Shown: in pieces, positions 1-20,000 of the stretch | Layout: each line of letters opens with the position of its first letter | How positions within the stretch are numbered: position 1 is the stretch's first letter | Source: an uncultured virus (IMG/VR IMGVR_UViG_3300006033_000021) | Lineage: Duplodnaviria > Heunggongvirae > Uroviricota > Caudoviricetes | Length of the DNA stretch: 20,000 nucleotides | Virus record (IMG/VR): IMGVR_UViG_3300006033_000021 | Strand: one strand, 5' to 3' | Made by a program: the position numbers and the translations under genes | Notes under the pieces: model-generated | What the model saw: the letters and a program-made list of their open reading frames with translations, nothing else | Told to the model about the DNA's origin: nothing | Databases searched by the model: none

Positions 1-1
1 A

Positions 2-121
2 ACACCTGATATAGATATGGATGTGGTTGAGAAATATGTTGAGGATAATCATAACGCCATAACCTCCGAGGATGTTTTGGAAGACCATATTGTGGATTGT
101 GCTTTGATTCAAAGCGCTTGA
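2..121 (+). CDS. 3' end of a hypothetical protein (truncated by the window edge)
   Basis: Open frame 2 (TPDIDMDVVEKYVEDNH...LIQSA*) ends at TGA 119-121, which overlaps the next promoter's TTGACA. Confidence 0.6.
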   Translation, partial: TPDIDMDVVEKYVEDNHNAITSEDVLEDHIVDCALIQSA

Positions 122-146
122 CACCTACCGCTCGTTGTGGTACGAT
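118..146 (+). promoter_or_regulatory. sigma70-type promoter
   Basis: TTGACA 118-123, 17-nt spacer, TG-n-TACGAT (141-146); AGGAG RBS before ATG 172. Confidence 0.8.
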
Positions 147-171
147 AGTGGTATAGGCAAGGAGTAATTGG

Positions 172-789
172 ATGTGGTCCTCCGATATCACTAAGGCATT
201 TGACTATGCGATGTATAATCATCGCACACAAACACGCAAAGCCATGGGGTCGGTTCCTTATGGATCCCACCTCATGGCTGTTACTGCTATTGTTTTAGAA
301 TGCGGCGGCACAGAGGCAGAAGCTATTGCTGCATTGCTGCATGATGTCGTTGAAGACACAGATCGTACACTTAACGACATTCAGGTGTTGTTCGGCGACG
401 AAGTGATGAGTATCGTTGCTCAAGTGAGCGAAGATAAGTCACTCAAATGGGAAGACCGAAAGCGAGCGGCTATTACGCATGTTACCGATATGACCGATTC
501 GGGTCTTTTGGTAAAATGTGCAGATGTGTTACATAACACTGGTACCTTGCTTTCTGATTTTGATAGTATCAACTGGTCTTTCTTTAAGAAGGGTAAGCAT
601 GTTACTCTTCACAAGTATAGTTCGGTACTCAAGGCGTTGGTTAATGAGGTGGCGCAGAGGCAGAACTTCGCGCCCGTCATAAGGGAGCGCTTGGATAAGA
701 CCTATGCTAATTTCCAGGAATTGGTGTTGACGCATTGTTGCGAATCAGATCCTCGAAAAGTCTACGATTGGTTTAAGGGAGAAGAATGA
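172..789 (+). CDS. RelA/SpoT-type HD-domain small alarmone hydrolase (Mesh1/SAH-like)
   Basis: Motifs H-x-x-Q-x-R-K, PYxxH, AALLHDVVEDT, VSEDK and KCADVLHN are typical of (p)ppGpp hydrolase HD domains; no synthetase domain. Confidence 0.88.
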   Translation: MWSSDITKAFDYAMYNHRTQTRKAMGSVPYGSHLMAVTAIVLECGGTEAEAIAALLHDVVEDTDRTLNDIQVLFGDEVMSIVAQVSEDKSLKWEDRKRAAITHVTDMTDSGLLVKCADVLHNTGTLLSDFDSINWSFFKKGKHVTLHKYSSVLKALVNEVAQRQNFAPVIRERLDKTYANFQELVLTHCCESDPRKVYDWFKGEE

Positions 790-1361
790 TGGATTCAATA
801 ACTGTACAGGCTATGTTGGTAGAGTTTGCGAAGACCTTTGATGCTGAACAGATTCGTTACGCTGTCATGCAGGATACGAATCGACAAATTGGTGGGGAAT
901 TTGTAGGTTTTTCTAATGAGGGACTCTTATATCAGGGCCTTTATAGTTATGATATTGACGTAATTACATGGCGGGAATTTGACGATATAAAGGATTGTGC
1001 CCCAGCTATTTATGAAGAGTTCCAAACCAAGCTGCAAGAGAAGATTCAGCTAAAAGCGGAGCATGAAAACCTGTTGACTTATCTTAGAGAGCGCGTTCGT
1101 ATGTTTGATAGAGATATCTCGTCTCATATAAGCGCAATCAAGGCTCTTTCTGCCTCTCAACAGGCAAGTCCGTTGTTTAAGGACTGGAAGAGTTTAATCG
1201 ATGATCGTCAGCAACGACTTAATCATGCAACGCTTGGTAAGTCGCTTTTGGAAGAAGCGCTGAAGAATCTGCGAGCCGTTTTTCTTGAGGATTTGCCCTC
1301 AGTAAAGCGTAATCTTGAAATTCTGCAAGCATTGAGGGATGACCCTCGTATGATTCCTTGA
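786..1361 (+). CDS. hypothetical protein, coiled-coil C-terminal half
   Basis: 191 aa ORF overlapping the upstream stop (ATGA). Confidence 0.75.
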   Translation: MMDSITVQAMLVEFAKTFDAEQIRYAVMQDTNRQIGGEFVGFSNEGLLYQGLYSYDIDVITWREFDDIKDCAPAIYEEFQTKLQEKIQLKAEHENLLTYLRERVRMFDRDISSHISAIKALSASQQASPLFKDWKSLIDDRQQRLNHATLGKSLLEEALKNLRAVFLEDLPSVKRNLEILQALRDDPRMIP

Positions 1362-1368
1362 GGAGAAA

Positions 1369-1815
1369 ATGATGTGTTTGAGTGATTGGTTACAGTTAAT
1401 TGAACGGGTTTCAGAGAAGTGGCAGAAGAATTACATCGAGGATTGCATGATTGCTCAACCAAAGCAATCATGGACCCGTCAGTATGGCAGGGCCATAACA
1501 CCCTATACCGAAAATTGCTTGATTTATAAGCAGTGGGTTATAGGCGGGATTACTGGGTGTGGATGGAGCGATAAAGACCAAGGCTATCCCAGAGATCCTG
1601 ATCCTGAACCGAATAATGATTTGCTGGATGCTATCTTAACAGAGGTAGCACCCGACATCAAGTATCTTCAGTATCGTAAGATTGAAGCACTGGAAAAGCA
1701 GTCATATTACGAAGAACAATCAGGATACTACGGTAATCGTAATAGGTATGCTGTTAAGACGATTGCCTTGAAAGATCTGTATGCGGCTCTAGTCGATATG
1801 GGATATCTTCAATAG
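1369..1815 (+). CDS. hypothetical phage protein (paralog of 18316-18738)
   Basis: GAGGAG RBS; C-terminal similarity to 18316-18738. Confidence 0.8.
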   Translation: MMCLSDWLQLIERVSEKWQKNYIEDCMIAQPKQSWTRQYGRAITPYTENCLIYKQWVIGGITGCGWSDKDQGYPRDPDPEPNNDLLDAILTEVAPDIKYLQYRKIEALEKQSYYEEQSGYYGNRNRYAVKTIALKDLYAALVDMGYLQ

Positions 1816-1848
1816 GATTCCAGGATTGTCAATGGGTATCAATACCAT

Positions 1849-2310
1849 ATGGACCTATTGAGGATAGTTTTAGCTAACATGCGCACACTTGAACAAGATC
1901 TGTATTCAATTGTGCCTGCTATTGTGGCGAGCGCGCAAGCGGCTTATAATAAGCATGATTTGTTGCCTGAGGATATCGAGGATTTGGCGGGTGGTGGTAT
2001 CTGTGATGATATCGCAGAAGCCATCGCAGAAGCCATTAATGAAGCTTTATTTTCGGGTGACTCAGATGTAGACGTTGAAGCTAAAACTGTTCATCATATG
2101 GACGAAAACCATACATTGGTATATGTTCGAAGGATACAGCAAAACGGTGGAGTCGAAGTGGTTATGGTTGATATTCCATACCATATCTATGAGACACAAA
2201 GGGGGTATTATCAGTATGATATTACTCCAAATGTGGTTTTCGAGCCAAATAATGTGCTAATCAATACTATTGATATCTCCTCCGAGGATTTTGACGCTTT
2301 AGACGAGTAG
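1849..2310 (+). CDS. acidic hypothetical protein with a possible Cys-His-Asp (papain/transglutaminase-like) triad
   Basis: 153 aa; GGGICDDIA ... ENHT ... VDIPY spacing. The functional hint is weak. Confidence 0.7.
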   Translation: MDLLRIVLANMRTLEQDLYSIVPAIVASAQAAYNKHDLLPEDIEDLAGGGICDDIAEAIAEAINEALFSGDSDVDVEAKTVHHMDENHTLVYVRRIQQNGGVEVVMVDIPYHIYETQRGYYQYDITPNVVFEPNNVLINTIDISSEDFDALDE

Positions 2311-2316
2311 TATAAT
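2291..2316 (+). promoter_or_regulatory. possible promoter of the Pth2 module
   Basis: Perfect TATAAT 2311-2316 followed by AGAG, similar to the other promoters here. TTGACG at 2291-2296 is only 14 nt away, which is non-canonical. Confidence 0.4.
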
Positions 2317-2334
2317 AGAGCTAGGAGAATAAGA

Positions 2335-2664
2335 ATGCGCAGATATTAGGACCAACACTTCTACGTACTGGTAAGGGATGACCTTCCCATTCCTCAACAA
2401 GCTGTTCAGGCAATTCACGCCGCTCACGAAGCAGCTTTACACTTAGTCGAACCTCCCCCTAAGATTGCATCATTGGTACTATGTTCTGTGCCAGATGAAG
2501 ATGCTTTACTTCGGGCTGAGCATGTCCTTAATATGAAGGGCGTGCGTAGCATTGTCTTTTATGAACCCGATATGGGTAATATCCCTACTGCTCTGGCTAC
2601 AGAGTATGTGACGGGTTCCACTCGTAAGTTGTTTAGTAAATATCCACTATGGGGAAAGGAGTAA
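2335..2664 (+). CDS. Pth2-family (peptidyl-tRNA hydrolase II-like) protein with in-frame TAG at codon 5 (2347-2349)
   Basis: AGGAG 2323-2327, ATG 2335. Translation MRRY*DQHFYVLVRDDLPIPQQAVQAIHAAHEA...SLVLCSVPDEDALL...GVRSIVFYEPDMGNIPTALATE...RKLFSKYPLW matches the Pth2-fold pattern VRxDL..Q..HA / EPD..TALA. 109 codons if read through. Confidence 0.8.
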
Positions 2665-2667
2665 ACC

Positions 2668-2709
2668 ATGTTGTAGGGCACGGTAGAACGCGCGCCTCCC
2701 ATTGGCTAA
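2668..2709 (+). CDS. amber-interrupted leader peptide ML*GTVERAPPIG (putative ribosome-arrest peptide)
   Basis: AGGAG 2657-2661, ATG 2668, TAG 2674-2676, CGC GCG CCT CCC (RAPP) 2689-2700, TAA 2707-2709. Confidence 0.7.
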
Positions 2710-2744
2710 CTAAATCGGTATGTTGCCCTTTTGCCAATGGAGAG
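2696..2744 (+). promoter_or_regulatory. RBS-sequestering hairpin (translational attenuator)
   Basis: CCATTGGC 2699-2706 is complementary to GCCAATGG 2733-2740, extendable by CTC/GAG; it covers the GGAG SD (2739-2742) of ATG 2750. Confidence 0.65.
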
Positions 2745-2749
2745 ATACA

Positions 2750-3118
2750 ATGTTAACTGAATATATCATCGACCGTTTAACCAAGATTCGTCAGCGTATC
2801 AAGGCTTGTGCTTACTATGTGACTAACCAGGAGCATTGCAAGCCTGAAGATTATGATGAGATCATTAAGACAATCAGCCCATATAGCCGTAGTTGTGAAT
2901 ACTATATGACTGCCTTGTTGAATCTACACCATAAGATTCGTGGTCATACTGAAAGTTATCACGACTATAAGCCAGCTAAGGATGGTTCTCATGATGGGCG
3001 ACAAAACTATGTGAGTAGCCTTCAGTATGCGCTCATGAAAGAACTCGACATTACCAAGGAGATGCTCGATATGATCGCTGCAAATGTCGAGGAATATCAA
3101 GCGCAGAAAGTTGCGTAA
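2750..3118 (+). CDS. hypothetical protein downstream of the RAPP leader
   Basis: GGAG SD 7 nt before ATG 2750 (preferred over 2720); 122 aa. Confidence 0.8.
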   Translation: MLTEYIIDRLTKIRQRIKACAYYVTNQEHCKPEDYDEIIKTISPYSRSCEYYMTALLNLHHKIRGHTESYHDYKPAKDGSHDGRQNYVSSLQYALMKELDITKEMLDMIAANVEEYQAQKVA

Positions 3119-3129
3119 TATTGCGCAAT

Positions 3130-3162
3130 GGGGCGGTGGGGGGGATGATTCTCCACCGCCCC
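3130..3162 (+). terminator. GC-rich hairpin closing the Pth2 module
   Basis: GGGGCGGTGGGGG 3130-3142 pairs with TCTCCACCGCCCC 3150-3162; no U-tract. Confidence 0.55.
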
Positions 3163-3212
3163 GAATACAGGAATTTTGAACCATAAGGCCGAATGAGATA
3201 TTGGAGGCTATG

Positions 3213-3620
3213 ATGCGATACTTACTAAAGTGCTTGACAGTTATAGTGCTATTGGCTACTCCTCTTTTTGGGCAATCGCTCAATGATCCTAATGTAACAG
3301 CTACAGCTAAAGGGCAATGTGTTGTTATTCCTCTTAGATATGCAGATGCACCAGCGTTGGCAATGCTATTCGCCAATTCTCAGTGTCAGGGGATGCCATT
3401 GAGATATCAGATGTTAATGATGATGTCTGGTGGTTTTGGTAATCAGGGCGGCATGGGCGGCGGCAATCAAAATCGCTACGGTGGCGGTATGGGTGGCTGG
3501 GGCAACCAGGGTGGCGGTATGGGCTACGGTGGCGGTATGGGCGGTTTTGGTAACCAGGGTGGCTACGGTGGTGGTCCGCGCGGCTATCAAGGCGGCTTTG
3601 GTCGTAACCGGAGAAATTAG
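3213..3620 (+). CDS. secreted protein: signal peptide, secretin-N (NolW-like) fragment and Gly-rich tail
   Basis: GGAGG RBS 3203-3207; signal-like N-terminus MRYLLKCLTVIVLLATPLFG; VVIPLRYADAPALAMLF motif; GGFGNQGG repeats. Confidence 0.7.
   Translation: MRYLLKCLTVIVLLATPLFGQSLNDPNVTATAKGQCVVIPLRYADAPALAMLFANSQCQGMPLRYQMLMMMSGGFGNQGGMGGGNQNRYGGGMGGWGNQGGGMGYGGGMGGFGNQGGYGGGPRGYQGGFGRNRRN
3428..3603 (+). repeat. imperfect coding tandem repeats (GG[F/W]GNQGG, YGGGMG)
   Basis: Repeated ggtggcggtatggg and aaccagggtggc units. Confidence 0.8.
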
Positions 3621-3823
3621 TGAGCGACCAACCCACAATACTTACTGATGAAAAAGGTAAGATAGTAACTTTATCCGAGTTGATGCGAGGAACTGTATAT
3701 GAGCACGCCTGTAAGCGAGGTGTTACTCATACAATTGACACCAATAGTAGATCGAAACTTCTGCGTGATCCAGTGGCGGGTATCCACTATCCTAAGTCCA
3801 AACCTCATAGGGGCTCAACCTAG
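3620..3823 (+). CDS. hypothetical protein
   Basis: GTG start overlaps the upstream TAG; GGAG RBS. Confidence 0.55.
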   Translation: MSDQPTILTDEKGKIVTLSELMRGTVYEHACKRGVTHTIDTNSRSKLLRDPVAGIHYPKSKPHRGST

Positions 3824-3850
3824 CTCCTAGAGCGGGCTATACGCCTCATC

Positions 3851-3884
3851 CTTGAAATGAAAAATGGGTACTTTTCATTTCAAG
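3851..3884 (+). promoter_or_regulatory. 13-bp perfect hairpin just upstream of an RBS
   Basis: CTTGAAATGAAAA 3851-3863 / TTTTCATTTCAAG 3872-3884. Confidence 0.6.
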
Positions 3885-3898
3885 CCAAGGAGATAAGA

Positions 3899-4201
3899 AT
3901 GAGTAGGGATCGTTCTTGGCGGCGCTCTCAAACCGAGCGGGTAATTCAACGACGCGGTAAATGCGTACAGATGTGGGGCTTCGACGAAGACCACCTCTGG
4001 GTTTCTCAACCCCACCGCTTGAGTAAGTATAATCTCGTCTGCGACTGTTGGATGTGCAATCATAAACATCAACGTCGCCATGCTGTTTCAGTAACAATGG
4101 GGCGAACATTGGTTCCATATGAAGCTGAAGATATTCTTGAAGTCCCATCGAATCTGCGGCGGTGTCTTAAGCTTCCGCATCCTGTTCAAAATGTGTGGTA
4201 A
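3899..4201 (+). CDS. small Arg-rich protein with a CxCxxC motif
   Basis: AAGGAG RBS before ATG 3899; MSRDRSWRRSQTERVIQRR...CDCWMCNH. Confidence 0.75.
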   Translation: MSRDRSWRRSQTERVIQRRGKCVQMWGFDEDHLWVSQPHRLSKYNLVCDCWMCNHKHQRRHAVSVTMGRTLVPYEAEDILEVPSNLRRCLKLPHPVQNVW

Positions 4202-4221
4202 GATTGGGTCATAGGTGCTAT

Positions 4222-4239
4222 AACTCCTATATAGGAGTT
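4222..4239 (+). promoter_or_regulatory. 18-bp palindrome containing the thymidylate synthase RBS
   Basis: AACTCCTATATAGGAGTT is its own reverse complement; AGGAG at 4233-4237; TG-c-TATAAC at 4216-4224. Confidence 0.65.
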
Positions 4240-4243
4240 TCAA

Positions 4244-5131
4244 ATGGCATTTACGACAATCACACCGGGGACACTACCCGTCGTCAACGTGAGTGGGGAT
4301 ACATTGCCCGAAGTATGGGAGGCAGCACTAGTTGCTGTATGGGACCATGGGGCGGCTATTCCCACTCAATACGACAAGCCCGGTGATCCACCTAGCAAAG
4401 ATGCTACAGCCATCTTAACTATCCACCATCCTCTACAAGAGCCCCGTATTCACCTCGCATTCCCAGGCGGTATAGCGGATCTAGAGATCTATCGCCAAGA
4501 AGTCGTAGATGGTATTCACGATCATTGGATTGATCCCAAAGCCGGCAAGTGGGAGTATACCTATCACGAGCGATTGTTTGATTACAAGGTTTTGGTAAAG
4601 CAAGATGCTGGGACGGTTTTTGAATGCCGGCCTATAAAGCATATCAATCAGATCCAATACGTAATTGACGCTTTAGTAGAAGCCCCTCATACACGCAGAG
4701 CCCAAGCTATTACTTGGAAACCGTGGGAGGATTGTGGTATTAGCGATCCCGCATGTCTCCAGTCATTATGGTTCCGTATATTTGATGATGAATTGGTAAT
4801 GAATGTTAGAATGAGATCTAATGATCTATTTAAGGCTACATTCATGAATCTTTATGCCTTTATAGATTTGCAAAGATTGGTGGCTGAAAAAGTATCAGAA
4901 AAGCTTGGTAGAGAAATCCGTGTTGGTCAGGTTAATCACCAAGTTGATTCTATGCATATCTACGGGTCTTATTATCAAGAGGTTGAGCGTTTCCTTGACA
5001 CAATGAAGAATAAAACCTTCAGTCAGAGGACTTGGAATGCTTGTGATTACGCTGATGTCTTTGAAGAGGCTAAGGCTGATATCAAAAAGTCTCTAGAAGA
5101 AGAAAAGCGCACAGGCAGAAAAGGAGTCTAG
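4244..5131 (+). CDS. thyA: thymidylate synthase family protein
   Basis: YTYHERL, TRRAQ, catalytic DPACLQ, MRSND, FMN (Asn associated with dUMP preference) and SMHIY motifs. Confidence 0.9.
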   Translation: MAFTTITPGTLPVVNVSGDTLPEVWEAALVAVWDHGAAIPTQYDKPGDPPSKDATAILTIHHPLQEPRIHLAFPGGIADLEIYRQEVVDGIHDHWIDPKAGKWEYTYHERLFDYKVLVKQDAGTVFECRPIKHINQIQYVIDALVEAPHTRRAQAITWKPWEDCGISDPACLQSLWFRIFDDELVMNVRMRSNDLFKATFMNLYAFIDLQRLVAEKVSEKLGREIRVGQVNHQVDSMHIYGSYYQEVERFLDTMKNKTFSQRTWNACDYADVFEEAKADIKKSLEEEKRTGRKGV

Positions 5132-5132
5132 A

Positions 5133-5534
5133 ATGGGTAACTGGTTTGAAATGTGTGGAATAGAAGATTGGACAGATTTAGATAAGGAATTCCCATCTTC
5201 TCCTGTGGTTCTAACTATTGATGAGGCTAAAGATGAGGATCGCTCATTTCCATTGATTTCAGCCGTTAAATTCAATGATGATGGAATGTATTTGATTTGG
5301 GTTGATAATTCTGTGTCATTAATAGAGTGGTCAACCTATAAAGACAACAGATATTATTTGGCTGATTTCTGTAATATGCATACGCCGAATTGGTTCGATG
5401 CGGCCCAGTCATTATTGGCCTCGGCGGGACTTACACCTAATGCTATGGGTGCGGCCTTTGCAATGACAGAAGATTGTCTAAGTAAAAGCCTGATGGAAGA
5501 AAACCCTACAGACAGAAAAGGCGTACAAGTGTAG
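5133..5534 (+). CDS. hypothetical protein whose C-terminus resembles the ThyA C-terminus
   Basis: AAGGAG 5121-5126; ends KSLMEENPTDRKGVQV. Confidence 0.75.
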   Translation: MGNWFEMCGIEDWTDLDKEFPSSPVVLTIDEAKDEDRSFPLISAVKFNDDGMYLIWVDNSVSLIEWSTYKDNRYYLADFCNMHTPNWFDAAQSLLASAGLTPNAMGAAFAMTEDCLSKSLMEENPTDRKGVQV

Positions 5535-5593
5535 GAAAGATTCACTTACAACAAGAAAGTTAGAGGGTAATAGGGATATTCGGAGGTTGAATA

Positions 5594-6097
5594 ATGGGTC
5601 CTGATCAAGTTCTACAAGTTATAGCAGCGCTTGGCGATTGGTTTGATAAAGCAAAATGCGAAGAAGAAGGCGCTCTTATGGACGCTACTTTAACCTGTTT
5701 TGCTAGTCGTCTTGGCGTTAATGATGAAGAGATTGCTAGACTCGCTGGGCTTGATGCTCCACAAGAGGACTATTATGCAGAACCTTTAGATGATTCACCT
5801 ATTGAATCTACTCCTGTTTCTAGTGATGTCGAAGTAGGTCCCGAGCCATCGACACCCTTGGATAAGGTGTTTGAGCTTTCTCAGGTTGCTGAGGAGATTG
5901 GCGGGCCAGTTGCAGATATGGCGCGTAATCTAAAAGAAGCCATTCCTGCGGTTGTGAAGGCACTTCGTGAATCGACTAAAACAGGCACCGATGTTGTCTC
6001 AAGTGAAGATGAAGAAGATGAATTGGATGAGCCTGACGATGGTGACGAGCCGATGTCAGACTTTAGTGACGATGATGAGGAATTCTACACGGAATAA
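5594..6097 (+). CDS. highly acidic hypothetical protein
   Basis: GGAGG RBS; D/E-rich C-terminal tail. Confidence 0.8.
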   Translation: MGPDQVLQVIAALGDWFDKAKCEEEGALMDATLTCFASRLGVNDEEIARLAGLDAPQEDYYAEPLDDSPIESTPVSSDVEVGPEPSTPLDKVFELSQVAEEIGGPVADMARNLKEAIPAVVKALRESTKTGTDVVSSEDEEDELDEPDDGDEPMSDFSDDDEEFYTE

Positions 6098-6129
6098 TCC
6101 AACATCCCACAATTCAATCTATGAAGTTC

Positions 6130-6157
6130 GGCCCGCCGATTGGCGGGCCATCTCTTT
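6130..6157 (+). terminator. probable intrinsic terminator
   Basis: GGCCCGCC-GATT-GGCGGGCC followed by ATCTCTTT. Confidence 0.65.
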
Positions 6158-6160
6158 AGC

Positions 6161-6189
6161 TTGACACACCCGACCCGGTGTGCTATCAT
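6161..6189 (+). promoter_or_regulatory. sigma70-type promoter
   Basis: TTGACA 6161-6166, 17-nt spacer, TG-c-TATCAT 6184-6189. Confidence 0.85.
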
Positions 6190-6274
6190 AGAGGTATGGA
6201 ACCAATCCATTCGGCGATTCGCTGTTGCGCGGCTCTAAGATTGGATACACAAACAACTGAGAAGGAATAGTACA

Positions 6275-6766
6275 ATGTCTCGATCTTTCGTTCTGAAGCC
6301 GAATGCCACTCGACAGTACCCTGTGGTTATTGAGTATGATGCTGATGTCAAGTATGAGATTTTCCAAGCCTTTACGGGTGTTGGCGAAGATCGTAAAATG
6401 ATCGGCATGGGTGGCGTGGTTGTTGCTTTTATGCCCACTGATCAGCCGGATACTTATCTCGCTGGTGTGAGTATGTGTTCGCCCGAGGATGCCTTTGATA
6501 AGGAACTCGGTAAGCTGAAGGCTCTTGGTCGTATTACTGCCGAGCGCGAACGCAGCACCTTTGGTGTTGTTAAGCCTGCTGATGTCTCAATGCGTCAGTT
6601 GGCTCGCAAGGTGGTGCTGGAATTCATGGATATCAACGGCGTTCGTGGACATCATACGGATTACATCCACGAGCATTGTTTGTTCCCTGAGGATATGCCT
6701 GAGGACCTGAAGGCTCGACTGGTTGAGCAGGTCGATGGGATTACTTCGGTTTTCTCTAAGGTGTGA
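6275..6766 (+). CDS. phage protein with a Gp49/Gp66-like motif
   Basis: GVSMCSPEDAFDKELGKLKALGR fits the G-x-x-x-C-x-P-x-D-x-F-x4-G-x3-A-L-x-R phage motif; AAGGA RBS. Confidence 0.7.
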   Translation: MSRSFVLKPNATRQYPVVIEYDADVKYEIFQAFTGVGEDRKMIGMGGVVVAFMPTDQPDTYLAGVSMCSPEDAFDKELGKLKALGRITAERERSTFGVVKPADVSMRQLARKVVLEFMDINGVRGHHTDYIHEHCLFPEDMPEDLKARLVEQVDGITSVFSKV

Positions 6767-6778
6767 GGAATGTGTTAT

Positions 6779-6798
6779 GGGGGCTGGCAACAGCCCCC
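6779..6798 (+). terminator. GNRA-capped hairpin (no U-tract)
   Basis: GGGGGCTG-GCAA-CAGCCCCC directly after the stop at 6766. Confidence 0.55.
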
Positions 6799-6814
6799 GG
6801 CACAATTAAAAGAT

Positions 6815-7030
6815 ATGTCAACTAAAGCAGCTAAAACCAAAGTGGTATGTGTGGGATGTAATGATGATCCTGGTTTAAGCCGTGGATGTACTTTTTGTGG
6901 CGGTACAGGACAAATGGGAGCCCACACCCCAAAGGATATCATTTGGTCAGAAGATGATATTGCTGCTGAGCAAGATGGGCGCGGAACACAAAGCTATCGC
7001 GCTGGTCAAAAAGTAAGAAGAGTAGAATAG
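6815..7030 (+). CDS. small zinc-finger protein (DnaJ-like CxxCxGxG)
   Basis: CVGC...GCTFCGGTG. Confidence 0.6.
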   Translation: MSTKAAKTKVVCVGCNDDPGLSRGCTFCGGTGQMGAHTPKDIIWSEDDIAAEQDGRGTQSYRAGQKVRRVE

Positions 7031-7036
7031 CTATTT

Positions 7037-7123
7037 GGAGGGTTGCGAGAATCTGGTAATCGGCTCGGCTCGAACCCGAAGGCCCAGGTAACACTGGTGA
7101 AAGTTCAAATCTTTTGCCCTCCG
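7037..7123 (+). tRNA. tRNA-Ser(CGA)
   Basis: Acceptor GGAGGGT/GCCCTCC plus G73, anticodon loop CTCGAAC, long variable arm CCAG-GTAACA-CTGG, T loop TTCAAAT; no CCA. Confidence 0.9.
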
Positions 7124-7151
7124 TTGTTAGTCTTATAGATGAGGTATAGTA

Positions 7152-7427
7152 ATGAGTAACTTTAGAATCAACTTCGTAAGCGAGCAAAATGATGGCTCAA
7201 AAGTGTTTGTTCGTCAATGGGATGAATACCATTGGTATGCTGTCTTTATGTATGAAGATGCATTTGAGGCTACCAGATATTGCATCATGAATAGTGATGG
7301 CGACTGGAGGCTATTGCCTGCTGGTACTCGCAGCTATGCTACTCAGGAAATTATCGAGAGTGATGAACGCTTTAAGTCGCTTGATGATTTGGTGGCGATC
7401 CTTGAATTCTCTGAGGTGCCACTATAA
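7152..7427 (+). CDS. hypothetical protein
   Basis: GAGG RBS; coupled to the next ORF. Confidence 0.7.
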   Translation: MSNFRINFVSEQNDGSKVFVRQWDEYHWYAVFMYEDAFEATRYCIMNSDGDWRLLPAGTRSYATQEIIESDERFKSLDDLVAILEFSEVPL

Positions 7428-7753
7428 TGAATACCATGTTCGCCGAGCATCGTGTCGCTATCAACGATCTCATGATGTTTCAGATTGTCGGATTCTCAGG
7501 AGTCAACGATCAACATCACCATCATGTTTATGCTAGGCTTTTCCTGTTGGAAAGGGAGGAGCCTCGTGGTCATTATAAGACAACGGATCTCGGTAAGTGT
7601 TGGCAGTCAAAAGCATTTGATGCAATAGAGTACGATACTCCTACTTTCGGTTATCCTCAAGAGGTTGAAAAGGCTATTTGCTCTATCTTTGAAAAGGATC
7701 GTTGCCGATTCCAAATCTTAAATGAGAGTCTAGGTCATGCTAAGACTGATTAG
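7427..7753 (+). CDS. hypothetical protein
   Basis: TAATG coupling; GAGG RBS. Confidence 0.7.
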   Translation: MNTMFAEHRVAINDLMMFQIVGFSGVNDQHHHHVYARLFLLEREEPRGHYKTTDLGKCWQSKAFDAIEYDTPTFGYPQEVEKAICSIFEKDRCRFQILNESLGHAKTD

Positions 7754-8048
7754 TTCAATATGGTGGTTCGTGGCAGCTACATATGTATTCTGGCGAATCA
7801 TTAGGGATGGGCATACCCAGTTTACGATTTGGACCGCCATTCCCATTCTAGTTTGTTTGGGGATATATTGTACGATTATTGATTCTTTGTTGGCAACTAT
7901 CCGCGATCTTTCTAATGACTACAGAATGCATAGAATGCGTAAGAAGACAATTAAGAGTTTGCGTCAAAAGAATTCACCTGAGCAGCTTGAAGAAATGCTT
8001 CGGCACGCCGAAGCATTAGTAGAAAGGTTGAATAAACAACATGAATAA
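7737..8048 (+). CDS. membrane protein (two predicted TM helices, basic C-terminus)
   Basis: Hydrophobic segments LISSIWWFVAATYVFW and FTIWTAIPILVCLGIYCTII. Confidence 0.7.
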   Translation: MLRLISSIWWFVAATYVFWRIIRDGHTQFTIWTAIPILVCLGIYCTIIDSLLATIRDLSNDYRMHRMRKKTIKSLRQKNSPEQLEEMLRHAEALVERLNKQHE

Positions 8049-8337
8049 AGACAACAAGAAGCTAATTGGTCGCACTCATGGATATTACTACGCAATGAGC
8101 GGTGGTGTGTTCGTTAGTTGTCCATTCTCAGATCCTGTGATTAAGAAGTCTTGGAAAAAGGGCTGGAAGCAGGGTCAGCGCGTTCGTCAGGCTTTAATCA
8201 AGAAAGCATTCGGTCGTATCCCCAAGGCATTTATGGGTGAGTTAATGTGCGAACCATTGCGTATTGCTATTAACTACCAAAGTCTTGGTAGGTCGTTTCT
8301 AGACTTCTCTGAAGGAAATGTTGGGGTAATGCAATGA
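8041..8337 (+). CDS. RMF-like (ribosome modulation factor motif) protein with a capsid-like C-terminal segment
   Basis: GYYYAMSG...SCPF...KKSWKKGWKQG matches the RMF pattern GY..G...CPY...W..GW. Confidence 0.6.
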   Translation: MNKDNKKLIGRTHGYYYAMSGGVFVSCPFSDPVIKKSWKKGWKQGQRVRQALIKKAFGRIPKAFMGELMCEPLRIAINYQSLGRSFLDFSEGNVGVMQ

Positions 8338-8891
8338 AAGACGGATTGATTACTCGTGATGATATTCCACATTTTCCTCATTGGGGTGGCTATAGTATTC
8401 ATGTTTCATGGGATTATCTAGAATATCAGTTAGATCACTATAAGGCTGACTATAATCTTGACATGGATCCAGATTTTCAAAGAGCACATGTTTGGACTCG
8501 CCAGCAGCAAATTGCTTTCATCGAATTCAAACTGCGTGGGGGGTTATCGGGTAAGGATATCCTCTTCAATTATCCCGATTTTCAACGAAGTTCCTCCTTC
8601 ACTGATAAAATGCTATTGGTGGATGGAAAACAGCGTTTGCAGGCAGTACGGGAATTCTTGTGTGGAAACATTGGCATCTTTGCTGATCTCTTTGGGAAAC
8701 CTAAGTTCTATGGTGAGTTTGACCGCACAGTGTTTGGTATTACTGAGGTTAACTTTATCTTCCATATCAACTCTCTTCTTACTCGTAAGCAGGTTTTGGA
8801 ATGGTATCTGTCTCTTAACGCGGGTGGTACCCCACATACATCCGAAGAAATCACTAAGGTTGAGGGATTACTTGCAGAGGAATCATCATGA
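8334..8891 (+). CDS. stand-alone DUF262 (GmrS/ParB-like) protein
   Basis: PDFQRAHVW, LVDGKQRL and LNAGGTP motifs. Confidence 0.85.
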   Translation: MKDGLITRDDIPHFPHWGGYSIHVSWDYLEYQLDHYKADYNLDMDPDFQRAHVWTRQQQIAFIEFKLRGGLSGKDILFNYPDFQRSSSFTDKMLLVDGKQRLQAVREFLCGNIGIFADLFGKPKFYGEFDRTVFGITEVNFIFHINSLLTRKQVLEWYLSLNAGGTPHTSEEITKVEGLLAEESS

Positions 8892-9328
8892 TTTATACAT
8901 CCAAGATGTTGTTGCATATGTATCAGGCGGCGGATGATAGCTTCGAACCTTTCAAAGCACATATTCGTCGTTCCGAAGAGCTTCTTAAAGAACTCAAAGA
9001 TGCGCTCCAATTCTTGGAACGTGTATGGGCTGTTGGCGAGAACTATCTTATCTACTTCTTGATGGAGAAGGAACAGTGGGGGTGGATTCGTGGAGATATT
9101 GTCGATAAAGAAGAAGCAACCTCCATTAATTCAGTTTTCGCATATAATCAAGAGTACGATTATTCTTTTGATCATGGGCAAATTCCGAAGTGTCGCAAAC
9201 TTGAGTTTGTTTCAGGAATTACTCATGTTGGGGCTAAGACCTACGACACTCTTGAAGATGCTAAGGACGACATCATTAACTGGATTGTCAATAACACCCT
9301 TCCCGAAGAGACTGTCTCTGAGGAGTAG
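8888..9328 (+). CDS. hypothetical protein (tandem paralog A)
   Basis: Ends LEDAKDDIINWIVNNTLPE. Confidence 0.75.
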   Translation: MIYTSKMLLHMYQAADDSFEPFKAHIRRSEELLKELKDALQFLERVWAVGENYLIYFLMEKEQWGWIRGDIVDKEEATSINSVFAYNQEYDYSFDHGQIPKCRKLEFVSGITHVGAKTYDTLEDAKDDIINWIVNNTLPEETVSEE

Positions 9329-9330
9329 TC

Positions 9331-9753
9331 ATGACCAAAGAAGATTATGATAACTACGCCTTTGCTTTTGCCTATGCCGGGCGCGAGCAATTATGGGAGA
9401 TGATTGAAGATAGTAAGGCTAAGATCGATAAGCTTGAATCGGTCTTGAATTTTGCTGATAATATCATATGGATTCATGATAACCATATGATTTACTATGT
9501 TCCTTACAGAAATCAGTCGCGTATTCTTGCGACTGATTCAAATGGTCGCTCATGTGGTAGAAGTGTTAGGATTCATTATGATTCCTTGATCTTCTGCGGC
9601 GGGAACTTTGGTGGCATAGAAGATCCCCATTGGGATATAGAGGCTACAAAAGAATATGTTAATCTTTGTGATGGGCTAGAGCCCGCCAAAGACGATATCC
9701 TTAACTGGTTTATCCATGGTATCGTGCCCGATGGAGCCACTAATGCAACTTGA
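9331..9753 (+). CDS. hypothetical protein (tandem paralog B)
   Basis: GAGGAG RBS; ends LEPAKDDILNWFIHGIVPD. Confidence 0.75.
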   Translation: MTKEDYDNYAFAFAYAGREQLWEMIEDSKAKIDKLESVLNFADNIIWIHDNHMIYYVPYRNQSRILATDSNGRSCGRSVRIHYDSLIFCGGNFGGIEDPHWDIEATKEYVNLCDGLEPAKDDILNWFIHGIVPDGATNAT

Positions 9754-10129
9754 TGATGTGGTGGTTAGAAGTTTTACGGTCGCTTGGATAGTTGCAGGTA
9801 ATGGTGATTTTGAGCCAGGGGTATTACCCTGGGATAGATTTCAGTCGTATCAGCATGGGCTTGTTGATGAGATTACTGTAGAGTGGCGTGGTCATGGTCG
9901 GTATGGCGTTTTTTACTTTGGTTGTCGTCTCTCTAAAGAAGATTTTTGTTTCGATATGGAGCCGCTACCCAGTAATCGTACACAGGAATTCTTAGACGCG
10001 CATACATTTGATAGTATTGAAGAAGCCATTGATGGTGTATTGACCTATCTTGCTGCGCGCCCAGAACACATTAAGTACATGGTACATCCATCATTTATCA
10101 AGGAGAATAAAGATGTGCAAGAAAATTGA
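9743..10129 (+). CDS. hypothetical phage protein
   Basis: GGAG RBS 9733-9736, ATG 9743. Confidence 0.7.
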   Translation: MQLDDVVVRSFTVAWIVAGNGDFEPGVLPWDRFQSYQHGLVDEITVEWRGHGRYGVFYFGCRLSKEDFCFDMEPLPSNRTQEFLDAHTFDSIEEAIDGVLTYLAARPEHIKYMVHPSFIKENKDVQEN

Positions 10130-10580
10130 CCGTTTTGAGGGCAAGTACGAATTCTTATCAAACTTCTATGTTCTAGAGCACCCTATTACAATTTGGTTAA
10201 AGGGGCAAGGCTACGACTTCTATCACACAGAGGGTGCCTTCCAGGCTAGTAAGTGTGATAATATCGAAGATATTGATCGATTCCTCGGTCTACGACCGGG
10301 CCAGACAAAGCGGTTAGGTCGCAATGTTAAGCTGCGTTCAGATTGGGAAAATGTAAAGATCGATGTGATGACTCAGGTTGTTAGGCAGAAGTTTGAATGT
10401 AATCCTGAGTTGTTACAACGTCTCCTAGATACTGCTCCTGCCAAATTGGAAGAAGGCAATAATCACGGAGATCAGGTCTGGGGTACTGTTGATGGTGTCG
10501 GCACTAATTACTTAGGTAAGGTTCTGATGAAGATCAGAGATGAATTCCAGGCTGCACGAGAGGCGAAAGATGGCGAGTAA
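10113..10580 (+). CDS. NADAR (YbiA-like) family protein
   Basis: FLSNFY, TEGAFQASK, KRLGR..LRSDW, KF..NPEL..LL.T, EGN..GD.VWG, G.NYLG..LM.IR; AGGAG RBS. Confidence 0.92.
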   Translation: MCKKIDRFEGKYEFLSNFYVLEHPITIWLKGQGYDFYHTEGAFQASKCDNIEDIDRFLGLRPGQTKRLGRNVKLRSDWENVKIDVMTQVVRQKFECNPELLQRLLDTAPAKLEEGNNHGDQVWGTVDGVGTNYLGKVLMKIRDEFQAAREAKDGE

Positions 10581-10758
10581 ACCTAACTCTATTACATTGA
10601 GATGGGAAGCTATTACGGGCGGTGGCTTTAAGACCGAAGGTAAGGGTGTCTTTGAGAACGAGGATGCTTTGCGCGCAATCTTAATTGATCAAGGTTATCG
10701 CGTCACCAGTATTACTCAAGAATACAATGGAAAGCAATCTCTTCAAAGGAAGAATTGA
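10570..10758 (+). CDS. small protein resembling the PilC/GspF N-terminal segment
   Basis: WEAITGGGFKTEG...ENEDALRAILIDQGYRVTSI. Confidence 0.6.
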   Translation: MASKPNSITLRWEAITGGGFKTEGKGVFENEDALRAILIDQGYRVTSITQEYNGKQSLQRKN

Positions 10759-11282
10759 TGCCTACATTTCTTTACTCTGCACGAGCAGGTAAGTGTCTTA
10801 CCCAAGGATGTACGGACGCAGAGAACGTTGATGTCCTAAAAGAAAGATTGGAAGCACAGGGGTATCATTTAATTGATGTTGAGCCTTGGATTCGATTAAC
10901 GGGTGAGCAACTTCAAGTTCTATTTGATTTACTCACCTTCTTAGGACAAGGTTCACAGTATCTTTCTGATCTTAAACGTCTTCCTATCTCTAGCTTTGAC
11001 GACTATCTCTTTGTAGCAAAACACAAGAAGTATATCAATATCGCTACAAAGGATAAAACCCACCAATTGATTTCTTTGTCCCGCGCCGGTAAGAAATTCC
11101 TGGGCACTTGCGAGAAAGTGCATCTTGTTGTACGCAATCGTTACAAGATTCCTTTAGTTGATCATGATAAGATAAGAGATGCTATTTGTAATTTCCGAAA
11201 GGAATTGCATGATAGTTTGTCAGTTTTTAGTAATATGCCAACAAGAACAAGGCATATTGTTATAGGGGAGAGGAGTAAGTGA
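10758..11282 (+). CDS. protein with a PilC/GspF-like N-terminus and an unrelated C-terminal domain
   Basis: MPTFLYSARAGKCLTQGCTDAENVDVLKERLEAQGYHLIDV; TGATG coupling. Confidence 0.65.
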   Translation: MPTFLYSARAGKCLTQGCTDAENVDVLKERLEAQGYHLIDVEPWIRLTGEQLQVLFDLLTFLGQGSQYLSDLKRLPISSFDDYLFVAKHKKYINIATKDKTHQLISLSRAGKKFLGTCEKVHLVVRNRYKIPLVDHDKIRDAICNFRKELHDSLSVFSNMPTRTRHIVIGERSK

Positions 11283-11653
11283 TGCCAAGATACTTGTTAT
11301 TTATGGGTGAAAATTACTATCCCGTAGGCGGGTGGGATGACTATGTGGCATCCTCGGATTCGATTGAGGAACTTCAGGCACGCATCCAATGGAGGCGATA
11401 TGACCCTAGCGAAGTTATAGAGAAGCTTCTCATCAATAAAAGAAAATTCCCAAAATTAGCTGAGCGTTTAGATGGGGAAATTGATAGGCAAGAGGCTCTT
11501 AAAGGAAAAGTAAACCGACAGTATTTCTTAGTGGGAGATCAAGCCAAGAGCTTTAATTGGCTACATATCGTAGACTTAGAAACCATGGAAATATGCTTCA
11601 GCTTCACAGACAAATGGGCTAATATGAAGGAGAATACAGATGCCGTGTCATGA
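11282..11653 (+). CDS. phage hypothetical protein (YLLF..YYPxGGW motif)
   Basis: GAGGAG RBS; motif recurrent in phage proteins. Confidence 0.75.
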   Translation: MPRYLLFMGENYYPVGGWDDYVASSDSIEELQARIQWRRYDPSEVIEKLLINKRKFPKLAERLDGEIDRQEALKGKVNRQYFLVGDQAKSFNWLHIVDLETMEICFSFTDKWANMKENTDAVS

Positions 11654-12011
11654 TGCTTGGATGGATCGTATAGCTGAACAAGAGAAGATTGATGAATTAA
11701 CGCGAATGCTATGTTGGCTTTGCGGGACATTAGAAGGTGACAATGAGGGAGATAAGATTCTAGTTAATCCTAAGCTTAAGAAGTGGTGGAAAGAACACAA
11801 AAAGAGCGACACTGATCGTGTTCGCGCTGAAATGAGGAAGATCGTTAAAGACAATGATCGCAAAAGGAAGAATAAGCAAGTACTGATTCCTGCTGATATT
11901 GCTGCTGAGTTTATTGCGCGAGCCGAAGCAGTACATGCCGTGAGTGATTTTCATAAGACATGGTTTCATCAATTGGCACGGGAAGTGATTGGTAATCCAA
12001 CAGAGGGATAG
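11640..12011 (+). CDS. phage hypothetical protein (MPC..LC..WW.EH motif)
   Basis: AAGGAG RBS. Confidence 0.75.
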   Translation: MPCHDAWMDRIAEQEKIDELTRMLCWLCGTLEGDNEGDKILVNPKLKKWWKEHKKSDTDRVRAEMRKIVKDNDRKRKNKQVLIPADIAAEFIARAEAVHAVSDFHKTWFHQLAREVIGNPTEG

Positions 12012-12049
12012 TGATAGTTACCATAGAAATCTATCATAGGAGACAACCC

Positions 12050-12346
12050 ATGAGAGATTTACTAGATATCGTTATCGCTAAAGTTCAAAACCGCTCCTCT
12101 TTTACACTCACTGAGGCTAAAGAGATCGGCAAAGAATTAGGAATAGATTGGGATGAGGTTGATGTCGATGAATTTCATAGAGGTCTACAGGTTGAATTAG
12201 AACATGGTCTAACTGATCCCGACACCGATATAACGCATGATAGCCCAGTTGAAACGGGGAAAATTGCGTGGGCTCATCTTAAAGAATTACCTGATTACTA
12301 TACTAGATTAGATAAAATGGAAAAAGAAGGTAAGGAAAATGCTTAA
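12050..12346 (+). CDS. DUF5661 family protein
   Basis: GLQVELEHG...TGKIAWAHLKELPDYYTRL..ME; AGGAG 12038-12042. Confidence 0.8.
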   Translation: MRDLLDIVIAKVQNRSSFTLTEAKEIGKELGIDWDEVDVDEFHRGLQVELEHGLTDPDTDITHDSPVETGKIAWAHLKELPDYYTRLDKMEKEGKENA

Positions 12347-12587
12347 CTTCACTAGGCAGCTTCGTAATATGAATGAAGAAGAATTCGAGCAATATGCTTC
12401 CTCAGCATGTGGTCGTGATCCCGTGGCAGCAATGATGCTTAGAGCTAGGTATGAGGCTGCGAACGCCGTGAATCCTTGTAGCATCGGGGCTACGTTTACT
12501 CGCGCGCCCGAGATCGACACAGAGCATCCAGGTTTCTGGTATGGTCGCAGACACTATTCGGCGCAGGGTGTGTTGTTGTCTTCTTAG
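12339..12587 (+). CDS. hypothetical protein (paralog of 12611-12847)
   Basis: RQLRNMNEEEFEQY...C..DPVA. Confidence 0.7.
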   Translation: MLNFTRQLRNMNEEEFEQYASSACGRDPVAAMMLRARYEAANAVNPCSIGATFTRAPEIDTEHPGFWYGRRHYSAQGVLLSS

Positions 12588-12610
12588 TGATATATGGATG
12601 GGGCTAAATA

Positions 12611-12847
12611 ATGCAGGAAAAACATTGGGCGTCTGCTCGTAATCTTAAGGCTATGAGCGATCAGGAATTTGAGCAACATCTTGTGGATGATTGCGCCACA
12701 AGTCCAGTTGCTATGGCTCGATTAAGGTTAAAGCGTCACGGGCTGCTTCAAGATCATCGTGTTTTGATTGATGCTTCTCAGGCTGCTTTACCCGAGGAGA
12801 CTAGGAAAATTGCCTATAGCATTAATGGCGTTGAATATGTGTGTTAG
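12611..12847 (+). CDS. hypothetical protein (paralog of 12339-12587)
   Basis: RNLKAMSDQEFEQH...C..SPVA. Confidence 0.7.
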   Translation: MQEKHWASARNLKAMSDQEFEQHLVDDCATSPVAMARLRLKRHGLLQDHRVLIDASQAALPEETRKIAYSINGVEYVC

Positions 12848-12868
12848 ATATCGATTTTTGAATAGGGG

Positions 12869-12897
12869 TTGACAAGCACGCGGCGACGTGCTACAAT
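12869..12897 (+). promoter_or_regulatory. sigma70-type promoter of the tRNA/ncRNA cluster
   Basis: TTGACA 12869-12874, 17-nt spacer, TG-c-TACAAT 12892-12897. Confidence 0.85.
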
Positions 12898-12913
12898 AAG
12901 GATATGAGATAGG

Positions 12914-12987
12914 GGCCGGGTAGCCCAATTGGTAGAGGCAACAGATTCAAGTCCTGTAAAGTATGGGTTCGAATCCCATCCCGGCTA
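12914..12987 (+). tRNA. tRNA-Leu(CAA), short variable loop
   Basis: GGCCGGG/CCCGGCT plus A73, loop TTCAAGT, T arm ATGGG-TTCGAAT-CCCAT. Confidence 0.85.
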
Positions 12988-13012
12988 TAGTATACGAGAA
13001 ACAGAATACCCT

Positions 13013-13086
13013 GCCTGGGTAGACCAATTGGTAGAGTCAATAGTCTTAGGAACTATGTAGTATGGGTCCGAATCCCATCCCAGGTA
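13013..13086 (+). tRNA. tRNA-Leu(TAG), short variable loop
   Basis: GCCTGGG/CCCAGGT plus A73, ATAGT-CTTAGGA-ACTAT, T loop TCCGAAT (non-canonical). Confidence 0.85.
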
Positions 13087-13331
13087 TTAACACCAACCAC
13101 AAGGAGTACGTAACAGGCAGTGATTATCGGACCATTCAATGGCTTTAGCACCTTAGCTCTGTTGATCACATCTAAGGTCGAGTCAAGCTATAAGAGCTAC
13201 GAAGAGTACCGTTGATATCCAATCATCTCTTAGGAAGAAGCCTCGACGGAGGAAAAGGTCTAGACCGGATGATTGGCTCTACAGCGTGTGGATGCGACAT
13301 CTTATAGCAGCCTGTTGTGGTTGGTGTTAAT
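13086..13331 (+). ncRNA. unassigned ~245-nt structured RNA
   Basis: Perfect 17-bp closing stem (13086-13102/13315-13331) with nested helices; the ORF track shows no ORF here. Confidence 0.7.
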
Positions 13332-13345
13332 TTTGGAGAAGACAG

Positions 13346-13675
13346 ATGAGTAGCACTCTAATTGTTGATTTCAATGAGGGCGTAGTTGATGTTTTGATTC
13401 AGAATGGCGTAGAGCCAAGATTGGCTGAAAAGACATGGCAACTACTTTCTGAATATCAAGCCCATTGGCAAGAAGATAGAGCTATGCTCCCCGTGAAGAT
13501 GCACTCCTATCATTCTCTTCAGATTTCCTTGCATCGCTACTATTGTGGTTGTATGGATAGCGTACATCCTGGGGTGTGCGTCAAAGAGACCGGAAAAGGT
13601 CACGTCCAAGAATTGTTAATCTCTCCCCGGCTGCTCCAAAATTACGACTACCACAAAGTTCTCCAAGATGATTAA
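13346..13675 (+). CDS. hypothetical protein
   Basis: GGAG RBS. Confidence 0.7.
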   Translation: MSSTLIVDFNEGVVDVLIQNGVEPRLAEKTWQLLSEYQAHWQEDRAMLPVKMHSYHSLQISLHRYYCGCMDSVHPGVCVKETGKGHVQELLISPRLLQNYDYHKVLQDD

Positions 13676-13689
13676 AGAGGAAACTTCCA

Positions 13690-14451
13690 ATGGGAACACC
13701 TGATTACTTCTGGGGGCATAATAGTTGTCCTAAATGCAATACGCAGCAACTAGTTATGATGCAAACTAAAGATTTGCATCGTGAGATGTCATATTGGGGA
13801 CCATATGAATTGGTTGAGCCCAATATGTTCCAGACTTTTGAGGATGTGCATGGAACTGTTTGTAAACAGTGTGGTGAGAAGTTCTATAATTCAGTAACTG
13901 TTGCCGCAGGTCATGTTGTTCCATTTGATGTTGTTCCGCCAACTCCGACTGATACTCATCAGATCATCAACTTCCTTACTAATGGTCTTCAGTATCGAGC
14001 AGATATGGCTAGAGAGCAACGCAATAAGATTGATTTGCTCTGCCAGTATCTATTTTGCAAGCTTGGCGGGTATCGTGAGTGGGCTAATCTTCCCGATGAT
14101 TCTTGGGCGGCTGATAGCTATAGGACTAGAGCCGACGAGTTAGCGAATGTGGGACTTCCCCTCAATATTCCTTATGGTCAAATCGTCTTTGATGTCTATA
14201 GGTACATCGAGGAGAAAATCCTAGAACGTGCTAATGGGCATTATAGTATTACCCCCAAACCTTCACCCGGCCTTGAGCTTGTTTTGCAAATCCGTGGCGA
14301 AGATGCCGAAGAACTTCAGGATATCCTGGTGATGCTTGGTAGGGAGATCTCGGAAGGCTATATTTCTGGCTTCAATAGCAATGATACGAGCAGCTACAAC
14401 TATCGTATTATTGGTGAGCCAATCGAGCACACAGATGACGAGGAAGCTTGA
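13690..14451 (+). CDS. hypothetical protein with two CxxC motifs
   Basis: CPKC...QTKD...CKQC; GAGG RBS. Confidence 0.75.
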   Translation: MGTPDYFWGHNSCPKCNTQQLVMMQTKDLHREMSYWGPYELVEPNMFQTFEDVHGTVCKQCGEKFYNSVTVAAGHVVPFDVVPPTPTDTHQIINFLTNGLQYRADMAREQRNKIDLLCQYLFCKLGGYREWANLPDDSWAADSYRTRADELANVGLPLNIPYGQIVFDVYRYIEEKILERANGHYSITPKPSPGLELVLQIRGEDAEELQDILVMLGREISEGYISGFNSNDTSSYNYRIIGEPIEHTDDEEA

Positions 14452-14858
14452 TGGATAACTTTAAGCTCGATGTTCAATCCGAAGGTGAAGATCAGCTATA
14501 TCAGGCTCTTCGTCTAGCTTTTGAGCGTTTGCACCATGAAGTAAAAGCTGTTGGCTATACCTTATCAGAAGAGTATGGTCTAGTATTCCACACTTATCGT
14601 TATGATGTTCCTGAGAAAATGGGAGCTTGGAATGAGCTTCCATTTAGGGCAGATGCTAAGTTCTGCGCTATTATGGCTTGGAATTGGTTGCAGACATTAT
14701 CTAAGGATGATAAGTTTGCTAAATTACCAAGAACCCAGTCTTTTGATGGGAGTGTCGCGCCGGGTTGGCGCGTCTATACAGACGATTGGGGTAAAGTAGG
14801 TTGCTGTCCCTCAGCATTCGTTGGGGTTCTCTATAAAATAGCTTTGTACGGGAAGTAA
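14451..14858 (+). CDS. phage hypothetical protein (DGS..GWRVY..WG motif)
   Basis: TGATG coupling. Confidence 0.75.
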   Translation: MDNFKLDVQSEGEDQLYQALRLAFERLHHEVKAVGYTLSEEYGLVFHTYRYDVPEKMGAWNELPFRADAKFCAIMAWNWLQTLSKDDKFAKLPRTQSFDGSVAPGWRVYTDDWGKVGCCPSAFVGVLYKIALYGK

Positions 14859-14859
14859 A

Positions 14860-15102
14860 ATGCATCACTGTCCATTTTGTAAGACACAATTGATTCGTGG
14901 CGAAAACAAAGAGTACGAAACGGGGATAGAGCATGTTTTTAACCCTAATCAAGAACATTTCCCTGTTAGATCTACCTGGGTCTGCGATAATTCTGACTGT
15001 GTAGCTCACACTGCTCAGGTTTGGTGGAATTGTCTGGGGGAACCATCGATGGAACTCATCAAGGTTAAGGTGCCACTTCCAGAAAATATTCACTCTAAGT
15101 AG
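14860..15102 (+). CDS. small Cys-rich protein
   Basis: CPFC...CDNSDC. Confidence 0.65.
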   Translation: MHHCPFCKTQLIRGENKEYETGIEHVFNPNQEHFPVRSTWVCDNSDCVAHTAQVWWNCLGEPSMELIKVKVPLPENIHSK

Positions 15103-15158
15103 GTAATGCGCAGGGTCAAAAAGAACCACTTCACAGCAACTTAAGGTGGAAATACTCT

Positions 15159-15515
15159 ATGGAACACAACATTGTTGGACTTTTGCGCTTCTGGAAGATT
15201 ATCACAGACCTGGAACAGTCCGATAAACGCCATAAAATCCTTCGTTTCTTTGGTGCTCCTGATGAGTTTGTAAAAGATAGTAATTGCTCTTTCTTGCAAC
15301 TATATACAGGGAAAATTCTTGAGTTAAATGGTAAAAAAGCTACTTGTATTTTAGTAGAAAAAGACGGTAAAACTTCCAGGGTAATTCTACAGGCGACTCA
15401 GTTACTCAAAGAGAAAATTGGAGTTAATGACTATTTTGCCTATATCATTGTTAGGCGGGGCTTAGATACTAGAACCCTTTACAAGAAATTGGAAACTAAA
15501 GCTGAAAAGAGCTAA
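15159..15515 (+). CDS. hypothetical protein
   Basis: 118 aa ORF in a co-directional gene run. Confidence 0.65.
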   Translation: MEHNIVGLLRFWKIITDLEQSDKRHKILRFFGAPDEFVKDSNCSFLQLYTGKILELNGKKATCILVEKDGKTSRVILQATQLLKEKIGVNDYFAYIIVRRGLDTRTLYKKLETKAEKS

Positions 15516-15518
15516 ATT

Positions 15519-16235
15519 ATGAAAGCCGACAAATGGGATCCATGGCATGTGCTGTGGGGATTTAAGTCTGTACATAATGACTATCAATTGGGAAAGAAGC
15601 TGGATATTGATGCTTGGGATATGATGTATTATGATACTCCAGGATGTCTCATTAATCGTTGGCAAAGCCTTTACAATAGACAGTGGCGGTTGTATCATAA
15701 TTGGCAACACGTAAAGGATATGCTGGCGCTTGCTGAACGTCATTATCGCGGCCCTCGCAAGCACCGAGCCGCATTGGTGCTTGCTATCATGGCTCACGAT
15801 TTAATCATCGATAGCGATGATAATGAAGCTGCAAGTTGTTGGGAGCTTCGCAAGAAAATGCGCGTATACGCTGCGGCTGCGGAACATGTTGGGTACTCAA
15901 AGCTACTGCGAAAGATCAATAAGAGTGTAGATGAGGCTTGTCGCCTTATCATGCTGACTAAAACGCATACTACTGAGCCCAACGATAGTGTGGGTTGGTT
16001 TATGATCCTATTGGATCTCCATATCCTGACCGCTCCTCGTGAGAAATATCAGATCTATCGTAAAGGTGTGATGCGGGAGTATGAGCATATGGGTGTGTCG
16101 TCTCAGCAGTTCAACATTGGAAGAAGTCACTGGATCGAAACAATGATGGGCAAGGTTGATTCGCTACCCGAGCTAATCCCAGGTGATAAACAGCGAATAG
16201 TAGATAATCTATTTGTTGAACTTAGTGCAATGTAA
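15519..16235 (+). CDS. HD-superfamily metal-dependent phosphohydrolase (COG4339-like)
   Basis: RLYHNWQH, LAIMAHD, DNEAAS, LIMLTKTH, DLHIL..Y..Y...V.REY..F..GR. Confidence 0.8.
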   Translation: MKADKWDPWHVLWGFKSVHNDYQLGKKLDIDAWDMMYYDTPGCLINRWQSLYNRQWRLYHNWQHVKDMLALAERHYRGPRKHRAALVLAIMAHDLIIDSDDNEAASCWELRKKMRVYAAAAEHVGYSKLLRKINKSVDEACRLIMLTKTHTTEPNDSVGWFMILLDLHILTAPREKYQIYRKGVMREYEHMGVSSQQFNIGRSHWIETMMGKVDSLPELIPGDKQRIVDNLFVELSAM

Positions 16236-16247
16236 AGGATAGCTATC

Positions 16248-16967
16248 ATGTCAGAAGACCGCGCGACGCAAATGGAAAATGCCAAGCATTTTCTTAGGGC
16301 TTTTCAGTTAAGTCATTATAAGCATAGGGCCAAGAACGTCCCCGTCATTCGTAATCCTGTGCTACCTCGGGTGTTGCTGAGCGTTGATGAGGTTCCGCAG
16401 GGAGTGGCATTCCATCTTCGGCCTCATGAGTCGGAAAAGTCTTTTTGGTTGACTAAGGACCATAAGGTCGAGGTTGCATCCATTGAGACCGTTGAAAATG
16501 GCGATGATTACATTAGGGTACCAGAGTTCCAAGTCGTTGCTAAAGATGCTGTGTCTATTGACGCCACTTTTGATGCTATTCAAGAACAAGAAGATGCTAT
16601 TTTCTGGAAGCTTTTCACGGAAGCGGTGGGGTCGCTTTCATCGGGCATTACTACAATTGAGCCCGGTCAGGTTGTTTCAATCTTAGACGCTAGTAAGATG
16701 TACCGCATCATTGTTATTGCTGACAATGATGAGCTTGAAGCTCATGTAAAATCATGGGACATTAACAACTGTATGATTGTGAGGACAAAACAGATCAAAA
16801 CTTCCGCATGTTATGTCATGAAAGATCCATTGTGTGTCGGTACTTATCTCCTACGACAAGAATATACCATCTTACCCGATGGCGATCAATTCGTAGGATT
16901 TATCATCGCAGGAATGTTGCTTACCCCTGGGGATGACAACATTATTGTATTCAACCTAGAAATCTAA
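16248..16967 (+). CDS. possible degenerate major capsid protein paralog
   Basis: LLSVDEVPQG, VPEFQV, IQEQEDAIF and VGTYLLRQEYTILP resemble, from memory, a large-phage HK97-fold capsid family. Confidence 0.5.
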   Translation: MSEDRATQMENAKHFLRAFQLSHYKHRAKNVPVIRNPVLPRVLLSVDEVPQGVAFHLRPHESEKSFWLTKDHKVEVASIETVENGDDYIRVPEFQVVAKDAVSIDATFDAIQEQEDAIFWKLFTEAVGSLSSGITTIEPGQVVSILDASKMYRIIVIADNDELEAHVKSWDINNCMIVRTKQIKTSACYVMKDPLCVGTYLLRQEYTILPDGDQFVGFIIAGMLLTPGDDNIIVFNLEI

Positions 16968-16975
16968 GGAAAACA

Positions 16976-17449
16976 ATGAAGACGCAAGAGCAAATGATGG
17001 AGCAGTGGCTCCCCGTAGCTAAGACCGCCCCTATCTATAAGAAGACAGCAACTGTTAAGGCTCGTCTGGTTGGCCCCGGCGTTAGTGTCACTACGACTAC
17101 TTCGGATGGCAAGGAAACGCAAATGGTTTCTGACGCCGAGTATAATGTGCTGACTACTAACCCTGGTGGGGAACAGTATTTGGTCAAGCAGTCCAAGTTT
17201 GAGCCTCGCTATCTTATGGATAACCCTCTAAGTCATGATGATCAGGTTTATCAGGCAAAGGGGCGTATTAAGGGTGTTGTTATCCCCAAGGATACGGAGC
17301 CATTTGAGTTTGTCGCTGCTTGGGGTGAGGCTATGGTTGCGAAGCCCGGCGATACATTGGCGGTTCCTATCAATGACGATAATGAACTTGCAGACGAGAT
17401 CTATCGTATCGCCAAGCTTGAATTTGAGCAAACATACGGACTAGAGTGA
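16976..17449 (+). CDS. PGDYG-like protein
   Basis: YKK...VKAR, GEQYLV...FEPRY, WGEAMVAKPGD, YRIAK.EFEQTY. Confidence 0.65.
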   Translation: MKTQEQMMEQWLPVAKTAPIYKKTATVKARLVGPGVSVTTTTSDGKETQMVSDAEYNVLTTNPGGEQYLVKQSKFEPRYLMDNPLSHDDQVYQAKGRIKGVVIPKDTEPFEFVAAWGEAMVAKPGDTLAVPINDDNELADEIYRIAKLEFEQTYGLE

Positions 17450-17455
17450 CTGTAA

Positions 17456-17488
17456 AGCCAGGGGGCTGTGAAAACAGCCCCCTTGGCG
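17456..17488 (+). terminator. GNRA-capped hairpin
   Basis: AGGGGGCTGT-GAAA-ACAGCCCCCT (17460-17483); no U-tract. Confidence 0.55.
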
Positions 17489-17498
17489 GAAGACTCCC

Positions 17499-17927
17499 AT
17501 GAAATTGCATGAATGGTTATTGGAACTAGAGGGCGTGTGCGATCAAGCTACTCCCGGCCCTTGGATTGCTCATTTTGATCAAAATGGTGGCGGGCAAGTT
17601 GAGACTAATGAAGGCGTCTATATCCCCGTCATTAATGAGGATTTGACCCTAAGTGAAGTCGCTAGAGCCGCCATTCCTAAATTGATAGCTATGCTTCCTC
17701 AGGAAGATCCGTGGTTGTTTGAGTTAACAACTATTTGCAATCAAGCTACGCCGGGGCCATGGCTTGCGGTTTTTAAGATGTGGCATAGTTGGCTCATTAG
17801 GCAATCCACCCGTGAGCGCGTCCCTGTTGTCCCTGATGATCTTACGTTTAGCGCGGCGGCGCGTGAGGCACTACCTAAGCTCATAGCTATGGTGCGCCAG
17901 TCTTGTGATATGAATCAAGAGGTGTAG
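17499..17927 (+). CDS. Ead/Ea22-like protein with an internal tandem duplication
   Basis: Two copies of W-L-x-E-L...C-x-QATPGPW...DLT.S..AR.A.PKLIAM. Confidence 0.75.
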   Translation: MKLHEWLLELEGVCDQATPGPWIAHFDQNGGGQVETNEGVYIPVINEDLTLSEVARAAIPKLIAMLPQEDPWLFELTTICNQATPGPWLAVFKMWHSWLIRQSTRERVPVVPDDLTFSAAAREALPKLIAMVRQSCDMNQEV

Positions 17928-17929
17928 TT

Positions 17930-18316
17930 ATGTCTTACTATACTAGATATTCCTTAAGAATTCAACCTTTTAATGTGCCGAATATCTCAAAAGATAGCCC
18001 CTATGCTCAGTTTATTCCCAGTGTACCTCATCCAAGGGATATCTATGAGGAATTAGCAGAAGAACTTGTGCCAAACGAAGATGCATATTATGGTCTTACT
18101 AATGATGAGCAATCTTGCTGGTATGGGCACGAAAAAGATATGGCAAAATTCAGCAGGAAATATCCCAATCATCTCTTCATCCTAACAGGGCAGGGTGAAG
18201 AGAGAGACGATCTTTGGACTAAGTATTTCTTCAACGGTCGTGTTCAAACTGAAAGAGCGAAGATTCTATTTGGTGACTTCGACCCTTCAAAGCTCACTGA
18301 ACCAAGGGAGATGTAA
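17930..18316 (+). CDS. phage hypothetical protein (WY..H..DM..S.KYP..LF.L.G.GEE..D.W motif)
   Basis: GAGG RBS. Confidence 0.8.
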   Translation: MSYYTRYSLRIQPFNVPNISKDSPYAQFIPSVPHPRDIYEELAEELVPNEDAYYGLTNDEQSCWYGHEKDMAKFSRKYPNHLFILTGQGEERDDLWTKYFFNGRVQTERAKILFGDFDPSKLTEPREM

Positions 18317-18738
18317 TGCAACAAAATGAATTCCTCGCCATAGTCCTTGAGGTTATGAAGGGTAGATATGTGATGCGAAAGCAGAAAGATAGCTATCGCA
18401 CTATCTATAAAACCCTATACTACACCAAGAAAATAGCGTCTCCACTAGAGATTTTGATCTACAACCATAAAACACATGTCGGAATTTCTACATATGGTGC
18501 TGGCCCAGCGTCTATCAACCATGAAGATTATGATGATGGTGATTGCAATGTAAAGGCAATTGTATCTAAGATCTCTCCTGATATCTCTTGGGATGATATG
18601 AATAAGGTGATGGAGAAATTGGTGACTTGGGAAGTCGAAGAATATGGTTACTATAACTCACAGTCCTTAGATGTCTATAGGGGAATCTCTTTAGGTAATC
18701 TCTATGATGCCCTCGTTGAACTTGGTATTATATCGTAA
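18316..18738 (+). CDS. hypothetical protein (paralog of 1369-1815)
   Basis: TAATG coupling; shared C-terminal motif. Confidence 0.75.
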   Translation: MQQNEFLAIVLEVMKGRYVMRKQKDSYRTIYKTLYYTKKIASPLEILIYNHKTHVGISTYGAGPASINHEDYDDGDCNVKAIVSKISPDISWDDMNKVMEKLVTWEVEEYGYYNSQSLDVYRGISLGNLYDALVELGIIS

Positions 18739-18747
18739 GGAAATATC

Positions 18748-19104
18748 ATGTTGCACGCACCGATTTCTCGTATTATAGAAACCTGGGAAAAGCTATTTGA
18801 GGCTAAGAACGATTGCAATCCCTATGGTGGGGATGTCGCAGAGATTTATTTTTCCAGGTTAATGCCGCACTGGAATAGTTACGCGGCTGTGCCTGATGAG
18901 TATCCTAAAGAGGAAAAACACGCGACTGAAGGTTTGATAGAACTTTGTGTGCTTTTTATGCAAATGCACCCTGATTGTAAGATTTTAGTTGAAGACCTTC
19001 AAGAGCAAACTGAGACTTGGCCTGATCGTATATGGTCTGAAGATCTATCCTTGATTAAGAAGTGGAGTATTCGTGTTCATCTGAAAGTGGTGGCACAACC
19101 ATGA
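18748..19104 (+). CDS. hypothetical protein
   Basis: AAGGA RBS. Confidence 0.7.
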   Translation: MLHAPISRIIETWEKLFEAKNDCNPYGGDVAEIYFSRLMPHWNSYAAVPDEYPKEEKHATEGLIELCVLFMQMHPDCKILVEDLQEQTETWPDRIWSEDLSLIKKWSIRVHLKVVAQP

Positions 19105-19499
19105 ATATGACAGATGAGGCTTATCGTATATGCTCATTCTCAAAGAATGAAGATGCCCCCGACGGTGGCCCGCCTGTCGCAATTGATCGTAGATGCATTC
19201 GACGCGCGTTGGATCTTTTGTTGGCTATTTCTCGTCAGCGTTTTGAGTGCTATAGTATTTTAGACGGCTCTGATGGGTGTGTTTGGTTTAGTTGGGATAA
19301 TAGCGATCAGTTTGCTGAAGTTGCTTGTTATCCCAAGGCATTTTGTATCATTCTAGAGGATAATCAAGGTTATGAACTAATCCGTGCCTATGATCCCACA
19401 GAATATGGTATCAATACTTGTATTGCGGTTGTGAGACAATTTGTCGAGCATGGTATTAAGCCCATAGAAGAAAAAGAACCAGTCCCAAATATGGCTTGA
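19101..19499 (+). CDS. hypothetical protein
   Basis: ATGA coupling; its stop overlaps the next promoter's TTGACA. Confidence 0.7.
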   Translation: MNMTDEAYRICSFSKNEDAPDGGPPVAIDRRCIRRALDLLLAISRQRFECYSILDGSDGCVWFSWDNSDQFAEVACYPKAFCIILEDNQGYELIRAYDPTEYGINTCIAVVRQFVEHGIKPIEEKEPVPNMA

Positions 19500-19524
19500 C
19501 AGCCGCAGCCCTCCGTGCTATAAT
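19496..19524 (+). promoter_or_regulatory. consensus sigma70 promoter
   Basis: TTGACA 19496-19501, 17-nt spacer, TG-c-TATAAT 19519-19524. Confidence 0.9.
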
Positions 19525-19531
19525 AAGGATA

Positions 19532-19658
19532 GTGATGAACGAGCACCGGCGAGAGCGGGCTGGTAAGAGCGAGAGCCATAACCGGAATGCTTAGGGACTT
19601 TTCTCTCGACCCTAAGAGCTAATGGTGGAGCGGGGTGGGGAATCCCGCCGGACATCAC
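19532..19658 (+). ncRNA. unassigned ~127-nt structured RNA or 5' leader
   Basis: GC-rich and starts at the predicted TSS; stems GTGATG/CATCAC, CCGGCG/CGCCGG and CTTAGGG/CCCTAAG, plus a GAGA tetraloop. Confidence 0.55.
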
Positions 19659-19680
19659 AGTACATAGAAAAAGAGACATC

Positions 19681-19875
19681 ATGGCAAAGCTGACAATTAC
19701 AATCAGTGGCTCAAGTTCCGCCTCTAAGGCGGACATGGCTGAAAAGCTAAAGTCTTGGTTGTATATTCAGTATGGCTATACTGATGTTACTGTTGATAGA
19801 GGTCAGTACGGACCCGGCGAGATGCTCAAAGGATTCTGTAGCGACGAAACAGCAGAAATTAAGATCGAGAAGTAA
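19681..19875 (+). CDS. small hypothetical protein
   Basis: 64 aa; ITISGSSSASKA resembles a degenerate P-loop. Confidence 0.6.
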   Translation: MAKLTITISGSSSASKADMAEKLKSWLYIQYGYTDVTVDRGQYGPGEMLKGFCSDETAEIKIEK

Positions 19876-19883
19876 TAAAGCTT

Positions 19884-19955
19884 GCGCCCATAGCACAATG
19901 GACAGTGCCGTAGCCTTCTAAGCTTCTTATCCAAGTTCGATTCTTGGTGGGCGTA
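19884..19955 (+). tRNA. tRNA-Arg(TCT)
   Basis: GCGCCCA/TGGGCGT, D arm GCAC/GTGC, loop CTTCTAA, T arm CCAAG-TTCGATT-CTTGG; no CCA. Confidence 0.92.
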
Positions 19956-20000
19956 TTTTAGGGAAAATCAATGCTAAAAGCTAGTCAACTGTTGCTAGAT

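Follow-up and report, generated by a model that had tools for sequence, protein, structure and literature searches.

The window, the whole stretch of 20,000 nucleotides analysed here, carries between positions 2311 and 3162 a gene for a PTH2-fold protein, a short leader mini-ORF and a downstream gene that we call gene2. Both the PTH2-like gene and the leader contain an in-frame TAG within their first few codons; we refer to the start, leading codons and early stop of such a gene as its gate. The features, in window coordinates, are as follows.

2311..2316, + strand: TATAAT hexamer, a possible -10 box read from the sequence, directly 3' of the TAG stop of the upstream gene
2323..2327, + strand: AGGAG, Shine-Dalgarno (SD) sequence of the PTH2-like gene, 7 nt 5' of the ATG at 2335
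2335..2349, + strand: gate of the PTH2-like gene, ATG CGC AGA TAT TAG (M R R Y stop), read from the sequence
2350..2664, + strand: body of the PTH2-fold protein, 104 amino acids after the TAG, including the TAA (from sequence, fold and relatives)
2655..2661, + strand: AAAGGAG, SD of the leader mini-ORF, lying inside the 3'-terminal codons of the PTH2-like ORF
2668..2709, + strand: leader mini-ORF, M L stop G T V E R A P P I G stop, read from the sequence
2696..2744, + strand: predicted hairpin (MFE and centroid folds) pairing 2696-2706, from the second Pro codon, with 2733-2744, which holds the gene2 SD
2750..3118, + strand: gene2, helical protein of 122 amino acids, ATG at 2750 to TAA at 3116-3118 (from the ORF and its relatives)
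3130..3162, + strand: G+C-rich hairpin with a 10-bp stem and 13-nt loop (inverted repeat 3130-3139 / 3153-3162), a possible transcript end or stabiliser

The gate TAG (2347-2349) is codon 5 of the PTH2-like gene, and the frame is then open up to the TAA at 2662-2664; no ATG, GTG or TTG occurs between the TAG and codon 47. In the leader mini-ORF the ATG at 2668 is followed by TTG and TAG (2674-2676, codon 3), then by the RAPP codons at 2689-2700 and the TAA at 2707-2709. The gene2 SD is GGAGAG at 2739-2744, and an alternative gene2 ATG lies at 2720. A G directly follows both TAGs. All of these parts, namely the Pth2 gene, the RAPP mini-ORF, the 122-aa gene and the two ambers followed by G, lie where a preliminary description had placed them. 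That description also drew the unit as running from a TATAAT box to a strong hairpin; both sequences are present, but a promoter scan called no site at TATAAT 2311-2316 and lack of a T run kept the hairpin at 3130-3162 from being called an intrinsic terminator. A nucleotide search of GenBank phages with the window DNA gave no match, and an exact-pattern search of viral contigs gave no copy of the window's own contig. Public annotation of this DNA gives a 58-aa fragment (P0001), on a contig of up to 78,409 bases.

As had been noted before, TAG is an ordinary stop elsewhere in the window. The 44 plus-strand ORFs end in TAG (14), TAA (16) or TGA (14), and an in-frame TAG occurs inside them just once, at 2347. 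Assembly error does not account for the window TAGs, since the probable source run, assembled a second time, gives letters identical to the window. An independent landfill run yielded a relative that is 97–98% identical and has the leader (2668-2709) unchanged; its contig stops 8 nt past the first TAG, which is not securely read there. Third codon positions take 6 of the 7 substitutions in the PTH2-like ORF of this relative and 4 of the 5 in its 122-aa gene2 ORF, and this comparison shows purifying selection on both ORFs.

The window protein is a remote branch of PTH2 and a non-canonical member of it. Against Pfam PTH2 (PF01981) it scored 14.7 bits (E 0.036) and did not reach the cut-off of 23 bits; 19 of 20 aligned relatives matched at E <= 0.1, the best at 1.8e-6, and the XacN1 homolog scored 25.3 bits. 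Foldseek matched the AlphaFold2 model (pLDDT 92.7) to 1q7s, 2zv3, 3erj, 1wn2, 1rlk and 1xty with E values of 8e-6 to 1e-4 and TM scores of 0.72–0.80. The earlier assignment to the Pth2 family is thus upheld by the predicted fold but not by the Pfam score. Like the PTH2 hydrolases (human Bit1 1q7s, archaeal 2zv3, 3erj and 1xty) the protein has their alpha/beta fold; unlike them, its family is found mostly in phage and metagenome DNA, and a single-protein scan of bacterial genomes gave just three weak partial matches. Profile alignment with PTH2 showed the common motifs V-R-x-D-L, Q..HA and D...T-A-L/V-A. The Asp of E-P-D (D74) is invariant and aligned with the D-A-G Asp of PTH2, whereas a conserved Gln-Gln takes the place of the Gly-Lys of the solved PTH2 enzymes. 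We take the Lys of Gly-Lys to be catalytic, so that this replacement makes hydrolase activity uncertain; work on S. solfataricus is said to name Lys, Asp and Thr as the catalytic residues of archaeal Pth2. In XacN1 the PTH2 domain is fused to an N-terminal region; a proposed resemblance of the window's HD protein (172-789) to this region was rejected, with no similarity seen (E 0.27), and no Pfam HD domain was found in the fused region at E <= 0.01.

The early stop recurs among the homologs. It follows an SD-ATG in 11 of 12 viral-contig homologs, and of the 62 distinct homologous loci, 53 show the arrangement SD-ATG, 1–12 codons, in-frame stop and conserved first strand, which is far above chance. 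Fifty of these gated loci use TAG as the stop, three use TGA and none TAA. They are diverged, at 33–59% protein identity (the best metagenome-scan match is 59% identical, the window's own contig not being among the matches), which together with the matching second assembly bears out the earlier argument that such ambers do not stem from decay or sequencing error; the two early ambers are a conserved gate under selection. An SD-like motif lies 5' of the leader ATG in 50 of the 53, and in every gated gene the stop is confined to the first 13 codons, with none further in. The distance from the stop to the conserved protein, which includes the first core β-strand, is 3–12 codons (22 in one locus). 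ATG, GTG and TTG are absent between the stop and the first-strand Arg in 20 of the 53, and only one has a start before the strand. Directly 3' of the stop, 40 loci have G and 13 have A, hence a purine throughout; the codon preceding the stop encodes Thr in 33, of which 23 are ACG; and 20 of the leaders have two codons. The stop-codon context is, on these frequencies, under selection. We also scanned 510,517 bases of these loci for SD-ATG, <=10 codons, a stop and then an open frame of >=70 codons. There were 57 matches with TAG (41 PTH2-like, 9 of a second family and 7 other) compared with 9 with TGA and 7 with TAA.

Gating is not obligatory for PTH2-like homologs. Four (L011, L059, L066 and L123) have a normal start; L059 and L066 adjoin a CUA tRNA, and next to L123 is a tRNA-like prediction whose anticodon has 2 nt. 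In XacN1, Xoo-sp13, L030 and L122 an ATG lies 0–4 codons past the stop, from which translation could start free of suppression. The protein library contains 3,936 relatives; in the 22 inspected, the gate position is Q in 12 and W in one, which could be real CAG or TGG codons or could be gene calls made under an alternative code. Two scans of viral contigs for the corresponding DNA gave distant relatives or no match, and the cluster entries are short ENA or Logan contigs.

The type of early stop tracks a linked suppressor tRNA. At all 27 gated loci where the DNA examined includes such a tRNA its anticodon matches the stop, CUA with 24 TAG loci and UCA with 3 TGA loci, and there are no discordant pairs. 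The linked tRNAs are on the same strand as the gene and 97–1125 nt off, often <160 nt; in L013, for example, a CUA tRNA lies 126 nt upstream. The TGA loci amount to about two lineages, because two of the three (L038 and L064) have nearly identical leaders. Of five whole records searched that have no adjacent suppressor tRNA, four have a CUA tRNA 4.8–13 kb from the gene. Five cultured carriers were examined, ME3, RsoM2USA, XacN1, Xoo-sp13 and RAS14, and all have a CUA tRNA and an early TAG. In ME3 the gene reads M-T-stop, and the CTA tRNA annotated there lies about 450 nt upstream of it; in RsoM2USA it reads M-L-stop, with a CUA tRNA about 13 kb off; and XacN1, Xoo-sp13 and RAS14 read M-K-(K)-stop ahead of a fused PTH2-domain gene, with CUA tRNAs in each. 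XacN1 has two CUA tRNAs, whose targets are stated to be unknown in the accessible part of its genome paper (PMC5852040).

In the window's 20 kb itself, ARAGORN and Rfam found no suppressor tRNA, and a search for a CUA-anticodon tRNA suggested in the preliminary description came up empty over this span; the gene lies 2.3 kb from the left edge. ARAGORN called four tRNAs there, Ser-CGA, Arg-TCT and two short ones with the Leu anticodons CAA and TAG; Rfam re-found three of the four and added none. The suppressor tRNAs of L013, L014 and L016 are 0.59–0.72 identical to isoacceptors of their own arrays, with no single one resembled. A purine 3' of a stop reportedly favours tRNA suppression in E. coli (work attributed to Bossi and to Miller and Albertini), and the G after the stop is therefore no sign of a leaky stop.

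We also scanned the ME3 genome for gated genes, and the crude patterns used there ran at background level; even the known gene escaped the scan, owing to a weak SD and a GTG within its first strand. Extra gated ORF candidates in L052, L009 and L010 matched no Pfam family.

The leader is conserved with its stop and motif. Among 17 distinct loci with the downstream gene, 14 have a leader in which TAG is followed by R-[A/G/S/D]-P-P, the core being RGPP in 10, RSPP in 2, RDPP in 1 and RAPP in 1, the window. Codon usage in the core varies synonymously: five different Arg codons occur, AGG among them, and Pro is written with each of its four codons. These counts support the RAPP mini-ORF as a probable arrest-type leader of the downstream gene, and the three-part, translation-related module with a RAPP leader that had been proposed from the window alone recurs in the relatives. 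The homolog comparison called for in the preliminary description thus came out in its favour for both the early stops and the RAPP motif, with close-relative substitutions mostly in third positions. According to the accessible text of PMC12992588, R-A-P-P and R-G-P-P form the core, and R-S-P-P and R-D-P-P permissive variants, of a set that is arrest-competent, EF-P-refractory and depleted from proteomes; the leader motif spectrum coincides exactly with the set given there. The same text reports that the RAPP core alone is insufficient and that an N-terminal neighbour region is needed. Six residues precede the core in the window, a stretch that varies among relatives, and the predicted nascent chain at the stall is about 9–16 residues.

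That the gene2 SD pairs with the mini-ORF's coding sequence, as first described, is seen in both the MFE and the centroid fold, but the leader fold is not distinguished from shuffled sequence: z was -1.42, 23 of 200 shuffles were equally good, and the MFE was no more stable than shuffled. On dot-bracket inspection of the relatives' folds, base pairing covers the gene2 SD or start in about ten, and in about five of the relatives (L002, L013, L014, L016 and L029) the Pro codons themselves pair with the gene2 SD or start. No Rfam family matched the leader or the hairpin.

Gene2 had no match in Pfam, PHROG or PDB and nothing above 0.76 in Atlas. A profile search gave 15 unnamed relatives, and a fold search gave a best Z of 5.3, among generic helical matches. 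Weak Foldseek rows (E 1.8–2.8) and an R-x5-H-like motif raised the idea of a HEPN RNase. We rejected it: two relatives have Cys in place of the first Arg, the motif is missing in a subgroup, and no fold match stands out.

We interpret these loci as a conserved phage module in which a phage suppressor tRNA is the key to a few neighbouring genes, with both genes of the window turned on by suppression, and we put the probability of this reading at roughly 75%. The PTH2-fold gene combines a good RBS with a stop after 1–12 codons; since no usable start codon lies between the stop and the conserved protein, the full-length protein should need a stop-reading tRNA. At the leader, a ribosome meeting no suppression would terminate at the UAG after two codons, and the gene2 SD would remain paired with the leader Pro codons. 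With suppression, the ribosome would continue into R-A-P-P and stall, covering and opening the hairpin, and the gene2 ribosome-binding site would be freed. Both genes would then be on only if the suppressor tRNA were present, charged and outcompeting RF1. As to what the PTH2-like enzyme does, our guess is that it might hydrolyse peptidyl- or N-blocked aminoacyl-tRNA that accumulates under read-through, or might trim the suppressor's charged pool. A more ambitious version, about which we are tentative, is a portable circuit of suppressor tRNA, a licensed PTH2-type enzyme that sets read-through and a stop-decoding arrest peptide, operating as a prfB-like homeostat.

The main reading has a sharper form in which the PTH2-like enzyme would act on the suppressor's own aminoacyl or peptidyl form and so cap suppression, as RF2 does with prfB. 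Enzyme and tRNA genes often <160 nt apart on one strand, and the co-variation of stop and anticodon, would suit such feedback, as would the 14 of 44 window ORFs ending in TAG, given which unlimited suppression would harm the phage. Against it, ungated copies adjoin a CUA tRNA in L059 and L066, and a positive role of the enzyme is equally compatible with the data; we think this form unlikely.

The preliminary description had made termination stress the main trigger: on that view inhibition or shortage of host RF1 would be enough to let ribosomes pass the ambers, no dedicated tRNA being involved, and the proteins made would relieve the stress. In prfB, the gene for RF2, an early in-frame UGA is bypassed by +1 frameshifting and senses the gene's own product, a case that a translation-factor gene with an early stop brings to mind. 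The window's 20 kb without a suppressor tRNA and a first product that folds like peptidyl-tRNA hydrolase also speak for a stress sensor. Yet RF1 stress cannot explain why the stop type follows the linked anticodon at 27 of 27 loci, the three TGA loci among them. The CUA tRNAs of four out of five additional whole records and of every cultured carrier examined, and the purine after all 53 stops, a context said to aid suppressor tRNAs in E. coli, also argue against it. Termination stress as the main trigger is accordingly improbable, and RF1 stress is on our best reading unnecessary; a suppressor tRNA, which the same description had listed last among possible triggers, is what the 24 TAG/CUA and 3 TGA/UCA pairs point to.

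The bar minigenes of lambda consist of an SD, an AUG, one or two codons and a stop, are linked to peptidyl-tRNA hydrolase and become toxic if the host has too little Pth. Were the leaders to act in the same way, short peptidyl-tRNA would drop off during their translation and leave the host lacking a tRNA, with the PTH2-like protein as the remedy. The form is present in the 20 of 53 leaders with two codons, the pre-stop codon is strongly biased to Thr ACG, and the linked enzyme has a peptidyl-tRNA-recycling fold. But bar minigenes are free-standing, whereas here the conserved protein runs on in frame, and a bar-like role leaves unexplained the synthesis of the enzyme without a start codon, the tracking of stop and anticodon, and the RxPP after the stop. 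It would be a side effect at most, and as the main explanation it is quite improbable.

A whole-genome code change with TAG read as Gln (code 15) would make both TAGs ordinary sense codons. Some ORFs do lengthen once TAG is no longer a stop, and the Q or W at the gate position of 13 of the 22 library relatives would fit; coding density also rises, but trivially, under code 15 or code 4 in the window and loci, and this does not discriminate. Both codes were rejected on stop usage, in that the TAGs ending 14 of 44 window ORFs are mostly followed by another stop soon after and the window has one in-frame TAG, and in all 53 gated genes the stop stays within the first 13 codons, unlike scattered sense codons. 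We consider a code change very improbable. A pseudogene, population variant or assembly error is refuted by these data: a stop at codon 5 and a public call of only 58 aa (P0001) resemble a dead gene, but the stop is kept over 53 diverged loci, a near relative shows purifying selection and the second assembly is letter-identical.

Read as a suppressor-keyed module, these loci share elements with several known systems. As in prfB, a gene for termination or tRNA recycling has an early in-frame stop that would govern its output; here the conserved protein resumes in the same frame after the stop, and the decoder is a separate tRNA gene. In pyrrolysine systems, tRNA-Pyl with a CUA anticodon decodes the in-frame UAG of methylamine methyltransferase genes. 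There too a dedicated CUA tRNA lies near a few UAG genes and UAG is otherwise a stop, but the UAG here falls in a non-conserved N-terminal leader and not at a catalytic residue, and a TGA/UCA version exists; we saw no pylS or pylBCD-like genes.

In stop-recoded phages (Borges et al., 10.1101/2021.08.26.457843) a phage suppressor tRNA likewise makes in-frame TAG or TGA readable, and the accessible part of that preprint proposes a post-transcriptional switch and describes 'code change modules', operons of tRNA, synthetase and release factor. By contrast, the window keeps TAG as a normal terminator and does not classify as code 15, the early stops are limited to the opening codons of between one and three small genes adjoining the tRNA, the partner is a PTH2-fold protein, and the module includes an arrest-peptide leader. 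The terms 'hydrolase' and 'N-terminal' are absent from the same part of the preprint. RAPP/RGPP arrest peptides (ApdA, ApdP and SecM-like; PMC12992588, PMC10951233, PMC7897499), as far as the accessible texts describe them, also place R-[A/G]-P-P in a small ORF upstream of a gene, with stalling predicted to open an SD-sequestering hairpin. What those peptides monitor is protein export or insertion; pulling force releases them, and their N-terminal parts are longer, whereas the input here would be read-through of a UAG 0–4 codons ahead of the motif. The setting here is phage, a word absent from the accessible text of PMC12992588.

Gated genes are systematically mis-annotated, gene callers truncating or missing them: P0001 is 58 aa long, the PTH2-like copy of RsoM2USA is unannotated, and the start in RAS14 was called within the conserved region. 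The tRNA, the gate context ACG-UAG-G and the leader are compact natural versions of parts that synthetic biology makes by hand. Large phages with the standard code commonly encode suppressor tRNAs, and what these act on is an open question in the accessible part of the XacN1 paper (PMC5852040). The module names a target, a PTH2-fold gene with the matching stop, which occurs in the five cultured phages examined and at roughly 50 loci of uncultured ones. An RAPP or RGPP motif behind a stop codon would be a natural read-through sensor and a new input for arrest peptides, if true the first with stop-codon decoding as its input. If the more ambitious circuit version holds, these phages, while using the standard code, would run a small 'second code' regulon, which would explain why many jumbo phages keep suppressor tRNAs.

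The window DNA is phage-like: its + strand holds 44 closely packed ORFs plus four tRNA genes, and the module is flanked by an HD_4 (RelA/SpoT-type HD) domain protein (172–789) and an ORF matching thymidylate synthase PHROG families (4244–5131). No DNA-level match of the window to GenBank phages was found. The parts that the preliminary description had assigned to 2311–3162 (+ strand) are borne out as follows.

Features of the module, read from the sequence
2323–2327, +, Shine-Dalgarno (SD) AGGAG of the PTH2-like gene, 5' of ATG 2335
2335–2349, +, gate of the PTH2-like gene: ATG 2335, four sense codons, TAG 2347–2349
2350–2664, +, PTH2-like body, 104 open codons to TAA 2662–2664
2655–2661, +, second SD, for the leader; ATG 2668 lies six bases 3'
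2668–2709, +, leader mini-ORF: ATG 2668, TTG, TAG 2674–2676, G-T-V-E-R-A-P-P-I-G, TAA 2707–2709
2750–3118, +, gene2, 122 codons, with its own SD at 2739–2744
3130–3162, +, G+C-rich hairpin 3' of gene2

We call the arrangement of SD, ATG, a few codons and an in-frame stop ahead of a conserved protein in the same frame a gate. TAG is otherwise an ordinary stop here, as had been claimed: the 44 ORFs end in TAG 14, TAA 16 and TGA 14 times, and the sole in-frame stop within any of them is the TAG at 2347. The window genome is therefore not code-15. Assembly error had been named as an alternative source of the TAGs; a second, independent assembly of the probable source run gives identical letters. 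In a landfill metagenome relative, 97–98% identical, the leader (2668–2709) is unchanged, and third positions account for 6 of the 7 substitutions in the first ORF and for 4 of the 5 in the second ORF. ORFs 1369–1815, 1849–2310 and 2335–2664 share one frame, with only TAG codons and short open spacers between them, forming a single 431-codon frame (1369–2664) if TAG is read through. The shared frame could have arisen by chance (roughly 1 in 20), or could lead to fusion products when the suppressor is active.

The early stop proved to be conserved among homologs. Homologous DNA from 12 viral-contig and 57 metagenome-contig loci was read in frame 5' of the match, and removal of exact duplicates left 62 sequences; these share descent, and the counts below are not independent events. 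The gated layout, with ATG, 1–12 codons, an in-frame stop, 3–22 codons and a conserved Y-V-x-V-R strand, was present in 53 of 62, with an SD-like motif 5' of the ATG in 50. The gate stop was TAG in 50, TGA in 3 and TAA in none. Three sequences had a normal start without a stop (L011, L059, L066), three had an in-frame TAG with no ATG within 12 codons (L042, L046, L057), and three were partial matches. Between gate stop and the strand's Arg a canonical start was absent in 20 of 53, the only possible starts were Val, Leu or Met codons within the strand in 32, and a start lay 5' of the strand in one. A later scan added three loci, two with M-L-stop genes and CUA tRNAs and one ungated copy.

The gate also showed signs of selection. 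The base 3' of its stop was G in 40 and A in 13 (n = 53); the preceding codon encoded Thr in 33 (ACG in 23) and the following codon Val in 22. In the window G follows both internal TAGs, and a pyrimidine follows 9 of the 14 terminal TAGs, a small sample. In E. coli, a purine 3' of the stop favours suppressor tRNAs. The loci, 510,517 bases in all, were scanned mechanically for SD-ATG followed by at most 10 codons, a stop and 70 or more open codons; this returned 57 matches for TAG (41 of the PTH2-like family, 9 of a second family), against 9 for TGA and 7 for TAA.

The identity of the stop was matched by nearby suppressor tRNAs. ARAGORN placed one on the same strand 97–1125 nt from the gate stop in 27 of 53 loci, with anticodon CUA in 24 of 24 TAG cases and UCA in 3 of 3 TGA cases, the latter representing about two independent lineages since L038 and L064 have near-identical leaders. 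None was found in the DNA covered for the other 26, the window included; 16 of these are contigs of less than 3 kb. Five records were searched over their whole sequence, and four (the contigs of L002, L007 and L009, plus phage RsoM2USA) carried a CUA tRNA 4.8–13 kb from the gene; the fifth, an 8%-complete fragment, had none. The window's PTH2-like gene is 2.3 kb from its left edge, so a tRNA that far upstream would fall outside. In the closest relatives, L013 and L014 (58–59% identity), the module sits inside arrays of 21–23 tRNA genes, and the gate lies 126 nt downstream of the suppressor tRNA; L013 has a promoter-like pair, TTGACT...TAGAAT, between tRNA and gene.

The family also occurs in cultured phages. 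By tblastn it was found in eight GenBank records; closer examination covered five of these, all from different phages. The gate reads M-T-stop in Acinetobacter phage ME3, which has an annotated tRNA 'anticodon CTA' ~450 nt upstream, and M-L-stop in Ralstonia phage RsoM2USA, where the copy is unannotated (L073 1292–1737) and the CUA tRNA ~13 kb away. In XacN1, Xoo-sp13 and RAS14 the PTH2-like domain makes up the C-terminal region of a longer protein (~280 aa), whose gene opens with SD-ATG-AAG-(AAG)-TAG. The gate is overlooked by GenBank annotation in XacN1, RAS14 and RsoM2USA: XacN1 ORF364 is annotated to start 4 codons after M-K-stop (L070 about 940–966), and the annotated GTG start of RAS14 lies inside conserved sequence, with conserved residues between TAG and GTG (L072 about 930–1021). 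Xoo-sp13 and RAS14 each have a tRNA with CTCTAAA at positions 32–38. XacN1 carries two CUA tRNAs; the authors who described the phage were unable to name their targets (PMC5852040).

The 104-residue product is a remote PTH2 relative. Its own match to Pfam PTH2 is under the cut-off (E 0.036), 19 of 20 aligned relatives match, and its AlphaFold2 model (pLDDT 92.7) superposes on human Bit1 and archaeal Pth2 structures with TM 0.72–0.80. The first core strand starts two codons 3' of TAG 2347, and no ATG, GTG or TTG occurs between that TAG and codon 47. A product begun at codon 47, such as the 58-aa public gene call P0001, would be missing the first strand, the helix after it and the second strand, wholly or for the most part. 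Aligned by profile with solved PTH2, the protein retains the Asp of D-A-G and has Gln-Gln in place of Gly-Lys; activity is plausible yet uncertain. When 1.84 billion representatives were searched with a profile, 3,936 proteins matched at E ≤ 0.001, the weak end of which may contain ordinary PTH2, and 1,710 at E ≤ 1e-10. Many top matches begin exactly at the first strand, as expected of truncated gene calls. In 22 library proteins with longer N-termini the gate position was Q in 12 and W in 1, which suggests that Gln and Trp are inserted, or that genes were called under other codes.

Gene2 belongs to a small, unnamed family whose members immediately follow the PTH2-like gene in 21 loci (17 distinct). 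The protein is modelled as a helical bundle (pLDDT 87.7), and structure and family searches gave no convincing match. The RAPP mini-ORF is likewise conserved: in 14 of the 17 distinct loci a leader of start, 1–8 codons, TAG, 0–4 codons and motif lies between both genes, the motif being R-G-P-P in 10, R-S-P-P in 2, R-D-P-P in 1 and R-A-P-P in the window. The remaining three are L005, L020 and L027, where gene2 is either adjacent to the gated first gene's stop or overlaps it. Across the leaders Arg takes the codons CGC, CGT, CGG, CGA and AGG, and Pro all four of its codons, so constraint falls on the leader peptide. In the available text of Fujiwara et al. (PMC12992588), arrest is most robust and EF-P-refractory with RAPP and RGPP, RSPP and RDPP are permissive, these RxPP tetrapeptides rank with those most depleted from bacterial proteomes, and the core requires some N-terminal neighbour region; phages go unmentioned there, whereas the present leader is in a phage.

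In the window fold, the SD of gene2 is base-paired with the second Pro codon and the eight bases 3' of it, although the hairpin alone is statistically unremarkable (z −1.42). About ten relatives, by our reading of their folds, have a paired SD or start codon, and in about five of them the pairing partner is the Pro codons themselves. A ribosome terminating at UAG 2674 would never reach the 2696–2706 arm; one stalled with Pro codons in its P and A sites would cover it. Between leader and gene2, L006 has a tRNA-like element (2850–2925; ARAGORN tRNA-Cys GCA) and L003 a similar stretch (about 4390–4470) without an ARAGORN call.

Another branch of loci carries, after the PTH2-like gene, a ~135-aa protein with motif R-W-G-F-Y-P-C ... 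R-K-L-P-H-N-R-V (L033 928–1332, L047 10405–10809, L030 10334–10753, L012 4095–4781 and others). It opens with ATG TTG TAG in L033, L034, L035, L045 and L047 and with M-T-stop in L030, where the terminal TAG of the PTH2-like gene serves also as its gate. This third family has no Pfam or PHROG match and is absent from the window. ORFs of 190–360 codons lie behind SD-ATG, 2–7 codons and TAG at L052 3629, L009 2882 and L010 2495, without a Pfam family; the L052 leader, M-L-P-K-P-N-T-stop, resembles PTH2-like leaders. These ORFs could be background, or further genes of the tRNA's regulon.

Other RNA features were noted. Two similar window tRNAs of 74–76 nt (12914–12987 and 13012–13087) have Leu anticodons CAA and TAG and, unlike bacterial tRNA-Leu, no long variable arm; CAA is one base change from the amber anticodon. 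Right after both comes a 250-nt non-coding stretch (13085–13335) closed by a 16-bp terminal stem and much more stable than its shuffles (−87.4 kcal/mol; z −5.29, equalled by none of 200), with no Rfam match. Near the module ARAGORN called tRNA-like elements whose anticodons are 4 nt (ccgg, agtc) or 2 nt (ca, tc, ct) long (L005 4895–4974, L017 8624, L020 2004, L022 10662, L061 626, L123 1822–1895); these could be tRNAs resembling frameshift suppressors, or could have unusual anticodon loops.

The agreement between stop and anticodon is most simply explained if a phage suppressor tRNA decodes the early stop. On this account the preliminary description stands as to the amber gate, but its trigger, translation-termination stress, gives way to a dedicated tRNA. 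The PTH2-like protein would be made when the suppressor is active and otherwise not, and the second protein would depend on it through the arrest leader. A full-text literature search, judged by titles and abstracts, found no published description of the module; that of the Borges et al. preprint (10.1101/2021.08.26.457843) comprises tRNA, synthetase and release factor, and the word hydrolase is absent from its available text. The putative tRNA-ester hydrolase may clear peptidyl-tRNA formed when stops are read through. Alternatively, it may act on the suppressor itself, capping read-through in a phage whose genes still depend on TAG for termination.

Follow-up and report, generated by a model that had tools for sequence, protein, structure and literature searches.

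An early in-frame stop codon in a family of Pth2-like phage genes and its association with suppressor tRNAs

Organization of the locus

The DNA analysed here, from now on referred to as the window, is a stretch of 20,000 nucleotides from an uncultured Caudoviricetes virus (IMG/VR record IMGVR_UViG_3300006033_000021) and, according to its protein cluster record, is part of a contig of about 78 kb. It contains a short gene in which a Shine-Dalgarno site, a start codon and a short leader are followed by an in-frame TAG, here called the gate, and then by a domain of 104 codons (Table 1). This arrangement had been described in an initial annotation of the DNA, and re-derivation of the coordinates confirmed the AGGAG site, its 7-nt spacing from ATG 2335, the MRRY-TAG leader and the open frame beyond. 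The succession of Shine-Dalgarno site, start, leader, stop and domain is thus a real feature of the window. ATG 2335, the TAG and the domain share one frame, and no frame shift of the prfB type is involved. The codons right after the TAG are GAC CAA CAC TTC TAC GTA CTG GTA, and inspection of the in-frame codons bore out the claim that no ATG, GTG or TTG lies between the TAG and the conserved N-terminal strand. The earliest canonical in-frame start past the TAG is TTG 2473, while the public gene call (P0007) begins at GTG 2488 and comprises 58 amino acids. With either start, the invariant QQxVQAxHA motif is lost.

Table 1 Positions of the features of the window that are discussed in the text
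Feature	Position	Strand	Remarks
HD_4 gene	172-789		Context gene
ORF	1369-1815		In one frame with the next ORF and with 2335-2664, parted only by TAGs
ORF	1849-2310		In one frame with 2335-2664
Shine-Dalgarno site AGGAG	2323-2327	+	7-nt spacer to ATG 2335
Leader MRRY	2335-2346	+	ATG CGC AGA TAT
In-frame TAG (gate)	2347-2349	+	Codon 5 from ATG 2335; next base G
Pth2-fold domain, 104 codons	2350-2661	+	Opens DQHFYVLVRDDLPIPQQAVQAIHAA...; assigned by alignment, AlphaFold2, Foldseek and profile comparison with PDB
Terminal stop TAA	2662-2664	+	Differs from the gate TAG
Small ORF	2750-3118	+	Shine-Dalgarno GGAGAG at 2739-2744, ATG 2750; carries MTALLNLHHKIRGH; candidate member of a conserved neighbour family
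Glycine-rich ORF	3201-3620		GGMGG-type repeats
Divergent thymidylate synthase gene	4244-5131		Context gene
GmrSD_N gene	8334-8888		Context gene
Leader-like stretch and long ORF	9656-9679 and 9716-10129		SD-like site, ATG, 7 codons (MLIFVMG) and TAG in frame with the long ORF
NADAR gene	10050-10577		Context gene
Two paralogous tRNA genes	12914-12987 and 13012-13087		74 and 76 nt; Leu anticodons CAA and UAG
Three neighbouring ORFs	15159-16967		In one frame, parted by TAA

The immediate flanks of the gene are filled by ORFs, unlike those of most relatives. Directly 3' of the gene, 17 loci of the family encode a small protein with the motif ITACLNLxHELRGSxHRH, for which no Pfam or PHROG family was matched. 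The small ORF 2750-3118 of the window probably belongs to this neighbour family, judging from an alignment confined to the motif (hhalign probability 83% over 16 columns). A second kind of neighbour, found 3' of the gene in 7 loci, is an HD-like protein of about 200 amino acids with a match to phrog_14850. Against Pfam HD it scores 21 bits, narrowly missing the cut-off of 22, and it corresponds to the N-terminal domain of the fused proteins of 260-280 amino acids encoded by the cultured phages Xoo-sp13, XacN1 and RAS14. No such partner was found in the window by tblastn (best E 0.45). The context genes fit a typical phage early region. At the nucleotide level, window positions 1800-3200 had no match in the phage collection searched.

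Upstream, two ORFs lie in the same frame as the gene. This same-frame run is probably a matter of chance. In a second study (run X2), contigs about 97.5% identical to the window carry a +1 insertion behind position 2309, and the shared frame with ORF 1849-2310 is therefore not conserved. Fusion of the gene with this ORF was considered and rejected, since the ORF matches no Pfam or PHROG family, has no real similarity to the HD-like N-terminal domain of the jumbo-phage proteins and is separated from the gene by the insertion in the natural variant. A comparable run is formed by the ORFs across 15159-16967. A leader-like stretch, MLIFVMG-TAG, also precedes ORF 9716-10129 in frame; this ORF probably starts at an ATG 12 codons past the TAG.

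Fold and active-site residues of the encoded protein

The initial annotation had placed the read-through protein in the Pth2 family, an assignment that stands with respect to the fold and is not carried by the PF01981 model. The score of the window protein against this model, 14.5-14.7 bits (E 0.04), lies below the gathering cut-off of 23 bits; among relatives, the Xoo-sp13 protein passes at 29.5 bits and that of RAS14 reaches 21.6 bits. Because of this weak score, the assignment rests on profile and fold comparisons. An AlphaFold2 model based on a 41-sequence alignment reached a pLDDT of 92.9 and a pTM of 0.86, and the top 12 Foldseek matches in the PDB were all Pth2 or Pth2-like proteins (TM 0.72-0.81), the structures matched including MJ0051 (2zv3), human Bit1 (1q7s), AF2095 (3erj), PH1539 and S. 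solfataricus Pth2. A profile built from 41 unaltered relatives (alignment A2) matched 24bt_A (E 1.4e-4) and 2zv3 (E 0.015) when compared with PDB. Among PHROG families, the window protein matched phrog_1866 (E 1.8e-5), to which no function is assigned there, and Protein Atlas returned short viral clusters together with one PTH2-labelled cluster (score 0.90), a result of no further weight for the assignment.

According to the model, the window protein is a Pth2 fold with an altered active site. Eight residues are invariant in alignment A2, namely Q16, Q17, Q20, A21, H23, A24, E72 and T80 (counted from codon 2350), and the window protein keeps all of them. In Pth2, the Lys of the GK motif and the Asp of DAGxT are catalytic. 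The invariant Q16 and Q17 align with the GK or KK of solved Pth2 structures, such that the Lys of GK is replaced by Gln. D74 of the EPD motif aligns with the Asp of DAG in 24bt_A; the loop that follows is shorter by 4 residues, and nothing aligns with the Thr. The replacement of GK and DAGxT by QQ and EPD, proposed from the window sequence, therefore holds both in the alignment and in the profile comparison. The family thus resembles Pth2 (PF01981) in its fold, in weak but consistent profile homology, in the Q..HA motif and in the Asp aligned to DAG, and differs from it by QQ in place of GK, by the EPD loop in place of DAGxT, by being phage-borne and by its link to suppressor tRNAs. Hydrolase activity of the window protein is presumptive, and its biochemical role is a guess, given that Gln takes the place of the GK lysine of Pth2.

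This is a large family: clustering at 50% identity gives 4,686 representatives at E <= 0.001 and 2,222 at E <= 1e-10. In cellular genomes it is rare: one genome each of 185,579 species yielded 6 loci, all in MAGs. One locus (L188) lies on the 8.26-Mb chromosome of a Rubripirellula MAG, a planctomycete, where a leader MTGFT-TAG and a tRNA-cta are found, possibly within a prophage.

The early stop and suppressor tRNAs in relatives

We fetched 97 relative loci, 17 on viral contigs and 80 on metagenome contigs, and located in each the nearest in-frame stop before the QQ motif. The non-duplicate set of 86 loci consists of 83 relatives from two collection scans, two cultured-phage loci and the window. 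A layout of Shine-Dalgarno site, start, short leader, in-frame stop and domain was found in 56 of these 86 loci, with TAG as the early stop in 49 and TGA in 7, and the remaining 30 are without an early stop; since the loci are related, such counts do not represent independent events. Because the same layout recurs this often, its occurrence in the window is more than chance, and the early in-frame stop is, by sequence comparison, a trait of the family. In the early-stop loci, ATG, GTG and TTG are either absent between the stop and the conserved strand (29/56) or confined to the inside of the strand (23/56); a GTG or TTG further upstream was seen in the other 4. A third, independent collection showed leader and TAG in 5 of 6 loci.

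The initial annotation had named the alignment of homologous 5' ends as a check. Annotated proteins of stand-alone relatives do begin downstream, with an M or V that corresponds to residues 9-11 of the read-through protein, which taken alone would count against the initial annotation, but the DNA keeps an in-frame stop behind a Shine-Dalgarno site and start. The downstream calls arise because gene callers cannot cross a stop. The three cultured phages carry a related arrangement: in Xoo-sp13, XacN1 and RAS14, where the domain is fused to the HD-like domain, an in-frame ATG AAG (AAG) TAG stands just before the conserved N-terminus TEQTxGQxILQHGLS, and all three phages encode tRNA(cta). In RAS14, the next canonical start past the TAG is a GTG that cuts into conserved residues, and the annotation begins there. 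The annotated fused genes after ATG-AAG(-AAG)-TAG cover 1036-1821 in L003 (Stenotrophomonas phage RAS14) and 976-1818 in L001 and L002.

A TAG at this place could also stem from a mistake in sequencing or assembly or from a nonsense mutation of recent date; the window comes from a single assembly, and the sole sequencing run spanning the whole stretch may be the source of that assembly. Across three collections, however, dozens of relatives assembled independently share the feature, as do three finished genomes of cultured phages, which makes such an origin extremely improbable.

The sequence context of the stop was tallied over 60 loci, that is, the 56 early-stop loci and 4 from the third collection. 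Counting the start, leaders comprise 2-9 codons, most commonly ATG ACN TAG, and in 50/60 the leader start has an SD-like site no more than 20 nt away. The residue before the stop is Thr in 31/60; the MRRY leader is atypical in this respect, Tyr being found before the stop in the window only. The stop is followed by G in 45 loci, by A in 10, by C in 5 and never by T, and the first codon after it is very diverse (GGN, GAY, GTN, ATT, CTN, ACA, AAC, AAA). In one clade, the leader residues G-F-T are kept while their codons vary (GGA TTT, GGC TTC, GGT TTC), which indicates that the leader is translated.

Many loci carry a tRNA gene whose anticodon would read the gate. Of the 49 TAG-gated loci, 28 have a tRNA(cta) and none a tRNA(tca), and in 21 no suppressor was found in the DNA examined; of the 7 TGA-gated loci, 3 have a tRNA(tca) and none a tRNA(cta), with no suppressor in the DNA examined for 4. 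Wherever a suppressor was found, the type of the gate stop and the neighbouring anticodon match without exception, and many of the 25/56 early-stop loci without a suppressor in the DNA examined are short contigs. One additional TGA/tca pairing, L083, is a duplicate of L082. In the ARAGORN tally of loci L004-L100 and the window (with its four tRNAs), which includes duplicate loci, the anticodon cta accounts for 61 of 126 tRNAs, the next most common type for 6. In relatives, tRNA(cta) lies mostly on the strand of the gene and 50-700 nt away; in five long contigs it is the tRNA found closest to the gene, in G001 and G003 it is located away from the main tRNA cluster, and in the third collection it lies within 3 kb in 6/6 loci.

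The change of gate codon can be followed on a quick tree, on which L046 (TGA, tca) and L006 (TAG, cta) form a sister pair (aLRT 93). TGA-gated rows appear in about five places, though this tree is based on few columns and has low resolution, and its starred branches require no more than 2 changes for the TGA state.

The suppressor tRNAs score and align as ordinary tRNAs. True pyrrolysine tRNAs, the label that ARAGORN gives to cta, were rejected as an alternative: 11 of these tRNAs in ten loci score 53-67 bits on the general tRNA model. Use of UAG as a start codon by an initiator-like tRNA was likewise rejected, since the tRNAs look like ordinary elongators (initiator-specific features being unscored) and leaders extend up to 9 codons. 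Two loci have suppressors for two stops, cta and tca in L014 and cta and tta in RAS14 (L184). tmRNA genes were found in the same tRNA clusters as the suppressor in L021 (1419-1799), L022 (1732-2083) and L181 (8202-8622), at most 1.6 kb from the gated gene in L021 and L022, and XacN1 has a tmRNA near its tRNA(cta) pair.

A second, separate gate position exists in the family. Four subclade loci (L012, L016, L084 and L095) have a plain ATG start and a TAG inside the domain, after P-G or P-P and about 20 codons past QQ, and all four carry tRNA(cta). L009 has both the early and the mid-domain TAG; no tRNA(cta) was found in the DNA examined for it.

Probable read-through of the gate and its possible function

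Terminal stops of TAG-gated genes largely avoid the gate codon, with TGA in 34, TAA in 11 and TAG in 2 of 47 complete cases. Among long ORFs in the flanks, by contrast, 22 of 86 end in TAG. We considered whether MRRY-stop could be a separate leader behind which ribosomes re-initiate at a non-canonical codon of the window, for example GTA 2365 or CTG 2368, with no read-through at all. The leader is very short and its Shine-Dalgarno site strong, an ATG or GTG directly follows the stop in L013 (TGA-ATG), L026 (TAG-GTG) and L087 (TGA-GTG), and the strong base bias after the stop could reflect another local signal. Re-initiation nevertheless sits poorly with the very varied codons that come next after the stop, does not account for the match between stop type and neighbouring anticodon, cannot apply to the TAGs in mid-domain and leaves the avoidance of the gate codon at the terminal stop unexplained. 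Overall we consider it unlikely. Ribosome hopping is known from T4 gene 60, where it takes place between matched codons; ACN flanks the stop in some leaders of the family (L004, L027) and not in most, and this option was rejected.

A genome-wide reassignment of TAG, similar to genetic code 15, would turn the gate into an ordinary sense codon. Suppressor tRNAs and TAG recoding are indeed known in gut phages, as described in the available portion of Borges et al. (10.1101/2021.08.26.457843), and the three same-frame ORFs ending at 2664 are parted by TAG only. In the window, however, TAG ends 16 of 47 long plus-strand ORFs, among them the thymidylate synthase, two bases behind which the ATG of the next gene follows, and the gain in ORF cover from a sense reading of TAG does not exceed that from a sense reading of TGA or TAA. 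In G001 (98 kb, 37% G+C), TAG ends 11/80 long ORFs, and junctions of two long ORFs across a TAG number 1, as compared with 15 for TAA. Flanks of 18 low-GC tRNA(cta) loci have TAG at the end of 22/86 long ORFs, with junction counts of 7 for TAG, 9 for TGA and 9 for TAA. The scattered in-frame TAGs and poor code 11 coding density of TAG-recoded genomes were thus seen neither in the window nor in relatives. The family stop also occupies one fixed place, and the X2 insertion breaks the same-frame run. Reassignment is therefore very unlikely, and the gate is specific to this gene because neighbouring genes use TAG as an ordinary stop.

Taken together, these observations favour suppressor-dependent translation, which is the only reading that covers the covariation of stop and anticodon, the TAGs in mid-domain and the scarcity of the gate codon among terminal stops; re-initiation, hopping, recoding, pseudogenization and sequencing error each fall short on one or more of these points. 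The window gene (2335-2664) probably needs suppressor-mediated read-through of UAG. The need for amber read-through at codon 5, put forward in the initial annotation, is supported by the conserved stop, the match between stop and anticodon and the signs of purifying selection described below, and read-through presumably does occur.

The likely agent of read-through is not visible in the window. ARAGORN, also with relaxed settings, and Rfam (E <= 1) found no tRNA(CUA) in the 20 kb, in which ARAGORN identified Ser-cga, Leu-caa, Leu-tag and Arg-tct, and the flanks of the gene are taken up by ORFs. In the cultured jumbo phages the tRNA lies about 200 kb from the gene, for which reason its absence from 20 kb is weak evidence. 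We infer that this phage either has a tRNA(CUA) outside the 20 kb or uses one of its host. The two tRNAs of the window with Leu anticodons (12914-12987 and 13012-13087) lack the long variable arm expected of bacterial-type tRNA-Leu, and the CAA anticodon of one of them is one base away from CUA.

The missing tRNA could also mean that the window gene is a relic whose cassette has lost its suppressor, leaving the gene silent or decaying. The position of the gene among ordinary ORFs rather than in a tRNA cluster and its atypical leader would fit such a history. Comparison with the X2 variant points the other way: over positions 2380-2664, the two differ at 7 sites, 6 synonymous and 1 a conservative V-to-I change, a comparison that excludes the TAG, which lies 8-10 nt from the end of the variant contig and is unreadable. 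This excess of synonymous change argues for purifying selection and against a pseudogene, in agreement with the lack of decay noted earlier for the roughly 104 codons. One of the differences turns GTG 2488, the start chosen by the gene caller, into GTA. The invariant residues, the terminal stop, the Shine-Dalgarno site and the probable downstream partner ORF are also all in place, and the distance between tRNA and gene in jumbo phages weakens the argument from the 20 kb. We therefore regard a relic as quite unlikely.

Under suppressor-dependent translation, ribosomes would initiate at ATG 2335 behind the strong Shine-Dalgarno site and reach the UAG at codon 5; the protein would be made only if an amber suppressor tRNA decodes this codon, with termination at the UAA. 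Expression of the protein would therefore report suppressor tRNA activity. The product may be an ester hydrolase that acts on a tRNA-linked substrate within the suppressor tRNA cycle. Our preferred guess, by analogy with the UGA of prfB, is that output follows suppressor activity in a loop of the feedback or feed-forward type. In one version of this loop, the product would limit the amount of charged suppressor tRNA; in another, it would clear peptidyl-tRNA or stalled ribosomes that result from read-through. As L006 and L046 differ in their stop, a function centred on the tRNA or on read-through, independent of the particular stop or release factor, is favoured.

Two known systems are instructive for comparison. 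In prfB, which encodes RF2, an early in-frame UGA is passed by a +1 frameshift and senses the release factor. The window gene resembles it as a translation-related gene with an early in-frame stop whose output would be set by how the stop is read; unlike in prfB, its frame is unchanged and the covarying partner is a tRNA. Synthetic amber-suppressor gates combine a suppressor tRNA with an amber-bearing gene into a genetic AND gate. Here too, output would need both the transcript and the suppressor tRNA, but the phage cassette, unlike engineered gates, is natural, conserved and mobile among phages.

In natural phages, suppressor tRNAs have been reported before. In its available portion, the XacN1 paper describes two CUA suppressor tRNAs and an in-silico read-through of 18 amber stops that found nothing, target genes not being identified (PMC5852040). 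We likewise detected two tRNA(CUA) genes in XacN1, together with a homolog of the window gene, ORF364; the stop at the 5' end of ORF364, which is seen in the DNA, is not considered in that portion of the paper (PMC5852040). Lak and crAss-like gut phages have suppressor tRNAs and TAG recoding, and the 'code change module' outlined in the accessible part of Borges et al. comprises a tRNA, an aaRS and a release factor, a hydrolase being unmentioned in that part (10.1101/2021.08.26.457843). As in these recoded phages, judging from the same part of that source, a suppressor tRNA is expected to decode an in-frame TAG or TGA and the stop may act as an expression timer. Unlike them, the family described here has one fixed stop in a single gene whose neighbours use TAG normally. 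A literature search, from which subscription journals were mostly excluded, returned no paper in which a Pth2-like protein is connected with an in-frame stop or with suppressor tRNAs of phages.

These findings extend the window gene to a conserved cassette, in which a stop-gated gene is associated with a suppressor tRNA, in phages of standard code. There is also a practical side: gene callers truncate or miss such genes, as illustrated by the 58-amino-acid call in the window and by the RAS14 start inside conserved sequence. The suppressor tRNAs of many standard-code phages are unexplained, and the gated Pth2-like gene, whose gate codon changes together with the tRNA anticodon, is a concrete and conserved candidate for their target. 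The family may help to explain how phages adjust or initiate the reassignment of stop codons. More speculatively, and with rather low confidence, we propose that suppressor tRNA and gated gene form a mobile, self-contained cassette that gauges suppressor decoding, with a product acting on the aminoacyl- or peptidyl-ester form of the tRNA. If so, the cassette would supply the missing target of XacN1-like jumbo-phage suppressor tRNAs, would keep the level of read-through fixed in phages with an otherwise standard code and would represent a natural, tRNA-based counterpart of RF2 autoregulation and possibly a first step toward full stop-codon recoding.

Follow-up and report, generated by a model that had tools for sequence, protein, structure and literature searches.

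Between two genes of this phage lies a short reading frame that has a stop at its third codon. It overlaps one arm of a predicted hairpin and is followed by a gene encoding a small helical protein. We asked whether this frame is a regulatory leader and what it might sense. The window, meaning the whole stretch of DNA that was analyzed, is 20,000 nt long. By itself it proves little, so most of the weight falls on related loci from other phages. Our main reading, to which we give a probability of about 60%, is that the 13-codon leader senses stop-codon suppression and thereby controls translation of the gene at 2750-3118. The anatomy and its conservation, the agreement of gate codon with suppressor anticodon, the selection on the R[AG]PP peptide, and the predicted pairing come from the sequence and its comparison. 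We infer the read-through, the stalling, and the direction of control (gene on).

The leader mini-ORF

2656..2661, + strand: SD of the leader (AAGGAG), within the final codons of the upstream gene and 6 nt before ATG 2668
2668..2709, + strand: leader mini-ORF, consisting of ATG, TTG, the gate TAG, four codons, RAPP, two codons, and TAA

The leader contains ATG (2668-2670), TTG, TAG (2674-2676), GGC ACG GTA GAA CGC GCG CCT CCC ATT GGC, and TAA (2707-2709). It has 13 codons, the third of which is a stop, and its translation is ML*GTVERAPPIG*. The preliminary description of this DNA had given the same frame and codons, and they are exactly as stated there. The RAPP codons occupy 2689-2700 and end two codons ahead of the leader stop. 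The strong SD of the leader was absent from that description. The whole element is about 85 nt long, sequence-defined, and portable.

The leader contains no signal or membrane segment and is far shorter than the arrest peptides that have been tested. It includes the pattern of a two-codon minigene (SD, ATG TTG TAG). The frame behind the stop is conserved among related loci, which argues that the element is more than a minigene. RAPP was seen twice in the six-frame translation of the window against 0.36 expected, and at least one copy was present in 30% of 200 shuffles. In the window alone, neither the RAPP count nor the region-wide fold is significant.

A blastn search with 2300-3200 against the phage collection gave no match. 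The leader DNA of the window is shared by none of the compared loci, and the same is true of the other window genes. The leader has no sequence relative; it is placed in the class described below on the basis of its design and of the match of the downstream gene to a profile, which is weak but specific. The spacer was also examined as a possible degenerate suppressor tRNA. Rfam returned only chance-level rows for 2200-3300 at E <= 10 and ARAGORN returned none, and this candidate was rejected. A second DNA sequencing run (X2) contains a diverged relative.

The hairpin upstream of ATG 2750

2696..2706, + strand: 5' arm of the predicted hairpin, from inside the first Pro codon to the base preceding the leader stop
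2733..2744, + strand: 3' arm of the predicted hairpin, including the entire SD (GGAGAG, 2739-2744) of ATG 2750

The arms had been placed at 2699-2706 and 2733-2740, with the second arm overlapping the SD of ATG 2750. Both points are borne out by the sequence and its predicted fold. The two segments are perfectly complementary over 8 bp and form an inverted repeat around a 26-nt loop. The minimum-energy fold lengthens them to 2696-2706 and 2733-2744, with 11 pairs and a bulged A2741, and as a result the entire SD is predicted to be paired. The fold energy of 2695-2745 was -18.8 kcal/mol. The fold z-scores were -0.49 for 2650-2770, -1.8 to -2.2 for 2665/2690-2752, and -3.9 when the hairpin was trimmed to its own ends.

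The 20-nt stall segment and the SD segment were also scored as a duplex. It had an energy of -18.8 kcal/mol, and this value was matched by none of the 1178 other 20-nt windows in the first 6 kb. Exact 8-mer hairpin pairs are common in the window (52 versus 11 in shuffles). The start codon at 3857 likewise lies within a perfect hairpin.

The flanking genes

2323..2327, + strand: SD (AGGAG) of the amber-gated PTH2-like gene, 7 nt ahead of ATG 2335
2335..2664, + strand: PTH2-fold gene, with an in-frame TAG at codon 5 (2347-2349)
2750..3118, + strand: gene X (family X; P0011), encoding a 122-aa helical protein, the candidate regulated gene
3130..3162, + strand: G+C-rich hairpin past gene X, with a 10-bp inverted repeat

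The upstream gene continues for 41 codons past its TAG without an ATG, GTG, or TTG. Homologues of its product start at the residues immediately behind the TAG. The in-frame stop is kept in at least 35 of the 41 non-redundant relatives. The model of the protein had a pLDDT of 91.8. In Foldseek, the top 12 matches at E <= 0.001 were all Pth2-type chains, with query-normalized TM scores of 0.68-0.80. The Pth2-type matches were to AF2095, MJ0051, PH1539, Bit1, TA0108, and S. solfataricus Pth2. On the basis of this model, the product of the upstream gene is predicted to have the PTH2 fold. It matched no Pfam family at E <= 0.01, and its PHROG matches were only to families of unknown function.

A profile built from 24 other X proteins matched P0011 alone among the 101 ORFs of the window (E 1.1e-5). 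The model of protein X had a pLDDT of 86. P0011 had no relative in the metagenome contigs and stood alone in the word-seeded protein search. No Pfam family was common to the members of family X. Protein X had no PDB sequence match at E <= 0.1 and no Foldseek match at E <= 0.001. Its best VIA match had Z = 5.6, which is in the range of generic helical matches, and its Atlas hits reached at most 0.76. The proteins of both genes that flank the leader had no relative in the searched viral contigs. In wider searches for family X, alignment A4 retrieved two new loci and alignment A5 found nothing. The hairpin at 3130-3162 possibly marks the end of the transcription unit; terminator prediction did not score it as a terminator.

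Stop-gated leaders in related loci

The comparison set consisted of 100 loci retrieved via the genes that neighbor the leader. One gene family links these loci, and they are less than fully independent. They yielded 26 leaders with a common plan across about two dozen distant phages. Each has an SD, a start, 1-7 codons, a TAG or TGA, 3-6 codons to the first Pro, and then Pro-Pro. Most are 8-30 codons long, and the leader of L038 continues in frame into gene X. Half of them (13/26) end with Pro-Pro directly followed by the stop. A purine follows the gate in 24/26 leaders versus 5/14 of the window genes that end in TAG.

R[AG]PP is present in frame behind the gate in 19/26 leaders. The remainder have KPP (5), HPP (1), or KDPP (1). 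The Arg codons of the R[AG]PP leaders are CGC (9), CGT (6), AGG (2), CGG (1), and AGA (1). This use of five synonymous codons for one residue points toward selection on the R[AG]PP peptide. Most of the Pro-Pro codon pairs read CCT CCN. This resembles an anti-SD sequence, so part of the Pro-Pro signal could come from selection on the RNA.

Mini-ORFs of the form SD-ATG-(up to 6 codons)-TAG-(1-19 codons)-stop were counted in 97 loci and the window. There were 32 stop-gated mini-ORFs on the gene strand. Pro-Pro occurred behind the gate in 16 of these, and 11 ended in Pro-Pro and the stop. On the opposite strand, Pro-Pro occurred in 1 of 17 TAG-gated mini-ORFs. Sense-codon mock gates (TAC, TAT, CAG, TGG, AAG, and GAG) on both strands had it in 5/308.

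Predicted pairing between the stall site and the next SD, as described at first for the window only, recurs with differing arms. Measured from the first Pro codon, the partner of the downstream SD is predicted to lie at -3 to +16 nt in 15 of 20 minimum-energy folds. The arm sequences vary from locus to locus. The SD core was at least 3/4 paired in 16/20 folds and poorly paired in 4/20. In the duplex test, the true stall segment beat 99% of background windows in 10/20 loci and 95% in 12/20; it did no better than 95% of background in the other 8/20.

The leader lies directly upstream in 19/25 family-X genes. L013 and L016 have the leader and X upstream of the PTH2-like gene, and the leader stays with X there. 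Loci L001, L002, L024, and L064 have no leader, and in these X overlaps the end of the gated PTH2-like gene. Two held-out loci (L098 and L099), which were found via X alone, encode a PTH2-like gene, a gated RGPP leader, X, and a CTA tRNA. The leader starts a few bases from the stop of the PTH2-like gene in 10 loci.

Gate codon and suppressor tRNA

The leader gate follows the suppressor tRNA of the locus. It is TAG where the anticodon is CTA and TGA where the anticodon is TCA. The TGA-gated leaders, L042 and L045, are in loci with a TCA-anticodon tRNA. Among the 41 non-redundant loci, the gate of the PTH2-like gene is TAG in 32 cases and TGA in 3. Of the 32 TAG-gated loci, 20 had a CTA tRNA; of the 3 TGA-gated loci, 2 had a TCA tRNA. 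No locus combined one gate with the other anticodon. The amber gate that had been claimed for this leader is one form of a conserved early stop; whether TAG or TGA is used matches the suppressor tRNA of the locus.

ARAGORN and Rfam found no suppressor tRNA in the window, which covers 20 kb of a 78-kb contig. TAG is an ordinary terminator for 14 of the 44 plus-strand genes of the window. Genome-wide recoding of TAG was rejected on this count, and also because reading TAG as sense hardly alters the ORF cover. Back-up stops were considered as a sign of read-through and rejected. They follow TAG in 5/14 cases, TGA in 6/14, and TAA in 6/16, and are no commoner behind TAG than behind the other two. 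The pattern SD-ATG-TAG without a nearby start was present at just one long gene. The window uses the standard code, with the in-frame stop limited to one gene and one leader.

Proposed mechanism

Initiation would occur at ATG 2668 via its strong SD. Without an amber-reading tRNA, the ribosome would terminate at TAG 2674-2676, about 20 nt ahead of the hairpin. The stem 2696-2706/2733-2744 would then keep the SD paired and the gene off. When UAG is read through, the ribosome would reach Arg-Ala-Pro-Pro and stall, its P site holding the first Pro codon (2695-2697) and its A site the second, as happens on ApdA and ApdP. It would cover the mRNA to about 2710-2712, including the entire 5' arm. The SD of ATG 2750 would be freed, and gene X would be open to other ribosomes. 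A long-lived stall could give a strong signal even from rare read-through. About two dozen distant phages have retained the gated design, so expression of the next gene probably requires an active stop-reading tRNA.

The overall reading in the preliminary description is supported, since each element recurs in distant phages in ways that neither chance nor a role of the RNA only explains. A wider proposal is doubtful. It holds that the suppressor tRNA, the gated PTH2-fold protein, the gated R[AG]PP leader, and X make up one self-contained controller of the decoding switch. The leader would gauge how well the stop codon is read. The stalled short-chain complex would be resolved by release of the peptidyl-tRNA and its hydrolysis by the PTH2-like enzyme. 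X would be the effector and may act, for example, on termination or on the early-to-late switch.

Alternative explanations

Read-through could be coupled to gene X without a true arrest. The ribosome would cross the 5' arm and terminate at 2707-2709, its passage would open the hairpin, and R[AG]PP would be a pause. Slow termination after proline could suffice for this, given that 7/26 leaders have KPP, HPP, or KDPP instead of R[AG]PP and that 13/26 end at Pro-Pro. The nascent chain is also very short beside those of tested arrest peptides. We consider this explanation unlikely, as 19/26 leaders have RAPP or RGPP, reported in PMC12992588 as the most robust arrest cores, and the Arg kept via synonymous codons is not required for a mere Pro-Pro pause. 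Alternatively, the stalled leader could mainly serve the PTH2-like enzyme or the suppressor tRNA, with control of X being secondary. A short peptidyl-tRNA(Pro) might drop off and be hydrolysed, or the leader might be a brake that ties up ribosomes at high suppression; either form of this idea seems improbable to us. It would fit the 10 loci in which the leader starts near the stop of the Pth2-matching gene and the use of the same stop codon to gate both. It is contradicted by L013 and L016, where the leader goes with X, upstream of the PTH2-like gene, and by the recurrent structural feature, which is pairing with the SD of X.

A purely RNA-based element is very unlikely. In this case the anti-SD hairpin would repress X, temperature, a protein, or an alternative transcript start would open it, and the RAPP frame would not be read. 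The anti-SD-like Pro-Pro codons (mostly CCT CC), the abundance of 8-bp hairpins in the window (52 versus 11), and the hairpin at start 3857 are all compatible with it. It leaves three features unexplained: an Arg codon (CGN or AGR) is retained two codons ahead of the anti-SD, an SD-start-stop gate is invariably present at a fixed short distance, and TGA gates occur exactly where the locus has a TCA tRNA. Control in the negative direction is just as hard to credit. Read-through and stalling would then lead to collisions, mRNA cleavage, or decay and would lower X under suppression. Rescue and cleavage pathways do target stalled ribosomes, according to the available part of PMC10897456. The predicted stall site is the partner of the SD, however, which is the geometry of activating leaders. 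In the four loci where a leaderless X overlaps the end of the gated PTH2-like gene, X would also depend positively on read-through. A chance arrangement in a phage spacer is extremely improbable. The unremarkable RAPP count in the 20-kb six-frame translation and the weak regional fold z-score would agree with chance, but the recurrence in 26 leaders, with controls, contradicts it.

Comparison with known systems

Erm leaders are very short ORFs on which a stalled ribosome remodels the RNA to activate the next gene. The prfB gene (RF2) has an early in-frame UGA that reports the state of the termination machinery and sets expression. It works by +1 frameshifting inside the regulated gene and has no separate leader, arrest motif, or SD-masking hairpin. 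The lambda bar minigenes consist of an SD, AUG, one sense codon, and a stop, and they act via peptidyl-tRNA drop-off.

TnaC is a very short leader ORF on which the stalled ribosome remodels the downstream RNA and turns the next gene on (PMC6412442). Stalling in the Erm leaders and TnaC needs a small molecule, whereas the condition here would be the decoding of a stop upstream of the stalling motif. In tested arrest peptides, the stalling motif found here needs no small molecule.

RAPP and RGPP give robust arrest that is not relieved by EF-P and that tolerates varied N-terminal sequences (PMC12992588). These motifs are concentrated close to the C-terminal ends of small ORFs that precede diverse genes (PMC12992588). 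On ApdA and ApdP, the P site holds the first Pro of RAPP, and reverse transcription is blocked by a stalled ribosome 15-17 nt past the first base of the codon in the P site (PMC7897499). ApdA has 128 residues and ApdP 140, and the 5-10 residues preceding RAP also aid arrest (PMC7897499). The leaders here resemble ApdA, ApdP, and SecM (RAGP) in having an R-A/G-P-P core close to the C-terminal end of an upstream ORF and a stall site, here a predicted one, that overlaps an arm of the stem sequestering the downstream SD (PMC7897499, PMC12992588). Members of that class have about 100-200 residues and a signal or membrane segment, whereas the leaders here have 8-30 codons and no such segment. The known peptides are released by localization machinery and regulate sec/yidC or metal-related genes. 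The proposed input here is instead the reading of an in-frame stop, and the setting is a phage.

The nearest design is synthetic. Liu, Qi, Yanofsky, and Arkin (2011) engineered a TAG into a leader peptide so that downstream expression needs TAG suppression (PMC6412442). Their system is transcriptional, working via Rho and the tna leader, and relies on an orthogonal tRNA that carries an unnatural amino acid (PMC6412442). In contrast, the element described here is natural, is conserved in phages, and is proposed to act on translation. Borges et al. described phage CTA and TCA tRNAs and genes that are made only once the stop is read, and they proposed recoding as a late-gene timer (bioRxiv 10.1101/2021.08.26.457843). 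In their phages, a quarter to most of the genes have in-frame stops, whereas the window has one such gene and one leader in a standard code. The available part of that report does not mention a leader or arrest peptide, and the word "hydrolase" occurs 0 times in the text. The preliminary description had stated that no arrest peptide gated by a stop codon is described, and our literature search likewise found no natural precedent among the papers it covered.

Implications

Known arrest peptides respond to protein export, antibiotics, or metabolites. The input here is apparently a stop codon read as an amino acid. If true, a stop-reading sensor would be a new type of input and the natural counterpart of a switch that has been built by hand. 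It also offers a concrete way into the question of how phages with suppressor tRNAs time and control the change in decoding. The arrangement would mark the PTH2-fold protein and the helical protein X as partners in the decoding-switch machinery. The leader element could be used to report suppression efficiency. The wider controller circuit, if true, would be a case of natural sensing of the state of the genetic code.

Leader and hairpin in the window

The window encodes a gated leader between a PTH2-like gene and a gene of family X. A gate is an early in-frame stop codon (TAG or TGA), and a gated frame is readable past that stop only by suppression. The region contains the following features.

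2335-2664 (+), PTH2-like gene
2656-2661 (+), AAGGAG Shine-Dalgarno (SD) sequence, 6 nt ahead of the leader ATG
2668-2709 (+), leader, a 13-codon mini-ORF with RAPP codons at 2689-2700
2696-2706 and 2733-2744, arms of the predicted hairpin
2750-3118 (+), downstream gene, family X

The leader reads ATG (2668), TTG, TAG (2674-2676), codons for GTVERAPPIG, and TAA (2707-2709), in one frame throughout. It matches exactly the amber-gated RAPP mini-ORF of the preliminary description, and the two hairpin arms proposed there form a perfect 8-bp inverted repeat. The minimum-energy fold widens the arms to 11 pairs with one bulge. Because of this extension, the complete SD (GGAGAG) of ATG 2750 is predicted to be paired. 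The hairpin energy is -18.8 kcal/mol (2695-2745).

Taken from the window alone, the evidence for the leader does not convince. Translation of the window in six frames yields two copies of RAPP, and 30% of shuffles contain at least one. Folding of 2650-2770 gives a z-score of -0.49, and exact 8-bp hairpins are common in the window. The spacer matched no Rfam family and contained no detectable tRNA. Queries with the window's own sequences found no related DNA or protein in phage, viral, or metagenome collections. A second stem-hidden start codon is present at ATG 3857 of the next-but-two gene, which is enclosed by a perfect 13-bp hairpin (3851-3884).

PTH2-like gene and suppressor tRNAs

The PTH2-like gene has a good SD and an ATG, yet its codon 5 is TAG. 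The next 41 codons contain no ATG, GTG, or TTG, and homologues of the protein start exactly at the residues after the TAG. The protein has no Pfam match. The modelled structure (pLDDT 91.8) matches Pth2 peptidyl-tRNA hydrolases of archaea and eukaryotes at a query-normalised TM of 0.68-0.80 and a probability of 1.00.

Relatives of the gene were taken from 17 loci on viral contigs and from 80 of 129 metagenome-contig matches. Gates were counted in 41 non-redundant loci with an alignable N terminus. At least 35 of the 41 open with an SD, a start, 0-8 codons, and a stop (TAG in 32, TGA in 3). For 19 of the 32 TAG-gated genes, an in-frame ATG, GTG, or TTG lies closely behind the gate, and an internal start is possible there. 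A CTA-anticodon tRNA is present within 20 of the 32 TAG-gated loci, and a TCA-anticodon tRNA within two of the three TGA-gated loci. Gate type and anticodon were never crossed among the 41 loci. Overall recoding was not apparent in the related loci. The gated relatives and their matching tRNAs place the window's phage lineage among phages that have one gene behind a stop codon, which the phage's own suppressor tRNA would read.

Another conserved gene follows the PTH2-like gene in loci L041, L044, L047, L048, L053, L055, L057, L067, L071, L076, L079, and L094. The encoded protein opens with an SRWGFHPCDYE-like motif and continues with KLKRLHK..YW. It may represent a second partner family.

The window itself is phage-like, with small, densely packed plus-strand genes and the standard code. 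Its 44 marked plus-strand genes end in TAA (16), TGA (14), and TAG (14). No suppressor tRNA was found within the 20-kb window, which is part of a 78-kb contig; the four tRNAs found have the anticodons CGA, CAA, TAG, and TCT. The first is an 89-nt tRNA-Ser (7036-7124) that was called by ARAGORN and unreported by the Rfam tRNA model at E <= 1. Those with leucine anticodons CAA and TAG (12914-12987 and 13012-13087; 74 and 76 nt) are paralogous and lack a long variable arm. A contig of a diverged relative, from another sequencing run, skips 12916-13088. The genes at 1369-1815, 1849-2310, and 2335-2664 share one frame, with only TAG codons and short stop-free spacers between them. With TAG read as sense, 1369-2664 is a single frame of 431 codons. 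Two genes of ordinary phage nucleotide metabolism are also present, one for an HD-domain phosphohydrolase (172-789) and one for a thymidylate synthase that is diverged (4244-5131).

Gated leaders in related loci

We scanned 97 loci and the window for an SD, an ATG, up to 6 codons, a TAG, 1-19 codons, and a stop. The gene strand contained 32 distinct gated mini-ORFs. Pro-Pro lay behind the TAG in 16 of them, and 11 ended in Pro-Pro-stop. On the opposite strand, Pro-Pro lay behind the TAG in 1 of 17 mini-ORFs. With six sense codons as mock gates it was found in 5 of 308.

Adding longer-tail or GTG-start cases and two hold-out loci (L098 and L099, found through X alone) gave 26 leaders. The loci share the descent of one gene family, so these counts overstate independence; by eye, the 26 leader sequences fall into about 20 distinct types.

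Gated leaders of the window and related loci (asterisk, stop codon)
Source; leader
Window; ML*GTVERAPPIG*
L020; ML*TVRAPP*
L032; MLNVFL*GGRAPPHLAF...
L028; MTGFT*VSTRGPP*
L042 (TGA gate); MT*VARGPP*
L098; MRDT*SRGPP*

The motif is R[AG]PP in 19 leaders, KPP in 5, HPP in 1, and KDPP in 1. Arginine in the 19 R[AG]PP leaders is encoded by CGC (9), CGT (6), AGG (2), CGG (1), and AGA (1), and six Gly or Ala codons are used for the second residue. This synonymous codon use argues that selection acts on the peptide, although its frame is accessible only when the gate is read. In the 26 leaders, the first Pro lies 3-6 codons behind the gate. A purine directly follows the gate in 24 of the 26; after the TAG of the 14 TAG-ending window genes, the base is T in 7 and a purine in only 5. 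The three TGA-gated leaders (L005, L042, and L045) each lie in a locus whose PTH2-like gene is TGA-gated too, and two of these three loci contain a TCA tRNA.

In L099, a tRNA-like sequence (1394-1469) separates the gated leader from X; ARAGORN calls it tRNA-Cys (anticodon GCA). A similar stretch was seen by eye in the same position in L098 (about 1385-1470); it received no ARAGORN call.

Conservation of the hairpin

For 20 loci, the stretch between the gate and the X start was folded at minimum energy. At least three of the four nucleotides of the SD core of X are paired in 16 of the 20. The SD partner lies -3 to +16 nt from the first Pro codon in 15 and is formed by the Pro-Pro codons themselves in 13. 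The Pro-Pro/SD pairing persists in L039 and L030, where the gate-to-X distance is 165 and 175 nt. Exceptions to stall-site pairing are mostly KPP leaders, whose 5' arm starts just past the stop, and three RGPP loci (L022, L036, and L040).

In a duplex test, the true stall-site/SD segment was compared with all other 20-nt windows of the same locus. It beats 99% of them in 10 of 20 loci and 95% in 12 of 20. The segment of our window scores -18.8 kcal/mol, and 0 of 1,178 other 20-nt segments in its first 6 kb were as good. The arm sequences vary by locus, and the stall-site/SD pairing recurs (15 of 20 folds). Judged from these predicted folds, the hairpin is conserved by design rather than by sequence. 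Sequence and comparison show the anatomy, conservation, and covariation of the leader element, and they support the proposed reading as a stop-gated arrest leader.

Family X

The downstream protein of the window matched only itself in a large protein search. Iterative profile searches of the ORFs of the loci join it to family X, which contains 32 ORFs, all of them adjoining the PTH2-like gene in the fetched loci. A profile of 24 other X proteins, with the window's protein left out, gave a single match among the 101 window ORFs of at least 50 residues (2720..3118, E = 1.1e-5). With the two closest members removed, the match remained at E = 6.6e-5. The X model has four helices (pLDDT 86), and the family, though diverged, has two conserved helices. 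X has no Pfam or PDB-sequence match, and fold libraries give generic helical similarity at most.

A gated PP leader lies immediately upstream of X in 19 of the 25 aligned X genes, and it remains with X where the gene order differs (L013 and L016). In 4 of the 25 (L001, L002, L024, and L064), X is leaderless and begins within the final codons of the gated PTH2-like gene. Because of this overlap, X may depend on read-through there via translational coupling to that gene. L003 (2803-3165) encodes an ungated RGPP in frame within an N-terminal extension of X, which starts at a GTG overlapping the PTH2-like stop. L049 contains a TAG-gated mini-ORF without PP upstream of X.

Proposed mechanism

The first Pro of RAPP is described in the P site of the stalled ribosome for ApdA and ApdP, and, counted from the first base of the P-site codon, reverse transcription is blocked 15-17 nt downstream (PMC7897499). 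RAPP and RGPP are reported to cause robust arrest that is unrelieved by EF-P, with varied N-terminal sequences; the small ORFs that encode them precede genes of many kinds and tend to have the motif near the C terminus (PMC12992588). During a stall on 2695-2700, the ribosome would shield the mRNA as far as about 2710-2712. It would thereby occupy the whole 5' arm, free the SD of ATG 2750, and lengthen the open state of the hairpin. A ribosome terminating at the gate would extend only to about 2686-2690 and then depart. Given this difference in reach, the simplest reading is that X would be translated only during read-through of the stop codon. We infer that the stop is read through, that the ribosome then stalls, and that X is thereby switched on.

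The RAPP arrest peptides tested so far are all much longer than this leader, which also has no release domain. An attractive idea is that drop-off of the short peptidyl-tRNA and its hydrolysis by the neighbouring PTH2-like protein would end the stall.

The literature searched on RAPP arrest and phage recoding contained no natural stop-codon-gated leader or arrest peptide, in agreement with the earlier statement that none of this kind is described. An engineered counterpart, with a TAG put into a leader peptide, is reported (PMC6412442). What would be new here is leader control by an arrest peptide with stop-codon suppression as its input. The leader belongs to a conserved phage module that comprises a suppressor tRNA, the gated PTH2-like gene, the gated leader itself, and protein X.

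Follow-up and report, generated by a model that had tools for sequence, protein, structure and literature searches.

A conserved, strongly folded non-coding element beside the tRNA genes of an uncultured phage is a candidate new structured RNA

Does a phage tRNA operon carry a further RNA behind its tRNAs? In this work we have analysed 20,000 nt of DNA from an uncultured virus (IMG/VR record IMGVR_UViG_3300006033_000021; Duplodnaviria; Heunggongvirae; Uroviricota; Caudoviricetes), which we call the window throughout, and have asked what the stretch directly past one pair of its tRNA genes might be. Could it be a discrete RNA which is cut out of the operon transcript, is it the leader of the mRNA that follows, or is it a piece of DNA with no function as RNA? 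The window looks like the accessory region of a large phage. It has PHROG hits, nearly all of its sizeable ORFs lie on the + strand, and its PHROG and Pfam matches are to HD phosphohydrolases, a thymidylate-synthase-like protein, GmrSD_N, NADAR and DUF5661. ARAGORN finds four tRNAs in it, two of which lead the unit studied here, where a promoter is followed by two tRNA-Leu genes, the element and ORF109, the tRNAs and ORFs all being on the + strand (Table 1). Promoters of the form TTGACA-17-TAnnAT with an upstream TG occur at four places on the + strand of the window (118, 6161, 12869 and 19496); the one at 12869 is conserved in the related locus L003 described below (blastn, 79% over 57 nt), and its region has a paralogous copy at 19488-19531 (repeat family D5). 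A motif scan detected no promoter-like site or convincing terminator between 12897 and the start of ORF109 at 13346, so the primary transcript must carry the element as 5' UTR of ORF109. The sole candidate for an intrinsic terminator in the element was a weak 5-pair stem, and it was rejected; the base of the terminal helix is AU-rich. No ORF of at least 50 aa lies within the element, despite the tight packing of this phage region, and its GC content (0.457) is close to that of the flanks (0.436 and 0.44). The initial annotation of this locus had proposed an unassigned structured RNA of ~245 nt directly past the tRNA pair, and a non-coding, strongly folded stretch that belongs to no known family is borne out there on the transcribed strand.

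Table 1. The tRNA-led unit and the predicted helices of the element (positions in the window)
Feature	Position	Strand	Details
Near-consensus sigma-70 promoter, TTGACA-17-TACAAT with TG	12869-12897	+	11/12 hexamer matches
tRNA-Leu, anticodon CAA	12914-12987	+	74 nt, short variable arm, CCA not encoded; ARAGORN; RF00005 57.0 bits
tRNA-Leu, anticodon UAG	13013-13086	+	74 nt, short variable arm, CCA not encoded, discriminator A13086; ARAGORN; RF00005 54.2 bits
Structured non-coding element	13087-13331	+	245 nt; fold -87.0 kcal/mol, z = -4.89; no Rfam match
Terminal helix, 5' arm	13086-13102	+	inverted-repeat pair I7
Terminal helix, 3' arm	13315-13331	+	followed by UUUGG and the Shine-Dalgarno sequence
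Terminal helix in folded model	13086-13101 / 13316-13331	+	pair probability 0.95
Second helix, ACAGGC/GCCUGU	13113-13118 / 13310-13315	+	pair probability 0.97
Smaller side hairpin	13119-13136	+	poorly determined, pair probability 0.17-0.28
Side hairpin, UGGCUU/GAGUCA plus ACCUUAG/CUAAGGT	13140-13185	+	pair probabilities 0.69 and 0.81
Helix GCUAUAAGA/UCUUAUAGC	13187-13195 / 13300-13308	+	pair probability 0.99
Irregular helix at the supposed bubble	13200-13214 / 13282-13296	+	CG/CG, UAC/GUG, CGUUG/CAGCG; pair probabilities 0.93-0.99
Apical rod	13219-13276	+	10-bp helix, 5-bp helix, 6x6 purine-rich internal loop, CCUC-GACG-GAGG
10-bp helix	13219-13228 / 13267-13276	+	pair probability 0.99
Apical UUAGG/UCUAG, 5 bp	13230-13234 / 13259-13263	+	pair probability 0.85
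Apical CCUC-GACG-GAGG	13241-13252	+	pair probability 1.00
Shine-Dalgarno sequence GGAG	13336-13339	+	4 nt past the element
ORF109, 109 aa	13346-13675	+	ATG at 13346; transcription must run through the element

The element starts one base past the discriminator of the second tRNA. All pairings listed in the initial annotation are present in the sequence at the positions given for them. The perfect terminal stem of 17 bp came out of an inverted-repeat search as pair I7 with 100% complementarity, and the two arms are the sole copies of the terminal-helix 16-mer in the window, even when 3 mismatches are allowed; by our own estimate (6e6 position pairs x 4^-17) chance alone would give ~3.5e-4 perfect inverted repeats of 17 bp within 300 nt in 20 kb. 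Further inward, CAGGC/GCCTG was located at 13114-13118 / 13310-13314, the arms of the ACCTTAG/CTAAGGT hairpin at 13150-13156 / 13172-13178 and GGTCTAGACC at 13257-13266, while GCTATAAGA/TCTTATAGC, CCAATCATCT/GGATGATTGG (9 Watson-Crick pairs and one U.G) and the apical CCTC-GACG-GAGG occupy the positions of the corresponding helices in Table 1. What did not stand was the large internal bubble suggested for 13196-13218 / 13277-13299, which is mostly paired in the prediction through the irregular helix. The terminal and second helices are separated by a one-sided bulge of 10 unpaired bases (13103-13112), on the 5' side only. The element is thus predicted to be a closed, branched rod with two side hairpins leaving its lower stem. 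Adding the upstream tRNAs or 120 nt of downstream sequence leaves its fold unchanged, and this constancy in longer contexts marks it as an autonomous folding domain.

The predicted energy of the + strand (Table 1) was equalled by none of 200 shuffles, and the minus strand of the element folds equally well (z = -5.26). We also scanned the window with 250-nt windows in steps of 125, using 20 dinucleotide shuffles per window. Background z averaged -1.3 for the 118 windows on both strands of 1-7500 and -0.8 for the + strand windows of 7376-20000, and the element reached -3.83, a value as low as or lower than which was found in 6 of the 218 other windows. Given these windows and the minus strand, fold energy alone does not set the element apart. 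It is set apart by its perfect end-to-end helix, the absence of coding and its conservation.

We compared the element with 4227 Rfam families and found no match at the gathering score and none that was convincing at E<=10, the latter search being run with permissive filters on the region 12850-13400. The sole match at E<=10 which touches the element is rydB, at 12.9 bits (cut-off 50); a match to YrlA at 15.5 bits (cut-off 69) covers the tRNAs and not the element. ARAGORN detected no tmRNA, and only the tRNAs pass the Rfam gathering score. Curated families without a match in the element include RNase P, tmRNA, SRP, Y RNA/YrlA, T-box, group I intron, GOLLD, ROOL, the self-cleaving ribozymes and 6S. 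The earlier statement that there are no RNase P, tmRNA or SRP signatures accordingly agrees with the searches at both thresholds, and the Rfam comparison which had been suggested as a check recovered no known family. Similar DNA was equally scarce. In a blastn search of 50,697 GenBank phage records only the tRNAs matched, the element alone giving chance matches of at most 29 nt, and 72,556 plasmids held no DNA similar to it. A tblastn search with the next ORF gave no match. Among IMG/VR viral contigs there was none for two exact words of the element, the tRNA end, ORF109 or two other neighbour proteins, and a search there with the DUF5661 neighbour returned one weak, unrelated locus (L001). 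The two element words and a word from the tRNA-Leu of L003 had no match in species genomes. A degenerate promoter pattern fetched 71 viral loci, none of which carries the element by blastn or nhmmer, and this shows the pattern to be that of a generic consensus promoter. A word search of the open-access literature, which cannot prove absence, gave no description of the element.

Relatives were found through ORF109. This protein has only two members among 5.8 billion proteins, 72% identical to each other, which indicates that the phage lineage is rare. No Pfam or PHROG family matches it, its structural look-alikes in the Atlas all score below 0.8, and its own model has a pLDDT of 0.50. The protein contains a conserved stretch of the form H-x3-C-x-C-x4-H, and the longest contig which carries ORF109 measures 78,409 nt. 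A metagenome scan with ORF109 recovered the locus L002, identical over the aligned 861 nt, and the locus L003, in which ORF109 is 72% identical. L003 is collinear with 13088-16681 of the window at 87.2% identity over 3598 nt. Upstream of the element it has only the promoter in common with the window, and the tRNAs between promoter and element differ: a group I intron (RF00028, 50.8 bits, L003 461-682) splits the first, and the second is a long-arm tRNA-Leu(CAG) at L003 767-850. Homology restarts exactly one base past the discriminator of the latter, that is, at the tRNA/element junction. The element of L003 (851-1095) is 98% identical, against a flank average of ~87%, and differs within the 245 nt by four substitutions (13287, 13292, 13293 and 13306) and one inserted G. 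The longest identical run between the two loci, 199 nt at 13088-13287, lies inside the element, and the next runs measure 123, 104 and 90 nt. We calculate that a given 199-nt stretch would stay unchanged at average divergence with a probability of ~1.5e-12. The identity profile of the two loci is, however, a mosaic with several other identical runs of 90-123 nt, so the 199-nt run could reflect recent recombination instead of constraint. The element occurs once in the window; L002 and L003 each carry a single copy at that same site, and 72 other loci lack it (75 fetched).

Public sequencing data extended the comparison. Element 31-mers are present in four runs of four studies, none of which is an RNA run. 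Run X1, from freshwater, is possibly the window's own source and so not independent. Run X2, from a landfill, holds an element of the L003 type. The freshwater run X3 gave a 151-nt contig over 13092-13243 with two differences and a 1-nt deletion at 13219, and run X4, whose source is not recorded, a 151-nt contig over 13109-13218 with two differences. These two contigs have a depth of 2-6, and that of X4 does not include the 3' arms of the element. The unaligned end of the X4 contig has the same tRNA-end/element junction as L003, so that the element adjoins a tRNA 3' end in the window, in L003 and in this contig; it also holds the further changes C13094>T, C13100>T and G13106>A.

How do these changes relate to the predicted fold? 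We compared two distinct full-length sequences and two fragments. C13094 and C13100, in the 5' arm of the terminal helix, are T in X4, each opposite a G; A13306 is G in L003 and X2, where a U-A pair becomes U.G; and the L003 changes at 13287, 13292 and 13293, as well as the extra G, all fall at unpaired positions of the model. All seven substitutions with readable positions (four from L003/X2 and three from X4) keep the predicted fold. Four are at unpaired positions, and the other three make G.U pairs in the + strand RNA and C.A mismatches on the other strand. We estimate the chance of seven neutral changes out of seven at ~0.05, under a transitions-only model in which about two thirds of random changes are neutral. 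The substitution pattern lends modest support to selection on the fold of the + strand RNA. Among the 81 predicted pairs, none is changed on both sides and one is changed on one side between the two full-length sequences, and the X4 fragment adds two more one-sided changes. A local hairpin at 13285-13296, in which two of the L003 changes would turn G.U into G-C, was also considered, but it competes with the better-supported long-range helix and for this reason is not counted as evidence.

We conclude that the element is a real, conserved, non-coding and strongly folded part of a phage tRNA operon. Judged from its sequence and relatives, it is a credible candidate for a new structured phage RNA. 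What might such an RNA do? We tentatively favour the reading that the element is a functional RNA which is cut from the tRNA-operon transcript, resists nucleases and acts in trans, and we regard this as plausible though somewhat short of probable. Transcription of an early, tRNA-led unit would begin at the sigma-70 promoter. RNase P and a 3' endonuclease cutting past the discriminator would then free the tRNAs, which lack CCA, and the cut at the tRNA 3' end would create the 5' end of the element at U13087. The initial annotation had proposed this origin of the 5' end; the CCA-less tRNAs and the helix that begins one base past the discriminator fit it, and the fit is one of sequence. In rRNA operons, processing stalks arise where long-range pairing of the ends encloses a structured RNA in a polycistronic transcript which also holds tRNAs. 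The ends of the element could be sealed at once by its 16-17-bp helix in a similar manner, and the stalk would either shield these ends or be cut by a double-strand-specific RNase. The element might part from the ORF109 mRNA through such a cut in the stalk or in the AU-rich, single-stranded UUAAUUUUGG just past the helix. The product would be a compact, branched rod of ~220-245 nt, presumably nuclease-resistant, which may act in trans on a host or phage partner.

We favour a functional RNA on several grounds. The element fills non-coding space in a packed region, and the small frames at its 3' side are broken by the 1-nt insertion in L003. It belongs to a unit which has an 11/12 promoter, lies wholly on the + strand and contains no further promoter or good terminator before ORF109. 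It is nearly invariant in L003 and has the same junction there despite the different tRNAs. Lastly, the substitutions are structure-neutral, the fold is autonomous and there is precedent among tRNA-linked RNAs. A bolder version, in which the element is the first of a new class of compact phage RNAs, cut out by the tRNA- and double-strand-processing enzymes of the host and acting in trans early in infection, seems to us possible but doubtful. Perhaps such an RNA would serve, for example, as a decoy or sponge for a host RNA-binding factor of defence or decay. Two kinds of mimicry were considered and rejected. The anticodon arm of the tRNA(UAG) (13044-13052) has a 9-nt string in common with the element (13228-13236), for which we estimate a chance expectation of ~0.06, and the flanks of the string in the element cannot form an anticodon stem. 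For a mimic of type III antitoxins, the element contains no tandem repeats of that kind.

Several observations speak against a processed RNA. No predicted pair has changed on both sides, the identity to L003 is mosaic, the z-score is not unique and the minus strand folds as well as the plus strand. The distance of only 4 nt to the Shine-Dalgarno sequence of ORF109 would suit a role in cis equally well. No comparable structured trailer follows the two remaining tRNAs of the window (7036-7124 and 19883-19956).

Could the element, then, simply be the cis-acting 5' leader of the ORF109 mRNA? This is the main rival, and we consider it rather unlikely. The element would stay attached to the mRNA as a 5' stabiliser of the ompA type and might tune translation. 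Stabilising stem-loops of this type open with a helix at nucleotide 1 of the RNA. Excision of the tRNA would leave an mRNA with a 5' monophosphate, and a helix at the first nucleotide would block decay that depends on the 5' end. The geometry is suitable: if cleavage occurs after A13086, the helix would begin at 13087, one base past the discriminator, and it ends 4 nt before the Shine-Dalgarno sequence at 13336, with the ATG at 13346 and no promoter between. As noted above, the element must form the 5' UTR of ORF109 before any processing takes place. Conservation against L003 is unusually high in the first ~100 nt of ORF109 as well (92-94% in 100-nt windows). Moreover, a closed structure of ~130 nt, different from the element, lies between the promoter copy at 19496-19524 and an ORF, and it may be that structured leaders are a habit of this phage. 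However, a stabiliser needs only a short hairpin, and the element is far larger and more conserved in sequence than such a role requires, with 245 nt and with loops as well as helices unchanged over 199 nt. The Shine-Dalgarno sequence and the AUG lie outside the element, and longer folds offer them no alternative pairing with it. The mRNAs behind the other two tRNAs have no such structure. If the element is only a leader, it would show how a phage protects an mRNA that tRNA excision leaves with a monophosphate end.

A second alternative, which we judge improbable, is that the element has no function as RNA and is a spacer or DNA palindrome, either the relic of a MITE or a recombination linker for swaps of tRNA cassettes, which looks conserved through a recent recombination tract. 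Perfect terminal inverted repeats of 16-17 bp and a length of 245 bp are MITE-like. The upstream tRNAs of the window and L003 are wholly different, yet promoter and element are common to both, which means that the exchange took place exactly at the tRNA/element border. The mosaic identity with its other long identical runs and the equal folding of both strands also suit an explanation at the level of DNA. Against a MITE, the element is single-copy in the window and in each locus carrying it (75 fetched loci) and occurs in only four sequencing runs. It has no target-site duplication, the bases flanking it in L003 extending the inverted repeat and not a direct one; the flank in the window, TTAA, is self-complementary and therefore uninformative on this point. 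The site of the element with respect to ORF109 is the same in lineages that differ by 13%, and there an old neutral insert should have changed as much as the flanks did, but the element is still 98% identical. Every substitution at a paired site is of a kind that only the + strand RNA tolerates, and the GC content resembles that of the flanks.

Might the element be translated into a very small protein? A frame of 31 codons with a GTG start at 13120-13215 is loosely reminiscent of a type I toxin, with a hydrophobic start and a charged tail, and the mRNAs of such toxins likewise pair their 5' and 3' ends. The frame is intact and identical in the window and L003, and an SD-like AAGGAG lies in the unpaired bulge (13102-13107), 13 nt upstream of the GTG. 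This spacing is long, however, and the hydrophobic stretch is short and moderate (Kyte-Doolittle mean ~1.4 over 17 residues by our own estimate). Six frames of at least 20 aa overlap the element on both strands, so that one of 31 codons is unremarkable, and the frame lies wholly inside the invariant tract, where no test of synonymous against non-synonymous change is possible. A motif scan found no antisense promoter. We regard a coding role as very improbable.

We give hardly any credence to a phage 6S-like RNA, the open-promoter mimic bound by host RNA polymerase that the description of the element as a loosely 6S-like rod with a bubble had implied: the long closing helix and rod-like outline do resemble 6S RNA, and the region is of the early host-takeover type under a sigma-70 promoter, but the Rfam 6S models (RF00013 and related) gave no match at the gathering score or at E<=10, the central bubble is paired in the thermodynamic prediction (0.93-0.99), two side hairpins branch from the lower stem, and a word search of the open-access literature, which cannot prove absence, found no phage-encoded 6S mimic.

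To our knowledge, none of the structured RNAs encoded beside phage tRNA genes (T4 RNAC and RNAD, ROOL and GOLLD) has an established role, and it is with these RNAs that a processed RNA of the kind proposed here should be compared. RNAC and RNAD are described as small stable RNAs of the T4 tRNA region whose role is unknown (PMC3014915). Like them, the element would be a non-tRNA RNA inside a phage tRNA unit, with ends expected from tRNA-processing enzymes (PMC3014915). Its gene order, the shared promoter and the lack of an internal promoter, all read from the DNA, fit co-transcription with the tRNAs. Unlike the T4 RNAs, it is known from DNA alone; no GenBank phage, T4 among them, has a similar sequence, and the element is also larger than RNAC and RNAD. 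ROOL and GOLLD are structured phage RNAs often located near tRNA islands, and many members of GOLLD exceed 800 nt (PMC12286853). The element resembles them in being structured, phage-encoded and adjacent to tRNA genes, and differs in having no match to an Rfam model, in its 245 nt and in being known from one rare lineage only. Among tRNA trailers, the E. coli 3'ETS-leuZ spacer is short and base-pairs with Hfq-bound sRNAs. This 3' external transcribed spacer of the glyW-cysT-leuZ pre-tRNA becomes free during pre-tRNA maturation and acts in trans as a sponge of sRNAs (PMC8383071), and the element has the same position as the 3' trailer of a tRNA-Leu. In contrast to the spacer, the element is a 245-nt rod in which almost everything is self-paired and few bases are left free, and an ORF, not a terminator, comes next.

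The element has its genomic logic in common with RNAC and RNAD, with ROOL and GOLLD and with 3'ETS-leuZ, but neither sequence nor model similarity. With its 245 nt, a simple predicted architecture and ends that would be set by known processing logic, it is small enough for probing, structure determination and pull-downs, and nature already offers two variants of it behind different tRNAs. If it is a discrete stable RNA, it would offer a tractable route to what the RNAs of tRNA islands do, and if it represents a trans-acting class, it would be a small and tractable counterpart of the unexplained RNAC and RNAD of T4 and of ROOL and GOLLD.

At the site that the two short tRNAs occupy in the window, the metagenome relative L003 carries two other tRNA genes, the first of them split by a group I intron. 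From our reading of its exons, the split gene is probably a long-arm tRNA-Leu(CAA). Between a conserved promoter and the conserved structured element (13087-13331), one tRNA cassette has been exchanged for another. Beyond the element, identical runs of 90-123 nt shared by the window and L003 were also found at 14410-14514, 15119-15242 and 15902-15992, the overall identity being 87%. Two of these three runs span gene junctions or intergenic spacer, and the runs could be either linkers of mosaic recombination or conserved translation-start regions.

Features of the window and of its relative L003
Feature	Position	Strand	Remarks
Promoter 1	118-146	+	TTGACA-17-TAnnAT with upstream TG
Promoter 2	6161-6189	+	TTGACA-17-TAnnAT with upstream TG
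Promoter 3	12869-12897	+	TTGACA-17-TAnnAT with upstream TG
Promoter 4	19496-19524	+	TTGACA-17-TAnnAT with upstream TG
Short protein, GmrSD N-terminal domain only	8334-8891		PF03235, 1.8e-11; upstream of the element, same strand block
NADAR-domain protein	10050-10580		PF08719, 4e-21; upstream of the element, same strand block
tRNA, Leu anticodon CAA	12914-12987	+	74 nt, short variable arm
tRNA, Leu anticodon UAG	13013-13086	+	74 nt, short variable arm
tRNA split by group I intron	L003 426-745		intron 461-682, RF00028, 50.8 bits
Long-arm tRNA-Leu(CAG)	L003 767-850		3' of the intron-split tRNA

The four promoters of this form lie about 6.0-6.7 kb apart. Promoters 3 and 4 have in common an extended similarity of 44 nt which includes GTGCTAYAATAAGGATA (repeat family D5), and a strong GC hairpin terminator (6130-6149) stands just before promoter 2. 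Directly 3' of promoter 4, at 19532-19660, some 130 nt form a GC-rich structure that is closed by the helix GUGAUG/CAUCAC and followed by a Shine-Dalgarno sequence, a 64-aa ORF (19681-19875) and a tRNA-Arg; a search of Rfam with this structure gave no match. The lowest z-score of the folding scan, -5.39, was obtained at 19626-19875. In the same 20-shuffle scan, coding windows at 1376-1625, 3001-3250 and 14626-14875 scored from -4.3 to -5.1, equal to or below the element, and the region as a whole is more stable than its own shuffles (mean z -0.8 to -1.3). The presence of the GmrSD and NADAR proteins would be in keeping with a region of accessory or counter-defence genes. Imperfect GGYGGY repeats with a period of 27-54 nt (families D1 and D2) form a glycine-rich region at 3201-3620, inside an ORF.

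The element and the tRNA(UAG) share the 9-nt string TCTTAGGAA, located in the anticodon arm of the tRNA (13044-13052) and in the apical rod of the element (13228-13236). By our own estimate the chance expectation of such sharing is about 0.06, and the flanks of the string in the element form no anticodon-like stem. The two short tRNAs of the window are 79% identical to each other (repeat search, family D3). Among GenBank phages, blastn showed that genes resembling them are annotated as tRNA-Leu in phages of Streptomyces, Bacillus and cyanobacteria. Normal bacterial tRNA-Leu is long-armed, whereas both of these tRNAs are short-armed, although their anticodons are those of leucine.
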